DNA from: an uncultured Bacillales bacterium
Lineage (GTDB): Bacteria > Bacillota_I > Bacilli_A > RF39 > UBA660
Assembly (NCBI GenBank): GCA_947571655.1
Contig: CANOYR010000008.1
Coordinates: forward strand, 1,386-65,385
Reading direction: 5' to 3'
Length of the DNA stretch: 64,000 nucleotides
Positions 1 through 64,000 of the stretch are shown one piece after another. Numbering within the stretch: the first letter of the stretch is position 1; every line of letters starts with the position of its first letter. The notes under the pieces are model-generated. The model saw only the letters and a list, made by a program, of their open reading frames with translations. It was not told the DNA's origin and did not search any database. Both the position numbers and the translations under genes were made by a program.

Positions 1-709
1 TCTTGGCAAGTTCTTTTTCAATAAAGTAGCTAGAGTAGGGTTCCATAGAAGTATACAATTCTCCAATAATTCCAACCTTCATGCAATTTTTGGGTTTTTC
101 GATTTTTAAGTTGCAGAATTTCTTTTTATATCGTTTATAAGTATTGTATAAAGAGAAGTATCCTTTACATTTTTCAAAATCATTTAGCATTTTCTTTTTT
201 AGCTCTTCAAAACTTCCGCTTTCTACCTCAAAACCGATATTAGCGCGGATCAATTCATCCTGCCAGTCCATTAGTCGAATCATAAAAATTGTAAGAAGAG
301 CATAATAGGCAAATTTAAAAAAAGAAATCTTAGGATTTAAACGTTTGAATGTTCGATATACCTCTTTTATCGTAAAATGATCTTTATCAATTAAGGATAA
401 AAACTCAAATTCGTAGCCCATATCTTTTAAAATCTTTTCTTGAACTTCTGCATAATAACCATATCTACATCCCCCTCCTGCTTGCATAATAATAGTAGCA
501 CCATTTTCTAAGGTTTCAATAAAGTTCCCTAGGTTATATTTAAAAGGAATACAAACAAATTCAGGAGAAAATTTGGCTCCAAGTTCGATTGTTTTTTTTG
601 TAATTGGAGGAGAAGCTATGATATCGTGTGAAGTTAACTTTTTAAGTAAAAAACGAATAGGAATGTAGTAATCTCCGAGGTGAGGAAAGCTAATTACTTG
701 TTTTTTCAT
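1..709 (-). CDS. DUF2229-like protein (CoA-substrate-specific enzyme activase-associated family), 3' end beyond window
   Basis: Open frame on minus strand from ATG at 709..707 to the window edge. RBS GGAGT 7 nt upstream. Paralogous to the adjacent upstream gene and overlaps its stop by ~20 nt. Family call by recall, not searched. Confidence 0.4.
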   Translation of the reverse strand, partial: MKKQVISFPHLGDYYIPIRFLLKKLTSHDIIASPPITKKTIELGAKFSPEFVCIPFKYNLGNFIETLENGATIIMQAGGGCRYGYYAEVQEKILKDMGYEFEFLSLIDKDHFTIKEVYRTFKRLNPKISFFKFAYYALLTIFMIRLMDWQDELIRANIGFEVESGSFEELKKKMLNDFEKCKGYFSLYNTYKRYKKKFCNLKIEKPKNCMKVGIIGELYTSMEPYSSYFIEKELAK

Positions 710-1622
710 GATCTCTACTCCTTTCCTTTAGGATGTCGATAAAACTTTCAATTCTGGTTGCGAGTCCCGCTTCTCCTGTTGCTTCATCAACGATGAGTTG
801 AATGATTGGTTTTTTTCTTATTTTTCTTAAAATCATTTCATTTGTTAGAGAGTCTGGTCCACAAGGGAATGTCGTAACTAGAACAATACCATCAACATTT
901 TCTTGATAATGGGTAATCGCACCAAGGATTTCCCGGTTATAAGTCCAATAATTCTTACTACTAATTTTGTTTGCTTCTTTTTCTAAGTACTTTCCTAAAT
1001 ATAGATCACTATATATAATCTCTACATCGTTTTCCTTTAAAATCTTAGAAATTGTTTTTCCAATGAAGTCATCGTGTAGATTATATGGATGTCCTGCTAA
1101 TAAAACTTTAATTTTATTAGATTTTGCTAACTCTACCTGTTGTTTACTAACTCTTCTTTCAAAAGAAATCGTTTCTATTTTTTTTGCTTGGTGGTATGCC
1201 TTCACTACTTCACGATAACGGAATCCTAAATTTAATCCCATAGTGGTAAAAGCATAGAATTCATCTTCTTTTCCGTCGATATCTACATTATAATGAACGA
1301 TTCGCTTATTTACCGTATTTCTCACGAGATCATAAAGTGCTGTAAAATTTGTACATAGTTTTTCATGGGGCTTTAAACAAGCAATTCTAGGAACTAAGAG
1401 ATAGTCACATTTATCTATAAGATAGTAAACATGTCCCATATAAATTTTTAAAGATAGACAGGCTTCATCATCTGTTAGTTTTTTTCCATTTTCTAAGATT
1501 TCTAGGTTTGTATTTGGACTGATTATTAGTTCAAATCCTAAATTTTCAAAGAAATGAATCCATAGTTCTCCATATTTATAAAATAATAGCGCTTTTGGTA
1601 TTCCAATTTTTACTTTGTCCAT
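690..1622 (-). CDS. DUF2229-like protein (2-hydroxyacyl-CoA dehydratase/activase-associated family)
   Basis: 310-aa ORF in track. Composition and motif resemblance to DUF2229-type proteins that occur as tandem pairs. No signal peptide. Confidence 0.4.
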   Translation of the reverse strand: MDKVKIGIPKALLFYKYGELWIHFFENLGFELIISPNTNLEILENGKKLTDDEACLSLKIYMGHVYYLIDKCDYLLVPRIACLKPHEKLCTNFTALYDLVRNTVNKRIVHYNVDIDGKEDEFYAFTTMGLNLGFRYREVVKAYHQAKKIETISFERRVSKQQVELAKSNKIKVLLAGHPYNLHDDFIGKTISKILKENDVEIIYSDLYLGKYLEKEANKISSKNYWTYNREILGAITHYQENVDGIVLVTTFPCGPDSLTNEMILRKIRKKPIIQLIVDEATGEAGLATRIESFIDILKERSRDHEKTSN

Positions 1623-1760
1623 GATTTTTCTCCCTTCTAACTAAATATATTCCAAAAATAGATGTTCTAGTAGATACAATATTTGACAATCCTATACATT
1701 CATTTTCAAAAAGAGAGAAGATCATTCTTAAAATTAAGTTATAATGATAAGGGGGTATTT

Positions 1761-2510
1761 ATGAAGAAACAAAATCAAAAGATATGGGATGGATATAAAA
1801 AAGAAGAAAAAATTTTAATTATGAGTGTGTTTGATAAGTATCGAAAATTTGTGAAAACGGGTATGATACAAAGTACTAATTTTTTAAATCCACGTGAATT
1901 TGATGTTGTAATAAAAGCTCTAAAGCATGAAAAAATTTTCTATCATGTAGTTGATTTGCATGAGGAGTGTGAGAATCGAGTAATTACATTTGGCGGAGAT
2001 AATTCTGTTGTTACAATTTATCGTGGAGTTTTTGAAAAACCGATTACACATTCTGATGTTTTGGGAACGTTGTTTTCTATTGGGTATGAAAGAGAGATGA
2101 TTGGTGATATTTTTGTTGAGGGGGATTTGTTTTATTTTACAAACTTAACAAGATTGAATTCTTTTTTAGAACAGAATTTTTATCAAATTAAAAATCAGTC
2201 CATTGTTTTAGAGAAAGTAGAGAAGATATCTTTTAAAAGAAATCGATATCATTCTTTTTCTTTAATTGTCAGTAGTCGTAGGATAGATCATATTGTTGGT
2301 TTGCTTTCTAAAAAAAGTAGAAAAGATAGTTTGGATTTTTTAAAAAGAGGAAATGTTTTTTTGAATTATCAGGAAGTTACGGATGGGGTTATAAGATTAA
2401 AGGATGGAGATATTTTATCAATTCGACATGTTGGAAAATTTCGTTTGATTCGTGGGGTAAAAAATACGAGAAAACAAAAAGAAGTAGTAGAGATATGGAA
2501 ATATCTTTAA
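1761..2510 (+). CDS. YlmH-like S4-domain RNA-binding protein
   Basis: ATG at 1761 preceded by AAGGGGGT RBS. C-terminal S4-like segment (DHIVGLLSKKSRKDSLDFLKRGNVFLNYQEV). Confidence 0.5.
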   Translation: MKKQNQKIWDGYKKEEKILIMSVFDKYRKFVKTGMIQSTNFLNPREFDVVIKALKHEKIFYHVVDLHEECENRVITFGGDNSVVTIYRGVFEKPITHSDVLGTLFSIGYEREMIGDIFVEGDLFYFTNLTRLNSFLEQNFYQIKNQSIVLEKVEKISFKRNRYHSFSLIVSSRRIDHIVGLLSKKSRKDSLDFLKRGNVFLNYQEVTDGVIRLKDGDILSIRHVGKFRLIRGVKNTRKQKEVVEIWKYL

Positions 2511-2521
2511 TGGAGGTAGTT

Positions 2522-3190
2522 ATGAAACAAAAAATTTTAGTAGGAATTATTATTGTTGGTTATATATTTTTGTTCTTTCCAGAGTATTCTTTTGCTTTAG
2601 AAGAGAATTTGGAAGAAGAGGTAGTAACTTTGGAGAAATGTGTAGATGGAGATACAGCAACTTTTCAGGATTCTCTTGGATCTATTTTTAAGACTAGATT
2701 TTTAGCAATTGATACACCAGAAACGGTTCATCCAACTAAGAAAGTAGAACAATATGGAAAAGAGGCAAGTGAATATACTTGTAATCGTTTAACAAATGCG
2801 AAAGAAATTAAATTGGAGTATGATGAGGGATCTGATAAAGAAGATAAGTATGGAAGAAGACTCGCTTGGATTTTTGTAGATGGGGAATTACTTCAGGAAG
2901 AGTTAATAGAACTTGGCTATGCAAAAGTTGCTTATTTATATGGAGATTATCGATATACAGAACTTCTTCAAGAAAAGGAACAACAGTCAAAAGAAAAAAA
3001 GGTGGGAATTTGGTTAGAAGAGAAGGAAGAAGAGCAAGAAGAAGAAAAAATAGAAACAGTGGAACAGGAAAAGAAAGAAAAAAAGAAGAATTGGATTGAG
3101 AAACTGATTGATTATACTCTAGGAGAAATTTTTAGATATATTGATAAAATCCTTGAAAAAATTGCAAAGTATGTAGAAAGTGTGCTATAA
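2522..3190 (+). CDS. Membrane-anchored thermonuclease (SNase-like) with Glu/Lys-rich C-terminus
   Basis: RBS GGAGGT. N-terminal hydrophobic anchor. SNase core motifs DGDTATF...RFLAIDTPE...YGRRLAWIFVDGE. Confidence 0.7.
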   Translation: MKQKILVGIIIVGYIFLFFPEYSFALEENLEEEVVTLEKCVDGDTATFQDSLGSIFKTRFLAIDTPETVHPTKKVEQYGKEASEYTCNRLTNAKEIKLEYDEGSDKEDKYGRRLAWIFVDGELLQEELIELGYAKVAYLYGDYRYTELLQEKEQQSKEKKVGIWLEEKEEEQEEEKIETVEQEKKEKKKNWIEKLIDYTLGEIFRYIDKILEKIAKYVESVL

Positions 3191-3226
3191 TTTGAGATGT
3201 GAGAGTAACAAAAATTGGAGGTAGTT

Positions 3227-3772
3227 ATGAAATTAACAAAAGAACAAGTAGAAAAAATAAAAACGATAAGTATTGTCATTTTAGGAATCCTCGTATTTTT
3301 TGGTTTGATTTATTTTATTTCAGAGCATACGGGAGATCGTAGTATGGATAAGCAAGCTGTCTTAAATCAAGAAGAAACTGATAATCCATTATTGGAAGAT
3401 GGAGAGGTCATTGATGAAAATGAGTTAGGAGAACTTACTTCTATCGATATGGAATCTTTAAAGAATGCTTTAGAAAATAAAGAAAAGAAACTTGTTATGC
3501 TAGGAACAGAATCTTGTTATTGGTGTGTTCAACAAAAACCAATTTTAAGATCAATTGTATATCAAAATGAGATAGAAATCGATTATATGGATCTTAATAA
3601 TTTATCGAGTGAAGAGTATTCAGAACTTACAACTTTACATGAGGATTTACAAGCTTTCGGAACACCAACTTTTATTGTATTAAGTGATGGTGTCGTTTCT
3701 GAGGTTTCTGTTGGTGGACAAACTTCTAGTCAAATCAGAGCTTTGTTACAAAAATATGAAATGATTGATTAA
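3227..3772 (+). CDS. Membrane-anchored thioredoxin-like protein
   Basis: RBS GGAGGT before ATG 3227. Single TM helix. CYWC (CxxC) redox motif in a thioredoxin-sized domain. Confidence 0.5.
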   Translation: MKLTKEQVEKIKTISIVILGILVFFGLIYFISEHTGDRSMDKQAVLNQEETDNPLLEDGEVIDENELGELTSIDMESLKNALENKEKKLVMLGTESCYWCVQQKPILRSIVYQNEIEIDYMDLNNLSSEEYSELTTLHEDLQAFGTPTFIVLSDGVVSEVSVGGQTSSQIRALLQKYEMID

Positions 3773-3785
3773 AAGGGGGATTTTT

Positions 3786-4220
3786 ATGGCAGGTATCTAT
3801 GAACGTGCAGCAGAATTTAAGAAAAAATTTCCAATGACAATTGCTTGGCGATTAAAGAAGAATTCAAAAATTGTAGAAAAATACTTAAAAGATGATGAGA
3901 AGGTGTTATATGTATTTGCTGCACAAAAAAATAATAACCCATTTGATATTTTTACTAGTGCAGTGATTGCTTTAACGAATCAAAGAATTATCATCGGAAG
4001 AAAGAGAGTGATTTTTGGATATTTTTTTGATTCTGTCACTCCAGACTTATTTAACGATTTGAAAGTGTTGTCTGGTGTTATTTGGGGAAAAATTCATATT
4101 GATACGGCCAAAGAGTTTATTACGCTTTCAAATCTTGATAAACAATCCCTTCCTCAAATCGAAGAAATGGTTGGAGTTTGTATGAAGAATAAAAAGCAGC
4201 AAGTAAGAAGAGAAATGTAA
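3786..4220 (+). CDS. Bacterial PH-domain (bPH/YokE-like) protein
   Basis: RBS AAAAGGGGGA then ATG 3786. Pattern LTNQRIIIGRK...GKIHI typical of bacterial PH folds. Confidence 0.35.
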   Translation: MAGIYERAAEFKKKFPMTIAWRLKKNSKIVEKYLKDDEKVLYVFAAQKNNNPFDIFTSAVIALTNQRIIIGRKRVIFGYFFDSVTPDLFNDLKVLSGVIWGKIHIDTAKEFITLSNLDKQSLPQIEEMVGVCMKNKKQQVRREM

Positions 4221-4380
4221 AGATTCTTTTTCTTTTTTTATATAAAGATGTGTAGAAGTTATTTGTTGCTTATTATTTTTTAATTTCTGTTTTGTATTTA
4301 TAAAAAGAAATTGTATATCTGAAAATAAAATGGTAAACTTATTATATAAGATTAGATAAGATAAATGGGAGGAATTTTTC

Positions 4381-4962
4381 ATGAAAAAGAAAAAGAAAGA
4401 TAAAAAGTGGTATATCCTTTGTTTTATTGCGTTAATTTTAGGTGGTGTTAGTTTTACGATGGTTGTCTATGCGGCAGTTACTCAGACTCTAAAAATTACT
4501 GGTAGTGCAAAAGTGCAAGGACCAGAGTGGAATATTCATTTTGAAAATTTGAAGGAAGCAGTAACTACAGGAAATGGACAAGAAAATGAGAAACCAACAT
4601 TGAAAGACACTGCGATTAATAATATTGATATTGTTTTTAGTGGAGGTGGAAGTGTTTCTTATGAATTTGATGTAAAGAATAGTGGGAGTTTGGATGCTCA
4701 GATTGGAACTCTTACAATTTTTACTGCCCCAACTTGCATTGGAACTGGTGATCAAAAAGAAGCTGATGAGAAATTAGTATGTGATTCTATTTCTTCAAGT
4801 TTAACTTATGAGGATGGAACTTTAGTAAGAGAGGGAGATATGTTAGATGCAGGAGAAAGCAAGACGATGAAATATACACTGACTTATCAACCTACAGCCA
4901 ATGTAGCCGCAGCAGTTAATATTAATGAATTGGGGTCAACTATTATTTATGTAGAGAGATAG
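4381..4962 (+). CDS. Secreted protein, candidate SipW-cognate (TasA/camelysin-like) substrate
   Basis: Lys-rich n-region plus hydrophobic h-region followed by TQTLKITGSAKV, resembling SipW-cognate signal peptides. Lies immediately upstream of a SipW-type peptidase gene. Confidence 0.3.
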   Translation: MKKKKKDKKWYILCFIALILGGVSFTMVVYAAVTQTLKITGSAKVQGPEWNIHFENLKEAVTTGNGQENEKPTLKDTAINNIDIVFSGGGSVSYEFDVKNSGSLDAQIGTLTIFTAPTCIGTGDQKEADEKLVCDSISSSLTYEDGTLVREGDMLDAGESKTMKYTLTYQPTANVAAAVNINELGSTIIYVER

Positions 4963-5001
4963 TAATTCTTGATATAAAAAGAGTAAAAGTTGGTGAAAAG
5001 G

Positions 5002-6129
5002 ATGAAAAGAGGACAAATTGTCTTATTAATTATGAATATTGTATTAATTGGACTTACCCTACTTAATGTTTTTTTTCGTTTCTTAGATGAATGGGTATTG
5101 ACAATATTTTTAGGGATTATATTATTTACTTTAATTAAATATTTTGGTTTTGAGAGAACAAAAAAATACTATCAAAAGTATATTTTAATCATTGTTTTAA
5201 TGGCATGGTTTATTTATACAATTATTAGTTATTTTTTAGGGTTGACGATTTTAGGTTTTACAATTAGTCCGCTTTCTTCTGTTTTCCAAAAGGTTGTAAT
5301 TAGAACAGTTCCGATTTTTTTGATTATTGTATTTTCAGAATTGATTCGTTATATTTTGGTAACTAAAGGACGAAAGTATAAAGATATCTTAATTATAACA
5401 GCTTTTACTTTTATTTTAGTAGATGTCACTGTTTTTATTGGAAATTTTAACTTTCATGATTCAAAAATGGTATTAGAGTTTATTTTGTTGATAATGACTT
5501 TAATTAGTAAAAATATATTTTTAACTTATGTATCTTATAAAACGGATTATAGAATTCCAATCATTTATCGGTTATTAATGGAGTTACCAATTTATGTCTT
5601 TTCTAGATTTCCAAATTTAGGAGAGTATGTGGATACAGTAATTAAATTTTTACTGCCAATTGTATTAGCGTTTTTAACATACCGAAATTTAAAGGTGAAA
5701 ACGATAGAAAAGCCAAAAGAGAAAAGTAAAACTAAGAGAACAATTTCTTATATTTTATTGGCTGTTTTTATTGTATTTTTTGTAGGTATTACATGTGGAT
5801 GGTTTCGTTATTATACTTTAGCAGTTGGTTCTGGAAGTATGTCTCCAAATATAAAAAAAGGAGATATCATTGTTGTTGAGAAAATAAAAAATAAAAAGGA
5901 AGAATTAAAGATTGGGGATGTATTGGTGTTTCAATATAACGATACAATTATTGTTCATAGAATTATCAAGATAGAAAATGGCTATTTTTATACAAAGGGA
6001 GATGCGAACACTGATCCAGATGATTATCCAATTCCAGAAGGGGATGTTTTAGGAAAAGCAGTATTGAGGATGCCTGTTGTTGGAAAGCCAATCATATGGT
6101 TGAATGAGCTATTAGAAAAGAGTAAATAA
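5002..6129 (+). CDS. Polytopic membrane domain fused to signal peptidase I (SipW/archaeal-type S26)
   Basis: About 250 aa with 7-8 predicted TM helices, then the S26 catalytic region GSGSMSPNIKKGDIIVV...HRII...KGDAN. Confidence 0.6.
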   Translation: MKRGQIVLLIMNIVLIGLTLLNVFFRFLDEWVLTIFLGIILFTLIKYFGFERTKKYYQKYILIIVLMAWFIYTIISYFLGLTILGFTISPLSSVFQKVVIRTVPIFLIIVFSELIRYILVTKGRKYKDILIITAFTFILVDVTVFIGNFNFHDSKMVLEFILLIMTLISKNIFLTYVSYKTDYRIPIIYRLLMELPIYVFSRFPNLGEYVDTVIKFLLPIVLAFLTYRNLKVKTIEKPKEKSKTKRTISYILLAVFIVFFVGITCGWFRYYTLAVGSGSMSPNIKKGDIIVVEKIKNKKEELKIGDVLVFQYNDTIIVHRIIKIENGYFYTKGDANTDPDDYPIPEGDVLGKAVLRMPVVGKPIIWLNELLEKSK

Positions 6130-6161
6130 GGTTATCAATAAAGTAGAATGGGAGTGAAGAA

Positions 6162-7427
6162 ATGCGGATGATTCAAAGGATAATTTCCATTATCTTGCTA
6201 CTAATGATTTTATTTTTTGTAGTTCAATGGGGAGTTACTTATTTAAAGAAAAGTCATGAAATTATATATGATTTTGTAACGAATGATGAAACTTTCGAAA
6301 TCAAAGAAAATTATAGAAAAGACTATGGAGATATGTATTATGTAGAGATTTCATTAGGAGATGAAAAGTTTTATTATACATTTAAAAATGACTTTCAAAA
6401 AAAGAAAAAGATAATCTCAGATATTAAAATGGTAAAGAATGATCAACTTGTTTGTATTTATCCAATATTAGAAAAAGGAAATCATTCTTATGATATTGAA
6501 TGCAGTAGTGAAAAAAAATTGTATAGTTATGAATCTATGAAAAATGATCCTACAGTTCAAGAATTTGTTCAAATGCTAAAAAAAGATCATATAAATTTGA
6601 ATTCTTGGGAAGAGGAATCTGATGAAGAAATAGGAAATGAGCAATCTACGGCTTATCAAAAAAATATCTTAGAGGAAGATAAAATTATTGTTTGGTATTA
6701 CCAGGGAATCGAAATTTTTTCCTCAGCTATTTCAAAGAGTGTTCCGTTATTAGATTGGGATAAGTATGAGAATAAACATGGAGTTTTAGTGGGAAAGTAT
6801 TATTTAATTCCAACTTATCAGTCGAATGTAGTCTTTGATTTTTCTAAAATGACGATTGTAGATGTCACTTCTAGTAATTTTTGGACGATTGACTTTCCTC
6901 AAATGGTATCACAAAATACTTATATCAATGGAGTTGTTGATGGAAAAGTATATTATTTAGATAAGGATCATGTGATACAGTATGAACTTAATCCTGAACA
7001 AAGGAGCATTCGAACGATTGGAAATCAAGAGTTAGATGCACAATATTATAATGGAACATGGGAAACTGTAAATATTTATGATTTAATTAATAACGAAAGA
7101 AAATTTGAGATTGCTTATACGAAACAGTTTGATTTTCAAAGAGATGATATTCAAGAGATTTTTGAAAGTAATGGGTCTTTTTACTATTACACTCAATCGG
7201 GTGATTTTTATCAAGTTTTAAAATTTTATCCAAATAGTGAGATGTTTTTATTTCATGTGGACAATCCTAGTAGTGTTATTGTAAATCAGAATACAATTTA
7301 TTATATCAAGGGGGATACTTTATATTTTTATAAAGAAGGTTATGGTAATCGAAAGGTTGTAAAAAATAATGAATTTTTATATAATCCAGTGAATCGTGTT
7401 CAGATTTATAAAGAATCTAAGTCATAG
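6162..7427 (+). CDS. Hypothetical membrane-anchored extracytoplasmic protein
   Basis: RBS GGGAGTGAAG. N-terminal TM helix. Tyr/Asn-rich beta-rich body. No recognisable family. Confidence 0.3.
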   Translation: MRMIQRIISIILLLMILFFVVQWGVTYLKKSHEIIYDFVTNDETFEIKENYRKDYGDMYYVEISLGDEKFYYTFKNDFQKKKKIISDIKMVKNDQLVCIYPILEKGNHSYDIECSSEKKLYSYESMKNDPTVQEFVQMLKKDHINLNSWEEESDEEIGNEQSTAYQKNILEEDKIIVWYYQGIEIFSSAISKSVPLLDWDKYENKHGVLVGKYYLIPTYQSNVVFDFSKMTIVDVTSSNFWTIDFPQMVSQNTYINGVVDGKVYYLDKDHVIQYELNPEQRSIRTIGNQELDAQYYNGTWETVNIYDLINNERKFEIAYTKQFDFQRDDIQEIFESNGSFYYYTQSGDFYQVLKFYPNSEMFLFHVDNPSSVIVNQNTIYYIKGDTLYFYKEGYGNRKVVKNNEFLYNPVNRVQIYKESKS

Positions 7428-7466
7428 ATTCTTTTTTTAATTCATAAATTGAAGTGGGAGGAATTT

Positions 7467-7925
7467 ATGGAAAAATATATTGTAAAAGAGGGAGATACGC
7501 TTTTATCAATTGCACGAGCGTTTTATGTACGTCCAATCGATTTGATTTTAGAAAATAAATTAGAAGATGTTTATGAATTAAGTCCTGGAATGGAATTGAT
7601 CATTCCTGTAGATATGCCCCTTGGTTTTACTTCTTATACTGTGAAAAAGGGAGATAGTTTGTATGCCATATCAAAGAGTCTTGGGAATATCACACCAACT
7701 CAATTAGCAGAAGTGAATGGATTAGAAATTAATGAGTATATTTATCCAGGACAACGTTTAATTGTTCCAAAGCCTGGTGTAAAGGTTTATATAACAAAAG
7801 AGGGAGACACCATTCGAACGGTTGCTGAAGAGATTGGAACTGATGATAAAAGTTTGATTGTTTATAATCCCAATATTTATCTTTTACCAGAACAGCTCAT
7901 TGCTTATGAACTTCCAAAAAATTAG
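7467..7925 (+). CDS. LysM-repeat protein (3 LysM domains)
   Basis: GGGAGG RBS before ATG 7467. Three repeats: YIVKEGDTLLSIARAF, YTVKKGDSLYAISKSL, YITKEGDTIRTVAEEIG. Confidence 0.7.
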   Translation: MEKYIVKEGDTLLSIARAFYVRPIDLILENKLEDVYELSPGMELIIPVDMPLGFTSYTVKKGDSLYAISKSLGNITPTQLAEVNGLEINEYIYPGQRLIVPKPGVKVYITKEGDTIRTVAEEIGTDDKSLIVYNPNIYLLPEQLIAYELPKN

Positions 7926-7996
7926 GCTTTTCTTTTTTACTTGTTTTTGATAAAATGAAATTAATAGGAAAATATTGTCCAAGAGGTGATAGAATA

Positions 7997-8380
7997 ATGA
8001 TGGAATATGAAGGAGGATATATTTTATCGTATCTTTCCGATTATTTAAAGATGGATTCTAAGGGAGAATTTCATCATGGTAAGTTAGGAAGTAATCTTAC
8101 ACCAATCTCTAAAAAGGAAGCATCCAAGCGGGTAATGTATAATTTTTTTGAGGAAAATGCTTGGAATATTGAAGGTGTTTCTGTAATTTCAGATTACCCA
8201 AAGACATATTCAGAAGTTGCTATGAAGAAATTTTCAGAACAGGTAGGAATAGAAAATTTAGAGGAAGCTTTAATTTGGTGTCAGGAAATTAGCTATAATG
8301 TATTAAAAAATAAAAAGGATTTTTTTGAAAATATGTTAAAAGAGAATATTGTAGAAGAAGATTTTGTAAGAATGAGGTAA
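7997..8380 (+). CDS. Hypothetical protein
   Basis: ORF with AGAGGTGA RBS 7 nt upstream of ATG 7997. The track ORF starts earlier at 7955. Confidence 0.3.
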   Translation: MMEYEGGYILSYLSDYLKMDSKGEFHHGKLGSNLTPISKKEASKRVMYNFFEENAWNIEGVSVISDYPKTYSEVAMKKFSEQVGIENLEEALIWCQEISYNVLKNKKDFFENMLKENIVEEDFVRMR

Positions 8381-8454
8381 TGATTATATTTACTGTTATT
8401 TACAGGCAGAAAATAATGAAATAGCAAATTATGAATAAGAAAGTCTTTGCGTAG

Positions 8455-8534
8455 GAAATAATCCAAACTTTTATAATTTAGAGCTAAAATAAAAAAGTAT
8501 CAATTTTAAAAGAAGTTGGTACTTTTTTAGTGTT
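8455..8534. repeat. Left arm of ~80 bp imperfect inverted repeat bracketing a 2.3 kb cassette
   Basis: gaaataatccaaacttttata...gtatcaattttaaaagaagttggtacttttttagtgtt is the reverse complement of 10790..10870. Both ends are near-perfect and the central ~20 nt diverge. Confidence 0.75.
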
Positions 8535-8840
8535 TAATTTGGTATCCTTTCTATTCACATAGTTTTTTAAGACTTTCTTCTTGCTCATCTAAACTAAAAT
8601 CAAACTTAGACTGATTTTCTAGACTTACTATTATGGAATATGTATACTGTATTATTTTAAAACACTTGATATCATCAATTTTGATTACAAAGCAAATACC
8701 AACATCACTATTGATACAAATATAAAACAAGAAAAAGTCCATATTGATAAATTAGATGTTACTTTATCACTAGGACTTTAAAAATAGCATATTTCAAATA
8801 TAAGTAATAATTGTTGAATCAGATGGCTTAACGATATAAG

Positions 8841-9515
8841 CTATTTTTTTGTATATACCTTTAAATAATTTGTCCATTCTGGAACATTTTCCTCATCAAA
8901 TAAATGATATAAAAAGTCTACAATAATTTGATGTCTATTTTTGGCTTCTTCTTTTCCAGATTCTGTTAGCATTAAATCTTTAAGTTTTAATATTTTTTCA
9001 AACAAATGGCAAACACTACTATCAGCGCATTTACTTGTATATTTTTCTGCTGTCATATCTTCAATTGGAAATATATTTTTATTGAAAAAAGGTTTTCCAT
9101 TCTTCATACTATAAGTATAAACTCTGATAATTCCATTAGCGCCTAATGCGTCACACATATCTGCATCAGATACAATTTTTCCCTCAAGTGTTGTTGGAGT
9201 GCAACCTTTTAATCTTTTGCTATAGCCAATGTTATTAAGAGCAAAACAAACCTGTTCTTGTGTACTTTCATCTACATTGCATTCTCTCATAATTCTTTTA
9301 GCATTTGTTAAATTTTCAGCATTATCCATACCAAATAATTTATAATCGTCTACATCATGTAGTAATGCAATTAACGATACAATTATTTCGTTTCCAGCTT
9401 CTTTTTTTGCAAATTTTAAAGATAAGTTTAGAACTCTATTTATGTGTTCCATTCCATGACCAGAATTATCATTATTTAATAATTCATTTACTTTTTTTTT
9501 GACTTGTTCTATCAT
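8841..9515 (-). CDS. HD-domain phosphohydrolase
   Basis: H...HD motif (GHGMEHINRV...LLHDVDDYK) and downstream D. Confidence 0.6.
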   Translation of the reverse strand: MIEQVKKKVNELLNNDNSGHGMEHINRVLNLSLKFAKKEAGNEIIVSLIALLHDVDDYKLFGMDNAENLTNAKRIMRECNVDESTQEQVCFALNNIGYSKRLKGCTPTTLEGKIVSDADMCDALGANGIIRVYTYSMKNGKPFFNKNIFPIEDMTAEKYTSKCADSSVCHLFEKILKLKDLMLTESGKEEAKNRHQIIVDFLYHLFDEENVPEWTNYLKVYTKK

Positions 9516-10273
9516 TATTTAATCTCCTTAAACCCATTTCGACTCCATAACCACAGTGGTGTATGAATATCAATAGGTTTGTATTTTGTATTCTTCAGCA
9601 ATTTTTGCCACTTGTCTATAACGATTTGTTGTACGTTGCTTGAATTAAACTCATCATCTGTAATTAAACCTAGTTTATGTGTTGCTTTGCATACGTGGGT
9701 ATCTGGGGCAACAGTTAGATTTTCAATATCCTTGTACTTTATATCGGTATATTGATAGATTACATATAACCAGTAATTACATATTTTTGTTCCTGATAAA
9801 TATGGGAATTTCTTTTTGTTGTCCTTCTGTATAAAATTTCTAATTTTATCTACATTATTATCTAGCATCTCAAATAATTTTCTTATATCGCCATCAAATA
9901 ATTCTATAAAAGTATTACAAAGTGATAACCAAATTTCAGTTTGTTTTTTCTTTTGTAAAGCAACTTTATATTTAGTTAAGGCATATTGTACTTCTTCAAA
10001 TGTTTTTTCTAAACATATTTTAGGATTAAAGACAAATCTTGTTTCAGGATCCTCATAAGTTTTTAATACATTTTCCCAAAGTGTATAAGAATTTCTTTGA
10101 TAGTTTAATGACATAGGTAAAGTAAAATACAAATAATTCTCTAAACTTCCTTTTTCAAAATGTGGATTAGCATCTTCAGGCATTACCTCACCACCAAGTT
10201 CTCCATTTTTATACATAATCATAAGTTTATCAACTTTATTCAATATTTCATTTTCATTCATTGCTACCACCAT
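9515..10273 (-). CDS. Putative HhH-GPD superfamily DNA glycosylase
   Basis: Segment LTVAPDTHVCKATHKLGLI resembles the endonuclease III/AlkA-type motif (xVDTHvxRvxxRlGl). Weak, by eye only. Confidence 0.3.
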   Translation of the reverse strand: MVVAMNENEILNKVDKLMIMYKNGELGGEVMPEDANPHFEKGSLENYLYFTLPMSLNYQRNSYTLWENVLKTYEDPETRFVFNPKICLEKTFEEVQYALTKYKVALQKKKQTEIWLSLCNTFIELFDGDIRKLFEMLDNNVDKIRNFIQKDNKKKFPYLSGTKICNYWLYVIYQYTDIKYKDIENLTVAPDTHVCKATHKLGLITDDEFNSSNVQQIVIDKWQKLLKNTKYKPIDIHTPLWLWSRNGFKEIK

Positions 10274-10491
10274 CTATATTATACTATAAAAATATCTTGT
10301 TTTTCCATGCAATTTAAGTAATCAAAAAATATCTAAGTTATTTAATAATTCAAAACTTACATAAGTATTCAATCATATAAATGTACTATAAATAAAAGAA
10401 ACTTAAACTTCAAAATAACATTTTTACTGAAAACATTAAACATTATTAATTATAAATATTCAAGTGATATAATTAGTACTAATATTTATTT

Positions 10492-10767
10492 TTAATTTCG
10501 TTGTTTTATAAATGTTTCTAAATCTTTTAATTCTAGTCTTTCTGATAGATTACCTACATATAAAGTTTTAGAGTAGCTAAATGCAAGAAAAGTAATTCCT
10601 TTAATAATAATTCTATGTGGCTCAACATAACTCAAATTCGTTTTAGTAATATTGCGAATATTACCATTAATAATAGTAGGTTTAGTATTACAAAAACTAC
10701 ATATAAATTCTATTTTCTTTTTTAACTCACTTTCAATTTTTAATTCTTTAGTAGTAATATTAATCAT
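10492..10767 (-). CDS. Hypothetical small protein
   Basis: 91-aa ORF inside the inverted-repeat-bounded cassette. No motif recognised. Confidence 0.25.
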   Translation of the reverse strand: MINITTKELKIESELKKKIEFICSFCNTKPTIINGNIRNITKTNLSYVEPHRIIIKGITFLAFSYSKTLYVGNLSERLELKDLETFIKQRN

Positions 10768-10789
10768 TTAAAATCCATTCTTTCATTTA

Positions 10790-10870
10790 AACACTAAAAA
10801 AGTACCAACTTCTTTTGAAATTGATACTTATGTATTTCAAGTCCTAAACTATAAAAGTTTGGATTATTTC
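10790..10870. repeat. Right arm of inverted repeat, ends 4 nt from tRNA-Cys 3' end
   Basis: Reverse-complement match to 8455..8534 (see left arm). Confidence 0.75.
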
Positions 10871-10874
10871 TCAA

Positions 10875-10948
10875 TGGAGGGCCTAGTCGGATTTGAACCA
10901 ACGATCAGGGAGTTGCAGTCCCACGCCTTACCACTTGGCTATAGACCC
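10875..10948 (-). tRNA. tRNA-Cys (GCA)
   Basis: Minus-strand read GGGTCTATAGCCAAGTGGTAAGGCGTGGGACTGCAACTCCC...GGTTCAAATCCGACTAGGCCCTCCA. 7-bp acceptor stem, anticodon loop CTGCAAC with U33-GCA-A37, T-loop GGTTCAAATCC, encoded CCA. Confidence 0.85.
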
Positions 10949-11173
10949 AGATAATTTATTATATGCTGTTTTCCTTTTTTTGTACATTTTTATTTTAGCT
11001 TATATTTTATGAATTGTCAATTCTTAAATCTTTTCGTATTCATTGAGATTTATTTTTATTGTTTCAATATAGTTAGTCAATGTGGCTTTCTGTTTTTATA
11101 TTGTGTTTATTAAAAGTATTTTCCTGACTCATAGAAAATTATTTTTTTTTCATACTAAGAATGGTGAAAGTAT

Positions 11174-12133
11174 ATGAAAATAAGACTTGGATATGTGGCG
11201 ATATCTTTAACACTTGATGAAATTGATCATTATCAAACGATTACTTGGACTAGATTTCAGCAATTAGGATTAAAAAAGGGGGAACAAAAACTTTCTAAAA
11301 TTATTGAACATAATCTTTACTTTTTAGAAAGAATTTTAAGATATAATATTCAAAATGATATATATTTTTATCGACTCAGTCATCATATGATTCCACTTTC
11401 AACACATCCTGAGTGTTCTTATGATTTTGTTACGCCTTATCAAAAAAAGTGGAGGCAAATTGGCAAATATATTGAAAAGAATCAGATTCGAGTGGATATT
11501 CATCCAAATCAATTTTGTGTGTTAAATAGTACGAATCCTAGTGTTATCAATCAAACAATAGAAGAACTTTTTTGTTGTTATAAGATTTATGAGGCTCTTG
11601 GTATTTCTGGAAAAGTGATTTTACATATTGGAAGTTCTATGCCAAGTAAACAAGAAGCATTAGAACGGTTTCGAATTGTTTTTTCTAAATTAGGAGAGGA
11701 AATTAAAAATATGATTCTTTTAGAAAATGATGATAAAATATATACAGTCAAAGATACCTTAGAATTATGTGAAGAGTTGGGAATTCCGATGGTTTTAGAT
11801 TATCACCATTATTTATGTAATCATGGGAAGGAAAAAATAGAGTTGTTATTGCCTCGAATTTTTGCGACGTGGAATAAAGAGAAACTTCCTCCTAAAGTTC
11901 ATTTTTCAACGCCTAAGAGTCGTAAAGAAAAGAGGAGTCATAGTACTTATTTATCTTTTCATGGATTTCAGAAATTTCTTGATGTCATTTACCCTTATGG
12001 AGAAAATCTTGATGTTATGTTAGAGTGTAAAGGAAAGGATGAGGCTTTGTTTCGATTGGTTCGACAGTTAAAGATGGATTCTAAATATGAATTTTTAAAT
12101 GATACTACGTTTTATTATAAAGGTAATATTTAA
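11174..12133 (+). CDS. uvsE: UV damage endonuclease UvdE/UvsE
   Basis: N-terminus MKIRLGYVAISL typical of the UVDE family. TIM-barrel-sized protein with a His-rich metal site (HH...H). Confidence 0.7.
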   Translation: MKIRLGYVAISLTLDEIDHYQTITWTRFQQLGLKKGEQKLSKIIEHNLYFLERILRYNIQNDIYFYRLSHHMIPLSTHPECSYDFVTPYQKKWRQIGKYIEKNQIRVDIHPNQFCVLNSTNPSVINQTIEELFCCYKIYEALGISGKVILHIGSSMPSKQEALERFRIVFSKLGEEIKNMILLENDDKIYTVKDTLELCEELGIPMVLDYHHYLCNHGKEKIELLLPRIFATWNKEKLPPKVHFSTPKSRKEKRSHSTYLSFHGFQKFLDVIYPYGENLDVMLECKGKDEALFRLVRQLKMDSKYEFLNDTTFYYKGNI

Positions 12134-12204
12134 TTGCTTTATATTTTTTCATAGAGAAAAAAGTATGAAAGATTATAAGAAACATTTAAAATTTAAAAAA
12201 TCTC

Positions 12205-12263
12205 TTGAAAAAAGATTTTATTCCCCCTATAATAAACATTGATAGTGATTGTAAATACAATCA
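12205..12263 (+). promoter_or_regulatory. Sigma-A-type promoter (TTGAAA-17-TATAAT) with overlapping 8-2-8 palindrome TGATTGTAaaTACAATCA, candidate Fur/PerR-family operator
   Basis: TTGAAA 12205-10 and TATAAT 12228-33. Perfect inverted repeat at 12246-63, flanked by direct ATTGATAG repeats, just upstream of the rubrerythrin RBS. Confidence 0.45.
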
Positions 12264-12287
12264 TTGATAGAAAGAAGGTAGTGAAAT

Positions 12288-12839
12288 ATGGATTATGGAA
12301 AATTAAAAGGTTCTAAGACAGAACAAAACTTAATGACTGCATTTGCGGGGGAAAGTCAAGCAAGAAATAAATATACTTATTTTGCATCAAAAGCAAAGAA
12401 GGATGGTTATGAGCAGATTGCTGCTATTTTTGAAGAAACTGCTAATAATGAAAAAGAGCATGCAAAATTATGGTTTAAATATTTAAATGGTGGAGAGATT
12501 CCTTCAACTGAGGAAAATTTAAAGGCTGCAGCTGAAGGTGAAAACTTCGAGTGGACAGATATGTATAAAGAATTTGCTGAGACAGCTAAGAAAGAAGGAT
12601 TTAACGAACTAGCTTACTTATTTGAAGCAGTTGGGAAAATCGAAAAAGAGCATGAAGAAAGATACTTAAGACTATTACAGAACTTGAAAGATGACAGGGT
12701 ATTCCATAAAGATGGGGATAAGATGTGGATTTGTAGAAACTGTGGTCATGTTTATATTGGAAAAGATGCATTAGATGTATGTCCAGTATGCAAGCATCCA
12801 CAAAGTTTTATGGAAGTAAAGTCTGAAAATTATATGTAA
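12288..12839 (+). CDS. rbr: Rubrerythrin (ferritin-like diiron domain plus C-terminal rubredoxin-like CxxC...CxxC)
   Basis: [22 protein letters not shown]...E..H pairs. C-terminal CRNCGHVY...CPVCKHP. Confidence 0.85.
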
Positions 12840-12845
12840 TTTTTT

Positions 12846-12878
12846 AAATCTAGGTAAGAAATTATCTAGATTTTTTTT
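12846..12878 (+). terminator. Rho-independent terminator
   Basis: aaatctag / ctagattt 8-bp stem followed by T8 directly after the rbr stop. Confidence 0.55.
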
Positions 12879-13051
12879 GGAAAATAATTCCAAATAATTA
12901 AAAAAAATAGTTTTATAAAACCCAATAAATAGAAAGAAAAATAAAAGAATTTATGATTTTTCTCATATACTATTTATAAGTAGATCAGTCCAAGAGTATT
13001 TACAAAATAAAATGGATTTGGTATACTGAATATGTTCGAAAGAGAGGAATT

Positions 13052-13804
13052 ATGAAAAAGATTTATAATTATACTTTCAGAGCAGTATGTGTCTATCTTG
13101 TAATATTTATTGCATTTGTTTATGTATCGTCAGGATTTCATGTTGAAACTTTTGATCGAAATGTTTTAAATGCTAATATTACAAAAGAGTTGAACAGTGT
13201 ATTGATATCAGAAAAACAAGAACAAATTATTAGTGCAGTAGAAAAAGAACAGTCAGTTGAAGAAGTAGAAGAGAAAAGGGCAGTTTTAGAAGAGGAGGAG
13301 AAACAAGAATCAACGACTGGTTTAGAATTACAACCTGCACCTACGGTAGAGCCCGTAGAAATAGTTCCACCAGAAGGGGCTATAGAAACTTCCAAAGTGG
13401 AGGAATCTCAATACCAGAATACTCAAATAATAGATACTACAAATTTACCAGTAATCGCAACTACAAGTGGAAATGTCAGTCATTATGGACATGATTGTCG
13501 GGGATGTACTTCTGGAAAAACGGCAACAGGATACAACATTAGTGATGGTAGAATTTATTATACAGATTCTACTTATGGAAATGTACGTATTGTTGCTGCA
13601 GGAAGCGAATATCCGTTTGGAACCATTTTGCGATTATCTAACAGTTCAACTTCGCCCATTGTTGCGATTGTCTTAGATCGTGGTGGTGCGATTGGGAAAG
13701 GGAAGAAATTTATTTTAGACCTATTAACTGAAAGTAATGCTGCTGCTTATCAAGCAGGAGTGAAATATAATATGACAATTGAAGTCTTAAGAATGGGATA
13801 TTAA
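13052..13804 (+). CDS. Secreted 3D-domain (MltA-like) cell-wall protein with Glu-rich linker
   Basis: N-terminal TM/signal. C-terminal GHDCRGCTSGKTATG...GTILRL...VLDRGGAIGKG typical of the 3D domain. Confidence 0.55.
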   Translation: MKKIYNYTFRAVCVYLVIFIAFVYVSSGFHVETFDRNVLNANITKELNSVLISEKQEQIISAVEKEQSVEEVEEKRAVLEEEEKQESTTGLELQPAPTVEPVEIVPPEGAIETSKVEESQYQNTQIIDTTNLPVIATTSGNVSHYGHDCRGCTSGKTATGYNISDGRIYYTDSTYGNVRIVAAGSEYPFGTILRLSNSSTSPIVAIVLDRGGAIGKGKKFILDLLTESNAAAYQAGVKYNMTIEVLRMGY

Positions 13805-13917
13805 TCCTGTTCTTTTCTTTTTAAAAAACTTGAAACACTTGAAAAAAAATGATAATATATATCTAAATAATATGGTAGGTATTATAGAACTGTAGTGCTT
13901 AAAAATGTAAAAATTGG

Positions 13918-14982
13918 ATGGTGACGACTATGCGTAGAAAGCATACGAAACAGGAATTTATAATCATTATGATAGGCGCTTTATTTTTGACTTGTTGTTT
14001 TTTTAGTAGCAGTTATGCACTTAATAATTTTACTTCTAAGTCAGCGGAATACAATTATTTTGGTACTAGTAATCTAGAACTTAGTTATGTTGATCGAGGG
14101 AATGGAAATGGGGATGTTTTATCTCTGGTGGGGGCTTCTCCAAAAAAGGATCAGGAGGCACTTTTACAGGAAGGATATCGTTTTAGTGTTACCAATATTT
14201 CTAATGGTTCTTATAGATATCGAGTTCGGCTTGTAGAGGATGTCGCAATGATTGAAGAGGATGGATGTATCGATAAACAATTGTATGCTTCTTATGTTCG
14301 TTTTCAGTTTGATAATTTTCCTCCTAGAAGTTTAAAAGAAATTGAAGATACAGGTTATGTTTTATATGATAGTACTGAGAAGATATTGCCAGGAAATAGT
14401 GAAATACATGAACTTCGTATTTGGCTTTCTGAAGATATTCCTAAAGGTGTCAGTAGTCATTATCATGGGAAGATTGTTTTGGAAGAACTTTCTAAGGATC
14501 CCTATGTTTCTTATCAGCAAGGGGAGGAATTGATGATAGGGGAGAATTCTTATTTAGTTTTGGAAGATAGTTCTTCTCAAAATGCTTATTTAAAGCTTTT
14601 ATTAAATTCTTCGTTTTCTTATCTTTCTGTTGATTGTCAAAACAAAGAGTCTTGTGTTTTAGATTCCAAAGAAGAATTAAATCAAATCTTTTCACAATAT
14701 AGAGTGGAAGTTAAAGAACAGTTGGATAAGGATGTTGATTTGAATGTCCTTAGAATTCGATTATTAGATCATGAAGAATATAATCATTATCTTTCTGAAA
14801 TTCCAGATTTAAGAGTAGAACCTTTGTTATTTTATTCTTTAAGTCGTGGAAGAGAGGAAGTAACCAATGTGGATGGTCAAATGGGGGATTTAAAGATTGA
14901 TAGTCGAGTACAACCAGTGATTATTTTACATAAGGGGTTATTTAATCAAAAGGAGCAAGATTCTGTGATAGGAAATGATTGA
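13918..14982 (+). CDS. Hypothetical secreted protein
   Basis: Signal/TM at N-terminus. No family recognised. Confidence 0.3.
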   Translation: MVTTMRRKHTKQEFIIIMIGALFLTCCFFSSSYALNNFTSKSAEYNYFGTSNLELSYVDRGNGNGDVLSLVGASPKKDQEALLQEGYRFSVTNISNGSYRYRVRLVEDVAMIEEDGCIDKQLYASYVRFQFDNFPPRSLKEIEDTGYVLYDSTEKILPGNSEIHELRIWLSEDIPKGVSSHYHGKIVLEELSKDPYVSYQQGEELMIGENSYLVLEDSSSQNAYLKLLLNSSFSYLSVDCQNKESCVLDSKEELNQIFSQYRVEVKEQLDKDVDLNVLRIRLLDHEEYNHYLSEIPDLRVEPLLFYSLSRGREEVTNVDGQMGDLKIDSRVQPVIILHKGLFNQKEQDSVIGND

Positions 14983-15035
14983 TTTTAACTAGGTTTTATG
15001 TTATAATATGGTCCATATTGAAAGGGAGTAGCAAT

Positions 15036-16121
15036 ATGGAAAATGAGATGTCATTAGAAAAGCAATATAGAAATATTGTTAGAAAGTTTTTCTTTCGGCA
15101 AAATCCACCAATGCCTTTGACGAAAGAAGAGTATATAATAGAAAATCAATTGCAAGAAGAGTCAGATAAAGTAATTGATTGTCGTTATTATAGTTATTTT
15201 TACTCTTATAATTATCAGTATGTAAAAGAGTTGAATCAGAAGGTAGAAAAAGAAATTCGTGAGGGTGCGATGGAAGATGAGTATCTGGCTCAAATAGAGA
15301 ATGAATTATATTCAATGAAAAATTCAAAGAAGCATAAGATATTAAAACGAAAAAAAGAAGAAAAAGAAGTTGATTTAGAGGATATTTCTTTAGAAGAACC
15401 AAAGCAAAAGAAAAATGTTTTTAAAAAGTGGTGGGAAAAGACTTTAGAGAAATATGAAAAAAGAGAAACTATGGAAGAGAAAGAGGATTTAATAGAAGAA
15501 GATGATTTTTCTGTTTCATGGTCTATTAAGAAGAAACTACTCGCGATGTTTGCTTGTGGAACTATTTCATTGATTGGATATTTGGGAGGTTTGTATGGAC
15601 TTTTCAAGATGGTTCCTATTATTCCTGTTTTTGGTAGAAGTGGACTTTTGACTAGTTTAAAGGAAGTAGCGGTTCCTTTGCTTGCTTCTACTTGTTCTTT
15701 CGTTGTTGGAGTGATTGGTTGGCAAGGAATGTCAATCGTTAGAGAAGGCATTAATGAAGAATCGATCAATCAGAAAGAGGAGAAAATTGGTTGGTTCGAA
15801 TCTTTAAAAAATCGATTTTTAAAAGCGAAAGAAAAGAAGAAATCTTTTGAGGATGAGAAAGTGATACAAGAGGAAAAGGATTTAGAAGTTATTTCAGAAG
15901 AAATCACTCAAGAAAAAGAGTCTTCCGTTTTAGGTTTTGATACTTTTAAATTAAAGAAAAAGGGTTTACCTGGAACTCCTCAGTTTCTCCATGCTTCTTC
16001 TAAGGAAGAAAATCAGCAACAAAATTTTGTTGATTCTATTGCTGATGATTTGATTTCTGATGAGATGGAATTAGATTCTACGGATAATTTAGGATTTGTA
16101 AAAACTAAGAAAATTTCATAG
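15036..16121 (+). CDS. Hypothetical membrane protein with charged coiled N- and C-terminal regions
   Basis: GGGAG RBS before ATG 15036. Central pair of TM helices. E/K-rich flanks. Confidence 0.3.
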   Translation: MENEMSLEKQYRNIVRKFFFRQNPPMPLTKEEYIIENQLQEESDKVIDCRYYSYFYSYNYQYVKELNQKVEKEIREGAMEDEYLAQIENELYSMKNSKKHKILKRKKEEKEVDLEDISLEEPKQKKNVFKKWWEKTLEKYEKRETMEEKEDLIEEDDFSVSWSIKKKLLAMFACGTISLIGYLGGLYGLFKMVPIIPVFGRSGLLTSLKEVAVPLLASTCSFVVGVIGWQGMSIVREGINEESINQKEEKIGWFESLKNRFLKAKEKKKSFEDEKVIQEEKDLEVISEEITQEKESSVLGFDTFKLKKKGLPGTPQFLHASSKEENQQQNFVDSIADDLISDEMELDSTDNLGFVKTKKIS

Positions 16122-16172
16122 AGGGTTTTCAAAAACCTTCTTTTTTTTTATAATAGAACTGGTGATGGTAGA

Positions 16173-16712
16173 ATGGATTTTATAGATATTGTAAAAAGGC
16201 GAAGGAGTATTAGAAAATATCTTCCAATAGAAGTAAGAAAAGAAGATATAGAAAAAATAATTGATGCAGGTACTCTTGCCCCGTCAGCACATTTCAAAGA
16301 ACCATGGGAAGTCCTAGTAGTCAAAAAGGCAAAACAAGAAATTGCTCGTTTTATGAAGGAATATAGCGAACAAAAAAGTGAAGATATTAGTATTTTAAAA
16401 ACAGCTTCTACAATTGAAACTTGTGATACACTATTACTCATATATTGTAATAATTTTGAACAAGAAAAATATAATTTATTATCCATTGGAGCGATGATAG
16501 AAAATATGCTATTAGAAGCGACGAATCTTGGAATTGGTTCTTTATGGATTGGTAATATATTGCATGTAGAAGAACAAGTAAATGCCTATTTCCAAATAAA
16601 TTCTAAGGAAAAAAAGCTAATAAGTGCAGTAGCATTGGGGTATTCTGGCAAAGAACCAAAAGAATTAGTAAGAAAAAAAGGATCAGAAATAACGAAGTAT
16701 ATAGATTGTTAA
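16173..16712 (+). CDS. Nitroreductase-family flavoprotein
   Basis: N-terminal RRSIRKY motif of the NADH oxidase/nitroreductase fold. Confidence 0.65.
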   Translation: MDFIDIVKRRRSIRKYLPIEVRKEDIEKIIDAGTLAPSAHFKEPWEVLVVKKAKQEIARFMKEYSEQKSEDISILKTASTIETCDTLLLIYCNNFEQEKYNLLSIGAMIENMLLEATNLGIGSLWIGNILHVEEQVNAYFQINSKEKKLISAVALGYSGKEPKELVRKKGSEITKYIDC

Positions 16713-16738
16713 AGAATGTTTCATTTGTTAAGATAAGT

Positions 16739-16769
16739 AAAGTTTGGTCAATGTACTAAACTTTTTTTT
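16739..16769 (+). terminator. Rho-independent terminator
   Basis: aaagttt...aaacttt stem followed by T7. Confidence 0.45.
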
Positions 16770-16803
16770 ATTAGTTTGTTAAAATAATAAATGGAGGAAA
16801 ATT

Positions 16804-18945
16804 ATGAATCAAGATATAGTATTAGAAATTAGTAATCACTTAAATATCAAACCAAAACAGGTAGAAACAGTACTTAGTTTATTAAGTGAAGGAAACACCA
16901 TTCCATTTATTGCTAGGTATCGAAAAGAAGCAACAGGTGCTCTAGACGAAGAGATTATTCGTAGTATTAATGAAGTGTATGAATATCAAGTAAATTTGCT
17001 AAAAAGAAAAGAGGATGTCATCCGCTTAATTGATGAAAAAGGTCTTTTAACAGAGGAATTAAAAACTTCAATTATGGCTTGTGAAAAGTTAGTAGAGGTA
17101 GAAGACTTGTATCGCCCATATAAGGAAAAGAAAAAGACAAAGGCAACGGAAGCAATTAAGAATGGATTAGAGCCCCTTGCTAAGATGATAATGTCATTTC
17201 CAATAACGGGGAGTTTAACTGAGATGGCTAGTAAATATGTAACAGAAAATGTTTCGAGTGTAGAGGAGGCAATTCAAGGAGCTAAATACATTATCGCAGA
17301 ATGGATTAGTGATAATGCTTTTTATAGAAAAGCCCTAAGAAAATACCTTTATTTAAACGGTACCTTAGTATCTAAAAAGAAGAAAAATGCAGAGGATGAA
17401 AAGAAAGTCTATGAAATGTATTATGATTATTCTGAAGCAGTAAAAAGAGTAAAACCACATCGCATTTTAGCAACCAATCGTGGGGAAAAAGAGGGAGTTC
17501 TTAGTGTTGGTATTGATATTAATGATGAAGAATTACTGAACTATTTAGAGTCCAAAATTATTAAGAATAAAAACTCGTTTGTAGTAGATGAAATAAAAAA
17601 TGCAATTAAAGATAGCTATAAACGTTTAATTTTTCCGAGTCTTGAAAGAGAAATACGAGCAGAACTAAAGGAAACGGGAGAGGAAGTTGCAATCGATAAC
17701 TTTTCGAAAAATGTAGAGAGTTTACTTTTAACACCACCAATTAAAGAAAAAGTTGTCTTAGGATATGACCCAGCTTTTCGAACTGGGTGTAAGCTAGCAG
17801 TATTAGATCCAACGGGAAAAGTATTAGATATTCAAGTAATTTATCCAACAGAACCACATAACAAAATTGAAGAAAGTAAAAAAATCGTATTAGATCTAAT
17901 TGACAAGTATAAAATAGATGTAATTGCAATTGGAAATGGAACGGCATCTCGTGAGAGCGAAACATTTATTATAGACACAATTAAAGATGCGCCTAGAAAA
18001 GTAGAATATGTAATTGTAAGTGAGGCAGGTGCCTCTGTATATTCAGCAAGTCCTCTAGCAATTAAAGAGTTTCCTGATTTAACAGTTGAAAAAAGAAGTG
18101 CTATTTCGATTGGTAGAAGACTTCAAGATGCTTTATCAGAACTTGTAAAGATTGATCCAAAAAGTATTGGAGTAGGACTTTATCAACATGATATTCAAGG
18201 AAAGAAGTTAGATGATTCCCTAAACTTTGTAGTTACTAAAACTGTAAATCAAGTGGGGGTAAATATTAATACGGCTTCTCCATCTTTATTACAATATGTA
18301 TCTGGTCTTACCAAAAAGGCAATTGATACAATTGTTGAATATCGAGATCAACATGGAAAAATTACTTCTCGTAGTGAATTAAAGAGAGTGAAGGGGATTA
18401 GTGATAAGGTTTATGAACAGTCTGTTGGTTTTATGAGAATTATGGACGGAGACAATCCTCTAGATAAAACATCAATTCACCCTGAAAGCTATCTACAAAC
18501 AGAAGAATTGTTAAAGTCGATTGGATGTAGTAAGGAAGATATCGGTACTTCTAAATTACGGGAATGTCTAAGTAATTATAAGATTGAAAATACTACATTA
18601 GAAATAGATCAATATACTTTGCAAGATATTATTGATTCTCTAATGAAGCCAAACAGAGATCCAAGAGATGAAATGCCAAAACCAATTTTAAAATCAGATG
18701 TACTTCATATCGAGGACTTACACATTGGGGATCACCTTCAAGGAACTGTTCGAAATGTTGTTGACTTTGGTCTATTTATTGATATTGGTCTTCATAATGA
18801 TGGACTAGCCCATATCTCTAAATTAACAGATCAGTATATCAAGCACCCTTCAGAATTATTTAGTGTAGGGGATATTGTAGACTGCTATGTCGTTGATATT
18901 AAGAAGGAACAAGAAAAAGTTTCACTTAGTTTATTAGAAAGGTGA
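16804..18945 (+). CDS. tex: Transcription accessory protein Tex (YqgF/HhH/S1 domains)
   Basis: 713 aa. Conserved N-terminus IARYRKEATG and a C-terminal S1 domain. Confidence 0.85.
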   Translation: MNQDIVLEISNHLNIKPKQVETVLSLLSEGNTIPFIARYRKEATGALDEEIIRSINEVYEYQVNLLKRKEDVIRLIDEKGLLTEELKTSIMACEKLVEVEDLYRPYKEKKKTKATEAIKNGLEPLAKMIMSFPITGSLTEMASKYVTENVSSVEEAIQGAKYIIAEWISDNAFYRKALRKYLYLNGTLVSKKKKNAEDEKKVYEMYYDYSEAVKRVKPHRILATNRGEKEGVLSVGIDINDEELLNYLESKIIKNKNSFVVDEIKNAIKDSYKRLIFPSLEREIRAELKETGEEVAIDNFSKNVESLLLTPPIKEKVVLGYDPAFRTGCKLAVLDPTGKVLDIQVIYPTEPHNKIEESKKIVLDLIDKYKIDVIAIGNGTASRESETFIIDTIKDAPRKVEYVIVSEAGASVYSASPLAIKEFPDLTVEKRSAISIGRRLQDALSELVKIDPKSIGVGLYQHDIQGKKLDDSLNFVVTKTVNQVGVNINTASPSLLQYVSGLTKKAIDTIVEYRDQHGKITSRSELKRVKGISDKVYEQSVGFMRIMDGDNPLDKTSIHPESYLQTEELLKSIGCSKEDIGTSKLRECLSNYKIENTTLEIDQYTLQDIIDSLMKPNRDPRDEMPKPILKSDVLHIEDLHIGDHLQGTVRNVVDFGLFIDIGLHNDGLAHISKLTDQYIKHPSELFSVGDIVDCYVVDIKKEQEKVSLSLLER

Positions 18946-19065
18946 TTTATGGAAGATAGTACAAAACGAGAACAAGAATCAAAGAAAATAAAATTATAAG
19001 AAAGTCTTAACAGATTACAAACAGAATTAGATGGTTTAATTCATGCACAAAGGAGTACTTATGAT

Positions 19066-19560
19066 ATGGATAATGAAAGAGAACTTTCTGATAAAATACA
19101 TCAAACCTTCCATGAAATAGATAGAGTTTGTGGCGAAATACATTTGCTTGAAAATAACCCTATAGCATCGAATGAAAAATTGGATATATATTTAGAAGCT
19201 GGAAGTATAGAAGAAGAAAATGGTGAATTTGGGATTTATCTTCATGGAATTTCTACAAGGATTGGGTGTGTTTCTTTAAGAAGCAATTTTTATAAGTTAC
19301 TAGGTAATGTAGGATATGGATTAGATGAAGAATATCGAGGACACCGTTTTATGCTTCAAAGTTTAGAACTTTTAAGGAAAACGATGATTCAGATGAAAAT
19401 ATATAAGCCAATTATTACAGTCGAATCAGATAATGAACCATCGATTCATACGATCCAAAACTTTGGTGGTGTCTTGATTCAGCCACATGATGGTAAAGAG
19501 ATATGGTATGATACCTATGAAGTAGATTTAATGACTAATAAAACTTCAAAAAAGAAATAA
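19066..19560 (+). CDS. GNAT-family acetyltransferase-like protein
   Basis: GNVGYGLDEEYRGHRF resembles GNAT motif A. Weak. Confidence 0.3.
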   Translation: MDNERELSDKIHQTFHEIDRVCGEIHLLENNPIASNEKLDIYLEAGSIEEENGEFGIYLHGISTRIGCVSLRSNFYKLLGNVGYGLDEEYRGHRFMLQSLELLRKTMIQMKIYKPIITVESDNEPSIHTIQNFGGVLIQPHDGKEIWYDTYEVDLMTNKTSKKK

Positions 19561-19874
19561 ATTAAAAAAATGATGTGTGATTACAGAAAAGATATTTTGA
19601 CGATTGTCAAAGGGTGTCTTTTCTTTTTTTATGAGTGTAAATCGAACAAGAAAAAATTAAAAAAATTGAAAAAATCAAAAATTTAAAAATTGCTTTTTTT
19701 GAAAAAAGTAAGATTTTTAAAAAAGTCAAGAAAAAAATAAAAAACTTTTTTATTGTTATATTTCAAAGGTACTATAACGATTTCAAAGAAAAATATAAGA
19801 AAATAAAAAAAAGAAAAAAATTAAAATTAAGAAAAAGTCAAAATGTCAAATTTTAAAAAAATTAGAAAAAATAT

Positions 19875-19903
19875 TGACTGTCGATTTCTAAAAATACTAC
19901 AAT
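19875..19903 (+). promoter_or_regulatory. nrdD promoter TTGACT-17-TACAAT
   Basis: Hexamers at 19875-80 and 19898-903, ~40 nt before the RBS GGAGGA. Confidence 0.5.
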
Positions 19904-19942
19904 AGTCTTACAAGAAAGGTAAGTGTAGTGGAGGATGAAAAA

Positions 19943-22261
19943 ATGACAGAAACGATAGACAAGTTAGAAGAATTATTAGTAGTCAAAAGAAATGGTAAAA
20001 AAGTGGACTTTGATAAGACAAAGATTGCTCTTGCTGTAAAGAAAGGCTTTGACAGCATTTCTAGGAAAGAGGAAGAAGATTTAGAAAAGCCTCTTTATAC
20101 TGAGAAAGATATTCAAAAAGTATATCAATCAGTAGTAAATAAAATTGAAAATGAGTATCTTTCGATTGGTAAAATTAAAATTGAAGAAATTCAGGATATG
20201 ATTGAAGAAGAACTTGAAAAAAAAGGATATCAAGATGTGTATCAGTCTTTTTCAAACTATCGTGAGAGAAGAAATCAATCTAGAAAGTCTTTCTTTGATG
20301 ATAAGAAAACACATAAATTTTTAAAATCATTAGAAAATCTTGGATTAAAATCTGCGAATGAAGAAGATGCGAAGAGAGAAAATGCAAATATTGATGGGAA
20401 TTCACCAATGGGAACTATGCTTCAATATGGTGCGACAGTTTCTAAAGAGTTTGCAAAAGCATATTTAATGAAGCCAGAATATGCAGAGGCTCATGATAAT
20501 GGGGCGATTCATATTCATGATATGGACTTCTTTGCAATGGGAACGACAACTTGTTGTCAAATCGATTTATCAAAATTGTTTAAAAATGGTTTTGATACAG
20601 GTCATGGATATGTAAGACCTCCACAAGATATTTCAACCTATGGGTCTCTTGCTGCTATTGTTATTCAAGCAAATCAAAATGATCAACATGGTGGTCAGGC
20701 AATTCCAGCACTTGATTATTATCTTGCTCCAGGAATATTAAAAACTTTTAAAAGACAATTTAAACAAATGATTTATGATTATATTGATTTGATGGGATTT
20801 TGTCCATTTATTAATATGGACCGTTTGGCTAAAGAAATTGATAAATTAGATAGTATTGAGTTTGATATTAGTGAGCTTTATAGCTTTGCGAAGGATTCTA
20901 CAAGAGTTCAAGAAATTTTAAATAAAAGTTATGAGAAGGCACTTGAGAAAACGAATCGTGCTACTTATCAAGCGATGGAGGCGTTGATTCATAATTTGAA
21001 TACGATGCATTCTAGAGCTGGTGCACAAGTACCATTTTCTTCTGTGAATTTTGGAACAGATACTACTCCAGAAGGAAGAATCGTAATTAAAAACTTTTTA
21101 TTAGCACAAGATGAAGGTTTAGGTCGTGGAGAAACTCCAATTTTTCCTGTATCTATCTTTAAAGTCAAGGAAGGAATTAATTATAATAAAGAGGATAAGA
21201 ATTATGACTTATTTCAACTTGCTTGTAAGGTATCAGCAAAAAGATTATTTCCAAACTTTTCATTTATTGATGCTCCACATAATATTGGATACTATCATCC
21301 AGGGGATCCTAATACTGAAATTTCTTACATGGGATGTCGAACTAGGGTCATTGGAGATGTTACAGACCCAAATCATGAAGTGGTTACTGGACGTGGAAAT
21401 TTATCTTGGACAACGATTAATCTTCCAAGACTTGGAATCAAATATGGGATTGCATTAAAGGAAAGAGAAACAGCCGATATGAAAGGTTTTTACCAGGAAT
21501 TAGAACAATTAATGGATATGGTAAAGGATCAATTGTTAGAAAGATTTGAAATACAGTGTAATAAAAGATGTTATAATTTTCCATTCTTATTAGGACAAGG
21601 AGTTTGGACCAATGGAGAAAAATTAAAACCGACAGATAGGTTAAGAAAAGTATGGAAACATGGGTCGCTTTCTATTGGGTTTATTGGTCTTGCAGAATGC
21701 TTGAAGGCTTTGACTGGGAAACATCATGGTGAGAGTACAGAAAGTCAGAAATTAGGTTTAGAAATGATTCGTTTTATGCGTAAAAAATGTGATCAATATT
21801 CAGAAAAGTATAATTTGAACTTTGCATGTCTTGCCACTCCAGCAGAAGGTTTGGCTGGTAGATTTACAGGAATTGATAAAGCTATTTATGGAAAAATTAA
21901 AGGAGTTACTGACCGTGCTTATTATACGAATTCTTTTCATATACCAGTATATTATAATATTAGTATTGTGGGAAAAATACAGGCAGAAGCCCCTTATCAT
22001 GAATTAACGAATGGTGGACATATTTCTTATATTGAACTTGATGGGGATGCAGCTCAAAATGTAGAAGCTTTTGAAAAAATTATTCGTATTATGAAAGAAT
22101 CAGGAATTGGGTATGGTGCGGTTAATCATCCAGTAGATAGAGATCCAGTATGTGGATATGTTGGGGTTATTCATGATGTTTGTCCAGGATGTGGAAGACG
22201 TGAGTTTGAAGGAATTCCCGTTGAGAGACTGACTGGGGAAGATTGTAGTTGTGGTAGATAA
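19943..22261 (+). CDS. nrdD: Anaerobic ribonucleoside-triphosphate reductase catalytic protein (ATP-cone plus RNR-III core plus Zn ribbon), lacking glycyl-radical tail
   Basis: ATP-cone VVKRNGKKVDFDKTKI. Class III RNR length. C-terminal Cys4 cluster CGY...CPGC...CSCG, then stop. Confidence 0.85.
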   Translation: MTETIDKLEELLVVKRNGKKVDFDKTKIALAVKKGFDSISRKEEEDLEKPLYTEKDIQKVYQSVVNKIENEYLSIGKIKIEEIQDMIEEELEKKGYQDVYQSFSNYRERRNQSRKSFFDDKKTHKFLKSLENLGLKSANEEDAKRENANIDGNSPMGTMLQYGATVSKEFAKAYLMKPEYAEAHDNGAIHIHDMDFFAMGTTTCCQIDLSKLFKNGFDTGHGYVRPPQDISTYGSLAAIVIQANQNDQHGGQAIPALDYYLAPGILKTFKRQFKQMIYDYIDLMGFCPFINMDRLAKEIDKLDSIEFDISELYSFAKDSTRVQEILNKSYEKALEKTNRATYQAMEALIHNLNTMHSRAGAQVPFSSVNFGTDTTPEGRIVIKNFLLAQDEGLGRGETPIFPVSIFKVKEGINYNKEDKNYDLFQLACKVSAKRLFPNFSFIDAPHNIGYYHPGDPNTEISYMGCRTRVIGDVTDPNHEVVTGRGNLSWTTINLPRLGIKYGIALKERETADMKGFYQELEQLMDMVKDQLLERFEIQCNKRCYNFPFLLGQGVWTNGEKLKPTDRLRKVWKHGSLSIGFIGLAECLKALTGKHHGESTESQKLGLEMIRFMRKKCDQYSEKYNLNFACLATPAEGLAGRFTGIDKAIYGKIKGVTDRAYYTNSFHIPVYYNISIVGKIQAEAPYHELTNGGHISYIELDGDAAQNVEAFEKIIRIMKESGIGYGAVNHPVDRDPVCGYVGVIHDVCPGCGRREFEGIPVERLTGEDCSCGR

Positions 22262-22306
22262 AAATCAAAAAAATAGAAAAATAAAATAAAAAAGGAGAGA
22301 TAAATA

Positions 22307-22477
22307 ATGGAAAAAGTAGTAGGAGAAGGAAAAGGATTTGAGAGAATTCGAAGAGTTACAGGATATTTAGCAGGAGATGTTTCTAGATTTAATAATGGGA
22401 AGAGAGCAGAAGAAAGAGATCGTGTAAAGCATAGTGGATATAAGGATATTTGCAAGGAAGCAAAAAAAGAAAATTAA
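22307..22477 (+). CDS. Stand-alone 56-aa NrdD glycyl-radical domain peptide (RVTGYL motif)
   Basis: Not in ORF track (<60 aa). AAAGGAGAGA RBS 7 nt upstream. MEKVVGEGKGFERIRRVTGYLAGDVSRFNNGKRAEERDRVKH matches the NrdD C-terminal glycyl radical signature (R-x-x-G-Y...FN-GK...R-x-H). Same frame as nrdD, separated by 45 nt with 4 stops. Confidence 0.5.
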   Translation: MEKVVGEGKGFERIRRVTGYLAGDVSRFNNGKRAEERDRVKHSGYKDICKEAKKEN

Positions 22478-22478
22478 G

Positions 22479-23042
22479 ATGAAAATTCGTCTAGCAGCAG
22501 ATTTACAAGCAGATAGTATTGTCGATGGTGAGGGAATTCGAACGGTTCTTTGGACCCAAGGGTGTCCTCATCATTGTCCGGGATGTCATAATCCACAGAC
22601 ACATGATTTTAATGGTGGACTTTTGGTAGATATTCAGGATGTGATGGATGCTATTTATGATTTAAAAGGACAAGATGGTCTTACGTTTTCTGGAGGAGAT
22701 CCATTTACACAATCTAAGGAGTGTTCCTTAATTGCACGTTTTGCGAAAAGTATTGGGTTCAATATTTGGTGTTATACTGGTTATACTTTTGAGCAACTTC
22801 TTGCTCTTTCTAAAAATCAACCTGAAATTATGGATTTTTTAAAAGAAATTGATATTTTAGTAGATGGAAGATTTTTATTGGCGAAGAAAAGTTATAGTGC
22901 ATTATTTCGAGGAAGTACGAATCAAAGATTGATTGATGTAAAAGAAAGTCTGAAGCAGAATCGGGTTGTTTTAAAGAAGGAGGGAGTAGAGAAATTGGAA
23001 ATTTCGTTTTCTCCTAGAAAAAGACAAGGACTCTATGTATAA
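22479..23042 (+). CDS. nrdG: Anaerobic RNR activating protein (radical SAM)
   Basis: CPHHCPGC = CxxxCxxC near the N-terminus. Immediately follows the nrdD pieces. Start chosen at ATG 22479; the track ORF's GTG at 22434 would overlap the small ORF. Confidence 0.8.
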   Translation: MKIRLAADLQADSIVDGEGIRTVLWTQGCPHHCPGCHNPQTHDFNGGLLVDIQDVMDAIYDLKGQDGLTFSGGDPFTQSKECSLIARFAKSIGFNIWCYTGYTFEQLLALSKNQPEIMDFLKEIDILVDGRFLLAKKSYSALFRGSTNQRLIDVKESLKQNRVVLKKEGVEKLEISFSPRKRQGLYV

Positions 23043-23044
23043 TA

Positions 23045-23067
23045 GAAGTGGGAACACTTCTTTTTTT
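23045..23067 (+). terminator. Rho-independent terminator between nrdG and folD
   Basis: gaagtg gga a cacttc followed by T7. Confidence 0.5.
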
Positions 23068-23086
23068 GTTTGTGGGAGGAATTTTT

Positions 23087-23926
23087 ATGAAAAATATACA
23101 GGTTTTAGATGGTAGAAAGGTACGTGATGTCCTCTTACTAGAGTTGATGGAGAAATATCAGAAACTAACAGAATCACTTCATCTTATAGTAATAAAAATT
23201 GGAAATTATCAGGAAAATGAATTATATATTAGGCAAAAGGAAAAGATGGCGAATTTTTTTAAAGTTCGTCTAACAGTACTTGCTTTTTCTGAATTTGAAT
23301 CTCAATCTATCATTTTAAAAAAAATTGAAGAGTTAAATTTGAATCCAAAAATTCATGGAATTATGATTCAGAGTCCTATTCCTAAGCATTTTTCATTTTT
23401 AGAACTCATAGATGCTGTTGATCCAATTAAGGATGTTGATGGGTTAACTTCCTTTCATCAACAATCTTTATTTAAGCAATCAATGATTCTTCCAGGTTGT
23501 GTTCGTGGTATTTTTGAATTGTTAAAATTTTATCAACTTGTTCCTAATCGACAAAATGTTGTTATTTTGGGAAAGAGTCGATTGGTTGGACTTCCTTTAG
23601 CTAAGCTGTTAGAGAAGAATAATCAAGTAATTTTGTGTGATTCTAAGACACCAGATATCGTTAGAAAAATTAAGGAAGCAGATTATATATTTATAGCCAT
23701 AGGAAAACCTTTTTGGTTGAAGAAGGAAATGATTAAACAAGGAGTGATTATCATAGATATTGGTACTACGATTGTAGATGGAAAATTATATGGAGATTGT
23801 GATTTTTTAGATGTTTTAAATCAAGTAGGAGCGATTACTCCAGTTCCAGGGGGAGTGGGACCTTTAACAGTAGTTGGTCTTTTTGAGAATTTAATGGATT
23901 TGTATCAAATACAGCATCAAGAATAA
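23087..23926 (+). CDS. folD: Bifunctional methylene-THF dehydrogenase/cyclohydrolase
   Basis: GGGAGG RBS. Typical FolD layout with the Rossmann G-x-S-x-x-G-like segment ILGKSRLVG. Confidence 0.75.
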   Translation: MKNIQVLDGRKVRDVLLLELMEKYQKLTESLHLIVIKIGNYQENELYIRQKEKMANFFKVRLTVLAFSEFESQSIILKKIEELNLNPKIHGIMIQSPIPKHFSFLELIDAVDPIKDVDGLTSFHQQSLFKQSMILPGCVRGIFELLKFYQLVPNRQNVVILGKSRLVGLPLAKLLEKNNQVILCDSKTPDIVRKIKEADYIFIAIGKPFWLKKEMIKQGVIIIDIGTTIVDGKLYGDCDFLDVLNQVGAITPVPGGVGPLTVVGLFENLMDLYQIQHQE

Positions 23927-23989
23927 TCGGATATTTTTCTTGTTTTCATAGCTTTTGTTTGATATGATATATCATTATGTGGGAGGATT

Positions 23990-25243
23990 ATGATGGATTT
24001 AGATTTTGATAAAAAAATAGAAGAGTATGAAACTTGGGTATTGACCCATGGAAAAGCACCAACTAGAAAAGAAAAAATAAAATTTTCTGATGGAATTGAT
24101 ATGCATTTTTGGATTTATAATTATCGTCGTTATATTGGCGATTTTTTAAAAGAAATTCCAGAAGAAGCATTGCCTGAAAGGTATCAAAATTTTGTGGCTA
24201 TGTGTAGAAGAATTGAAACTTTATCTGATGGGAAAATTCAATTGACAATCAGAAATGATGGAATGGCTTCTAGAATTGAGCAATATATGGAGAAGGCAAG
24301 AGAGTTGGGAAGAAGACCTTTAGCAGAGGATAATCTTTGTTTTAGGGATGGGAAAAATATGGTAAATTGGTATCATATATGTAATAGAGTATATGGGAAA
24401 ACACCTATTGAAAGTGATTTAACAGAAGAAGATAAAAATAATCTTCCTCCTTTTGTAAAGATGAAAATGCAGTTATTAAAAGAGGAATATTATAATACTC
24501 AACTTTGGAAAGTTCTTCCTTTAACATTTGAAAAACGAACAAAAGAGTATCTTGATTATTTCTGCAAAAATAAAAAGATGCCAAATCCAGAAAGAACTTT
24601 TTCAGATGGGATAAAAATGCTTGCTTGGTATCGTCATCAATTGGTATTAATTCGTTCTGAAAGAAAGAAAAAACAACTTCTTTCTAAAGTGAGACTTAAG
24701 GAAATTCAACTATTTGCTCGAATGGAAAATGAGATTTTAAAAGTGAAGGATCTTCCTGGGATTCGAAAAGTACGGATGAGTCATGAGGAAAAAATGAAAT
24801 ATTTTATAGAAAAGATTAGTAAGAAGGAATTTTGTTTAAATCGTAAAAGATTTCAATTTCCTGATGGAACGAGTGTTGCTAATTGGGTTTCTTCTCATCC
24901 ATTAGAAGTGATGGATTATCTTCCAAAATCATTATCTTTAGAGGAGCGTATTTTAGAATATTGGACGCTTGCGAAAAAAGAAGGAAAGAAATTAAATACT
25001 CGAGATCCTCGTCGATTCTCTGATTATTATAAGATGGCTCCTTGGTTAATGAATGAAGAGACTAAGGTTCGAAAAGAACGTAAAAATAATTCTTTAGTTT
25101 CTAATTTAAGAATGGGAGAACTTTATGCTTTGGCATTGCTTGATGATGCACTTTATACATTGGAGCGTCATCAATTATCTTCAAAAGAGAAAGAATCTAT
25201 GAATGATCCTATTTTAGTAAAACGACTTTCCTCTTCCCTTTAA
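23990..25243 (+). CDS. Hypothetical protein with five internal F(S/P)DG-x-x-(M/V)-x-x-W repeats
   Basis: KFSDGIDMHFW, CFRDGKNMVNW, TFSDGIKMLAW, QFPDGTSVANW, RFSDYYKMAPW spaced ~60-90 aa apart. Confidence 0.3.
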   Translation: MMDLDFDKKIEEYETWVLTHGKAPTRKEKIKFSDGIDMHFWIYNYRRYIGDFLKEIPEEALPERYQNFVAMCRRIETLSDGKIQLTIRNDGMASRIEQYMEKARELGRRPLAEDNLCFRDGKNMVNWYHICNRVYGKTPIESDLTEEDKNNLPPFVKMKMQLLKEEYYNTQLWKVLPLTFEKRTKEYLDYFCKNKKMPNPERTFSDGIKMLAWYRHQLVLIRSERKKKQLLSKVRLKEIQLFARMENEILKVKDLPGIRKVRMSHEEKMKYFIEKISKKEFCLNRKRFQFPDGTSVANWVSSHPLEVMDYLPKSLSLEERILEYWTLAKKEGKKLNTRDPRRFSDYYKMAPWLMNEETKVRKERKNNSLVSNLRMGELYALALLDDALYTLERHQLSSKEKESMNDPILVKRLSSSL

Positions 25244-25334
25244 TTATCATTTGTTTTTTCTCTGAATAAAATTTCTGATACATTAGGATAATATGTTATA
25301 ATAGAATAAAAATTATTAGAATCGAGGGAGATTT

Positions 25335-25850
25335 ATGGAGAAAAAGAATACAAAATCTGAGATTGTGAAGATGCTTTTAAATAAGAATTTGGATATTGAA
25401 GATGAAGCACAACTTTTGGATTTGTTAGTGGATCAACCAATTGCAATTGATGTAGATAAGGAAGATGAAAAAACAAAAAGACTTGGGGATAGAGTTGCTG
25501 ATAAATTAACAGCGATTGCTGGTAGTTGGTCCTTTATTATTGTATTTTTATTGTTTTTAATCTTTTGGATTGTCTTGAATCTTTTATTTGATTCTTTAGA
25601 CCCTTATCCGTTTATTTTATTAAACTTGTTGTTATCTTGTATTGCAGCTCTTCAGGCGCCAATTATTATGATGAGTCAAAATCGAGAAGCAAAAAGAGAG
25701 GTATTAAGAAGTCAAAATGATTATAAAACGGATTTAAAGAGTGAATTAATTTTGGAGGAACTTCATGATAAAATGGAAGTCATTATGAAAAATCAAGAGA
25801 AAATTTTAAGTGTTTTAAAAGAAGGAGAATCTTCAATTCATGAAAAATAA
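25335..25850 (+). CDS. DUF1003-family membrane protein
   Basis: Two TM helices plus the motif DPYPFILLNLLLS...QAPIIMMSQNR. Confidence 0.5.
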   Translation: MEKKNTKSEIVKMLLNKNLDIEDEAQLLDLLVDQPIAIDVDKEDEKTKRLGDRVADKLTAIAGSWSFIIVFLLFLIFWIVLNLLFDSLDPYPFILLNLLLSCIAALQAPIIMMSQNREAKREVLRSQNDYKTDLKSELILEELHDKMEVIMKNQEKILSVLKEGESSIHEK

Positions 25851-26487
25851 ATTTTTTATTCTACAAAATATTAAATGGATTTTCTCTTTTTTCTTTTTTT
25901 TGTTTTTCCTTTTGCTTGCGATTCGTATTTTTCAAAAGAAGGATTTTATTTTTGATCAAAAAATTATGGATTTTTTTATTCAACATCAAAGTAAGTCATT
26001 TACCATATTTTTTAAGGTGATTACAAATTTTGCAAGTACCTTTTTTTTGATTTTTCTTTGTTTTTTTATTTATCTTTGTAAGGCAACTAGAAAAGAAGGC
26101 AATTTAGTTGTAGCAAATTTAATTACGATTGTTATTCTAAATTATTTGTTAAAGTTATTTTTTACTAGGGAAAGACCATTGGGAATTTCTTTAATTAAAG
26201 AAACTGGTTATAGTTTTCCATCTGGGCATTCTGCAACCTCGATGGCTTATTTTGGATTATTTATCTATTTAATTTATCGTAGTAATTTAAGAAAATTTAT
26301 CAAATGGATTTTGATTATGTTACTTAGTCTTCTAATCCTTTTGATTGGGATTAGTAGGATTTATTTAGGAGTTCATTATCCGAGTGATGTGATTGGTGGA
26401 TTTTTCTTAGCAATTGCTTATTTAATTTTATTTACACATTTGATATTTGTTTATCGAAAGAAAAAGGTTATTTCTAGTAGTATTTAG
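25840..26487 (+). CDS. PAP2-family lipid phosphatase
   Basis: PAP2 motifs KxxxxxxRP (KLFFTRERP), PSGH (SFPSGHS), SRxxxxxHxxxD (SRIYLGVHYPSD). Confidence 0.7.
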   Translation: MKNKFFILQNIKWIFSFFFFLFFLLLAIRIFQKKDFIFDQKIMDFFIQHQSKSFTIFFKVITNFASTFFLIFLCFFIYLCKATRKEGNLVVANLITIVILNYLLKLFFTRERPLGISLIKETGYSFPSGHSATSMAYFGLFIYLIYRSNLRKFIKWILIMLLSLLILLIGISRIYLGVHYPSDVIGGFFLAIAYLILFTHLIFVYRKKKVISSSI

Positions 26488-26512
26488 AGTAATTTGATGG
26501 AGGTGAAGTTTT

Positions 26513-27244
26513 ATGTCTAGGAAAAAAATTAAGAAAAAGAAAAAGTTTCAGATTTCTAGTTGGGTTATGGTTGTTTTGGCAATTTTGTTTACGGTTTTAA
26601 TGGTTGATTTGTTGTTTGGAATTTCCTTTGATAGAACTCTTTATCAAGTAGATCATGAAATATCTTTGGAGATTCCAAAGTTTATGAGTGTTTCATCGAA
26701 AGAAGAAGGAAAAATAAAGTTTCGTACTTATCGTAGTGTAGCAGCTATTTCTAAAGATATGAAAAGAATTTGTAAAGATTATCAAAAAATTTCTTGTTCG
26801 AATATTGATTATTATCAAAATGAAGAGAAAGATTATACCATTACTTATAAAATTTGTCGAGGTCTCCTTTCTAATTATTTAACGATTGATTATCAAAAAG
26901 GAAAAGTTACTTGTAATTTTTCAAATCAAGAGGAGAATCTTTCAAAAAATTGTAAATTTACAAGAACTTATTATTTGGATTTTATCAAACAAACTTCAGA
27001 TAGTGAAAAAATCTATGCGACATTAAGTGAATATCAAGGAAGTACAGAAACCGTGGAGATTTCTAGTATATGGCAAGAAGTTTTAGTGGTTGGTTATCAT
27101 TATGAATTTACTTTTGAGCAGATTGGGGAGAAAAAGGCAAATGAATCAAATTTTTCTGATATTTTTCAATCTTATGTTATAGTTGATATTCAACCTACCT
27201 CACTCTTAGGATTGGAACAAAAACAAGAACCAATATGTGAATGA
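26513..27244 (+). CDS. Hypothetical membrane-anchored protein
   Basis: N-terminal TM helix. No family recognised. Confidence 0.3.
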   Translation: MSRKKIKKKKKFQISSWVMVVLAILFTVLMVDLLFGISFDRTLYQVDHEISLEIPKFMSVSSKEEGKIKFRTYRSVAAISKDMKRICKDYQKISCSNIDYYQNEEKDYTITYKICRGLLSNYLTIDYQKGKVTCNFSNQEENLSKNCKFTRTYYLDFIKQTSDSEKIYATLSEYQGSTETVEISSIWQEVLVVGYHYEFTFEQIGEKKANESNFSDIFQSYVIVDIQPTSLLGLEQKQEPICE

Positions 27245-27452
27245 TGAATTTCACTTGTTCAATATTTTTATAAATTTTCTTATTTTAGAAAAATAAAAAA
27301 GTTCTACACTTTTATTTTTGCATATGATATAATGTAGGTGTGAATTATCACAGATCATTTTTAAAACTAATTATTTTATTTCTTCTGAGTGGTCAAAGGA
27401 TAGATAAATCAGGGTTAAAAAGGTCCAAATATGTAAAGAAGGAGGAAATAAA

Positions 27453-27647
27453 ATGTCAGAATATCAAGATAAAACAATTACTTGTATCGATTGTGGGGAA
27501 GAATTTGTTTTTACTGCTAGAGATCAAGAATTTTATGCAGAAAAAGGATTTAATAATGAACCAAAAAGATGTAAAGCTTGCCGTGATAAGAAAAAGGCAG
27601 AAAGAAATGAACGTTTTCCAAATGAGAATAGAAAAGAAGAAAATTAA
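27453..27647 (+). CDS. Small zinc-ribbon protein (zf-trcl-like CxxC...CxxC)
   Basis: CIDCGEEFVFTARDQEFYAEKGFNNEPKRCKACR. Strong RBS AAGGAGGAAA. Confidence 0.5.
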   Translation: MSEYQDKTITCIDCGEEFVFTARDQEFYAEKGFNNEPKRCKACRDKKKAERNERFPNENRKEEN

Positions 27648-27738
27648 TTTTCTTTTTTTATTTTGATAAATAGTTGTTTTTTCTTTTTCTTTTTTTGGTA
27701 TAATACTCTTAGTGCTTGTAATAGTATATAGGAAGGTG

Positions 27739-30348
27739 ATGTATTTGTTAGAATTAAAGAATGTTAGTAAAGTTTATCATACAGCAGGATTTCAGCAAAG
27801 AGCACTTGACAAAATCAATATTCAGTTTCGTGAGTGTGAGTTTGTTTCCATTTTAGGACAAAGTGGTAGTGGAAAGACTACAATGTTAAACATTATTGGT
27901 GGTTTGGATAATTATACGAGTGGAGATTTAATTATTAATGGTGTTTCCACTAAAAAATATAAAGATAGAGATTGGGATACTTATAGAAATCATTCTATTG
28001 GTTTTGTATTTCAAAGTTATAATTTAATTCCTCATCAGACAGCGTTAGCAAATGTAGAGCTTGCTTTAACGTTATCTGGGGTAGGAAAAGAGGAACGAAG
28101 AAAGCGAGCAAAGGCAGTTCTTAAAAAAGTTGGACTTCAAAATCATATGAATAAAAAGCCAAATCAAATGTCTGGTGGACAAATGCAGCGAATTGCGATT
28201 GCGAGGGCTTTAATTAATGATCCAGATATTTTACTTGCTGATGAACCAACTGGGGCACTGGATTCTGAAACAAGTGTTCAAATTATGGAGTTATTAAAAG
28301 AAATTGCAAAAGAAAAGTTAGTCATTATGGTAACTCATAATCCAGAACTTGCAAATAAATATTCTACTAGAATTGTAAAATTATTGGATGGGCAAATTAT
28401 GGATGATTCTAATCCAGTAAAAGAATCTGAAAAGCAAGTAGATGAAGAAAAAAAGGAGAAAACAAAGAATCGTTCTAAAAAGAAGACATCGATGTCCTTT
28501 ATGACAGCGTTTTCTCTAAGTTTAAATAATTTGATGACTAAAAAAGGAAGAACTATTTTAACTGCATTTGCAGGTTCGATTGGAATTATTGGGATTGCTT
28601 TAATTCTTTCCTTGTCTAGTGGGGTCAAAGGATATATTTCAAGAGTTGAAGAGGATACATTATCTAGTTATCCACTTTCTATTGAAGAACAGACTGTAGA
28701 TACAAGTAGTATGATTATGTCTTTGATGACCTATGATCAAAAAAGAGAAGAGCATGAACTCGATAAAATTTATTCTGGTAATATTATGACAGACTTAATT
28801 AATACTTTGGCTGCTCAGATGGAAACTAATAATTTAGAAGAATTTAAAAAATATTTAGATAATGATAAAAATAATTTTAAGGAGTATACAACGGCAATTG
28901 AGTATGGATATCATATTGATTTACAGCTTTATAAGTCTGATACTAGTAACGATATTGTTCGTGTCAATCCAACGACTATTTTAAGTTCTCTTGGTGTGGA
29001 TGGAATGGATTCTATGATGGAGTTACATGATCAGTTTGGTGGTGGTATGGCAAGTGCTACGAATGTATTTCAAGAATTGCTTGATAATAAAGAATTATTG
29101 AAGACGCAATATGATATGGTAGCAGGACGTTGGCCAGCTAAGTATAATGAAGTAGTTTTAATGATTGATGAACATAATGAAATTAGTGATTATGCACTCT
29201 ATGCTTTAGGTGTAAAAGATCAAAAAGAGTTAAATAATTCTTATAAAAATATTTTAGAGGGAAAAGAGATTGAATCTAAAACTTCAACTTATTCTTATGA
29301 TGACTTTTTAAATATGACATTTAAATTGGTTTTAAATACAGACTATTATGAAAAACAAAATAATGTTTGGTTAGATAAAAGGGAAGATGATGAGTATTTA
29401 AAACAATTGATTGATTATGGAGAAGAAGTTAAAATTGTAGGAATTATTCGTCCTAATGAAGAATCGTTAACTACTTCTACGACTGGTTCGATTGGTTATT
29501 TGAAGGATTTAACAGAATATGTAATTGGAAAGATTAATGAATCAGAAATTGCGAAAGAACAGAAAGCAAATCCAGAAATTAATGTATTTACGGGGTTTGA
29601 ATTTAGTGATGGGGAAGATACTTTTGATATGAAATCTCTAACTCAAGAACAGCAAGCTTATTTGGCTGGTCTTTCTCAAGAGGAATTAGCTAAAATTGTT
29701 TCCCAATATACATCGAATGCGAAAGCAACTTATGAGGATAATTTGTCTACTTTAGGGATTGTTGATTTAGAAAAGCCAAGTGCTATTTATATTTATCCAA
29801 AAGACTTTGATTCCAAAGAAGTTATTATTGATAAAATTGAGTCTTATAATAATCAAGCAAAGGAAGAAGAAAAAGAAGAACTCGTTATCAATTATACAGA
29901 TATCGTAGGAGCAATGATGACGGGGGTATCTAGTATTATTGATACAATTAGTTATGTATTAATTGCTTTTGTTGCGATTAGTTTGATAGTATCTAGTATT
30001 ATGATTGGAATTATTACTTATATTTCTGTACTAGAGAGAACGAAAGAAATTGGAATTTTGCGTGCTATGGGTGCAAGCAAAAAGGATGTTTCTCGTGTAT
30101 TTAATGCAGAAACTTTAATTGAAGGATTAACAGCGGGTGTTATCGGAATTTTGGTTACTATTCTTTTAAATATTCCAGTAAATATTATTATTAAAAAAAT
30201 TGTTAATATTTCTAATATCTCGAGTCTACCAATTGGTGGAGCTATTATCTTAGTGATGATTAGCATTTTTCTAACTGTAATTGCAGGAGTTATTCCTTCT
30301 CGTATGGCAAGTAAGAAGGATCCTGTAGAAGCCCTTCGAATGGAGTAA
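27739..30348 (+). CDS. Fused ABC transporter ATP-binding/permease protein (MacB/FtsX-like)
   Basis: Walker A GQSGSGKTT, signature LSGGQMQR, Walker B ILLADEPT. C-terminal 4-TM FtsX-type permease with a large extracytoplasmic loop. Confidence 0.75.
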   Translation: MYLLELKNVSKVYHTAGFQQRALDKINIQFRECEFVSILGQSGSGKTTMLNIIGGLDNYTSGDLIINGVSTKKYKDRDWDTYRNHSIGFVFQSYNLIPHQTALANVELALTLSGVGKEERRKRAKAVLKKVGLQNHMNKKPNQMSGGQMQRIAIARALINDPDILLADEPTGALDSETSVQIMELLKEIAKEKLVIMVTHNPELANKYSTRIVKLLDGQIMDDSNPVKESEKQVDEEKKEKTKNRSKKKTSMSFMTAFSLSLNNLMTKKGRTILTAFAGSIGIIGIALILSLSSGVKGYISRVEEDTLSSYPLSIEEQTVDTSSMIMSLMTYDQKREEHELDKIYSGNIMTDLINTLAAQMETNNLEEFKKYLDNDKNNFKEYTTAIEYGYHIDLQLYKSDTSNDIVRVNPTTILSSLGVDGMDSMMELHDQFGGGMASATNVFQELLDNKELLKTQYDMVAGRWPAKYNEVVLMIDEHNEISDYALYALGVKDQKELNNSYKNILEGKEIESKTSTYSYDDFLNMTFKLVLNTDYYEKQNNVWLDKREDDEYLKQLIDYGEEVKIVGIIRPNEESLTTSTTGSIGYLKDLTEYVIGKINESEIAKEQKANPEINVFTGFEFSDGEDTFDMKSLTQEQQAYLAGLSQEELAKIVSQYTSNAKATYEDNLSTLGIVDLEKPSAIYIYPKDFDSKEVIIDKIESYNNQAKEEEKEELVINYTDIVGAMMTGVSSIIDTISYVLIAFVAISLIVSSIMIGIITYISVLERTKEIGILRAMGASKKDVSRVFNAETLIEGLTAGVIGILVTILLNIPVNIIIKKIVNISNISSLPIGGAIILVMISIFLTVIAGVIPSRMASKKDPVEALRME

Positions 30349-30350
30349 GA

Positions 30351-30390
30351 AATTCTTACTCTTTTTTGTTTAAAAAAGAGCAAGAATTTA
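30351..30390. terminator. Strong 18-bp-stem hairpin after ABC gene
   Basis: aaattcttactctttttt gttt aaaaaagagcaagaattt (1 mismatch). No clean 3' U-run on either strand. Confidence 0.35.
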
Positions 30391-30501
30391 TAAAAAATAA
30401 TTAGGATTTCTTTTCTTTTTAAATAATCTATGATACCATAAAATTATTCTTAGGGATTCTTAGGATGTAAAAAACATAAGATAAAAAAAGGAGAGATTTT
30501 T

Positions 30502-31224
30502 GTGAGTGGACATTCAAAGTGGGCAACCATCCATCGTAAAAAAGGATTGATTGATGCAGAAAGAGGAAAGCTTTTTCAAAAATTAGCAAAGGAAATTTAT
30601 GTAGCTGCCAAAGGTACTAATGGAGATCCAGATTCTAATCCTTCTTTACGTATGGTTATTGAAAAGTGTAGAAGTCAAAATATGCCAAAGGATAATATTC
30701 AAAAAGCAATTGATAAAGCAGTTGGGACTTCAGGAGGAGAAGATTTTGAGAGTATTCGCTATGAGGGATATGGTCCTAATGGAATTGCTATTATGGTTGA
30801 CTGTTTGACAGATAATAGAAATCGTACAGCTTCTCAAGTGCGTTCTTCTTTTACGAAACGTGGAGGGAATTTAGGAACCGATGGAAGTGTAAGTTATCTT
30901 TTTGAAAGAAAAGGCGTGATTGTAATAGAAAAGGTCGTTGATGAGGAAGAATTGATGATGAACGTTTTAGAAAATGGTGCCTTAGACATGATTACTAATG
31001 ATGATACCTATGAAATTTATACGATGCCAGATACTTTTTTAAAGGTAAAAGAATCAATCGAGAAGATGGGAGTTACAGAGTTTCTTACAAGTGAAATTAC
31101 TTATGTAGCATCTAATTTGATTACAGTAGAGGATGAAGAAGTAAAAAATAGAATTTTTTCACTTATAGAAACATTGGAAGACTTAGATGATGTACAAGAT
31201 GTGTATCATAATTTAAGTGAATAG
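30502..31224 (+). CDS. yebC: YebC/PmpR-family transcriptional regulator
   Basis: GTG start. MSGHSKWATIHRKKG hallmark N-terminus. Confidence 0.85.
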   Translation: MSGHSKWATIHRKKGLIDAERGKLFQKLAKEIYVAAKGTNGDPDSNPSLRMVIEKCRSQNMPKDNIQKAIDKAVGTSGGEDFESIRYEGYGPNGIAIMVDCLTDNRNRTASQVRSSFTKRGGNLGTDGSVSYLFERKGVIVIEKVVDEEELMMNVLENGALDMITNDDTYEIYTMPDTFLKVKESIEKMGVTEFLTSEITYVASNLITVEDEEVKNRIFSLIETLEDLDDVQDVYHNLSE

Positions 31225-31255
31225 AGTACTTTTAAATTGATTATAAGGAGTTATT

Positions 31256-32209
31256 ATGAAACAGGCAGTTGTCATCGTTAACCCACATAGTGGAAAGGGA
31301 AAGAATAAAGAAACTATTGATGAGACCTCTTCTAAATATTTATCTTTATTTAAAAGACATGGATATGAAGTAACCTTTTATAAGACTACTTATCCAAAAC
31401 ATGCAAGTGATATTGTTAAAAATTTGCCAGAGGAAATAGATTTGGTAATTTCTGTTGGTGGAGATGGAACTTTGAATGAGGTGATGACTGGAAATTTTCT
31501 TCGAAAAAAGCGTCTTGTGATTGCACATTTGCCATATGGTACTACCAATGATGTAGGTGCAATGTTTGGTTATGGAAAACATCCATATAAAAATTTAAAA
31601 CTTATTTTAACAGGTGTAGTAAAAGGAATTGATATTTGTACGATTAATGGGCATCCCTTTGTTTATTCAGCAGGATTTGGGAAGTTTATGAATGTTGCTT
31701 ATGAAACTAGTAGAAAACTAAAGAAGAGATTAGGAAGAAGAGCTTATATTATCGAAGCACTTCGTGATTTGTTTGGAAGAAAAACGCCTCTTTATGAGTT
31801 AACTTATGAGGTGGATGGAGAAAAATATCATGGACTTTATTCTTTTGCTTTAATTTCTAATGCTAATCGAATTGCTGGAATTCGTCATTTTTATCGGGAT
31901 GTAAAATTAAATGACCATATGTTTGAATTTGTTTTTTGTAATCTTCAGTCGAAGAAAGACATTATGAGAAGTTTACTTTACTTGAGTTTAAATGATATTA
32001 CTAAGGTTCCTGGTTTTTATTTTCATAAAACGGATCATGTTCGTATTGAATTTTTGGATCGATTAAAAAAGCCATGGTGTCTAGATGGAGAATCTTATCA
32101 TAGTGATAGTAGGATTTATGATATTAAAATCGAAAAAGATGTTCCTATGGTCATTGCTGAACATATGATAGAAAAAATGTTCGTTCAAGAGGATGAAAAT
32201 CATGAATGA
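31256..32209 (+). CDS. DAGK_cat-family lipid kinase (DgkB/YegS-like)
   Basis: NPHSGKGK and GGDGTLNEV motifs. Confidence 0.7.
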   Translation: MKQAVVIVNPHSGKGKNKETIDETSSKYLSLFKRHGYEVTFYKTTYPKHASDIVKNLPEEIDLVISVGGDGTLNEVMTGNFLRKKRLVIAHLPYGTTNDVGAMFGYGKHPYKNLKLILTGVVKGIDICTINGHPFVYSAGFGKFMNVAYETSRKLKKRLGRRAYIIEALRDLFGRKTPLYELTYEVDGEKYHGLYSFALISNANRIAGIRHFYRDVKLNDHMFEFVFCNLQSKKDIMRSLLYLSLNDITKVPGFYFHKTDHVRIEFLDRLKKPWCLDGESYHSDSRIYDIKIEKDVPMVIAEHMIEKMFVQEDENHE

Positions 32210-32843
32210 GAATTATCAAATGAAAATGGAAGCAATTATAGAGAAAAATCAATGTCAGGGAAAAATTCCTACACTTTTATTACAGGCCTGTTGTGCCCCT
32301 TGTTCAAGTGCTGTATTGGAAAGAATTTCCGAATATTTTTTTATTACGATTCTTTATTATAATCCTAATATTTCAGATGCTTTTGAATATCAAAAGCGAC
32401 TTCAGGAAATTAAAAAGTTTGTGAAAAAAATAAAAACGAAGTATCCGATTACGGTTTTAGAAGGAAGATATCAACCAAAGGAATTTTTTGATGCTGTTCG
32501 TGGTTGTGAATCTTTAAAAGAGGGGAGTGAACGATGTTTTCGGTGTTATCATCTTCGTCTTTTAGAAACCGCACGTCTTGCTTTTGAAAAATCTTATGAT
32601 TATTTTGGTACTACTTTATCAATTAGTCCTTATAAAAACAGTCAGGTGTTAAATGAAATTGGAAAGAATTTAGAAAAGGAATACCAGGTATCTTATTTAT
32701 ATGCTGATTTTAAAAAAAAGAATGGATATCAAAGGAGTATTGAACTTTCTAAAGAGTATGGATTATACCGTCAGGATTATTGTGGATGTATTTATTCAAA
32801 GCAAGAAAGAGAGAAAAGTATCATAGAAAAAACAGAAAATTAG
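32193..32843 (+). CDS. queH: Epoxyqueuosine reductase QueH (DUF208)
   Basis: LLLQACCAPCSS plus the later Cys cluster CFRCYHLR...DYCGC. Confidence 0.55.
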   Translation: MKIMNENYQMKMEAIIEKNQCQGKIPTLLLQACCAPCSSAVLERISEYFFITILYYNPNISDAFEYQKRLQEIKKFVKKIKTKYPITVLEGRYQPKEFFDAVRGCESLKEGSERCFRCYHLRLLETARLAFEKSYDYFGTTLSISPYKNSQVLNEIGKNLEKEYQVSYLYADFKKKNGYQRSIELSKEYGLYRQDYCGCIYSKQEREKSIIEKTEN

Positions 32844-32869
32844 AAATGTTTAAAATGGGAGAAAAGGTT

Positions 32870-33766
32870 ATGGAACTTATTCAGGTTGGAAAAAGAACTT
32901 ATTATATAAAAAATGTTACCAATATTGGGATTTATAAGATAGATGATGAAAATATTTATTTAATTGATACAGGAAAAGATCAAGATGCAGGCAAAAAGAT
33001 TTTAAAAATCATAGAGGCACAGGGATGGAAGGTGAGAGGAATTATCAATACCCATTCTAATGCAGATCATATTGGAGGAAACTGTGTCATTCAAAATCGG
33101 ACGGGTTGTTTGGTACTTGCTCATAAAATTGAAAAAATTTTTATTCATTATCCTATTTTAGAACCTTCTTTTCTTTATGGCGGGTACCCATTTCAAAAAC
33201 TAAGAAATAAGTTTTTACTTGCTAAAGAGTCTAAAGCTTTGGAAATTGAAGAAAATTTGCCAGAAGGATTGGAATTTATTTCATTAAGGGGACATTTCTT
33301 TGATATGATTGGTATTAAAACAAGTGATGATATCTATTTTTTGGCGGATTCTATATTTAGTGAAGAAACGATTTCTAAATACCATTTCTTTTTTCTTTAT
33401 GATGTAAAGGAATTTTTAAGTACTTTAGATTATTTGGGTACTTTAAAGGGAAAATTTTATATTCTTTCTCATATTGAAGGAACTGAGGATATTACTTCTT
33501 TGATTGAACTTAATCGAAGAAAAGTTCATGAGATTTTAGAACAGATTTGGCAAGCATGTCATGAGGGGAAAACTTTTGAACAAATATTGAAATATGTTTT
33601 TGATGAGTATCATTTAATTATGAATGAAAATCAATATGTCTTAGTCGGAAGTACGATTCGATCTTATTTGGCTTATCTTTGTGATGAAGGGCAGCTTGAT
33701 TATGAATTTCAAAATAATCAGATGATTTGGAAACAATCAGTATCTATTTTAGGAGGGAAAAAATGA
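32870..33766 (+). CDS. MBL-fold metallo-hydrolase
   Basis: THSNADHIGG (HxHxDH) motif. Start uncertain: in-frame ATGs at 32846, 32855 and 32870, the last with GGGAG RBS. Confidence 0.5.
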   Translation: MELIQVGKRTYYIKNVTNIGIYKIDDENIYLIDTGKDQDAGKKILKIIEAQGWKVRGIINTHSNADHIGGNCVIQNRTGCLVLAHKIEKIFIHYPILEPSFLYGGYPFQKLRNKFLLAKESKALEIEENLPEGLEFISLRGHFFDMIGIKTSDDIYFLADSIFSEETISKYHFFFLYDVKEFLSTLDYLGTLKGKFYILSHIEGTEDITSLIELNRRKVHEILEQIWQACHEGKTFEQILKYVFDEYHLIMNENQYVLVGSTIRSYLAYLCDEGQLDYEFQNNQMIWKQSVSILGGKK

Positions 33767-34068
33767 CAACTACTAAGGAATATAAAAATTATATCTTGGA
33801 AAAATTAGAGTGTTTAGATTCTATTTTTTGTAGGCCAATGATGGGTGGATATTTATTTTATTATCAAGATATTTTATTTGGTGGAATTTATGAAGATGAT
33901 CATTTCTTAATTAAAAAAACAGATAGTAATGAAAAATACCATTTAAAGGAAGCTCTTCCTTATCAAGGGGCTAAAATGATGTATTTGATGGAGGATTTAG
34001 AGGATAGTGAACGAGTGAAAAGTATTATTTTAGATACTTGTCGGGATTTAAAACCAAAGAAAAAATAA
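33763..34068 (+). CDS. TfoX N-terminal domain-like protein
   Basis: GGAGGG RBS. About 100 aa. Weak resemblance (RPMMGGYLFYYQDILFGGIYED). Confidence 0.3.
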   Translation: MTTTKEYKNYILEKLECLDSIFCRPMMGGYLFYYQDILFGGIYEDDHFLIKKTDSNEKYHLKEALPYQGAKMMYLMEDLEDSERVKSIILDTCRDLKPKKK

Positions 34069-34084
34069 AAAGGAGAAATCATCT

Positions 34085-34609
34085 ATGAAAGTAAAACGAG
34101 TTTTAACAGGTTATTTAGAAGAAAATTGTTATCTATTAATTAAAGATAATTGTTGTTTAGTGATTGATCCAGGCGATGATTATTTAAAAATCAAAAAAGA
34201 AATTGGTGATTTAAAAGTTTTGGCAGTTTTAATTACTCATTATCATTTTGATCATATAGGTGCGTTAAAAGAACTTTTGGGTGAGTTTTCTGTTCCTGTT
34301 TATGATTTTAATTCTTCTGATGAAAAGAAATACCAAATTGGTCCCTTTTGTTTTAAAGTAGTATTCAATCCAGGACACTCTAAGGATTCTATTCGTTTCG
34401 TATTTGGAAAAGAAGAAATGATGTTTGTTGGAGATTTTATTTTTCAGGGGTCAATTGGGCGCTGTGATTTGGAAGGTGGCAGTTTTGAACAAATGCAGAA
34501 AAGTATTCAATCGTTGTTAAAGGAAACAGTAAATTATTTAATTTATCCAGGACATGGTCCAAAAACAACTTTAGAATATGAAAAGAAGTATAATGCTTAT
34601 TTTTCTTAA
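34085..34609 (+). CDS. MBL-fold hydrolase (glyoxalase II-like)
   Basis: LITHYHFDHIGA motif plus downstream D/H ligands. Confidence 0.6.
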   Translation: MKVKRVLTGYLEENCYLLIKDNCCLVIDPGDDYLKIKKEIGDLKVLAVLITHYHFDHIGALKELLGEFSVPVYDFNSSDEKKYQIGPFCFKVVFNPGHSKDSIRFVFGKEEMMFVGDFIFQGSIGRCDLEGGSFEQMQKSIQSLLKETVNYLIYPGHGPKTTLEYEKKYNAYFS

Positions 34610-34633
34610 TTATCCATTTTTTACCAAAAATGT

Positions 34634-34662
34634 TTGCACTTTCTTTTAAGTTGTGATATAAT
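34634..34662 (+). promoter_or_regulatory. Promoter TTGCAC-17-TGnTATAAT for first cohesin-like gene
   Basis: Hexamers 34634-39 and 34657-62 with extended -10 TG. Confidence 0.5.
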
Positions 34663-34688
34663 ATGGCACAACTTAGGGGGAAATTGAT

Positions 34689-35483
34689 ATGAAAAACAAA
34701 TTTATATTTCTTTTTATTGTATTTTTTATGATGAGTGTTCCAGTAGAGGCAATGGGGACTGCTAAAATTGAGTTTTTATCAGAAGATGAGATAAAAGTAG
34801 GCGATATTTTTACTGTAGATATGCAGTTATCAGAGATTCAGGATACTTATCGTGGTGTTGTTAGTTTGGAAGGAAGATTATCTTTTAATTCTGAGATGCT
34901 TGAACTACTTTCTTTTGAAGGGATAAAAGAGCCTTATCGTTTTCAAATGAATCAAAAAACAAGAAAATTAGCAGCTTTAGATTTTACTTTACAAAATGGA
35001 ATTACAGATACACTTACAGTTTATCAGTTTACTTTTCAAGCAAAGAAAATTGGGACTACTGTAATTACATTAAATGAAGCAAAAACGACAGATTGTAAGG
35101 AATATATTGATACTACAGTCATTGAAAAGAAAATACAAATTCAAGAAGAAAAAGAAATTCCAAAAGAAAGTCAAGAAATATTAGAATCATGTGAAAAGGA
35201 AGTAACTCCAAAAATAGAAGAACAAGTATTTGAGGATACTATTATAAAAGAAGATTCTGTAGAAAAAGAAATAAAACATCAGGAAGAAAAAGAAGATGAT
35301 TCAAAGGAAATTGTAGAAAATGATCAAGTAGAAAAAAATTTAGAAGAAAATTTGATTCGTTCAAAACCATTAAAAGAAGTGAAAGTATCAGAAACAAAAA
35401 AGAAAAAGGAATCTTTTTTCTTAGAAAAAGTTCAGAAATTGTTGAGTGATATATTTTCAGGAATTCAAGATTTATTAAAATAG
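34689..35483 (+). CDS. Secreted cohesin-like domain protein with E/K-rich tail
   Basis: Signal peptide. About 120-aa module (KIEFLSEDEIKVGDIFTVDMQL...FTFQAKKIGTTVITL) paralogous to the N-terminal modules of 4 other cluster proteins and matching the cohesin beta-sandwich pattern. Confidence 0.5.
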   Translation: MKNKFIFLFIVFFMMSVPVEAMGTAKIEFLSEDEIKVGDIFTVDMQLSEIQDTYRGVVSLEGRLSFNSEMLELLSFEGIKEPYRFQMNQKTRKLAALDFTLQNGITDTLTVYQFTFQAKKIGTTVITLNEAKTTDCKEYIDTTVIEKKIQIQEEKEIPKESQEILESCEKEVTPKIEEQVFEDTIIKEDSVEKEIKHQEEKEDDSKEIVENDQVEKNLEENLIRSKPLKEVKVSETKKKKESFFLEKVQKLLSDIFSGIQDLLK

Positions 35484-35574
35484 AGGAACTAGAATCCTCT
35501 ATTTCTTTTTATAAAAATCTTGTGTTCTGTTCTTACTATATGTTATAATACGATTATAAGGTAGGTAGTGTAGT

Positions 35575-36027
35575 ATGAAAATAAAAAATATGATATTTAA
35601 TAAAAAAGTAATTATTATTGGTGGAATTCTTTTTGTATTAATACTTGCGATTATAGGAATTATTATATGGAATCCTTTTACTTCTAATCAAGAATCGCAA
35701 AAAGAAGCATTGACTAAGAGATTAGAAACAATGGGGTCAGAGTTCTATGAGAATTTTTATTATAAACAAATCGATATTTTAGGAGATGAGAAGGCTTCTT
35801 TCTTAAGAGGATATCAAACTATTGGAATTAAGGTTGATTTGGATAATTTATCTCGTTATAATGGTCAGAATAGTGAAGAAGTTTTAAAAGAATTTGTAAA
35901 TAAGAAAACAAAAGAAGTTTGTGATAAAAATCGAACTCAAGTAATTATTTATCCAGAAGATCCATTTGATCAGAATTCTTATAAAATTGAAGTTCAGCTT
36001 GAATGTGGTTTAGAAGAAGAAAAATAA
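35575..36027 (+). CDS. Hypothetical membrane-anchored protein
   Basis: Single N-terminal TM helix. Confidence 0.3.
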   Translation: MKIKNMIFNKKVIIIGGILFVLILAIIGIIIWNPFTSNQESQKEALTKRLETMGSEFYENFYYKQIDILGDEKASFLRGYQTIGIKVDLDNLSRYNGQNSEEVLKEFVNKKTKEVCDKNRTQVIIYPEDPFDQNSYKIEVQLECGLEEEK

Positions 36028-36112
36028 TGAATTAAAAAGTAATTTCGTTTGAGAGATTACTTTTTTGTTTGATTCTTTATTTTTTTGTTAAAAAAGAGGA
36101 AAAGAATTTGAA

Positions 36113-36205
36113 TGTTTTATAATTTGACATTCTTTGACAGTTATTTACATCTATATTGTCAAAAAACAGTAGTAAATTGTCAAAGCCTTTGGTATACTCT
36201 AAATA
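36113..36205 (+). promoter_or_regulatory. Promoter region with repeated TTGACA/TGTCAA elements and extended -10 TGgTATACT
   Basis: TTGACA x2 direct, TTGACAG-N16-TGTCAA inverted, second TTGTCAA, then tgGTATACT ~30 nt before the RBS GGAG of the giant gene. Confidence 0.4.
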
Positions 36206-36234
36206 GAATAGGAAAAGGATATGGAGTTGTTAGT

Positions 36235-39200
36235 ATGAAGAAAAATATTAAATGTATTTTAGAAACTATCATTTTAATGATTATAATAGGTTTTCCAAAT
36301 CAAACGTTTGCGGCAGCAGAACACAAATTTAGTTTAAGTGGTGTTGTTTGTCCAATGGATAACTATGCTAGTGAAACAGGTAATGATAAATACTATGCTT
36401 GTATGGATGATTACTTAAATGGAAATCTAAGCGAAACTGTCGTAGCTGGGGATAAGGTAGAACCTGGAACCACTGTTATGGTAATCTTAAATTATAGTCC
36501 AGGGGATTCTCATAATGTGGTTGCTTTAAACGCAGCACTTCGTTATGACTCTACAAAATGGACACCAACGGTTCAAGAAGGATCAGATTTTTATGATGAA
36601 AGTCAATTTCCAAAGCCAGGAAGAAAGGTAACTTGGCAAACTTCTTTTAATGTTCGAGGACCTGGTGATATCAGTTATTATGTAGAGGATACTGCTAATA
36701 GCATGACACCACTTACTCAAGATACTGAATTAGGTTATGTATTTTTAAAATTAAATGATGATGTAGGTACTAATGAAGATATTACCTTAACTTTAGGTGA
36801 TGAACCAGGTGATACTGACCTTTCAGATGAAGATGGAAATCAGGTGAGACCTTACAAATTATCAAATATGAATTTAACTACTCCAGAAGCAGAAGAGTCT
36901 ACAGATGCTAGTTTAAAAACATTGACTGTAATGAATGGAACAACAACTTATTCTTTAGATCCAGCTTTTACACCAGGTGATGAAACCGTTACTTCGTATC
37001 AAGCAGTTGTACCTAATGATATTACTTCTGTTGATTTAGCAGCTACAGCAAATGATGCGGGTGCTACGGTTTTACCTGCAGGTATTGGAACAAAATCAGT
37101 GAGTGTTGGTGATAATTCTTTTGATATTGTTGTAACTGCTGCTTCAGGAGCAACAAAAACTTATACAGTTCATGTTTATCGTTTATCAAATGATGCAACG
37201 CTATCAAGCTTAACATTAACGAACCAAGTATCTATTGGAGCTTTACAAGCTGGAAAATATACTTATACAGCAACTGTTCCTTATGCTACAGCAAGTACAA
37301 CCGTTTCTGCTACAGCTACTAATACAAACGCAACTGTAAAAAGTGGTACGGGTCTTTGGAATTTAACGAATACTGGTGCAACAAAAAATACCAAAATAGT
37401 AAAAGTAGAAGCAGAAAACTGTAAAACAGAGTACAGAAGTGTACCTGGAAATAGTTGTACTGATCAGGACTATACAATTGAAATTACTCGTGAAGAAGCA
37501 TCTAGTAATAATTATTTGAGTAGTTTAACTACTGATGGTACTAGTGTACCAGGATTTGTAAAAACAACAAATACTTATACGCTTCCTGATGTTTCAGCAT
37601 CAAAAACTTCGATGACGATTGCAGCTGTTGTAGAGGATACAGGGAAAGCTAAAATTGTTAGTGGTATAGGTACTGTAAATTTATCAGTAGGAGATAATAG
37701 TTTTGACGTCGTTGTAGAAGCAGAAAATGGAACAAGGAATACTTATACAATTAAAGTAAAAAAATTATCAAATAATATCAAACTTGCTAGTTTAAATGTA
37801 ACAAGTAATCCACAAGGGAATTTATCACCTACTTTCTCAAGTACAAATACGAGTGGTTATACTTATACCTATGATGTTACAGCACCACAAATTACTGTGG
37901 CAGCAACAGTAGAGGATACAGGGAAAGCAAAAGTTGCTATTGTAGATGTTTCTACCAATGCAAGTGCAACAGGTACTCCTACATTGAATTCAGCAACCGA
38001 AGTTTTTTCAAATACCGTAACTAAAGTATCTGTCATTGTAACTGCAGAAGATGGAAGTGTTCAAGCTTATCCAATTACATTATCTCGTAGTAAATCTACA
38101 AATACTTATCTTTCAAGCTTATCAATCGATGAAACTTCTTTAGATCAAACTTTTGTAAAAACAACACGTACTTATACAGCAACTGTTGCTTCGAATGTTA
38201 CAAGTGTTACAGTAAATGCAGTAGCAGAAGATGCACCACGTGCAACAATTAAGTCAATTACAGGAAATAGCAATTTACAATTTGGAAATAATCCGATTGT
38301 CATCACTGTAAAAGCAGAAAGTGGTTTAGAAGAAACATATACAATTAATTTAACTCGTGAAAAATCAAATGTTGCAACTTTAGATGATTTAACAATCGAT
38401 GGTACAACAGTTTCTGGATTTAATAAAAATACATTGACTTATACAATTCCAGGAAGTGTTGCTTACGATAAAAAATCTGTTACGATTGGAACTATCAAAA
38501 CAGATCCAAATTCGACGGTAACCGGAGATGGATCCGTAAACTTAACAACTGGACAAAATCAAATTGTTATTAAAGTTACTGCTCAAAATGGGGTTGACTT
38601 TAATGAATATAAAATTAATATTGAACGTGATAAAAACAGTGATAATACAGTTCATGGATTAACAGTAGCAGGAAAAACTCCTACATTAAATAGTGAAGGA
38701 AAATATGAGGTAACTCTTCCAAATGGACAAACTACTTTAGATCCAAGTGATGTAGTTGTTACTGTAGGGGATGGAGCAACTGTTACAAAAGGAAATGCAA
38801 TTAACCTATCAACGGAAAATGTTAATACCTATCAGTTTACTGTTACGAGTGAGTCTGGGGTAACTGAAACTTATACTGTATTAGTTACAAGAGAACCATC
38901 TACTTCAACAACACTTTCTAAAGTAACTTTAAACATTGGAACAGATAGTAGCAGAAGTTGTGTAATGAGTGGTGATACTTGTAAAATTACAGTACCAGCA
39001 GATACAACAGATTTTACTTTAACTACTGAAATTCCATCCACTTCAACTATTTCACCAGTAGATGGAACTACACATACTATGGGAACTACAGAAAGTACTA
39101 AAAATATAACTTTGACAGTAACTGCAGAAGATGGAACAACAACAAAGGATTATACATTAGTCGTAGAAAGAGAAAAATCAACCGTAAATACTTTAGCTAC

Positions 39201-41280
39201 TCTTACTGTTAGCGAAGGAACATTAGATCCAGTATTTGCTCCAGGAACAAATTCTTATACAGTCAATGTAGCTGGTAATGTTGATACAATTAATGTAGCA
39301 GCAACTTTAACAGATCCACGTGCAGAAATTGTAAGTGGTACAGGAGATCATTCATTAAATGTAGGTACTAATACAATTACAGTTCGTGTAAAAAGTGAGT
39401 CTGGAGCGTTCAATGATTATAAAATTGAAGTAACAAGAGCACAGAAAACAGATAATGATTTATTAGATTTAACGGTAGATGGAACAACAGTTCCAGGATT
39501 TAATAAAGATGTCTTAGAATATACACTAACGAATGTACCTTATTCAACAACAAGTATCTTAATCGGAGTAACAAAGTCTGATAGTGATGCGCGTGTTACT
39601 GGTACTGGTAGAAAGGCATTAGTAACGGGACTAAATACATTCGAAGTAGTAGTAACTGCACAAGATGGAACACCAAAAACGTATACAATTAAGGTAACAA
39701 GAGAGAAAAACAATGAAGCAAGATTAAGTTCATTGGTAATTAATGGACAAACTTTAGATCCAGCGTTTGACAGAGATACATTTGACTATGAAATTACAGT
39801 AGCAGCGGAAAAAGATACGCTATCACCAAACGAAATCACAGCAATTCCTGTAGATTCAAATGCAACTGTAGTAAAAGATGCTGCACTTAGTTTATCTACA
39901 ACAATCGATAACTACTATGAAATTCATGTAACCGCAGAAGATGGAACAGAAAAAACTTATACAATTAAAGTAAATCGTCCAAAATCAAGTGATGCTACTT
40001 TGAGGGAAGTAAAGGTAACAGGTGGGTCTCTTTCACCAACATTCAGTGCAGGAGAAACGTCTTATACAATTACACTTCCAACAGGAAGCACAAACTTCGA
40101 GATTGAAGGTATTGTGAATGTAGGTACTACACAAGTATTTGGAAATGGATCTTATACATTAGCAGATGGTACTGTAACACTTACAACAAGGGCAGAAGAT
40201 GGAACAGAAAAAACTTATACATTTACTATTACAGAAGCTTTAAGTAACGATGCAACACTTGCTAGTTTAAGTGTAACAGATCACAATTTGGATAAAACCT
40301 TCGTACCAACGACTTTAGGATATGATATTGGAAATGTTACTTATGGTACAACACAATTAGTGGTAAATGCCGTAGCAAAAAATATTAATTCTACCATTCA
40401 ATATTTCTTAGATGGAGTAGAACAATCAAGTAATATTATTAATATTCCTAATACTTTAGGACAAAAACAGATTACTGTAACAGTAACAGCACCAGATGGA
40501 CAAACGAAAGAATCTTATACAATTGACTATACTTTAGTTCAATCAAGTAATGCTTATCTAAAGATGATTACACCATCAACAGGAACTTTAAATCCAACCT
40601 TTGAAAAAACAACAAAAGATTATGAAGTAGCAGTTAGTGGAGAAACTACAAGTATTGATTTTACAATTGAAGCAGATGATGTGAATTCTACAGTTGCAGT
40701 AAATGGAGATACTTTCCAAGGAACGAAAACAGTTACTATGTCTAGTTTAACTGTAGGAGAAAATCCATTAACGATCTTAGTAACGGCACAAGATGGAACA
40801 ACAAAAACGTATAAAGTAGTAGTGAAGAGAGAACTTACAATTTCTGAGGTGATTACTTCTGATATTTATGGACATACTATTTTAGATGATTTTATTGAAA
40901 CTGTTAAACTAGATACAATCGGAAGTGAAATGAAAGATCAATTAGATAATCCAAATGAATATTTAGAAATCTGGACGGCTGATGAATCTAGTCAGGTAGG
41001 GGATACAGATACTTTAGCAACAGGTATGATTATTAAATTGATGATTAATGGAGAAGAAAAAGATAGGAAATACGTTGTTGTTAAAGGGGATACCTCAGGA
41101 GATGGATTTATTGATTTATTTGATGCAGTAAAGATTTTAAATCATGTTTTAGAAGAAGAGGGTGAGATGTTAACTGGTGCTTATTTAGAGGCTGGTTATA
41201 TCAATGATGATAGTATCGTAGATTTATTTGATGCAGTTAAAATTCTAAATCATGTATTGCAAGAAGAACTCATTCATTAG
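36235..41280 (+). CDS. Giant secreted protein: N-terminal domain, 14 cadherin-like beta-sandwich repeats, C-terminal dockerin (type A)
   Basis: Signal peptide MKKNIKCILETIILMIIIGFPNQTFA. About 90-aa repeats beginning (A/S)xL(S/K)xLTV...YT(I/V)xVxR. C-terminus GDTSGDGFIDLFDAVKILNHVL...GYINDDSIVDLFDAVKILNHVL = duplicated Ca-binding dockerin segments. Confidence 0.6.
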   Translation: MKKNIKCILETIILMIIIGFPNQTFAAAEHKFSLSGVVCPMDNYASETGNDKYYACMDDYLNGNLSETVVAGDKVEPGTTVMVILNYSPGDSHNVVALNAALRYDSTKWTPTVQEGSDFYDESQFPKPGRKVTWQTSFNVRGPGDISYYVEDTANSMTPLTQDTELGYVFLKLNDDVGTNEDITLTLGDEPGDTDLSDEDGNQVRPYKLSNMNLTTPEAEESTDASLKTLTVMNGTTTYSLDPAFTPGDETVTSYQAVVPNDITSVDLAATANDAGATVLPAGIGTKSVSVGDNSFDIVVTAASGATKTYTVHVYRLSNDATLSSLTLTNQVSIGALQAGKYTYTATVPYATASTTVSATATNTNATVKSGTGLWNLTNTGATKNTKIVKVEAENCKTEYRSVPGNSCTDQDYTIEITREEASSNNYLSSLTTDGTSVPGFVKTTNTYTLPDVSASKTSMTIAAVVEDTGKAKIVSGIGTVNLSVGDNSFDVVVEAENGTRNTYTIKVKKLSNNIKLASLNVTSNPQGNLSPTFSSTNTSGYTYTYDVTAPQITVAATVEDTGKAKVAIVDVSTNASATGTPTLNSATEVFSNTVTKVSVIVTAEDGSVQAYPITLSRSKSTNTYLSSLSIDETSLDQTFVKTTRTYTATVASNVTSVTVNAVAEDAPRATIKSITGNSNLQFGNNPIVITVKAESGLEETYTINLTREKSNVATLDDLTIDGTTVSGFNKNTLTYTIPGSVAYDKKSVTIGTIKTDPNSTVTGDGSVNLTTGQNQIVIKVTAQNGVDFNEYKINIERDKNSDNTVHGLTVAGKTPTLNSEGKYEVTLPNGQTTLDPSDVVVTVGDGATVTKGNAINLSTENVNTYQFTVTSESGVTETYTVLVTREPSTSTTLSKVTLNIGTDSSRSCVMSGDTCKITVPADTTDFTLTTEIPSTSTISPVDGTTHTMGTTESTKNITLTVTAEDGTTTKDYTLVVEREKSTVNTLATLTVSEGTLDPVFAPGTNSYTVNVAGNVDTINVAATLTDPRAEIVSGTGDHSLNVGTNTITVRVKSESGAFNDYKIEVTRAQKTDNDLLDLTVDGTTVPGFNKDVLEYTLTNVPYSTTSILIGVTKSDSDARVTGTGRKALVTGLNTFEVVVTAQDGTPKTYTIKVTREKNNEARLSSLVINGQTLDPAFDRDTFDYEITVAAEKDTLSPNEITAIPVDSNATVVKDAALSLSTTIDNYYEIHVTAEDGTEKTYTIKVNRPKSSDATLREVKVTGGSLSPTFSAGETSYTITLPTGSTNFEIEGIVNVGTTQVFGNGSYTLADGTVTLTTRAEDGTEKTYTFTITEALSNDATLASLSVTDHNLDKTFVPTTLGYDIGNVTYGTTQLVVNAVAKNINSTIQYFLDGVEQSSNIINIPNTLGQKQITVTVTAPDGQTKESYTIDYTLVQSSNAYLKMITPSTGTLNPTFEKTTKDYEVAVSGETTSIDFTIEADDVNSTVAVNGDTFQGTKTVTMSSLTVGENPLTILVTAQDGTTKTYKVVVKRELTISEVITSDIYGHTILDDFIETVKLDTIGSEMKDQLDNPNEYLEIWTADESSQVGDTDTLATGMIIKLMINGEEKDRKYVVVKGDTSGDGFIDLFDAVKILNHVLEEEGEMLTGAYLEAGYINDDSIVDLFDAVKILNHVLQEELIH

Positions 41281-41294
41281 AAGTAGGAGGAAGT

Positions 41295-43490
41295 ATGAAA
41301 ATAAAAAAAAGTTTAAACTTATTAATCATTTTGGCATTAATATGCTCCATATTTGGTTTTTCTACTCAAGTAAAGGCAGAAACTGGTAGTGGAAGATTTG
41401 GTTTTGGAGGAAATTCAACAGTTAGTCTTGGTAGTAATATTACAATTACATTGTATGTAACAGATATTAAAGATGTTATCAGTGGAATTACTAGTATTGA
41501 GGCAAATTTAAGTTTTGATAGTCAATATTTGGAATATGTGTCTGGAACAGGAATGACTGATCCATATAAGGCAAGAATTAATACATCAGCAAATTATAAA
41601 ATTGCAGCTTTAGATACCGATTTGATTGGTTTTAACACTCAGACTACAATTATGACATTTGTATTTAAGGCATTAAAGGAAGGAGAAACAGAAGTTACAG
41701 TAACAGGAACAAAATTAACAGATAAGAAAAATCAATTGACTTCTACTGTAACTCCTAAGAAAATTACGATTGGTCCAAAGAGTACACCGACTCCAACGCC
41801 AACGCCAACGCAAAAGCCGACACCTACACCGACTCCAACGCCAACACCCTCAACACCGCCTTCAAAGAGCAGTGATGCAACATTAAAAACTTTAGTTGCC
41901 AGTGGATATACATTAAGTCCAAGTTTCTCAGCAGATACAACGAATTACACGGTAAAAGTACCAAGTGATGCAACAAATGTAATATTACAGGGAACAGCAA
42001 ATCATGGAAAAGCAACAATTGCAGGACTTGGAACAATTAATTTGACAGGAGATAGTACAACAGCAACGGTTACAGTAACGGCAGAAGATGGAAGTAAAAA
42101 AACATATACAATTCTTATTGAAAAAGAAAATAGGCAAGAAGTTCCAAAAGATGGGAATGCAAACTTAAAGAGTTTAAGTGTCAGTGGGTATACATTAAGT
42201 CCTACGTTTAAAAGTAATGTTAATACTTATTCTATGAGTGTTAAGAATAATGTTACAGGATTGGATGTTAGTGCAATTCCAGCAAGTGATAAAGCAAGTG
42301 TAGTAGTTACTGGAAATAAAGGATGGAAAGTGGGAGTCAATGTAGTTACTATAAAAGTAACGGCAGAAGATGGTAGTCAAAATACATATATTATCAATGT
42401 TACTAGAGCATCTTCTACTCCAAAAGAAACAGCTGCAGCAAAATCTACAGATAATTATTTGAAGTCTTTAATTATTAATTCTTCTCATGAAATTACGCCA
42501 GCTTTTGATAAGAATAAATCAAATTATACGGTTACAGTTCCTTATGAAGTTGATAAGTTAGATTTGACGTATCTTACTAATCATTCTAATGCGAAAGTAA
42601 AAGTCAATGGAAATAGTAATTTTAAAGTTGGAGAAGTTAATACTGTTGAAATTGAAGTAACAGCGGAAGATGGAACGGTTCGTATTTATACTTTAAATGT
42701 TACGCGTAGTACTCAAACTGGTAAAACAGATTTAAAAGAATTAACAGTAACGAATGGAGTTTTAAGTCCAAATTTTGATCCAAATGTTTTAGAATATAAT
42801 GTAAAAGTTGATGGAAAAATAGATCAGTTAGATATTCGTGCGATTGCTAAAGATCCTGATTCTAAAGTGGAAATTATTGGTAATAGTAATCTTAAAGAGG
42901 GAAAAAATACAGTTTTAGTAAAGGTTACAGATAAAAATGGATTTACGAAGTATTATACAATCAATGTAGAAAAGGAAACAAAGAAGAATACCATTTTAGG
43001 TCTTTCTCCACTTCAGTTTGGAATTATTACAGGTATTATTAGTTTATTATTATTGTTACTTCTCTTCTTATTATTTAAGAAAAGAAAGAAAGATGATGAA
43101 ACTTCAGTAGCATCAATTGCTCCTCAACCTCCAGTAACTCCGATTATTGAAGTAAAACCAGAATTTAATTTTGGTTCTAAGAACAGTTCTGATGATGATG
43201 TTGTCCATGGAAATTTCAATCAAAATAGTACAATTACAGGAACAAATTCTTTACCAGAACCTAAAGCAATAGAAGCAATTGAGGCAAGTTATGAGGAATT
43301 AGAAGAGAATGTTCCTTATGATCCATATGATGAAACAGTAACAAAAAGAGAAATTATTGATGCTATTAATGAGGCAACGAGAACAAAAGATCCAGCAAAA
43401 TTAAAGATGTTATTAGAACAAGATGCATTAAATCAAAAGAAAAAAGAATTAAAAAGAAAAGAAGCAGAATTAAGAAATAGAAAATATTAA
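41295..43490 (+). CDS. Membrane-anchored scaffoldin-like protein: cohesin-like module, Thr/Pro linker, 4 cadherin-like repeats, TM helix, cytoplasmic tail
   Basis: GGAGGAAG RBS. Cohesin-like N-module, (TP)n linker, repeats, hydrophobic IITGIISLLLLLLLFLLF followed by a KKRKK stop-transfer. Confidence 0.55.
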   Translation: MKIKKSLNLLIILALICSIFGFSTQVKAETGSGRFGFGGNSTVSLGSNITITLYVTDIKDVISGITSIEANLSFDSQYLEYVSGTGMTDPYKARINTSANYKIAALDTDLIGFNTQTTIMTFVFKALKEGETEVTVTGTKLTDKKNQLTSTVTPKKITIGPKSTPTPTPTPTQKPTPTPTPTPTPSTPPSKSSDATLKTLVASGYTLSPSFSADTTNYTVKVPSDATNVILQGTANHGKATIAGLGTINLTGDSTTATVTVTAEDGSKKTYTILIEKENRQEVPKDGNANLKSLSVSGYTLSPTFKSNVNTYSMSVKNNVTGLDVSAIPASDKASVVVTGNKGWKVGVNVVTIKVTAEDGSQNTYIINVTRASSTPKETAAAKSTDNYLKSLIINSSHEITPAFDKNKSNYTVTVPYEVDKLDLTYLTNHSNAKVKVNGNSNFKVGEVNTVEIEVTAEDGTVRIYTLNVTRSTQTGKTDLKELTVTNGVLSPNFDPNVLEYNVKVDGKIDQLDIRAIAKDPDSKVEIIGNSNLKEGKNTVLVKVTDKNGFTKYYTINVEKETKKNTILGLSPLQFGIITGIISLLLLLLLFLLFKKRKKDDETSVASIAPQPPVTPIIEVKPEFNFGSKNSSDDDVVHGNFNQNSTITGTNSLPEPKAIEAIEASYEELEENVPYDPYDETVTKREIIDAINEATRTKDPAKLKMLLEQDALNQKKKELKRKEAELRNRKY

Positions 43491-43507
43491 CATTGGAGGT
43501 ATTCATT

Positions 43508-44401
43508 ATGAAGAAAAACTGTAGGAAGAAATTGTATTTTATAATCCTATTTTTTTTCTTCTTTTTTTATCCTCTATTGGTCGGTGCTGAGGGCAAGGCA
43601 ACTACTGGAGTAAGAATCGAAGGAAAACCTTATTTAGATGAAACTTTTGATGTTGTTTTATATATTAATGATGTTTCTGGTACTACAAATGATGAAGGGC
43701 TTGCTGCTTTTGGAGGACATTTTTATTATGATACAGATAAATTAGAACTTGTTGAGTATCAATCGTTAGGTCCTTTTAATGTTAAAGTAGTAGGGAATAA
43801 TGTCGGTGGTTTTGGGTTGGATTATATTACTGGATATCAGGATGTTTTAAAATTCACGTTTCGTGCATTAAAACTGGGAGATGCAATCATTGACTATCCT
43901 GATAATGATCAACCAGATTCTAAAGCAAATCCAGTGAATATTGCTGGATGTCAGAAAATTGTTTCTATTACGAATCGTCCTATTCCTCTAACAATTGATC
44001 AAACGGATCTTTTTATACTTACCGGAAAGAGTAAAAAACTAACCGCTAGTTATCATTTAGAAGGAGAGGTAACAGGAGTTTGGACTTCTTTAAATCCTTT
44101 CATTGCTTCTGTTGATCAATTTGGTAATGTTACTGGAAATTCTCCTGGAGTTACAACGATTATTTATCAGACTAGTAATGGTTATCAGGTAGAGTGTGAA
44201 GTAACAATTTCCGATTATTTAAAGGGGGATGTTAATCAAGATGGTAAGATAACTATAAAAGATGTAATGGAAGTTATTTATTTTTATATCAAGAAGAAAG
44301 TTCCAACAGAGAGTTCTTATATTATTGGAGATATGAATGAGGATGGAAAATTGAATTTAAAGGATGCGAATTTGATTCTTGCTATTTATATGAAAAAATA
44401 G
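43508..44401 (+). CDS. Adaptor-like protein: cohesin-like module, BIG2-like domain, dockerin (type B)
   Basis: Signal peptide. C-terminal GDVNQDGKITIKDVMEVIYFY...GDMNEDGKLNLKDANLILAIY = canonical two-loop dockerin. Confidence 0.55.
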   Translation: MKKNCRKKLYFIILFFFFFFYPLLVGAEGKATTGVRIEGKPYLDETFDVVLYINDVSGTTNDEGLAAFGGHFYYDTDKLELVEYQSLGPFNVKVVGNNVGGFGLDYITGYQDVLKFTFRALKLGDAIIDYPDNDQPDSKANPVNIAGCQKIVSITNRPIPLTIDQTDLFILTGKSKKLTASYHLEGEVTGVWTSLNPFIASVDQFGNVTGNSPGVTTIIYQTSNGYQVECEVTISDYLKGDVNQDGKITIKDVMEVIYFYIKKKVPTESSYIIGDMNEDGKLNLKDANLILAIYMKK

Positions 44402-44806
44402 GAAAATGATTCAGTATTAAAGTGGTGTAAAGTAAAATGTTCACTGCTTTTTTTGTTTTTTATGAGAAAATTTATACCTTTTAGAGTTTGTATGTTTTTT
44501 ACTAGGTTTTGGGTGATTATTATCAATCTCTAAAACTTTAGTTTTTTCTTTGAAAAATAAAATATTAGTAGTAACTATCAATTTATAAATTATACAGGTC
44601 TTAGAGTTAAAGAATCATTTTGAAAGATGTAATCCAATTCTTGGTATTTATCTAGAAAAATAACGATAAAATTTTCTTTTTTGTTAAATTTAATTAGAAA
44701 TCAAAATCTAGACTTTCTAAGGTATAAGTGCTATAATGAAAATAGGACACGATAGGTGATAAGTAGGAAAGGAGAAGAAACAGTAAAAGGTGTTTCAAAT
44801 AATAAA

Positions 44807-45586
44807 ATGAAAAAGAGGTTGAAGAAGAATCAAAAAATAATTATAAAAATCTTTCTTTTATTTAGTGTTTTTTTGATAAATCCATGGATAGAAGTAAGTG
44901 CAGTAGATGATACTACTGGGAAAAGAAATATTGAGAATGCAACTGTAGAAGGGCTTTATAATTATCCATTTACAGGCTCTTATATCAAACCAGATACTAT
45001 TGTTGTAAAATATGAAGGGGAAGTATTAGTAGAAAAAACAGATTATACGATTAGTTTTTCTGGATTTTATGGACCAGGTACTATTACGGTTACTATTAAA
45101 GGAAAAAATAATTATGAAGGAACTTTAATTCAGGAATATGAAATTATTAGAAATACAGATTACATTCTAAAAATGAATAAACCAGTATTAAGTCTTTCTT
45201 TACAGGGCATGCAAACTTTAAGTTTATATACGACACCAAGTGTTTATATCAATCCTAGTAAAATTCAGTGGCAATCTTCTAATCCAATGATAGTTTCTGT
45301 TAATGAAAATGGAAACTTAACACCAATAGGGCTTGGGGATGCTACGATTACAGCAACATTTAATGGACAGAGTGTAACAAGTCAAGTAACTGTAGTAGAG
45401 TATTTAAAAGGTGATATTAATAAAGATGGGAAGGTAAATTTAAAGGATGTAATGGAAGTTATCTATTTTTATACTAAGAAGAAAACTCCAACGGAAGAGA
45501 GTTATTTATTAGGAGATATGAATGGGGATGGAAAATTGAATTTGAAAGATGCAACACCAATCCTAGAAATTTATTTAAAGAAATAA
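44807..45586 (+). CDS. Secreted Ig-like domain protein with dockerin (type B)
   Basis: Signal peptide. C-terminal GDINKDGKVNLKDVMEVIYFY...GDMNGDGKLNLKDATPILEIY, near-identical in pattern to the previous gene's dockerin. Confidence 0.55.
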   Translation: MKKRLKKNQKIIIKIFLLFSVFLINPWIEVSAVDDTTGKRNIENATVEGLYNYPFTGSYIKPDTIVVKYEGEVLVEKTDYTISFSGFYGPGTITVTIKGKNNYEGTLIQEYEIIRNTDYILKMNKPVLSLSLQGMQTLSLYTTPSVYINPSKIQWQSSNPMIVSVNENGNLTPIGLGDATITATFNGQSVTSQVTVVEYLKGDINKDGKVNLKDVMEVIYFYTKKKTPTEESYLLGDMNGDGKLNLKDATPILEIYLKK

Positions 45587-45589
45587 ATT

Positions 45590-46309
45590 ATGAAAATTAA
45601 GAAAAGATATAAACTTTACTTCATCAATATTATGATTTTAATCATAGTGGGAGTTTTTTGTTTTTCTATTTATCGTTATCTTCAGCTTTTCTATTTTAAA
45701 GAGGCAAGTAAAAAAGTAAATGAAAAACTTATTGAGGAGGTCATTAAGGAAACTGATTCTTCTAAGGAAGGAAAGGAAACGTCTGAATTTGTAATTGATT
45801 TTCAGAAATTAAAAGAAATTAATAAAGATGTGGTTGGTTGGATATATATTCCTAAAACAAAGATTAATTATCCGATTGTTCAAAGAGAAGATAATTGGTA
45901 TTATCTCAATCATGATATTTATCAAAAGTATAATATATTAGGATCTATTTATATGAATGCATATAATCAAAATGATTTTTCAGATGAAAATACTATTTTA
46001 TTTGGTCATAACAATCATCAAGATCATTTGATGTTTACAGACTTAAAAGAAGTCTATGATGGATTACTTGGTGAGGAACTTTTTATTTATATCTATACAG
46101 AAACAGAAACTTACATTTATCAGGTTTATTCTGTTTATCTTGCTGATCCATCTGATGAGGCACCACTAAATATAAAGACGAATTTTTTTGAGAAAACAGA
46201 GAGAAAGTTCTTATATGAAGCAAGTAATTTTAAAAAGACACTGACCTTATCTACTTGTTATAAAGATAGTAGTCAAAGAATTATTGTTCATGCGTCAAGA
46301 AGTGTCTAG
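45590..46309 (+). CDS. srtB: Sortase, class B-like
   Basis: N-terminal TM anchor, conserved His (ILFGHN), catalytic TLSTC motif, downstream Arg. Start overlaps the preceding stop. Confidence 0.65.
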   Translation: MKIKKRYKLYFINIMILIIVGVFCFSIYRYLQLFYFKEASKKVNEKLIEEVIKETDSSKEGKETSEFVIDFQKLKEINKDVVGWIYIPKTKINYPIVQREDNWYYLNHDIYQKYNILGSIYMNAYNQNDFSDENTILFGHNNHQDHLMFTDLKEVYDGLLGEELFIYIYTETETYIYQVYSVYLADPSDEAPLNIKTNFFEKTERKFLYEASNFKKTLTLSTCYKDSSQRIIVHASRSV

Positions 46310-46395
46310 AATAAAAAATAAACTATTTTATTTATGTCAAAGTAATGCTATAATAATGTTAATAAATAGAAAATATATCTATGGGAGGAAAAAGT

Positions 46396-49300
46396 ATGAA
46401 ACTAAAGAAGAAATATAAGGCAATATTGTTATCTTTTGTCTTAGTTGCACTTTTAACAGTTACTAATATGATTGTTGGGGCTTCTAATGTAGCTAAAATG
46501 TCAATAGAACCATTAGCGGGAGATATTGAACCAGGAGATACGTTTACTTTAAATGTAAAGCTTCAAGATTCTGAATATTTTAATGCTTTAGGATATCGAA
46601 TGATTTTCGATGATACAGCATTTGAATTTCAGAGTGCTACGTTCTTAGAGGGAAAAAATACATATAGTATTAGGGAAGTAAATAATGCAGGAAATGAGGT
46701 GCTTTTTGCTTCTATAAATACTAGTCAAACCAATTACGAAGATTGTAATGGGATTATAGCGACTGTAACTTTTAAAGCAAAGAGTACAGCTGTAGGAGAA
46801 TATGATTTTAATCTTGTAATGGATCGTGATACTGGAGATGATGAGTTCTTTAAAACGGATGTCGATATGAACGATATAGATTTAGAATTAGAAACAGGTT
46901 CTTTGAAGGTCAAAGTAAAAGTTGATGCTACAGATATTACAGTATCACCAACTGCATTAGATTTGATTAAAGGAAATACTTCTAAGATTACAATCGCTTC
47001 TGTGCCTAGTAAGGTAACGACATTAAGAAATGCTAGTATTACAGTAAATCCTAGTGGAGTTGTAACTGTTGATGATGATGGAAATGTAGAGGCAATTGGG
47101 AACGGAACAGCAACAATTAGTGTAACTGCTTATGGAATTACCAAAACAATTCCAGTGAGTGTTACTAATCCAATTACTGGAATTTCTTTAGATAAAACTT
47201 CTTTAGAATTAGGAAAAGGACAGACTTATCAATTAAAGGCAACGATTAATCCTAGTGATACATCAGAATCAAAAACAATTATTTGGAGTTCTACCAATGA
47301 TGATATTGCTACTGTTAGTAGTGATGGAACTGTAACAGCAGTTGGAAATGTTGGTGATACAAAAGCAACGATTCGTGCTACTTCTTCTAACCCAGCTTAC
47401 TATGCAGAGTGTGTAGTAGATATTGTAATTCCAATTACTTCTGTCAATATGGATCAAACTCCAATTACTTTAAATAAGGGTGAAGAAAGACAATTGTCTT
47501 TTACTTATGAACCTAGTAATACAACACAAGATAGAACAATTACTTGGGAGTCATCAGATCCAACTGTTGCTACTGTGAATAATGGAAAAGTAACAGCAGT
47601 AAAAGGTGGTACTACTACAATTACAGCTTCTATGTTAAATAAAACATGGACAAAATCAGTAGTTATTACAGTAGAAGTTGGATTAAATGATGTTATTTTA
47701 ACTCCAACAAGTGTCGAATTATTACCAGGACAAGAACAAACGATTCAGCCATCATTTGATCCGTTTGATGCTACTCATAAAGATATTACATGGGCTTCTT
47801 TAGATAGTGGGATTGCAAGTGTTGATGGGAATGGAAAAATTACAGCAGTTGCACCAGGAACTACAACGATTACTGCTACTTATCAAACATTGACAGGTGA
47901 AAAAACGAAAAATGTACAAGTAAAAGTGTTAATTCCAATTACTGGTGTAACAATTAAACCAAATAGTGCGATTACAATTAATAAAGGCGATTCAACTACT
48001 TTATCAGTAGAAGTTACTCCAGCGAATGCAGAAGAGGATAAAACTGTAACTTGGAGTAGTAATCAACCTAATATTGCATCTGTTGATTCATCTGGCGTTG
48101 TTACTGGGAATGCAAATGGTACTGCTGTAATTACTGGAACACTAAAAAATGGAAAAACAGTAACTGCAAATATTACTGTTCATGTACCAATTAGTAATAT
48201 CACTTTAAATAAAAGCGTATTAAATTTAAATAAAGGGGATACTTATCATGAATTAGTTGCAACTATTCAACCTAGTGATTCAACAATCAAAGCAGTTAAT
48301 TGGACAACTTCAAATGATAAAGTTGCTACTGTCAATGCTACAACTGGTGAGATTACTGCAATCGCAGATGGAACTGCTATTATTACAGCAACTGCAGAAG
48401 GACAAACTGCGACTGTTACTGTATATGTTACAACAGCAGTAACTAGTATTTCTATTAATCAAGGAACAACAAAAGCAATGTTAAAAGGGGATACAGGTAC
48501 TTTAACAGCGACTGTTCTTCCAAACGATGCAACAGATAAGACTGTAACTTGGTCATCTAATCAACCAGAAATTGTAAGTGTAGATTCTAATGGAAATATT
48601 GCTGCAAAAGCTGGTGGAACTGCAGTAATTACTGCAAAATCAGGAAGTAAAATAGCAAGTATTACAATTACGGTTCGTGTTCCAATTACAACATTTGAAC
48701 TTGCGCTTGAAGATCAAAATCCAACAATTTTGAGAGGTGCAAAGAATGCTAAAGTTTTAAAAACAGTAATTGGACCTGAGGATGCAACCGATGATAGAAC
48801 AATCGAATGGACTTCTTCTGATTCTACCATAGCTACTGTTGATAGTACTGGGAAGGTAACTGGAATTAAAGAAGGTACTGCAACGATTACAGGTAGGTTA
48901 ACTTCAACAGGTGCTACTGTTACTTCTAATGTTACAATTGAAGTAATTGAACTTACAGGAATTAAAGTAGAATTGGAAAGTGATGATATTTTAAAGGGAA
49001 GAAATTATCAAGTGAATGTAATTCCAATCCCAGAAGATTCAACAGAGCTTGAAAATATCGAATATACAAGTAGTGATGAAGATGTCTTTACCGTATCTAG
49101 TGATGGTGTCATTACTGGAATTAAAGAAGGTACTGCAACATTAACAGTAACAGTTTTAGGACCTGGTGTTACAAGAGCTGCTGCGATTACTGAGCAAGTT
49201 GAAGTTCATGTTCGTGAAGTTCAATTAGAGGGAATTCATATTATTCCAATTACAAAAGAATTAACGATTGGGGAAACAGCTCAGATTATGATTGATGTTT

Positions 49301-49617
49301 CTCCAGAAGATACAACAGATGGATTTGAATTAACCTATAAATCAAGTGATGAAAATGTAGCAATTGTAGACGAAAATGGTGTGGTAACAGCAATTGGAGA
49401 GGGGACAACTAAAATCACAGTAATTGCTACTACTGAGAATGGTGATAAATTTGAATCTGTAAGTGAGATTACTGTTGTAAATGGAAAAATTAAAGATGTT
49501 GTAAGTCCTAAGACCTCTATAGAATCTTCTACAAAATACTTGATTATTTCTGCAATTTCGATTGGAATGGTAGCAGGACTTATATTCACCAAAAAAAAGT
49601 TAAAAAAAGGAAAATAA
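46396..49617 (+). CDS. Cell-wall-anchored protein: cohesin-like module, 11 BIG2 repeats, SPKTS sorting signal
   Basis: GGGAGG RBS. BIG2 repeats (...LxxGxxxQLxATxxP...WxSSNxxxATV...G). C-terminus VVSPKTSIESS plus hydrophobic segment plus KKKLKKGK. Confidence 0.6.
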   Translation: MKLKKKYKAILLSFVLVALLTVTNMIVGASNVAKMSIEPLAGDIEPGDTFTLNVKLQDSEYFNALGYRMIFDDTAFEFQSATFLEGKNTYSIREVNNAGNEVLFASINTSQTNYEDCNGIIATVTFKAKSTAVGEYDFNLVMDRDTGDDEFFKTDVDMNDIDLELETGSLKVKVKVDATDITVSPTALDLIKGNTSKITIASVPSKVTTLRNASITVNPSGVVTVDDDGNVEAIGNGTATISVTAYGITKTIPVSVTNPITGISLDKTSLELGKGQTYQLKATINPSDTSESKTIIWSSTNDDIATVSSDGTVTAVGNVGDTKATIRATSSNPAYYAECVVDIVIPITSVNMDQTPITLNKGEERQLSFTYEPSNTTQDRTITWESSDPTVATVNNGKVTAVKGGTTTITASMLNKTWTKSVVITVEVGLNDVILTPTSVELLPGQEQTIQPSFDPFDATHKDITWASLDSGIASVDGNGKITAVAPGTTTITATYQTLTGEKTKNVQVKVLIPITGVTIKPNSAITINKGDSTTLSVEVTPANAEEDKTVTWSSNQPNIASVDSSGVVTGNANGTAVITGTLKNGKTVTANITVHVPISNITLNKSVLNLNKGDTYHELVATIQPSDSTIKAVNWTTSNDKVATVNATTGEITAIADGTAIITATAEGQTATVTVYVTTAVTSISINQGTTKAMLKGDTGTLTATVLPNDATDKTVTWSSNQPEIVSVDSNGNIAAKAGGTAVITAKSGSKIASITITVRVPITTFELALEDQNPTILRGAKNAKVLKTVIGPEDATDDRTIEWTSSDSTIATVDSTGKVTGIKEGTATITGRLTSTGATVTSNVTIEVIELTGIKVELESDDILKGRNYQVNVIPIPEDSTELENIEYTSSDEDVFTVSSDGVITGIKEGTATLTVTVLGPGVTRAAAITEQVEVHVREVQLEGIHIIPITKELTIGETAQIMIDVSPEDTTDGFELTYKSSDENVAIVDENGVVTAIGEGTTKITVIATTENGDKFESVSEITVVNGKIKDVVSPKTSIESSTKYLIISAISIGMVAGLIFTKKKLKKGK

Positions 49618-49618
49618 A

Positions 49619-50413
49619 ATGAAAAAAATATTAGGAATTTTCTTCTTATTACAAATTTTATGGATTCCTAATGGATATGCTAATGAGCTACCTACGATTT
49701 CTGTAGGTAGTTTTGATGTCTATGTAGGAGAAAAGATAGTAGTGCCTATTACGATTAAAAATAATCCAGGATGCAGTTATCTTGGAATTAAAGTTAGTTA
49801 TGATGAAAATGGTTTGGAATATATTGATTCTAAATTGAAAGGTTTAGAAAATGCTGATATGAAGAATATTCAAAAAGATGATAATGTGATTACACTTTAT
49901 GCGATTTCTTTTCAAGAAGATAAGAGTATGGATGATAATGATGTAATTGCAGAGATTACTTTTATGGTTAAGGAAAAGGCAACGACATCTACTTTAAGGG
50001 TAGATGTTACGGATTTTGGTGGAAATGATTTAGTAGATTATGAGTTTAGGGAGAATGATGGAATCATTCGAATTGTTGATAAGAGATTAAGTAATACTAA
50101 AGAGGATTTGACACAATATCTTTCTCCTTCTACAGATGCTGTAATTACTTGGAAATCAATGGATGAGGATATCGCAGAGGTTGATGAGAGAGGACAAGTG
50201 TTTTTTTCTAATCAAGGAACTACTACTATAACAGGAATTGATTCTGATGGAAATATTGTTGTCGAAAAGGAATATACTGTTGTCGATGAGGTAAAGCAAC
50301 AACAATCAGAAGAAAAGCAAAAAAATCAAGAGTTTTTTATTTTCATTTCTTTTGGAGTTTTTCTTATTCTTTGTTGTATTCTTATTTTTATAAGAAAAAA
50401 GATTAAAAAGTAA
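49619..50413 (+). CDS. Membrane-anchored cohesin-like module protein
   Basis: Start overlaps the upstream stop (taaaATG). Signal peptide, cohesin-like module, one Ig-like domain, C-terminal TM plus RKKIKK. Confidence 0.45.
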   Translation: MKKILGIFFLLQILWIPNGYANELPTISVGSFDVYVGEKIVVPITIKNNPGCSYLGIKVSYDENGLEYIDSKLKGLENADMKNIQKDDNVITLYAISFQEDKSMDDNDVIAEITFMVKEKATTSTLRVDVTDFGGNDLVDYEFRENDGIIRIVDKRLSNTKEDLTQYLSPSTDAVITWKSMDEDIAEVDERGQVFFSNQGTTTITGIDSDGNIVVEKEYTVVDEVKQQQSEEKQKNQEFFIFISFGVFLILCCILIFIRKKIKK

Positions 50414-50548
50414 ATGATGAGTAGTTTCGTTGTTTGCTTTTTCTATTGAGAACTTCTTTGTTAAGAAAAAGTGCGCTATTTCCATTTAAAATTGATAGAA
50501 TGGATTTTGAAAATAAGATAAAATGAATTACAGAAAGGAGAGAGAAAA

Positions 50549-51118
50549 ATGGGAATTGGAGAAAAGATTCTATCATTAAGAAAGGGTGCACATATTACTC
50601 AAGAAGAATTAGCTGAGAAATTAAATGTAACTAGACAAACGATTTCAAAGTGGGAGTTAGAAGAAACGGCACCAGATATTAAACAGGCAAAGGAGTTATC
50701 TAGGATTTTTCATGTTAGTTTGGATGAACTTGTAGGAAATGATGTAAAAGATTTGCTTGTGGAGAGGGTAAGTAATACAGAAAAACTTGCAGGTATGATT
50801 ATTAAAATCATTAAAATTGGAGGAGCAATTATTTTTGGTCTATTTTTCATTGAATTAATTGTTTTATTTTTCTTTAGTATTGGAGTGCTGGTTCAAAAAA
50901 ATACTTCTCATGCAAAAGTTTCTAATATTCGATGTACTATAGATGGAAAAGAATATTCTTATCAAATTGAGCACAAAGGAAATCATATTATTCATATGGC
51001 TGGAAATTCTTATTTTGAGGAGCATATCAATTTTTCTAAATATGAAAATCCAGAAGATTTATTTGGAGCTATCAATCATCATTTTATAGAAAACGGAGGA
51101 AGTTGTAGTAGGAATTAG
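50549..51118 (+). CDS. Membrane-bound XRE-family HTH transcriptional regulator
   Basis: LRKGAHITQEELAEKLNVTRQTISKWE HTH, then a TM helix and a ~80-aa extracytoplasmic domain. Confidence 0.6.
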   Translation: MGIGEKILSLRKGAHITQEELAEKLNVTRQTISKWELEETAPDIKQAKELSRIFHVSLDELVGNDVKDLLVERVSNTEKLAGMIIKIIKIGGAIIFGLFFIELIVLFFFSIGVLVQKNTSHAKVSNIRCTIDGKEYSYQIEHKGNHIIHMAGNSYFEEHINFSKYENPEDLFGAINHHFIENGGSCSRN

Positions 51119-51126
51119 TAAATTAC

Positions 51127-51152
51127 AGAATAGAAAATTCTATTCTTTTTTT
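51127..51152 (+). terminator. Rho-independent terminator
   Basis: agaatag aaaatt ctattct plus T6. Confidence 0.55.
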
Positions 51153-51478
51153 ATATATAAGGAAAGTGCGTATTAAAACGAATAATTACCAAAGAATTTG
51201 AATATTTTCAAATTCTTTAGTATTTCGTTGGCATATAGGAATTTCTATGATATGTTGTGATTAGGGGACGGTTTGATGTATAAAGCATATAAATCCTAGA
51301 TGTATCCAAGTGATAGTCCTAGAAACTTCATTCATAAAACATTTGGATGTTGTTAATTTATTGACAATGATTTCTTAGAAAAATATAAGGAAAATTTTAT
51401 GAAAACAAAGATCCTTTTTCTATGGTACAATAATAAGTAATGAAAATTAAAAAGTAGTGATAGAAGGAGGGAAACATT

Positions 51479-52882
51479 ATGAATGAGATTCAGTGTCCAA
51501 AATGTAATACTGTTTTTCAAATTAGTGAAACAGATTATCAACAGGTTGTAAAGCAAATTCGTAATCAGGAATTTGAAAAGGAAATTAAACTGAGAGAAGA
51601 GCAATATCAAAAGAATGAAACAAATGCAATAAAGTTGTTAAAAGCATCTTTTGAGAAAAAAATGATTGAAGAGTTAGGCAAAAAAGATTTAGAAATTCAT
51701 GATTTAAAAGAATCCTTAGAAGCGAAAGAGGAACAGACAAAGTATCAATTAGAAATGCAATATCATAGTGAGATTAGTAAAAAAGAACTAGAGATTCAAG
51801 GACTAAAAGGTAAATTAGAAACGGTAGAAGAACGAACCAAGCATCAGTTAGAAAAACAGTATCATGAACAGATAAATCTAAAAGCTTTAGAAATTAAGGA
51901 ATTACAAACGAGAATTCAAGTGAAAGAAAAAGAAACAGAATTAGTGATTAAAGATACAGTGATGGAAAAGGAAATAAATTCTTTGAATCATGAATTAAAA
52001 TTAAGAGAAAATCAATTTTTATTAGAAGAGAAAACATTAAAGGAGAACTATGAAGAAAAATTAAAAAGTAAAGAAGAACAAATTGCTTATTACAAGGACT
52101 TTAAAGCAAGACAATCCACCAAGATGATTGGCGAATCTTTAGAACAGCACTGTAGTAATGAATTTAATAAATTGAGACCATTATTTAAGAATTGTTACTT
52201 TGAAAAGGATAATGACATTCGACCTGGTTCTAAAGGTGATTTCATCTATCGCGATTTTGATGAAGATGGAATGGAAATTACATCTATCATGTTTGAGATG
52301 AAAAATGAAGCAGATGAAACGGCAACAAAGCATAAAAATGAAGATTTCTTAAAAGAACTTGATAAGGATCGAAGAATGAAGAACTGTGAGTATGCAGTAT
52401 TGGTAACTTTATTAGAAATCGATAATGAATATTATAATTATGGGATTGTAGATGTATCCCATAAATATGAAAAGATGTATATTATTCGTCCACAGTTTTT
52501 TATTCCTTTAATTACTTTAATTCGTGGGATTTCTGTCAATTCTTTGAAATATAAAAAGGAATTACAGATTTCTCAGAACCAAAATATTGATATTTCCCAT
52601 TTTGAAGAAAATATGAACTCTTTTAAGCAAGCATTTGGTAGAAATTATCGTTTGGCAAGTGAGAAATTTCAAAAAGCAATTGATGAAATTGATAAGACAA
52701 TTACTCATTTACAAAAAACAAAGGAGGCTTTATTATCTAGTGAAAATAATTTAAGATTGGCTAATAATAAAGTGGAAGAATTAACGATTAAGAAACTTAC
52801 AAATCATAGTGAAACAATGGCTAAAATGTTCGAAAATTTAAAGAATCAAAAGGTAACCAATGAACCAGTAAAGGAATCTTAA
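51479..52882 (+). CDS. DUF2130-like coiled-coil protein with N-terminal zinc ribbon
   Basis: MNEIQCPKCNTVF start, long E/K coiled-coil, conserved C-terminal domain. Family by recall. Confidence 0.35.
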   Translation: MNEIQCPKCNTVFQISETDYQQVVKQIRNQEFEKEIKLREEQYQKNETNAIKLLKASFEKKMIEELGKKDLEIHDLKESLEAKEEQTKYQLEMQYHSEISKKELEIQGLKGKLETVEERTKHQLEKQYHEQINLKALEIKELQTRIQVKEKETELVIKDTVMEKEINSLNHELKLRENQFLLEEKTLKENYEEKLKSKEEQIAYYKDFKARQSTKMIGESLEQHCSNEFNKLRPLFKNCYFEKDNDIRPGSKGDFIYRDFDEDGMEITSIMFEMKNEADETATKHKNEDFLKELDKDRRMKNCEYAVLVTLLEIDNEYYNYGIVDVSHKYEKMYIIRPQFFIPLITLIRGISVNSLKYKKELQISQNQNIDISHFEENMNSFKQAFGRNYRLASEKFQKAIDEIDKTITHLQKTKEALLSSENNLRLANNKVEELTIKKLTNHSETMAKMFENLKNQKVTNEPVKES

Positions 52883-52975
52883 ATCATTAAGAATCCTTGT
52901 ATTCAGTCTTCTCTTCTATATTATTTTTAGAAAAGGAAAGTTTCACTAATTTAATTTCTATTTATTTTTTAGAAA

Positions 52976-53425
52976 TTGAAAGAAGGAAAAAATGATTGTT
53001 TTGCTCTTTTTGTATTGGGAAAGGGTGTAAGTAGAGAAGTGATTCAGCTATTTGGAATGAATTCTATGAGGAATATCAATAAATTTGATTATATTAACAT
53101 GATAGAAGTAGAAGATTTAAAAGTAGTTGAAGAATCCTTGGGATATATGATTTGTGAAATTGTAGATATGATTGAAAATGATACACATACATTATTTATT
53201 GGGAAACTAATAGAGGCAGATATATTAAAGGATGAAGAGGCCATGAGTTATAGTTACTATCAGGAAAATAAGAATGAGTTAATTAAGGAGACTACAAAAG
53301 AAGGAAAAGGTGCATGGACTTGTACAATTTGCGGTTATATTCACTATGAGGAGGATTTGCCAGAAGATTTTGTATGTCCAAAATGTGGGGTAGACCGAAC
53401 TTTATTTGAAAAAAGGGAGATTTAA
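52976..53425 (+). CDS. Rubredoxin-domain protein with flavin-reductase-like N-terminal fragment
   Basis: C-terminal [13 protein letters not shown]...FVCPKCG rubredoxin Cys4. Upstream part looks like the C-terminal half of a flavin reductase-like domain, possibly truncated. Confidence 0.45.
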
Positions 53426-53472
53426 CAAGAAACAGAAAGTTGGGGTTGAATAAAGAGAAAGAAGGTGTATTA

Positions 53473-54144
53473 ATGTCCACTATTTTAATAATTGAAGATG
53501 ACAATGATATTAATAATATGTTATTTCAACTTTTAAGTAATCATCAATATCAAGTAGTAAGAGCATATTCAGGAACAGAAGGAATCTTACTACATGGAGA
53601 AAATGTAGATTTAATTCTTTTGGATTTAATGTTGCCTGGAAAAAATGGCCAAGAAATTATCAAAGTATTAAAAAGAAAACATTTTGTTCCTGTAATTGTG
53701 ATGAGTGCGATTCATGAAATTGATATGAAGCTGGATTTGTTTAAGCTAGGTGCAGATGATTATGTTACGAAACCTTTTAATAATCAGGAATTATTAGCTA
53801 GAATAAAAGTTCATTTGAGGAATCAATCACATAGGGAAATGGAGACGATTTTAAAATATAAGGATCTTGAATTAAATACAGAAAATTTTATAGTAAAATG
53901 TAATGGTGAAAAAGTTCCGCTTACAAAATGTGAATTTGAGATTTTGAAGGTGTTTTTAGAAAATACCAATCAAGTTTTAACAAAGAGTGTTTTATTTGAT
54001 CGAGTTTGGGGAGATGCAGATTCTGCGGATGATAATACTCTAAATGTTCATATTAGTAAAATTCGAAATAAACTAAAAGAAAAAAATTCAAAGACGGAAT
54101 ATATCGAAACCGTTTGGAGCATTGGGTACCGATTGAAAAAATAG
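53473..54144 (+). CDS. OmpR-family response regulator
   Basis: Receiver domain (IIEDD...DLILLDLMLPG) plus winged-helix C-terminus. GAAGGTG RBS. Confidence 0.8.
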   Translation: MSTILIIEDDNDINNMLFQLLSNHQYQVVRAYSGTEGILLHGENVDLILLDLMLPGKNGQEIIKVLKRKHFVPVIVMSAIHEIDMKLDLFKLGADDYVTKPFNNQELLARIKVHLRNQSHREMETILKYKDLELNTENFIVKCNGEKVPLTKCEFEILKVFLENTNQVLTKSVLFDRVWGDADSADDNTLNVHISKIRNKLKEKNSKTEYIETVWSIGYRLKK

Positions 54145-54195
54145 TTGACGTTGTAAGGAAAAATTTATAAAATGAATAATTAAGGGGGGGGAACT

Positions 54196-54972
54196 ATGTT
54201 TAAGAGTATGAATGAAGTAGTGGGACTACAAAAAAAAGTAATTTGGAATTTTAGAAGAGGTACTATTGATTTATATCAGACTGTAGCTAATTTCGAAGAA
54301 GCTATAGAAATGATTCAAAATCACATTCTACCATTAAGTATTGCGTTAACAAAAGATGATTTTTTAAGATTGACAGAAAAACAAGCTCCGCAGTTCATTT
54401 CTATAGAAACAATTAGAGATAATTATATTGTCATCCATTCACAAGAGATAAATAGTTCATTGTCTTATTTTGCTTTAGATTTTGAGCAATTATTAAAAAA
54501 GGTTTATAAAACTTCAAATACCAACTATTTTTTAGTTGATAAAAAAGGAAAACGAAATCGCATTAGAAAATTTTATTCATTTTGGGAAAAGAAATCTAAT
54601 TCCAAGTCGATAAAGTTAGGAATTATGGAAGAGAAAAAATTATTTTTTGAAAAGAGTATGAAAATACTTCCTCTATCAAATTTATTAGAAGAAGTTGTTT
54701 TAGAACATAAAAAACAGGAACGGGAAAAAAGAATTTTTTCTGAACAAGAGATAAAAGAAATTCACCAAAGAGGTAGGTTAATTCCTTTTGAGAAAGCAGA
54801 AGAATGGGGACAATTAGGAATTTGTGCTCCAAAAAAAGAAGAGGGCAGTCATAAAGAGAGATGTCATCAATTTGATAGTTGTTTTGAATGCCTTTTGGAT
54901 TATGCCTATAATAAGGATGATCATCAAAAGGAGGAAGAAATTCCAGTAAAAAAGATAGGAATTCGAAAATAA
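54196..54972 (+). CDS. Hypothetical cytoplasmic protein
   Basis: No motif recognised. Sits between the RR and ABC genes. Confidence 0.3.
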   Translation: MFKSMNEVVGLQKKVIWNFRRGTIDLYQTVANFEEAIEMIQNHILPLSIALTKDDFLRLTEKQAPQFISIETIRDNYIVIHSQEINSSLSYFALDFEQLLKKVYKTSNTNYFLVDKKGKRNRIRKFYSFWEKKSNSKSIKLGIMEEKKLFFEKSMKILPLSNLLEEVVLEHKKQEREKRIFSEQEIKEIHQRGRLIPFEKAEEWGQLGICAPKKEEGSHKERCHQFDSCFECLLDYAYNKDDHQKEEEIPVKKIGIRK

Positions 54973-55058
54973 AAAAATTTAAGAGATATTTAAGAATTAT
55001 GTTAAGATTTTTTTAACATTTTTTTTATATACTATTAATGAAGGAGATAAAAAAGTTT

Positions 55059-55973
55059 ATGAAAGATATTATATTAAAAACTAATCATTTAACAAAAAAA
55101 TATAAAGACTTTACTGCTCTTGATCATGTTTCCATCACTATCAATAAAGGAGATATTTATGGACTGATTGGTCGAAATGGGGCTGGAAAGACAACATTAA
55201 TGAAAGTTATTACAACGCTTACTAATCCAACGAGTGGAGAATTTGAATTATTTGGAGAAGGAGGACAAACTTTAACAGAAAATAAACGTAGAATTGGTTG
55301 CTTAATTGAAAATCCATCTTTTTTTCCAAGTTTAACTGCTTATGAAAATCTAAAATACTATGCAATTCAAAAAGGAATTGTTAATTTAGAACAAATCAAG
55401 GAATCTCTCAAATTGGTTGGATTAGAGGATGCTAAAAATAAGAAATTTAAAAACTTTTCTTTGGGAATGAAACAACGTCTAGGAATCGCTTTTGCTATTT
55501 TAGATCATCCTGATTTTATTATTTTAGATGAACCAATTAATGGACTTGATCCAATTGGAATTAGTGATTTAAGGGAGACATTCAAAAAACTAAATGAAGA
55601 GAAAAATATTACGATTTTAATCTCTAGTCATATTTTATCCGAGTTATATGCAGTAGCTAGTAGATTCTGTATTATAGAAAATGGACATGTTATCAAAGAA
55701 CTATCTAAAGAAGAATTAGATATAGAATGTAGTAAATGTATTGTTATTCAAACAGATAATATTAAGAAAACAGCTGCGATTCTAGAAAAAGAATTCAATA
55801 CTACCAATTATAAAGTAATTGATAAAAAAGAGATCAGGCTTTATGAATTTTTGAATCAAACGAGTAAAATTAGTAAAGCATTAACTAAAAATGATATTAA
55901 TATTCTTGGGTTATATGAAACAGGAATTACATTAGAAGAGTACTTTAAATCTGTCATAAAGGAGGAAAATTAA
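55059..55973 (+). CDS. ABC transporter ATP-binding protein
   Basis: AAGGAGA RBS. Walker A GRNGAGKTT, signature LSLGMKQRL, Walker B IILDEP. Confidence 0.8.
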   Translation: MKDIILKTNHLTKKYKDFTALDHVSITINKGDIYGLIGRNGAGKTTLMKVITTLTNPTSGEFELFGEGGQTLTENKRRIGCLIENPSFFPSLTAYENLKYYAIQKGIVNLEQIKESLKLVGLEDAKNKKFKNFSLGMKQRLGIAFAILDHPDFIILDEPINGLDPIGISDLRETFKKLNEEKNITILISSHILSELYAVASRFCIIENGHVIKELSKEELDIECSKCIVIQTDNIKKTAAILEKEFNTTNYKVIDKKEIRLYEFLNQTSKISKALTKNDINILGLYETGITLEEYFKSVIKEEN

Positions 55974-55974
55974 T

Positions 55975-56814
55975 ATGTTAAATATGATAAAGTCAGACTT
56001 TTATCGCATTTTAAAAGGAAAAGCCATTTATATTGCACTTTTTATTATTATCGGATTGTCTTTAGTGAGTGTCATAGGACTTACTCCAGGACATATTGGA
56101 ATGACTTCTATGAGTAATTCTACTATCGATATTAATGATGCTGAATTTATGGAAAAACTTTCTGAAGCTAATAGTTTAAAAGATATTCGAGATTTGATGA
56201 AATCATCTGGCGGTTATGAACTGGATCAGGCGGTATTAGGTACGAACATGAATTTATACTACATTTTTATTGTTGTTGTAGTCATTGTTTTATGTACTGA
56301 TTTTTCGAATAAATCTATCAAGAATACTTTGTCTTCTGCAATTTCTAGAAATAAATACTATTGGTCAAAAGCAATTCTTATTTTTCTTATTTGTACTTTC
56401 TTAGTTTTATTTAATAATTATTTCTTTTACTTTACGAACCTTTTTGTCAATGGCAGAAACTTTAGTTCTTCCATTTCTGATATTTTTAAAACAACAATCA
56501 TACAACTTCCTTTAATTTATGGTATAATTAGTTTATTAATCTGTTTTGCTTTTCTATTTAAAAAAACGGCTAGTTTTAACACGATTTCTATTCCTTTCAT
56601 CATAATAGTTCAATTGATAGTTTTGGGGATTACCAATCTTTTTAGAATTAAGGCAGACTGGTTTTATCAATACGAAATTCAAAATGCATTAGGAAATTTA
56701 GCAAATAGTCCTACTAACCAATATATTTTAAATTGTACACTTCTTGGAATTTTTTATCTAATACTATTTAATATCATAGGTTACTTTGTATTTAGACGGA
56801 CAGAAATAAAGTAG
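55975..56814 (+). CDS. ABC-2-type permease
   Basis: 6 predicted TM helices. Translationally coupled to the ATPase gene. Confidence 0.5.
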   Translation: MLNMIKSDFYRILKGKAIYIALFIIIGLSLVSVIGLTPGHIGMTSMSNSTIDINDAEFMEKLSEANSLKDIRDLMKSSGGYELDQAVLGTNMNLYYIFIVVVVIVLCTDFSNKSIKNTLSSAISRNKYYWSKAILIFLICTFLVLFNNYFFYFTNLFVNGRNFSSSISDIFKTTIIQLPLIYGIISLLICFAFLFKKTASFNTISIPFIIIVQLIVLGITNLFRIKADWFYQYEIQNALGNLANSPTNQYILNCTLLGIFYLILFNIIGYFVFRRTEIK

Positions 56815-56832
56815 AAAAGGAAGTGAAGAGTT

Positions 56833-57735
56833 ATGGTAATTGTCATATTCTTACTCATTATGATTATTCTAGGACTCGGAACTTATCTTTTTTTTATGAA
56901 ACAAGAATTAAAAAAAATTACCCAATCAATTTATGAAATGAAGTGTAGTGATAGTAATTTACTAATTCATCAAAGTATTTCTTCCAAAGAGTTGAATGTT
57001 CTAATATTAGAAGTCAATCAGCTTTATCAGGAAATGAAAAAGAAAGAGATTTTCTTTGGACAGCAAAATAAAAGTTTGAGGAAAATGATGATGAATATCT
57101 CTCATGACTTAAGAACACCACTTACTTCAGCTTTAGGATATATTGATATAGTTTTAAACTCAAATTTATCAAAGGAGGAAAAGGAGAAAGAATTAAAAAT
57201 TATTGAAGAAAGACTTAAAAGATTAGAGGAGTTAATTTCTTCTTTCTTTGACTTTTCTCAAATCATATTTAAAAGAGATTCTATTCCAAAACAAGAAGAG
57301 AATCTCATTGCTCTTTTGGAAGAGGCCATTGCCCATTCTTATGAAGATTATCAAAGAGAGAAACGACAGATTTTATTTCATAGGGAGACTACCAAAATAA
57401 AAATTTATTCGAGCCATAAACTGATCATTCGAATTTTTGATAATTTAATTGGAAATGCCTTAAAACATGGCAAAGGAAGTTTAGAAATTATAGTAGATCA
57501 AAGAAAGAAAACTCAAATTATATTTCAAAATAAATTAAAAACTGATCACTTAGCAGTTGATAGGATTTTTGAGGAGTTCTATACAGAAGATATTTCAAGA
57601 ACCAAAGGAAGTACAGGGCTTGGACTTGCGATTGCCAAAGAATTCATGGAACAGTTAGGCGGAAAAATTTGGGCTAAGAAGGAAGGAGACTATTTAAAAA
57701 TAATATTAGAATTTCCATTCGATGAGAAAAAATAA
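56833..57735 (+). CDS. Intramembrane-sensing histidine kinase
   Basis: Short N-terminal TM, H-box MMNISHDLRTPLTS, G-boxes GLGLAIAK. Confidence 0.7.
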   Translation: MVIVIFLLIMIILGLGTYLFFMKQELKKITQSIYEMKCSDSNLLIHQSISSKELNVLILEVNQLYQEMKKKEIFFGQQNKSLRKMMMNISHDLRTPLTSALGYIDIVLNSNLSKEEKEKELKIIEERLKRLEELISSFFDFSQIIFKRDSIPKQEENLIALLEEAIAHSYEDYQREKRQILFHRETTKIKIYSSHKLIIRIFDNLIGNALKHGKGSLEIIVDQRKKTQIIFQNKLKTDHLAVDRIFEEFYTEDISRTKGSTGLGLAIAKEFMEQLGGKIWAKKEGDYLKIILEFPFDEKK

Positions 57736-58309
57736 AGAAATGATGAAAATGAATAAGTTCTAAAAAAATTCCTATAAAGCTCCTATAAATTCTAATTAAA
57801 ATAACGATTATTAAATAATTAGAACTCTAAATATAGTAAAAGAATTTTTTTGAAGGTGTTATACACAATTGATATAAGTTTTTATATTTTGTAATAATGT
57901 TTAAATTTTAAAACATTTAAGAATAATAAAATGATCTTTCGCATGGATGTTTATAAAAAAATCAAATTAACTTTAAGATCATTGGATGATGAGACTTGTC
58001 TTTTTGGGATGAGTTGTTTGCAAATTTTAAAGGATTAGATCTTTGAAAATAGTTATTTTATTTTGATGAAAATAAGATGAAAGTTATAATAGAAAGTAAT
58101 TCGTTTTGTATATAAGCTCTATTCTAGGGGGATTACTGATACAAAATTTGTACTTAAAAGTATATCTTGAAAAGAAAAGAAAATTGGACTTTTAGAAAGA
58201 TATTTAACTTATAAAATATATTTAGAAAATCTAGAAGGAATATAATAAAATTATTTGATTAATTCAATATTGTGATATAATAAAAATAGAAAAAATGTAG
58301 GAGGAGAAG

Positions 58310-59068
58310 ATGCTAAAAGTAAAAAAACTAAAAAAGAAATTTATTCGCATGAATTCAAAAAAACAAAAAGAAGAATTTTATGCGGACTATGATATTAGTT
58401 TTTCAGCCAAGGAGGGAGAAATCGTTGGGATTCTAGGACCCAATGGAGCAGGAAAAACGACACTGCTTCGAATGATTGCGGGGATTTTAGAACCAACTGA
58501 GGGAACTGTTGATTTTGATGGATTGAATTATAAGGAAAATGAGATTGAGATCAAAAAGAGGATTGCCTATTTATCTGGAAATACGAAAATTTATAATACA
58601 TTATCTACTTATGAATTATTAAATATGTGTTGTGATTTTTATGATGTTCCTATGAAAGAAAGAGAGGCAAGAATTAGAGAAATTTCTAAGACACTTAGAA
58701 TGGATTCTTTTCTTCATAATAAAATTGAGAAACTTTCTACTGGACAAACTCAAAAAGTCAATATTGCAAGATGTATGGTCCATAATCCTAAATATTATAT
58801 TTTGGATGAAGCAACGAGTGGCTTAGATATTATCTCGAGTCAAATTATTTTAAATTTTATTAAAAATGAGAAAGAAAAAGGAAAAATTATTCTTTATTCA
58901 ACGCACTACATGGAAGAAGCTGAAAATATTTGTGATAATGTAGTAATGGTTAATCGGGGAGTAGTTATCAAAGAAGGAACCCCTGAAAACATAAAAAAAG
59001 ACACAAAAACAACAAATTTGAGAGATGCCTTTTTTGCTTTAATTGGAGGTGTAAGAGATGAAGAATAA
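58310..59068 (+). CDS. ABC transporter ATP-binding protein (NatA-like)
   Basis: GGAGGAG RBS. Walker A GPNGAGKTT, signature LSTGQTQK, Walker B ILDEAT. Confidence 0.8.
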   Translation: MLKVKKLKKKFIRMNSKKQKEEFYADYDISFSAKEGEIVGILGPNGAGKTTLLRMIAGILEPTEGTVDFDGLNYKENEIEIKKRIAYLSGNTKIYNTLSTYELLNMCCDFYDVPMKEREARIREISKTLRMDSFLHNKIEKLSTGQTQKVNIARCMVHNPKYYILDEATSGLDIISSQIILNFIKNEKEKGKIILYSTHYMEEAENICDNVVMVNRGVVIKEGTPENIKKDTKTTNLRDAFFALIGGVRDEE

Positions 59069-60203
59069 GATTTCATATATTTTAAGAAAAGAAATTAAAG
59101 AAATGTTTCGCGATAAGAAGTCACTAATGATGATGTTAGTAGTTCCCATCATGATTCCACTGTTAATTATTGGAATGAGTGCACTATTTGAAATGCAGAT
59201 GAATCGACCAGTAACAGACTATAATCGAATAGGATTTGCTTATGATTTAGGAGAGATAGAAGAAAGTCTAGCGAAGGAATTTGAATTAAATTTTGTAACA
59301 GGAAAAGAAGAAGAAATCAAAAAACAGTATCAAGATGGCTTTCTGGATTTATACATCACAAAGGAGAATTCTATTTATACGATTCATGGAGATGATAAAG
59401 ATACGACCTCGCTTGCTTCTTCTTTAGTAGAAAGTTATTTTAATGCCTATAAGGAACACTTACAAGAAGAATATTTAAAAGAACATGAAATTGAATCACA
59501 AGAAGTCATTCAAATGATTCAGTTGAAGGAGGATATTAAAGAAACAGAAAATTACTTTTCTAATTATATTACCAATTATGCATTTCTATTTATTTTAATG
59601 GCAATTACAGTGTCTGCTACTTATCCATCAACAGATACGACTGCAGGTGAGAAAGAACGAGGTACTTTAGAAACCTTACTTACTTTTCCAATTAAAAGTA
59701 AAGATATTATTATAGGAAAATTTCTAAGTGTCAGTTTTTCTTCCGTAATTACTGGGATTATTAGTCTCGTCTTGATGGTAATTTCCTTGATGATTGCGGG
59801 AAATATGTTTGAAATCTATAAAGGAGTAGAAATGATGCTACCTCTTAATAGTCTGATTTTTTCGACAGTTGTAATTATTGCATATTCACTTTTAATCAGT
59901 GGTTTATGTATTGCAGTTGCTAGTAAATCAAAGACTTTTAAAGAAGCACAAAGTGCATTAACGCCACTTACATTTATTTCTTTTTTCCCAGGTATGATTG
60001 CCTTTATGGTGGATTTAGAAAGTAGTAGTTTTCTTTCCCTTGTACCATTCTTGAATTATTCTTTGTTATTTACAGACATTACGAATGGGACAATCAATTA
60101 TTTAAATATTTTTCTTATGCTCATATCCACGGTTGTGGTGATTGGTTTGGTATTAGGAATTATTATTAAACAATATAAATCAGAGAAGGTTTTGTTTCAG
60201 TGA
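59058..60203 (+). CDS. ABC-2 permease (NatB-like)
   Basis: N-terminal TM, large extracytoplasmic loop, 5 C-terminal TM helices. Overlaps the ATPase gene. Confidence 0.55.
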   Translation: MKNKISYILRKEIKEMFRDKKSLMMMLVVPIMIPLLIIGMSALFEMQMNRPVTDYNRIGFAYDLGEIEESLAKEFELNFVTGKEEEIKKQYQDGFLDLYITKENSIYTIHGDDKDTTSLASSLVESYFNAYKEHLQEEYLKEHEIESQEVIQMIQLKEDIKETENYFSNYITNYAFLFILMAITVSATYPSTDTTAGEKERGTLETLLTFPIKSKDIIIGKFLSVSFSSVITGIISLVLMVISLMIAGNMFEIYKGVEMMLPLNSLIFSTVVIIAYSLLISGLCIAVASKSKTFKEAQSALTPLTFISFFPGMIAFMVDLESSSFLSLVPFLNYSLLFTDITNGTINYLNIFLMLISTVVVIGLVLGIIIKQYKSEKVLFQ

Positions 60204-60212
60204 ATAAAACCT

Positions 60213-60257
60213 AAAAAGTAATTTGGAAAAATTTTTTTCTAAATTACTTTTTATTTT
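60213..60257 (+). terminator. Rho-independent terminator
   Basis: aaaaagtaattt ... aaattacttttt 12-bp stem followed by ATTTT. Confidence 0.5.
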
Positions 60258-60366
60258 GCTATAATAATTAGAAAGAGAGAAGAAAATAGCATTTTATTAA
60301 ATAATAAATTACAAAAATAACTAGAAATTTAGGGTATTAATTTCTTTTTTAAGGAAGGAGAATAAG

Positions 60367-60891
60367 ATGAAGGTTGTTCATCCATTAGAGCCAATTTATG
60401 ATCAAAATTCTAAAGTTTTAATCCTTGGAAGTATGCCATCTGTGAAATCAAGGGAGATTGGTTTTTATTATAGTCATCCAAAAAATAGATTTTGGAAAAC
60501 TTTAGAAAAAGTTTATGAGGAAAAAATAGGAGAGAATAAGGAAGAAAAAATTTCCTTTTTAAAGAAACATCATATTGCTCTTTTTGATGTTTTAAAGAGT
60601 TGTGAGATTATTTCATCAAAGGATTACTCTATTAAAAATCCAGTATCTAATGATTTTACAGAAATCTTAAAAAATTCTAAAATAAAAGTAATTTTTACAA
60701 CGGGTAGGAAGGCACATGAATTGTATCAGAAGTATTGTTATCCGAAAACTAAAATAGAAGCTATTTATTTACCGAGTACTTCTCCTTGTAATTGCCCAAA
60801 AGGAATTGATGAAATGTTAGAAACCTCTTATTATGAGGTAAGAAAATATACAGAAGATTCTTTTTTTCAATCTAAAGAAATGATAGAATAG
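60367..60891 (+). CDS. UDG-superfamily DNA glycosylase (family 6 hypoxanthine-DNA glycosylase-like)
   Basis: VLILGSMPS...YYSHPKNRFW pattern. GGAAGGAG RBS. Confidence 0.4.
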   Translation: MKVVHPLEPIYDQNSKVLILGSMPSVKSREIGFYYSHPKNRFWKTLEKVYEEKIGENKEEKISFLKKHHIALFDVLKSCEIISSKDYSIKNPVSNDFTEILKNSKIKVIFTTGRKAHELYQKYCYPKTKIEAIYLPSTSPCNCPKGIDEMLETSYYEVRKYTEDSFFQSKEMIE

Positions 60892-60961
60892 TATTGTGAT
60901 TTATAATTTGATAGACAGAATGTATCATTTATATTGGTTACAGGGATAGGAGCATAATAGG

Positions 60962-61633
60962 ATGAATATTAAGGATTTAAATAAAAGATATGATATACTT
61001 CAAAAAAAGCATGGAGCTAAGGAATTGGATTCTATTTATAATGGTGGTTTGGAAAAAAATCCAGATATTTGTTTTGTATTTATGAATCCAACGGGGAGAA
61101 TTATTGCTTCTAGAAAGGATTGGAAAGGACGAAAGTCCCCTTGGATTGGTACAAAAAATATTTGGGATTTATTTTATGCAGTCGGTTTGTTAGACAAAGA
61201 ATTATATTATGAAATTAAAAAAAAAGGTAGTGAATGGACAGAAGAATTTGCAGATTTTGTCTATCAGGATATAGAAAAACATAAATATTTTATTACGAAT
61301 CTAGGAAAATGTACACAAGTAGATGCAAGACCTTTACCAGATTCTGTCTATCAGGAATATTTAGATTTACTATATCAAGAGTTTGAAATTATTCAGCCAA
61401 AAGTGATTATTTTATTTGGAAATCAAGTAAGTTCAATTGTATTAAATCAAAAGATATCAGTTTCAGAGGTAAGAAAAAAGTGTTTTATCAAAGAGATAAA
61501 AAATAAGAAGTATAAGTTTTATTCTGTTTATTACCCTATTGGAAATGGTAGATTTAATATTGGAAAATCGATTGAAGATATTCAGTGGATTATAAAACAG
61601 GAATTCAATCGCGCAACAGGTGATTTAAAATAA
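60962..61633 (+). CDS. UDG-superfamily DNA glycosylase-like protein
   Basis: ICFVFMNPTG...ITNLGKC...ILFGNQV resembles the UDG-fold motif order (motif A, mid motif, C-terminal His-less variant). Weak. Confidence 0.35.
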   Translation: MNIKDLNKRYDILQKKHGAKELDSIYNGGLEKNPDICFVFMNPTGRIIASRKDWKGRKSPWIGTKNIWDLFYAVGLLDKELYYEIKKKGSEWTEEFADFVYQDIEKHKYFITNLGKCTQVDARPLPDSVYQEYLDLLYQEFEIIQPKVIILFGNQVSSIVLNQKISVSEVRKKCFIKEIKNKKYKFYSVYYPIGNGRFNIGKSIEDIQWIIKQEFNRATGDLK

Positions 61634-61813
61634 TAGTTAAGTAAAAAAATTAGATTTATAAGTATACTAAAGAGAACAAGGAAATTTGAATTTGTATTGT
61701 TTTTTATGTCTTATTAAAAAATCCTTTATAGAAATTCATCAAACTGTTTGTATGATTTTTAATCATATTTTATTTTGATACTATTAAGTGATTATGTATT
61801 ATCGATAAAATTC

Positions 61814-62551
61814 TTATTGCCTTTTTAATATTGATGGAATTTTATATAATAAAAAAGTATAATAGTAGTAGTCTGGAATATCAATACATGTATTGAAGTA
61901 GTTGTTTAAGATAGAATTAGATTTGTTATTTATTGTACATTCTAATATTTCTGAACCTGGTTGAATAATGTTTTGACCTAATTTTATAAATTTTGATACT
62001 ATAATTTTTGATAAGTAGGATTTAAATAAATTGTTTGTACTTAAATCTGCAAATCCTAAGTAAGAAATTTCATGTCTTTTAAGATAGTTATTAATTTCTA
62101 TAGCTTTTTTGCGCCCTATATTTGTTATATAAATAATATAGCAGATGGAGGGATTGATAAAGACAGCTTTTTCATAGAGGGATTCTAAAAGAGCACACTC
62201 TTTCTTTCTTTTTATTTCATAGGAATCAAAACCACTACCATAATCGCCATGCAAATAACAGAAATTATCATTCAATAGAAAAGGTATTAGTTGTTTTAAA
62301 ATGTATTCCCCATAATCAGCATCCTCGATTTTTTGCCAATTGAATATAAAAGCAATATCTCCTTTGTTTGTTGGGATTAGAAGATGTTTTAAAGTAGAGT
62401 AGTTGATGTTATTTTTTTCTAATTCTTGTTCTAGATTATTAGAATGGTAATATAATTCATCGAATACAGGATTTTGTATGGTATTATTTGTAATGCCAAT
62501 AGTATTTGCATTCTGCTTGTAGATTGAGTGTTTTTTGCTCATATTAATCAC
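61814..62551 (-). CDS. Hypothetical protein (opposite strand, AT-richer)
   Basis: 245-aa ORF. No family recognised. Confidence 0.3.
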   Translation of the reverse strand: MINMSKKHSIYKQNANTIGITNNTIQNPVFDELYYHSNNLEQELEKNNINYSTLKHLLIPTNKGDIAFIFNWQKIEDADYGEYILKQLIPFLLNDNFCYLHGDYGSGFDSYEIKRKKECALLESLYEKAVFINPSICYIIYITNIGRKKAIEINNYLKRHEISYLGFADLSTNNLFKSYLSKIIVSKFIKLGQNIIQPGSEILECTINNKSNSILNNYFNTCIDIPDYYYYTFLLYKIPSILKRQ

Positions 62552-62677
62552 CTAGTTTATGATTATAAACGAAGAATATTAAAATATAAATAATTTATTC
62601 TGTTATGAGGGAATCGTATATTTTAAACTAAAATAATAATTATTGAAATTGAATAGGAAAGTTATTGACTTTTCCTT

Positions 62678-63481
62678 TTAGAAGTTTTGATTACTAGATG
62701 TTTTTGTTAAAACTAATTGCCTACCAATTAATTCAAGATTATTCCAACTGAAGCAGTTTCTTCCCTGTGAGTTTCTCAAGCTATCTAATCCTATTTTTTC
62801 ATAATATTCAACTTTACAATTTCCATTGGTACAATTTTTACAATTTCTATTTTCAATGGACTTTCTTAAATATTCCTTTTCTTCCAAAGATAGTACATTT
62901 GCTAATTTAATATAAAATTCACTAGGACTTTCAATAATCCTTTCTATGATTTCTTCTAGAGTGGAACAAGATGTTTTGGTAATTTCTATTCCATCTGTTT
63001 TTTCTTTGATTGTTCTTTCAATTTTTTTATATTTATCTAATGTTCTTTGATGCTTTTCTTTGATTGATTTTAATTTTTCCTGGAAGTTTTCATCCAATGA
63101 TAGAAATGCAATTTCATAGTCCATAATTTTTTTGTTTGCTTGATCTGCTATTGCTAAAGCTTCTTCAAAACTATTAAATAATTGGGTTACAATTATAGAA
63201 TTGGTGCATTGAGAATAAAAATTATATTCTGGAACTATTTTTTGAAATTCTTCATAGTCTTCCTTCCCCTTTTTAACATATGGGAAAACAACCTCGTATT
63301 TTATTTTAGAAGTCCCATTACTCAAAAAGGTTTTTATTTCATCAATAACATAACACTTTGATACAATATTTGCTATTGTTCCGTATTCCTGTTCCCCACT
63401 TATATCGGAATACCAATTAGTTTTTCCTTCAATTGGGAGAATGGCATATTTTATTGGATACTTTAATTTTTTTTCTATCAT
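62678..63481 (-). CDS. Hypothetical protein with CxxC-x4-C cluster
   Basis: 267-aa ORF. NCKNCTNGNC near the C-terminus. Confidence 0.3.
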   Translation of the reverse strand: MIEKKLKYPIKYAILPIEGKTNWYSDISGEQEYGTIANIVSKCYVIDEIKTFLSNGTSKIKYEVVFPYVKKGKEDYEEFQKIVPEYNFYSQCTNSIIVTQLFNSFEEALAIADQANKKIMDYEIAFLSLDENFQEKLKSIKEKHQRTLDKYKKIERTIKEKTDGIEITKTSCSTLEEIIERIIESPSEFYIKLANVLSLEEKEYLRKSIENRNCKNCTNGNCKVEYYEKIGLDSLRNSQGRNCFSWNNLELIGRQLVLTKTSSNQNF

Positions 63482-64000
63482 AGTAAAACCTCTCTTACAA
63501 TCAAATATTATAGCATAACAGTTGAAGATATCAATAGGCAGTTAAAAAACTTAAATAGAATTCTATAAAAAGAACTTATATTTAATGTATAATATGACTG
63601 AAAATATGTTAGTGAGGTTTAAATGAATTTGGATTATTTAAATAGAATGACTGAAGACGTTGAAGATAATCTTGAAGGCTAAATGTAAGCGAAGTAAAAT
63701 AACAAATACTAGCTTATTTATTCTCGAGAGAATTTTTGTTTTTTTAACAAATATGACAATTACTGAATGCATTAAGAAAAGGAGCTTAAGTAAAGCATTT
63801 GAGAAAATAAGCAATATCTATAGAGTATTTGGAAACCAATAAGGAGAAATATAAAATTAAAACCAGCGAACTGAACTAGTCAATAAAAAATGGCCATTAA
63901 AAAAGACATATTGAAATCCCTAATTTGATTTTATATTAAATCTGAGTATGTAAAATCTATCTAACTATGGTAAATGAAGCTTTATGGGAATTCTAGACGA

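Follow-up and report, generated by a model that had tools for sequence, protein, structure and literature searches.

A class III ribonucleotide reductase locus with a separate glycyl-radical gene

We analyzed a 64-kb stretch of DNA from a gut bacterium (the window) that contains three adjacent genes for a class III ribonucleotide reductase (RNR), all on the + strand, as are the other features described here. The first gene, nrdD-large (19943..22261), runs from an ATG at 19943 to a TAA at 22259-22261. Its product was identified from profiles and from a match to the NrdD of Prevotella copri (PDB 8P23) as a catalytic subunit of 772 amino acids that lacks the radical glycine; its C-terminus reads ...CPGCGRREFEGIPVERLTGEDCSCGR. 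The gene is followed by an intergenic spacer of 45 nt (22262..22306), which contains two more in-frame stop codons and a Shine-Dalgarno (SD) sequence. Next is a small gene (22307..22477) that encodes a protein of 56 amino acids (MEKVVGEGKGFERIRRVTGYLAGDVSRFNNGKRAEERDRVKHSGYKDICKEAKKEN), which NrdD profiles and 8P23 identify as a glycyl-radical subunit. Its glycyl-radical loop reads RRVTG19Y, in which Gly19 (codon 22361-22363) is predicted to bear the radical. The ribosome site of the small gene, AAAGGAGAGA, is at 22291-22300, with GGAG at 22294-22297, or 9 nt ahead of the ATG at 22307. The third gene, nrdG (22479..23042), encodes a radical-SAM activase of 187 amino acids, with Fer4_12 and Radical_SAM domains and a match to TIGR02491 (147 bits in an NCBIfam profile search; the cutoff is 126). 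The ATG of nrdG at 22479 is one base past the TAA of the small ORF (TAAgATG).

A sequence-only reading of this DNA had proposed that the catalytic protein ends after the Zn-ribbon, that the radical motif lies in a separate 56-residue ORF with a dedicated ribosome-binding site, and that nrdG follows immediately, and its coordinates all hold. It placed the two ORFs in the same frame and 45 nt apart, which is correct, but it counted four stop codons between them, whereas read-through would meet three (TAA, TAG, and TAA). It also described the detached part as the glycyl radical segment. This is right for the Gly loop and the C-terminal tail but not for the Zn-ribbon half, which is still on the large protein: the detached part corresponds to residues 707-740 of 8P23 (including Gly711-Tyr712 and Arg719), while the glycyl radical domain of 8P23 comprises residues 676-739.

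The three genes look like a single transcription unit, with one promoter-like site, no internal terminator, and a terminator after nrdG. The promoter-like site (TTGACT-18-TACAAT; 19874..19903), which lies 5' of nrdD, was found by a consensus scan with 10 of 12 matches; it is a consensus match only, and such sites are no more common in this region than in shuffled sequences. A terminator scan identified an intrinsic-terminator-like hairpin with a run of Ts (23044..23071) at the end of the three-gene operon. This is the sole terminator-like site downstream of the small ORF, and the scan found none within the 45-nt spacer. The adjoining stop and start codons suggest that nrdG is probably translationally coupled to the small ORF. 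The spacer contains no Rfam element (E ≤ 1) and no ORF, and no intein, homing-endonuclease ORF, or self-splicing RNA was found there. Across the operon, an Rfam scan gave no intron or riboswitch; the lone match was a chance hit to a snoRNA inside coding sequence.

The large subunit looks catalytically competent

The large protein has a Pfam ATP-cone at residues 12-111 and an NRDD domain at residues 146-757, which matches positions 1-535 of the 562 in the profile. Its bit scores are 625 for PF13597 (cutoff 26.2), 573 for TIGR02487 (cutoff 326), and 1000.6 for NCBIfam NF005497 (cutoff 764), the last over profile positions 3-720 of 746. The closest solved structure is 8P23 (PMC11226230), and HMMER aligned the large protein to it with E = 4e-170, covering residues 9-715 of 8P23. 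By this alignment, Cys204 (20552..20554) is the equivalent of P. copri Cys171, the second mechanistic cysteine, on beta-strand 1. Similarly, Cys465 (21335..21337), within YMGCRTRV, is the equivalent of P. copri Cys416, the thiyl-radical cysteine, which sits on the finger-loop tip. (The roles of the P. copri cysteines are from the paper that describes the structure, PMC11226230.) Also kept are Asn486 in GRGNLS, which is the equivalent of P. copri Asn435 and a signature of the formate type; the NxN flap, whose pattern ENANxxxxxP is ENANIDGNSP here (as aligned to 8P23); and the equivalent of P. copri Glu581. Given these residues, the large subunit looks catalytically competent.

The Gly loop (RxxGY) is missing from the large chain, which stops at profile position 720 of 746 with a tail of VERLTGED and no Gly-Tyr. 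The best 120 homologues of the large subunit are all of 768-806 amino acids.

The large chain ends 21 residues past a remnant of the Zn-ribbon with three cysteines (C737-x9-C747-P-G-C750-G; 22151..22195), which aligns to CLDCGY...CPKCG of 8P23. Asp takes the place of the first Cys in the canonical CxxC, both here and in relatives. C737, C747, and C750 are what is conserved of this site, versus the four ligands in CxxC...CxxC or in the CxxxH...CxxC of T. maritima. We considered the tail of the large subunit, with its terminal pair of cysteines (CSC, CC, or CxC), as part of a four-Cys Zn site. Because only 39 of 68 large subunits have such a pair, it cannot be a general fourth Zn ligand.

The small subunit is conserved and under strong purifying selection

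The small protein covers positions 710-744 of NF005497 and positions 533-562 of Pfam NRDD. In searches of Pfam and NCBIfam, it matched only NrdD models at E ≤ 0.01, and it had no match to Gly_radical (PF01228) or GrcA; by sequence, it does not belong to the GrcA/YfiD family (InterPro IPR011140). We also found no conserved metal-binding motif in it. Across 36 homologues, M1-H42 is nearly invariant and TGY is invariant. The invariant residues of the small proteins comprise the radical Gly-Tyr and all of the residues that, in 8P23, touch the flap or the substrate network.

Strong purifying selection acts on the small ORF: its median dN/dS is 0.11 (1437 pairs), and between the window and a sister species (locus L009), dN = 0 at pS = 0.65.

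The small proteins form a family of 1787 clusters at 90% identity, and the best 120 of these are all of 52-76 amino acids. Some of the clusters are recorded on 300-660 contigs. Among 1.84 billion cluster representatives (at 50% identity), there were 2437 matches, and the best 150 were all short (45-193 amino acids).

The split is shared by hundreds of genomes

Within the same species, the order of 772-aa gene, 45-nt spacer, 56-aa gene, nrdG, and folD occurs on 20 or more contigs that were assembled independently, from different sequencing runs. The junction is base-for-base identical in all six of the same-species loci that we compared. More broadly, the large gene is followed by the small gene and then by nrdG in 66 of 80 loci from related GTDB species (many of the taxon labels stem from the binning of MAGs and could be mistaken); the other states among the 80 include four fused genes and seven orphan small genes. 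The split arrangement is found in cultured isolates too, among them Acutalibacter caecimuris and Scatolibacter rhodanostii. The relatives' large subunits share 49-90% identity with that of the window, and the GC content of the locus ranges from 28% to 60%. Thus, the split is a large family trait that is found across hundreds of genomes, far beyond chance, and not a peculiarity of one genome.

These comparisons bear on whether the split is an artifact or a recent accident. If it were a sequencing or assembly error, or a recent pseudogenizing split, then the large ORF would be a broken nrdD and the small ORF would be a decaying remnant. One window alone would not suffice to exclude this, and the A-rich spacer is prone to homopolymer errors. 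However, six independent assemblies have the very same junction, and the split persists in each of the three relative frames and at protein identities of 49-90%. Also, the small ORF is under selection (as described above), its start codon and SD motif are conserved, and stand-alone small proteins make up hundreds of clusters. A single mis-assembled template is excluded by the divergence of the relatives. Overall, the comparative data refute this explanation, to which we give essentially no credence. The sequence-only reading had judged a simple sequencing error to be implausible, which is borne out by the six identical junctions; the same data lead us to reject its alternative of a recent pseudogenizing split or a homopolymer error.

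Programmed recoding (stop read-through, frameshifting, or ribosomal bypass) might instead join the two ORFs into a canonical NrdD, and in the window the ORFs are indeed in the same frame and just 45 nt apart. But the ribosome would need to pass three in-frame stops. Furthermore, the frame of the small gene relative to the large gene is spread evenly across the relatives (0, +1, or +2 in 24, 23, and 21 loci, respectively), their spacers measure 1-284 nt, and each of the three stop codons is used. No RNA element was found in the gap, a SurE gene can come after the small ORF in relatives, and orphan small genes occur without a nearby large gene. GGAG or GAGG is present upstream of the small gene in 47 of 68 loci, versus a background of 8.5%. 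In the sister species, the spacer differs from the window's by substitutions and a 3-nt indel, and the flanking codons are kept. The two genes are separate and are not the product of recoding, which we consider extremely improbable.

Fused relatives and the probable origin of the split

In the fused relatives, the sequence runs CPxCGR-(6-10 aa)-FERIRRITGY. Because the join is only 6-10 residues, no residues have been lost across the gap, and the large and small proteins map onto residues 9-715 and 707-740 of 8P23, respectively.

The 21-residue C-terminal tail of the large subunit (RREFEGIPVERLTGEDCSCGR; 22196..22258) probably derives from a second copy of the beginning of the Gly loop that has decayed, as suggested by HMMER, hhalign, and a shuffle test. 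HMMER aligned PVERLTG of the tail to DKLQRITG(Y) of 8P23. When each tail was compared to its own small protein by the shuffle test, p was under 0.05 in 36 of 68 loci and was 0.29 for the window's own tail. The similarity of tail and loop is short and of low complexity, and its support comes from HMMER and from the longer tails of relatives: with hhalign, long clostridial tails matched the small-protein profile with P = 0.003 (but a probability of only 10%), with Val in the column of the radical Gly. The dN/dS of the tail is 0.39.

One fused gene (L083) is nested within a split clade, with 100 of 100 bootstraps. The split may have originated through duplication of the 3' end of a fused nrdD. 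Of the two copies, the upstream one would then have decayed to become the tail of the large subunit, and the downstream copy would have become an independent small gene. Occasionally, the two genes would have been re-fused by deletion. If the tail is a decayed duplicate, then this would be a case of gene fission by partial duplication, with later re-fusions.

Small genes and canonical reductases outside of the operon

The small protein is a module that also occurs on its own, with orphan genes in prophages amid phage genes such as those for RusA and other Holliday junction resolvases, the terminase small subunit, and a replication initiator. In 67 of the best 80 viral loci from IMG/VR, neither an NrdD body nor NrdG lies within 4 kb of the small gene. 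A search of INPHARED turned up, for the most part, the fused NrdDs of large lytic phages, along with nine putative matches on human-gut scaffolds; of three of these that we examined, two are fused and one is a 117-aa ORF.

Some relatives (loci L001-L004 and L010-L016) also bear a canonical fused nrdD-nrdG beside the split operon, and in several of them it is directly upstream. Given these neighbors, a second RNR could exist in this bacterium's genome; there is no second nrdD within the 64-kb window. The small protein might then be strictly a spare part, of the GrcA type, for an intact NrdD that is encoded elsewhere, and the truncated large protein might be inactive or have some other role, perhaps in regulation. 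The canonical genes next to the split operon fit with this idea, and so do the orphan and phage copies, which show that supply of the peptide in trans is possible. However, the Gly loop of the canonical neighbor (IERMNGYLSYSRV...) is unlike the small protein, and it is the fused relatives of the split large subunit that bear the small protein's exact sequence, FERIRRITGYLVGT.DRFNN.KRAEE.DRVKH. The large subunit is highly conserved, with all of its catalytic residues kept, and the small gene is placed between the large gene and nrdG in most of the loci (66/80). With no second nrdD in the window either, a strict spare part seems very unlikely to us.

A probable two-polypeptide enzyme

In our view, this locus quite probably encodes an obligate two-polypeptide class III RNR (772 and 56 amino acids) along with its activase, with the radical on a small and replaceable subunit. 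The sequence-only reading had suggested an NrdD whose radical segment is a separate small protein, as with GrcA/YfiD, and its proposal is supported by the conservation of the split in three frames and across deep divergence, the low dN/dS, the six identical junctions, and the lack of missing residues in comparison to intact relatives. The large subunit would provide the ATP-cone, the Zn-ribbon, and a ten-stranded barrel that holds the catalytic cysteines, and would have no radical glycine. The small subunit, translated from its own ribosome-binding site, would provide the Gly loop and the C-terminal tail. NrdG would take an H atom from Gly19 of the small protein, whose loop would enter the barrel of the large subunit beside Cys465, like the covalent loop of P. 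copri NrdD. Catalysis would thereafter proceed as in formate-type NrdD.

Oxygen cleaves glycyl radical enzymes (GREs) at the radical glycine. For the two-polypeptide enzyme, this damage would cost the cell a 6-kDa peptide instead of the 89-kDa enzyme, so the radical carrier would be a cheap, exchangeable cartridge. The sequences show the layout of the locus, its conservation, the selection, the signals for co-transcription, and the copies in phages; from these comparisons, we infer the installation of the radical on the peptide, its docking and exchangeability, and the selective advantage. We also ran AlphaFold2 on the large and small proteins as one chain, with an alignment of 93 rows. The mean pLDDT was 69.6, and residues 729-815 (the Zn-ribbon, the tail, and the small protein) had pLDDT under 50, so the model is uninformative about docking, which rests on homology to 8P23.

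A short peptide that is expected to bind the barrel might also act as a regulator or a competitive inhibitor, with its Gly loop as a decoy; the phage copies would then shut down or hijack the host's dNTP synthesis. Several observations do not fit with this. The radical Gly-Tyr and the residues that contact the flap or substrate network are invariant, the large subunit has no other source of a radical, and the small gene adjoins the activase gene, to which it is probably translationally coupled. We consider a decoy to be very unlikely, more so than a strict spare part.

If the small protein is the radical-bearing subunit, then phages could exploit an exchangeable radical carrier by bearing the cartridge gene alone. 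The orphan and phage copies might rescue oxygen-cleaved enzyme in the manner of GrcA. More specifically, in temperate phages of gut anaerobes, the cartridge gene alone may serve during infection as an auxiliary metabolic gene, re-arming or boosting the anaerobic dNTP synthesis of the host, for instance after damage by O2 or NO. It would belong to a general system of exchangeable NrdD-type cartridges that act in trans, the first beyond pyruvate formate-lyase (PFL), with the enzyme's own loop fully replaced in the operonic form. We are evenly divided as to whether this broader proposal is correct.

Discussion

We found no prior description of a split NrdD arrangement in the open-access literature. 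A study in JBC from 2021 considered spare-part proteins to be known only for PFL, with other GREs as an open question (PMC8683613), and a GRE review from June 2026 takes the same position (PMC13450708). The small protein described here would be the first candidate for a "replaceable radical part" of any GRE besides PFL. Its family offers a concrete and widespread spare-part candidate for class III RNR, which is an essential enzyme of anaerobes.

A GRE that is naturally in two pieces would separate the installation of the radical from catalysis. As the substrate of the activase would be a soluble 6-kDa peptide, one could study activation, docking, radical transfer, and oxygen damage separately from one another. 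This is hard to do with fused enzymes because the Gly loop is buried. The split also has implications for annotation: the large subunits are labeled as ordinary NrdD, the small ORFs are labeled as "hypothetical" or as fragments, and split NrdDs would be misjudged in phylogenomic surveys that use the C-terminal motif as a filter. Finally, gut viromes may hold a new kind of auxiliary metabolic gene, as the orphan copies in phages suggest.

The canonical NrdD/NrdG systems of P. copri, phage T4, and E. coli share with this locus the ATP-cone, the barrel, the NxN flap, the finger-loop Cys, the formate-type Asn, the Zn-ribbon, the Gly-Tyr radical motif, and the adjacent NrdG activase. In all characterized NrdDs, however, the catalytic chain has the Gly loop as its own covalent C-terminus, whereas here the loop is a separate gene product. 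Relative to canonical NrdD, the large chains have an additional tail of 21-52 residues, and the small chain has an additional N-terminus of about 10 residues.

The spare parts of PFL (GrcA/YfiD and Y06I of phage T4) are likewise small stand-alone proteins that consist essentially of a glycyl-radical loop. Like GrcA/YfiD, the NrdD-type small protein is presumably activated by its partner's activase and inserted into a barrel that has no working loop. Both types have phage-encoded versions (for the GrcA type, T4 Y06I). The large subunit also resembles oxygen-cleaved PFL in that it retains a stub of the loop region (PMC8683613, PMC13450708). The two kinds of small protein are unrelated in sequence, and GrcA backs up an intact PFL, while the NrdD-type small protein shares an operon with its partner. 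It is apparently obligate, because that partner has no radical glycine of its own: the operonic large partners never carry one, unlike the loop-bearing enzyme that is rescued by GrcA.

Other divided enzymes are similar in part. In the split class II RNR NrdJa/NrdJb (PMC9669993), the chain is likewise divided near its C-terminus, with a module on a second polypeptide, but this is a different class of RNR, and NrdJb has Zn-finger, IscU-like, and redox-cysteine modules and no radical site. The coding sequences of T4 nrdD, Aeh1 nrdA, and an RNR gene of Lactococcus phage 949 (PMC3653736) are also interrupted. Those splits are due to mobile elements (group I introns, inteins, or homing endonucleases), which either are removed by splicing or occupy arbitrary positions; in contrast, the split described here has a 45-nt spacer with an SD sequence, and its break point is common to hundreds of genomes. 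Small polypeptides also bind the catalytic subunits of other GREs (HPAD gamma, BSS beta and gamma, and MASS beta, gamma, and delta; PMC13450708). Those subunits are Fe-S or rubredoxin-like proteins that carry no radical, whereas the small protein of this locus bears the predicted radical glycine.

A probable two-polypeptide anaerobic ribonucleotide reductase

In the window, the anaerobic ribonucleotide reductase (RNR) is encoded by three genes on the + strand. The large nrdD ORF runs from an ATG at 19943 to a TAA at 22259-22261 and encodes 772 amino acids with the C-terminus NHPVDRDPVCGYVGVIHDVCPGCGRREFEGIPVERLTGEDCSCGR. In profile searches, this protein consists of an ATP-cone and NRDD and matches positions 3-720 of NF005497 (746 positions; 1000 bits), which is to say that it is NrdD minus the last ~26 profile positions. 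A 45-nt, A-rich spacer (22262-22306) includes AAAGGAGAGA and has a GGAG 9 nt ahead of the next ATG. The small ORF (22307-22477) encodes 56 amino acids, MEKVVGEGKGFERIRRVTGYLAGDVSRFNNGKRAEERDRVKHSGYKDICKEAKKEN, which correspond to the last ~35 positions of NrdD (NF005497 710-744; Pfam NRDD 533-562). The activase gene nrdG (22479-23042; 187 amino acids; TIGR02491 at 147 bits) begins one base past the stop of the small ORF, which suggests termination-reinitiation coupling between the two. Gene callers on related contigs begin nrdG at an upstream GTG (22434-23042 in the window), which gives 202 amino acids and a 44-nt overlap with the small ORF; alignment to NrdG profiles and to relatives speaks for the ATG at 22479. 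There is a promoter-like site upstream of nrdD, and the terminator-like hairpin after nrdG is the only one downstream of the small ORF. We looked for an Rfam element, an intron, or an ORF in the spacer and found none. The sequence-only reading had described this locus correctly, except that it counted four stop codons; in-frame read-through actually crosses three. Judging from the comparisons below, the arrangement is real, ancient, and widespread and is probably a two-polypeptide anaerobic RNR, and phages bear copies of the radical piece.

The split is not an error or a recent pseudogene

A sequencing error, or the recent pseudogenising split that had been offered as an alternative, can be rejected. 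At least 20 contigs, each assembled independently and drawn from different sequencing runs, carry the exact 56-amino-acid protein. The six of these that we compared share the order 772-aa nrdD, small ORF, nrdG, folD, and their junction is identical base for base. In the sister species "Bacillales bacterium UBA7057" (locus L009), the spacer is 42 nt and differs from the window's by substitutions and an indel, and the codons on either side of it are conserved.

With the small protein as query, a word-indexed search gave 1787 clusters at 90% identity; among the best 120, every protein was 52-76 amino acids long, and some were on 336-663 contigs. When 1.84 billion representatives at 50% identity were searched exhaustively with an HMM, there were 2437 matches (1526 at E<=1e-10), and the best 150 were all 45-193 amino acids. 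In an alignment of 36 small proteins, M1 to H42 is almost invariant, including the starting Met-Glu-Lys, and the tail is variable.

Distribution and gene order

Scanning one genome per GTDB species gave at least 595 confirmed stretches, and we analysed the best 80. In 66 of these 80 loci, the large nrdD ORF ends after the Zn-ribbon and is followed by a short ORF that carries the Gly motif and by nrdG; in a further two or three, contig ends or frameshifts interrupt the locus. Four have a fused nrdD, and in seven only the small ORF is present. The large subunits share 49-90% identity with that of the window, and the GC content of the loci lies between 28% and 60%. Among the labels are uncultured gut Bacilli and Oscillospiraceae and, for MAGs, Butyricicoccus, Mogibacterium, Desulfovibrio, Succinatimonas, and Anaerobiospirillum (not every MAG label is reliable); cultured isolates include Acutalibacter caecimuris and Scatolibacter rhodanostii.

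Combining the GTDB split loci, two look-up neighbourhoods, and the window gave 68 distinct split loci. The two ORFs stand in each relative frame about equally often (offsets 0, 1, and 2 in 23, 21, and 24 loci), spacers vary from 1 to 284 nt (median 34), and all three stop codons are represented. In 47 of 68 loci, a GGAG or GAGG is found 4-20 nt ahead of the inferred small-ORF start, versus 8.5% of random windows. In Acutalibacter-type operons, including that of A. caecimuris, a SurE 5'/3'-nucleotidase gene lies between the small ORF and nrdG (L055 4141-4881; also L056, L069, and L078). Together, these facts exclude a full-length protein made by read-through or frameshifting.

Some loci have further features. 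Immediately upstream of the split operon, L001-L004 (1-2312), which are from gut Bacilli, carry a second, canonical fused nrdD (710 amino acids, 26% identical, with CNHCG...CPKCG...IERMNGY), with nrdG and dUTPase; the 64-kb window contains no copy of this kind. L010-L016 have nrdG-like matches upstream of the split operon. In two MAG loci (L029 1569-4711 and L049 2870-3960), the large nrdD is broken into several frames, as is nrdG in L029, and the small ORF is intact; the broken frames are probably assembly frameshifts or real decay.

Position of the break

Among solved structures, Prevotella copri NrdD (8P23) is the nearest. Its residues 9-715 align with the large protein (E=4e-170) and its residues 707-740 with the small protein, which places the break inside the glycyl radical domain (676-739). 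The large chain retains the Zn-ribbon, the NxN flap, and counterparts of Cys171, Cys416, Asn435 (the formate-type signature), and Glu581; the small protein comprises the loop (equivalents of Gly711-Tyr712 and Arg719) and the C-terminal tail. Fused relatives read CPxCGR-(6-10 residues)-FERIRRITGY, and relative to these intact homologues no residue is lost across the gap, which answers a check that the sequence-only reading had proposed. Instead, the large chain gains a tail of 16-52 residues and the small chain gains ~10 N-terminal residues.

Cys-rich ends (22238-22258 and 22448-22450 in the window) recur: the C-terminus shows CC, CxC, or CSCGR-type motifs in 39 of 68 large subunits, and a Cys follows the VKH motif in 18 of 68 small proteins. 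They might provide a fourth Zn ligand, form a redox pair, or link the subunits.

Selection and origin of the split

In the small ORF, dN/dS by the Nei-Gojobori method has a median of 0.11 across the 37-codon core (1437 unsaturated pairs; a further 2132 are saturated at synonymous sites). Between the window and L009, 65% of synonymous sites in the small ORF differ and no amino acids do. For the large subunit, dN/dS is 0.14 in the body end and Zn-ribbon and 0.39 in the first 14 codons of the tail.

This tail is probably a decayed duplicate of the Gly loop, a reading of moderate strength. In the HMMER alignment, PVERLTG in the window's tail falls on DKLQRITG(Y), the Gly motif of 8P23. Across loci, tails start R-x-E-G-E-G-V-x-x-E-[KR]-[LI], in parallel to G-E-G-V-G-F-E-R-I in the small protein, and long clostridial tails align to the small protein without gaps over ~34 residues. 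In 36 of 68 loci, which are not mutually independent, the tail aligns locally to its own small protein better than 95% of shuffles do. A profile-profile comparison gave P=0.003 over 36 columns (hhalign probability only 10%), with Val filling the radical Gly column of the tail. The split would have been born from a partial duplication of the 3' end of nrdD, after which the upstream duplicate lost its glycine and the downstream duplicate gained a start and an SD site.

When an NJ tree was bootstrapped, 100 of 100 replicates placed the fused L083 within a clade whose other members are all split, and the other four fused forms were monophyletic in none, so with moderate confidence the state changed at least three times. 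The 7-residue linker of L083 (TEADGVK) is exactly as long as a deletion between the two GEGV repeats would leave it, which makes a moderate case that it re-fused in this way.

Orphan and phage copies

The seven GTDB loci with the small ORF alone have no NrdD body or NrdG within 4 kb. In three of them (L026, L050, and L061, the last from a Desulfovibrio falkowii isolate), the orphan ORF lies at about 4001-4170 in a prophage context, and its neighbours match Holliday-junction resolvases, terminase small subunit, RusA, and a replication initiator in PHROG. In IMG/VR, at least 577 stretches were confirmed; among the best 80 (L092-L171), 67 have short orphan ORFs, again lacking an NrdD body or NrdG in the 4 kb around them, beside RusA, Holliday-junction resolvase, terminase-small-like, and invertase genes. 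The copies in phages are similar to the operonic type found in the matching host lineage; for example, FERTRR is found in Desulfovibrio prophage copies (L061 and viral L100/L101), in the Desulfovibrio-labelled operon L057, and in its relative L064, and RRVTGYLSGD is common to both Bacilli types. The orphan copies imply that the peptide is a module useful by itself.

Two other, non-phage orphans have oxidative-stress-type neighbours, a rubrerythrin (L084 4153-4740) and an NADPH-dependent FMN reductase-like flavoprotein (L072 2956-3585). In L091 (3941-4294) and in L164 and L170 (3653-4117), the Gly-loop segment apparently follows 70-120 unrelated N-terminal residues in an open reading frame of 117-154 amino acids, and Pfam matched NRDD at the C-terminus and nothing else.

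Proposed mechanism and comparison with known systems

Beyond the anatomy, conservation, selection, operon structure, and trans-encoded copies that we observed, we infer a mechanism from what is established about the chemistry of class III RNRs and GrcA/YfiD. NrdG would generate the radical on Gly19 while the peptide is free or loosely bound, the loop would then sit in the barrel beside Cys465, and catalysis would be canonical. Because oxygen cleaves glycyl radical enzymes (GREs) at the radical glycine, the benefit may be that only a 6-kDa part is ruined; alternatively or in addition, activity might be tuned via the supply of the small part.

We found no description of an NrdD with a detached Gly loop in the open-access full-text literature. 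Spare-part proteins have been validated only for pyruvate formate-lyase, and their existence for other GREs was left undetermined (PMC8683613, 2021; PMC13450708, 2026). NCBIfam has no model for the small protein, which is named "hypothetical protein" or "anaerobic ribonucleoside-triphosphate reductase" in the sources.

Wherever a testable feature gave a clear answer, the locus agrees with class III RNRs, except in one defining feature: the radical loop is not on the catalytic chain. It is unlike phage nrdD genes split by introns, inteins, or HEGs (PMC3653736), and the analogy to the split class II NrdJa/NrdJb (PMC9669993) is formal only. The small protein would work like GrcA/YfiD, as the sequence-only reading had proposed, and like T4 Y06I, yet it lies outside that family, since profile searches gave no Gly_radical or GrcA match; and unlike those proteins, it is operonic and apparently obligate.

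Follow-up and report, generated by a model that had tools for sequence, protein, structure and literature searches.

A conserved enzyme-free cohesin-dockerin cluster with two probable docking specificities in an uncultured gut Bacilli lineage

A cluster of about 16 kb (34689-50413), conserved in an uncultured low-GC gut Bacilli lineage, probably encodes a surface-assembly system that resembles a small cellulosome scaffold, is enzyme-free and uses two docking pairs, one between DocA and the group-I cohesins of p41295 and p43508 and one between DocB and the group-II cohesin of p46381. The region flagged by the original prediction forms the core of this cluster, whose synteny is kept in at least eight related metagenomic loci. 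Six cohesin-like modules are encoded, which fall into two sequence groups (I and II) by both blastp and hhalign, along with three dockerins, one of type DocA and two of type DocB, one class-B-like sortase with an adjacent SPKTS-type sorting signal, and two cohesin proteins with a transmembrane-helix anchor (p41295 and p49619); throughout the cluster each such protein carries a single cohesin. Only five cohesin-like modules had been counted originally, the additional one (p34689) lying beyond the range then considered. Our analysis covers 64 kb of the genome (the window, meaning the whole stretch of DNA analysed), and further cohesins, dockerins or dockerin-bearing enzymes may sit elsewhere. 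Domain searches of this 64-kb window revealed no catalytic domain in the cluster, nor was one found in the related clusters L005-L008, L014-L016 and L018-L021 (about ten loci). The cluster itself is not a cellulosome, amylosome or mucinolysome, as neither it nor these related clusters contain a dockerin-bearing carbohydrate-active enzyme.

Cohesin proteins, adaptor and anchors

The features of the cluster, in gene order, are as follows.

34689..35483 (+): p34689, with a signal peptide, a group-I cohesin (about 34749-35138), a Glu/Lys-rich tail and a conserved amphipathic C-terminus
35575..36027 (+): p35575, a small single-pass membrane protein, syntenic in L005, L007, L014 and L016 at 56-62% identity
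36235..41280 (+): giant secreted protein, with a signal peptide and a probable cohesin followed by cadherin-like beta-sandwich repeats (at least 12), an X module and DocA
36316..36909 (+): probable cohesin at the N-terminus of the giant protein, with an extension bearing two invariant cysteines
40828..41079 (+): X module, packed on DocA in the AF2 model as a small alpha/beta domain
41080-41277 (+): DocA, a symmetric dockerin whose two helices are nearly identical (AF2, Foldseek, hhalign)
41295..43490 (+): p41295, putative membrane-anchored scaffoldin, with a group-I cohesin (41379-41789), a Pro/Thr linker (41781-41861) and four cadherin-like repeats
43011-43076 and 43077-43487 (+): transmembrane helix and conserved cytoplasmic tail of p41295
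43508..44401 (+): p43508, monovalent adaptor by architecture, in which a Big_2 domain (43988-44215) separates a group-I cohesin (43586-43987) from DocB (44219-44398)
44807..45586 (+): p44756, putative cargo protein without a cohesin, with a signal peptide, an N-domain, a Big_2 domain (45212-45397) and DocB (45404-45583)
45590..46309 (+): sortase, with a catalytic TLSTC motif (46244-46258)
46396..49617 (+): p46381, putative wall-anchored scaffoldin, with a group-II cohesin (46483-46935) and ten Big_2 domains
49504-49518 and 49537-49587 (+): SPKTS motif and 17-residue hydrophobic stretch of the p46381 sorting signal, which ends in the Lys-rich tail TKKKLKKGK
49619..50413 (+): p49619, with a group-II cohesin (49682-50098) and a Big_2 domain, and a transmembrane helix (50333-50392) at the C-terminus

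Three of the cohesins pass the Pfam Cohesin (PF00963) cut-off of 24.1 bits, namely those of p41295 (33.8 bits, together with four Cadherin-like matches), p46381 (32.9 bits, together with ten Big_2 matches) and p49619 (44.2 bits). The last of these is related to the p46381 cohesin by blastp (E 1e-7), and three orthologues of it were available for comparison. Similarly, the p34689 cohesin matches that of p41295 by blastp (35% identity, E 2e-24) and by hhalign (99.9%), and its orthologues yield Pfam Cohesin matches. At the N-terminus of the giant protein, the probable cohesin scored 23.2 bits, just under the cut-off; five of its six orthologues matched Cohesin (best E 8e-6), and the PDB entries retrieved by its profile were all cohesins (E 0.007). 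Its hhalign similarity to the other cohesins of the cluster is weak (at most 3%). For the small membrane protein p35575, domain searches gave no family match.

The N-terminus of p43508 gave no match in Pfam. It aligned by hhalign with the Pfam-positive p41295 cohesin over 130 columns (99.4%, E 4e-21), and by Foldseek its AF2 model matched cohesins of C. perfringens, C. cellulolyticum and A. fulgidus at TM scores of up to 0.77 (2w1n, 2jh2, 2vo8, 2vn5_A and 2xdh, the last four at 0.56-0.77). By profile comparison and predicted fold, then, this N-terminus is a cohesin. It follows a signal peptide and precedes Big_2 and dockerin domains that both pass Pfam (DocB at 32.7 bits; Dockerin_1, PF00404, cut-off 22.9 bits). 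With an N-terminal cohesin and a C-terminal dockerin p43508 therefore has the architecture of an adaptor, which confirms the original prediction, and it fits the definition of a monovalent adaptor scaffoldin as a secreted protein with one cohesin and one dockerin (PMC11557425). The giant protein likewise joins a probable cohesin and a dockerin in one chain.

On the anchoring side, the sortase (Pfam Sortase, 64 bits) scored best among the NCBIfam classes against class B (TIGR03064), at 126.1 bits and thus under the equivalog cut-off of 153.75, and appears closest to that class. Its gene is adjacent to that of p46381, an arrangement conserved across related loci, and the SPxTS motif is kept in p46381 orthologues as SPSTS or SPNTS. 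Given its sorting signal and the adjacent sortase, p46381 is predicted to be a sortase-anchored, non-SLH scaffoldin.

Two types of dockerin

DocA lies at the C-terminus of the giant protein, which matches Pfam Cadherin-like with 343 bits across 12 stretches. Its open reading frame opens at 36112, and the ATG at 36235 is the likely start because it agrees with the starts of orthologues and is preceded by a GGAG ribosome-binding site. Within the giant protein, the final cadherin-like repeats have a discordant history of their own, and the cluster as a whole is strongly mosaic. The X module that follows these repeats had no match in a Pfam search; modelled together with DocA it reached a pLDDT of 91.8 and a pTM of 0.85. 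A profile of the last repeat, X module and dockerin matched 121 representatives at E<=1e-30, and among the best 150 matches listed this unit was mostly C-terminal in proteins of 1000-3500 aa.

The two segments of DocA, DTSGDGFIDLFDAVKILNHVLE and YINDDSIVDLFDAVKILNHVLQ, are completely identical at positions 9-21, which bears out the internally duplicated helix noted at the outset. The underlying DNA is identical at 35 of 42 positions, and the duplication is therefore not a fresh one. The two helices evolve in concert, with 11.9 of 14 residues identical within a genome as against 8.8 of 14 between genomes. The calcium loop of segment 1 is canonical, and that of segment 2 has Tyr in place of Asp at position 1 and Ser in place of Gly at position 6. 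Against PF00404 DocA scored 16.0 bits (E 0.015), below the cut-off, in a match that spans model positions 1-56 of 57; homologues with canonical loops (P0040, P0042, P0043 and P0047) carry precomputed PF00404 matches. The AF2 model shows two tandem EF-hand-like loop-helix segments in a three-helix dockerin, the top 27 PDB matches to it by Foldseek are all dockerins (TM 0.75-0.87, rmsd 1.4-2.6 A), and hhalign aligned DocA with DocB at 97.7% probability (E 2e-12). Its predicted structure thus makes DocA a diverged but genuine dockerin.

Both DocB copies have canonical calcium loops in both segments, and in the PDB they match the dockerin of CelS from C. thermocellum. They had been described as nearly identical, which overstates their identity of 75% (45/60). 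The second copy belongs to p44756 (Dockerin_1 35.8 bits, Big_2 30.5 bits), whose N-domain gives at most a weak Sgo0707_N2 match. The open reading frame of p44756 opens at 44756 and the gene starts at 44807; this start and that at 43508 are as originally assumed, the open reading frames being listed from further upstream, and the peptides quoted at the outset, DocA included, were all found as translated. DocB is also a portable tag, as in other strains it is found on varied cargo, including large LRR_5/Big_2 proteins.

The two types are distinct, as had been proposed, and their alignment locates the difference at the recognition residues. Positions 10-11 are Leu-Phe in DocA and Ile/Leu-Lys in DocB, and positions 17-18 are Leu-Asn in DocA and Ile-Tyr, Leu-Ala or Leu-Glu in DocB. 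Bulk charge fits loosely with the proposed pairs (DocA -12 with the p41295 cohesin at 0; DocB 0 with the p46381 cohesin at -17). In cellulosomes some cohesins and dockerins are known to cross-react, and such precedents, with the clear homology of DocA and DocB (the hhalign match above; cross-HMM E 5e-7 to 1e-5), would suit a single promiscuous docking system in which most or all cohesins of the cluster accept either type of dockerin, the differences between the types are neutral drift and p43508 is a chain extender. We consider this improbable, since the recognition chemistry differs between the types, the cohesins form two groups, and the two co-variation histories described below show no cross-correlation.

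Co-variation of docking modules across related loci

Co-variation was assessed from simple identity matrices, mostly of 5-8 taxa, in about 45 exploratory comparisons, with the p43508 equivalents in L020 and L021 assigned by position only. DocA co-varied with the p41295 cohesin (r=0.84, Mantel p=1e-4, partial r=0.79, n=8; r 0.70-0.93 on jackknifing) and with the p43508 cohesin (r=0.66, p=0.001, partial r=0.66). DocB co-varied with the p46381 cohesin (r=0.78 and 0.85, with a Mantel p=0.008 that is the smallest possible at n=5), and every key correlation stayed at or above 0.53 in the jackknife. Control segments (the X module, cadherin repeats and cytoplasmic tail) gave partial r values of -0.25 to 0.31. 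Between the DocB of p44756 and the p46381 cohesin lies the sortase gene, which correlated with DocB at r of about -0.3, and the adjoining Big_2 domains likewise showed no co-variation with DocB (r about -0.3). The p34689 cohesin did not co-vary with DocA (r=0.00), nor the N-terminal module of the giant protein with DocB. The same modularity is visible in a sliding comparison of L007 and L014, where the docking modules alone drop to 35-60% identity and the flanking stalk domains remain at 80-100%.

Pairing in the reverse sense or within one molecule, in which DocB binds group-I cohesins including that of p43508 itself (self-association or polymerisation) and DocA binds group II, would be compatible with the presence of both modules in p43508. 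It is nonetheless very improbable in view of the absent correlations: DocB with group-I cohesins gave r<=0 (p43508's own, r=-0.04, n=9; p41295, r=-0.30), and DocA with the p46381 cohesin gave r=0.04 (n=4). AF2 likewise gave no confident placement of DocB on the cohesin of p43508, although in that model the dockerin has a pLDDT of 48-61 and its placement is therefore uninformative.

Because DocA and the p41295 cohesin are so close together, separated by just 14 nt and a signal peptide, their correlation could be explained by one recombination block; such a block cannot explain the correlation with the p43508 cohesin, nor that between DocB and the p46381 cohesin. A broader alternative accepts the modules as real and attributes their co-variation to shared hypervariability, with surface tip modules recombined under phage or immune pressure and the true partners located elsewhere in the genome or being host or glycan ligands. 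The mosaic cluster, its discordant cadherin-like repeats included, would fit such a history, as would the contiguity of DocA with the p41295 cohesin and the three orphan cohesin-like modules (p34689, the giant protein's N-terminus and p49619). Outside cellulosomes, moreover, cohesins and dockerins whose partners are unknown occur widely. Hypervariability by itself, however, makes no prediction of which alleles travel together, whereas DocA alleles match those of the p41295 and p43508 cohesins, carried by two non-adjacent genes, and DocB, which is also hypervariable, has another history that matches the p46381 cohesin only. We therefore regard this explanation as unlikely, if the most serious of the alternatives, and favour two pairs of dockerins and cohesins. 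Two separate specificities and a hierarchy, as originally predicted, are supported at the sequence level because the recognition residues differ, the cohesins split into two groups and the co-variation is module-specific. Similarly, a switch of type in p43508 is supported by its cohesin, which appears to track DocA and not its own DocB.

Proposed assembly and related systems

From this co-variation we infer that DocA of the giant protein would plug into the group-I cohesins of the membrane-anchored p41295 and the adaptor p43508, and that DocB of p43508 and p44756 would plug into the group-II cohesin that tips the wall-anchored Big_2 stalk p46381. The giant fibre could thus be displayed by two routes, either directly on p41295 or from p46381 through p43508, which would switch type B to type A. 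As judged from domain content, the likely role of the cluster is to display long adhesin-like fibres on the cell surface. The new elements are the host lineage, the use of cadherin-like and LRR fibres as cargo, and docking modules that have been replaced in their entirety between close relatives.

The Ruminococcus flavefaciens cellulosome (ScaE, ScaC) resembles the cluster in attaching a scaffoldin by sortase rather than SLH, as predicted for p46381, and in its monovalent adaptor, which switches specificity as p43508 probably would (PMC11557425). Its X-Doc proteins (CttA, ScaB), like the giant protein, have an X module immediately ahead of the dockerin, and, according to PMC5429695, several dockerin groups occur in the one organism, as in the host of the cluster. 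Unlike that system, the cluster lacks glycoside hydrolases and CBMs, its cargo consists of cadherin-like, LRR_5 and Big_2 repeat proteins, and its host belongs to an uncultured lineage of Bacilli and not the Clostridia, with an SPxTS motif and a class-B-like sortase; nor does its X module convincingly match the fold of 4wkz and 4iu2, the known X-Doc structures (rmsd 8-14 A).

The logic of hierarchical assembly is shared with the adaptor scaffoldins of Acetivibrio cellulolyticus and Pseudobacteroides cellulosolvens. The best structural match to DocA is the ScaB adaptor dockerin (ScaB dockerin/ScaC cohesin, PDB 4uyp; TM 0.81, rmsd 1.9 A), although sequence identity is only about 25%, and the symmetry of the DocA model would fit a dual-binding mode. 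These species, however, use enzyme-loaded multi-cohesin scaffoldins with SLH anchoring, whereas the cluster proteins have one cohesin each.

The nearest structural neighbours of the p43508 cohesin are those of Clostridium perfringens (2w1n, 2jh2 and 2vo8; TM 0.76-0.77), borne on secreted glycosidase toxins of a gut-associated Firmicute and, as in the cluster, used beyond plant-fibre degradation. The C. perfringens modules link enzymes together, whereas the cluster would link non-catalytic repeat proteins to cell-anchored stalks with a sortase of its own. Gut cohesin-dockerin complexes with non-cellulose uses are also described, in PMC4611034 and PMC12997984, for the amylosomes of Ruminococcus bromii and the recently proposed mucinolysomes of Limousia, respectively; these are enzyme complexes, in contrast to the cluster with its lack of a catalytic domain in about ten loci. 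For the sortase and its motif, a precedent is found in Clostridioides difficile SrtB and its (S/P)PxTG substrates (PMC4155245, PMC5569036). The cluster sortase is likewise class-B-like, and the p46381 motif, which starts SPKT, leads into a hydrophobic stretch and then a basic tail in the same way; this motif ends in Ser and that of C. difficile in Gly, and the cluster sortase scores under the NCBIfam class-B equivalog cut-off.

Domain content and genomic setting of the cluster

The span 40950-45586 covers the C-terminus of the giant cadherin-like-repeat protein together with the complete products p41295, p43508 and p44756 (cluster proteins are named by position), and every peptide quoted in the original prediction was present in our translations. 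The giant is a secreted protein of 1,681 aa with a likely start at 36235, in a reading frame open from 36112. The ATG at 36235 has a GGAG ribosome-binding site in front of it and orthologues begin at the signal peptide; 41 codons of the frame (36112-36234) precede this start, and public gene calls use a long form of 1,722 aa. Gene order from 34689 to 50413 is kept in at least eight related metagenomic loci. The window is low in GC (26-33%), nearly every gene lies on the plus strand, and the cluster is flanked by housekeeping genes (nrdD/G, folD, yebC, queH and others); the locus is chromosomal and shows no clear sign of being a mobile element. Among public contigs the nearest belong to MAGs that bear the label uncultured Bacilli or Bacillales bacterium (MGBC119928, UBA7057 and ABMPRH_183_0). 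An exact-cluster look-up of seven proteins returned a name for none of them in any source, and no catalytic domain was found in the cluster or in any related locus examined. The docking features are as follows.

40828-41079, plus strand: X module of the giant, a small alpha/beta domain ahead of DocA and packed against it, without a Pfam family
41080-41277, plus strand: DocA, the type A dockerin ending the giant (only 16 bits against Pfam)
44219-44398, plus strand: DocB, the type B dockerin, of p43508 (Pfam Dockerin_1)
45404-45583, plus strand: DocB of p44756 (Pfam Dockerin_1)

Both DocB copies pass the Dockerin_1 cut-off of 22.9 (32.7 bits in p43508 and 35.8 bits in p44756), and C. thermocellum dockerins in the PDB align with them; they had been described as nearly identical, but share 45 of 60 residues (75%). 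Despite its low Pfam score DocA is shown to be a dockerin by four results: its homologues grade into canonical dockerins with PF00404 matches, its profile matches that of DocB (97.7% probability, E 2e-12), an AF2 model of the giant's last 152 residues is confident (pLDDT 91.8, pTM 0.85), and the best 27 PDB fold matches of this model are dockerins without exception (TM 0.75-0.87, rmsd 1.4-2.6 Å), with the adaptor dockerin of A. cellulolyticus ScaB at the top. When the last repeat, X module and dockerin were searched as one profile, 1.84 billion representative clusters yielded 121 matches at E<=1e-30, and among the best 150 listed the match lay mostly at the extreme C-terminus of proteins of 1,000-3,500 aa. 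The cassette is thus common, yet unannotated.

The two dockerin types had been said to differ sharply, and they do so at their aligned recognition positions. Numbering each segment from its first calcium-loop residue, DocA has Leu-Phe at 10-11 and Leu-Asn at 17-18 in both segments, which are identical over positions 9-21, whereas DocB has Ile/Leu-Lys at 10-11 and, at 17-18, Ile-Tyr in the first segment and Leu-Ala or Leu-Glu in the second. Within a genome, the helices of DocA share 11.9/14 positions, as compared to 8.8/14 for the same segment between genomes; they evolve in concert. Such behaviour is expected where the two faces have to remain equivalent, as they do in dockerins with a dual binding mode (a concept set out in PMC5429695). 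The DocB copies of the window are asymmetric (3-5/14 positions common to both helices), while in some relatives DocB occurs as a fully symmetric variant, each helix having NIKDAMEIMYIV. Two more distant relatives, L020 (1-5268) and L021 (1-4257), have proteins of more than 3,000 aa located upstream, which end in other dockerin sequences absent from the window (in L020, ...DLTDQISLVNYVGK twice); the L020 product also has cadherin-like and ALK_LTK_GRD matches.

The N-terminal modules of p41295, p46381 and p49619 pass the Pfam Cohesin model with 33.8, 32.9 and 44.2 bits, respectively. For the N-terminus of p43508, on which the adaptor assignment hinges, there was no Pfam match, but its module aligns with the p41295 cohesin family (hhalign 99.4% probability, E 4e-21), and an AF2 model built with 11 orthologues has pLDDT 80-95 across the N-terminal domain, the dockerin part of the whole-chain model being of low confidence. 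The modelled cohesin matches those of C. perfringens (2w1n, 2jh2 and 2vo8, TM up to 0.77) as well as solved cohesins of C. cellulolyticum and A. fulgidus. The prediction that p43508 combines a cohesin-like module with DocB is therefore borne out, by profile alignment and fold for the cohesin and by Pfam for the dockerin. Rather than the five cohesin-like modules originally counted there are six, the extra one residing further upstream in p34689 (hhalign 99.9% against p41295). The giant's own N-terminal module is no more than a probable cohesin. Its 23.2 bits fall just short of the Pfam cut-off of 24.1, five of six orthologues match Cohesin, and its profile finds only cohesins in the PDB (E 0.007), with weak profile-profile links to the other cluster cohesins. 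In the extension before this module Cys12 and Cys29 (36349 and 36400) are invariant in 6/6 orthologues and may form a disulfide, unusual for cohesins. By sequence the cohesins of p34689, p41295 and p43508 form group I, and those of p46381 and p49619 form group II, to which the giant's N-terminus is loosely attached. Scanning metagenome contigs with the p43508 alignment gave one weak locus and added no taxa, and no more cohesins or dockerins were found elsewhere in the 64-kb window.

Several further features of the region were recorded. The p34689 tail (35139-35483, plus strand) is Glu/Lys-rich and of low complexity, followed by a short conserved amphipathic C-terminus (...KVQKLLSDIFSGIQDLLK in the window, ...ILKDFVLKLKNWF in orthologues); it has neither a transmembrane segment nor a sorting signal, and the amphipathic end could be an attachment helix. 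Pfam and NCBIfam searches with this tail, the p41295 cytoplasmic tail, the p44756 N-domain and p35575 returned nothing usable. The sole sizeable non-coding gap within the cluster, of ~400 bp, lies ahead of p44756 (44402-44806). A scan of 34000-51500 for promoters and terminators, with counts overall at or below chance, placed a promoter-like site there (44709-44737) that includes an extended -10 element. An Rfam scan of the window found tRNA-Cys only. The 878-aa protein at 27712-30348 is a single-chain fusion of ABC ATPase and FtsX-type permease domains.

Co-variation and exchange of docking modules

Per-module pairwise identities were computed for the window and up to ten related loci, and the matrices were correlated with Mantel permutation; with few taxa and ~45 comparisons, the resulting values are exploratory. 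DocA tracked the p41295 cohesin (r=0.84, p=1e-4, n=8), with a partial r of 0.79 when controlling for X module, cadherin repeats and cytoplasmic tail. The two modules are contiguous, so that linkage alone could explain their co-variation. However, DocA also tracked the p43508 cohesin (r=0.66, p=0.001, partial r 0.66), which is 2.2 kb distant with non-co-varying sequence between, and this linkage does not explain. Control segments gave partial r from -0.25 to 0.31, and DocA did not co-vary with the p34689 cohesin, with DocB or with the N-terminal module of the giant. Similarly, linkage does not account for the second pair: the DocB modules of p43508 and p44756 tracked the p46381 cohesin (r=0.78 and 0.85, with p 0.008 being the minimum attainable with five taxa), but neither the adjoining Big_2 domains nor the sortase gene that sits between the p44756 DocB and the p46381 cohesin (r about -0.3 in both cases), nor the group-I cohesins (r<=0). 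All key correlations stayed at or above 0.53 in leave-one-out analysis. Bulk charges (DocA -12 and p41295 cohesin 0; DocB 0 and p46381 cohesin -17) fit this pairing loosely. From the co-variation we infer that DocA binds group-I cohesins and that DocB binds the group-II cohesin of p46381.

Comparison of very close relatives points to the same modules. Their stalk domains are 80-100% identical, yet DocA and both inferred receptor cohesins are only 35-60% identical and are replaced together; replacement of the second dockerin-cohesin pair is independent of the DocA set. For example, a sliding-window identity comparison of L007 with L014 shows that docking modules are exchanged as units while the stalks are kept.

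Sliding-window identity between the related loci L007 and L014
Giant, up to last ~60 residues: 85-100%
Giant, last ~60 residues (DocA): 35-42%
p41295, first ~180 residues (signal peptide, cohesin, linker): 32-58%
p41295, remainder: 80-100%
p43508, cohesin: 45-60%
p43508, Big_2: 82-92%
p43508, DocB: 42-50%

The last cadherin-like repeats of the giant (40300-40830, plus strand) and their orthologues have a discordant history of their own, with 86% identity between the window and L016, 88% between L007 and L014, and ~50% in other close pairs, a pattern that indicates frequent recombination inside the repeat array.

That the docking modules serve as a strain-specific assembly code, with a head-to-tail fibre of giant and adaptor as a further possibility, seems to us rather unlikely. 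If selection drives the swapping, each strain would hold a private lock and key, and its secreted fibres would attach only to its own cells. With a probable cohesin and DocA at opposite ends of the giant, and a group-I cohesin combined with DocB in the adaptor, the two proteins could alternate head to tail in a non-covalent fibre.

Anchors, cargo and proposed assembly

From its cohesin, p41295 continues through a Pro/Thr linker, four cadherin-like repeats and a transmembrane helix into a cytoplasmic tail of 137 aa, while p49619 carries one Big_2 domain between its cohesin and a transmembrane helix. Over its last ~90 residues the p41295 tail (43077-43487, plus strand) is 92-100% identical among six related loci (L005, L007, L008, L014, L015 and L016), as compared to only 39-58% for the cohesin in most pairs of these loci, L005-L014 (88%) and L007-L008 (91%) being the exceptions. 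No family matched the tail, which may have a conserved intracellular partner or a role in signalling or secretion.

In p46381 the cohesin is followed by ten Big_2 domains and, at the C-terminus, by SPKTS...YLIISAISIGMVAGLIF-TKKKLKKGK, a predicted cell-wall sorting signal; orthologues conserve its motif in the form SPSTS or SPNTS. The sortase gene directly before p46381 matches class B best (126 bits, under the equivalog cut-off), and C. difficile SrtB, which acts on (S/P)PxTG substrates, provides a precedent (PMC4155245, PMC5569036). A sortase-polymerised pilus is not favoured: the sortase is nearest class B, the pilin-polymerising class C scoring 35 bits, and only one cluster protein bears a sorting signal. 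Some related clusters (L008 3504-5675; L016 11035-13206; L018 8090-10262) contain an inserted gene pair encoding a 422-aa protein with an NPSTN/NPSTS sorting signal and a second, divergent 280-aa sortase, 32% identical to that of the window. We considered this NPSTN-anchored protein as a DocB receptor and rejected it, its sequence being without a cohesin-like region.

In other strains DocB is also found on LRR_5/Big_2 proteins of 850 aa and ~1,470-1,510 aa (L014 10276-17299; L015 4561-14402; L008 5778-12856; L018 3447-7976), which makes it a portable tag for varied non-enzymatic cargo. These proteins are missing from the window's cluster, so the cargo set varies by strain. Searching 5.8 billion proteins with the DocB profile returned short generic dockerin fragments only, with no cargo information.

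The modules, the anchors and the adaptor architecture are shown at the level of sequence and fold prediction. In the assembly that we propose, the giant cadherin-like fibre could attach in two places: straight to membrane-anchored p41295, and to the wall-anchored Big_2 stalk p46381 by way of the adaptor p43508, which would convert type B into type A specificity. The same stalk would also be the direct docking site of p44756 and, in other strains, of the LRR proteins. The scheme accounts for three of the six cohesin-like modules, those of p34689, p49619 and the giant's N-terminus lying outside it. The original prediction of two specificities, an adaptor and a hierarchy gains support from independent computational evidence. 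Domain content suggests a role in adhesion or in a surface fibre layer.

Comparison with known cohesin-dockerin systems

Cohesin-dockerin assembly is known almost wholly from enzyme complexes of fibre-degrading Clostridia, and we found no description of this cluster or lineage in the literature. The proposed assembly follows the logic of a complex cellulosome. The cellulosome reading itself was rejected; an enzyme or CBM occurs in none of the loci. The dockerin-tagged enzymes that define cellulosomes, amylosomes and mucinolysomes are absent within the DNA examined. What appears new is the enzyme-free, adhesin-like cargo, the host lineage, anchoring through SPxTS and a class-B-like sortase, and docking partners that are replaced together, module by module, from one close relative to another. 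With about nine genes, single cohesins and two specificities, the cluster would be a compact, self-contained, enzyme-free builder of an adhesin-like surface in an uncultured gut Bacilli lineage, and would widen the known uses of the cohesin-dockerin system in gut bacteria. It would also offer protein engineering a small natural set of possibly orthogonal cohesin-dockerin pairs in several allelic variants, and a tractable case of co-evolving interaction modules whose partners are predictable from allele swapping.

By the definitions in PMC11557425, the architecture of p43508 is that of a monovalent adaptor scaffoldin, while p46381 is built like an anchoring scaffoldin of the non-SLH, sortase type. 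The nearest parallel is the R. flavefaciens system, in which a sortase-anchored scaffoldin likewise occurs together with a monovalent adaptor and with X-Doc units. In structure, the non-cellulosomal cohesins of C. perfringens come closest to the p43508 cohesin, and the dockerin of an adaptor scaffoldin comes closest to DocA.
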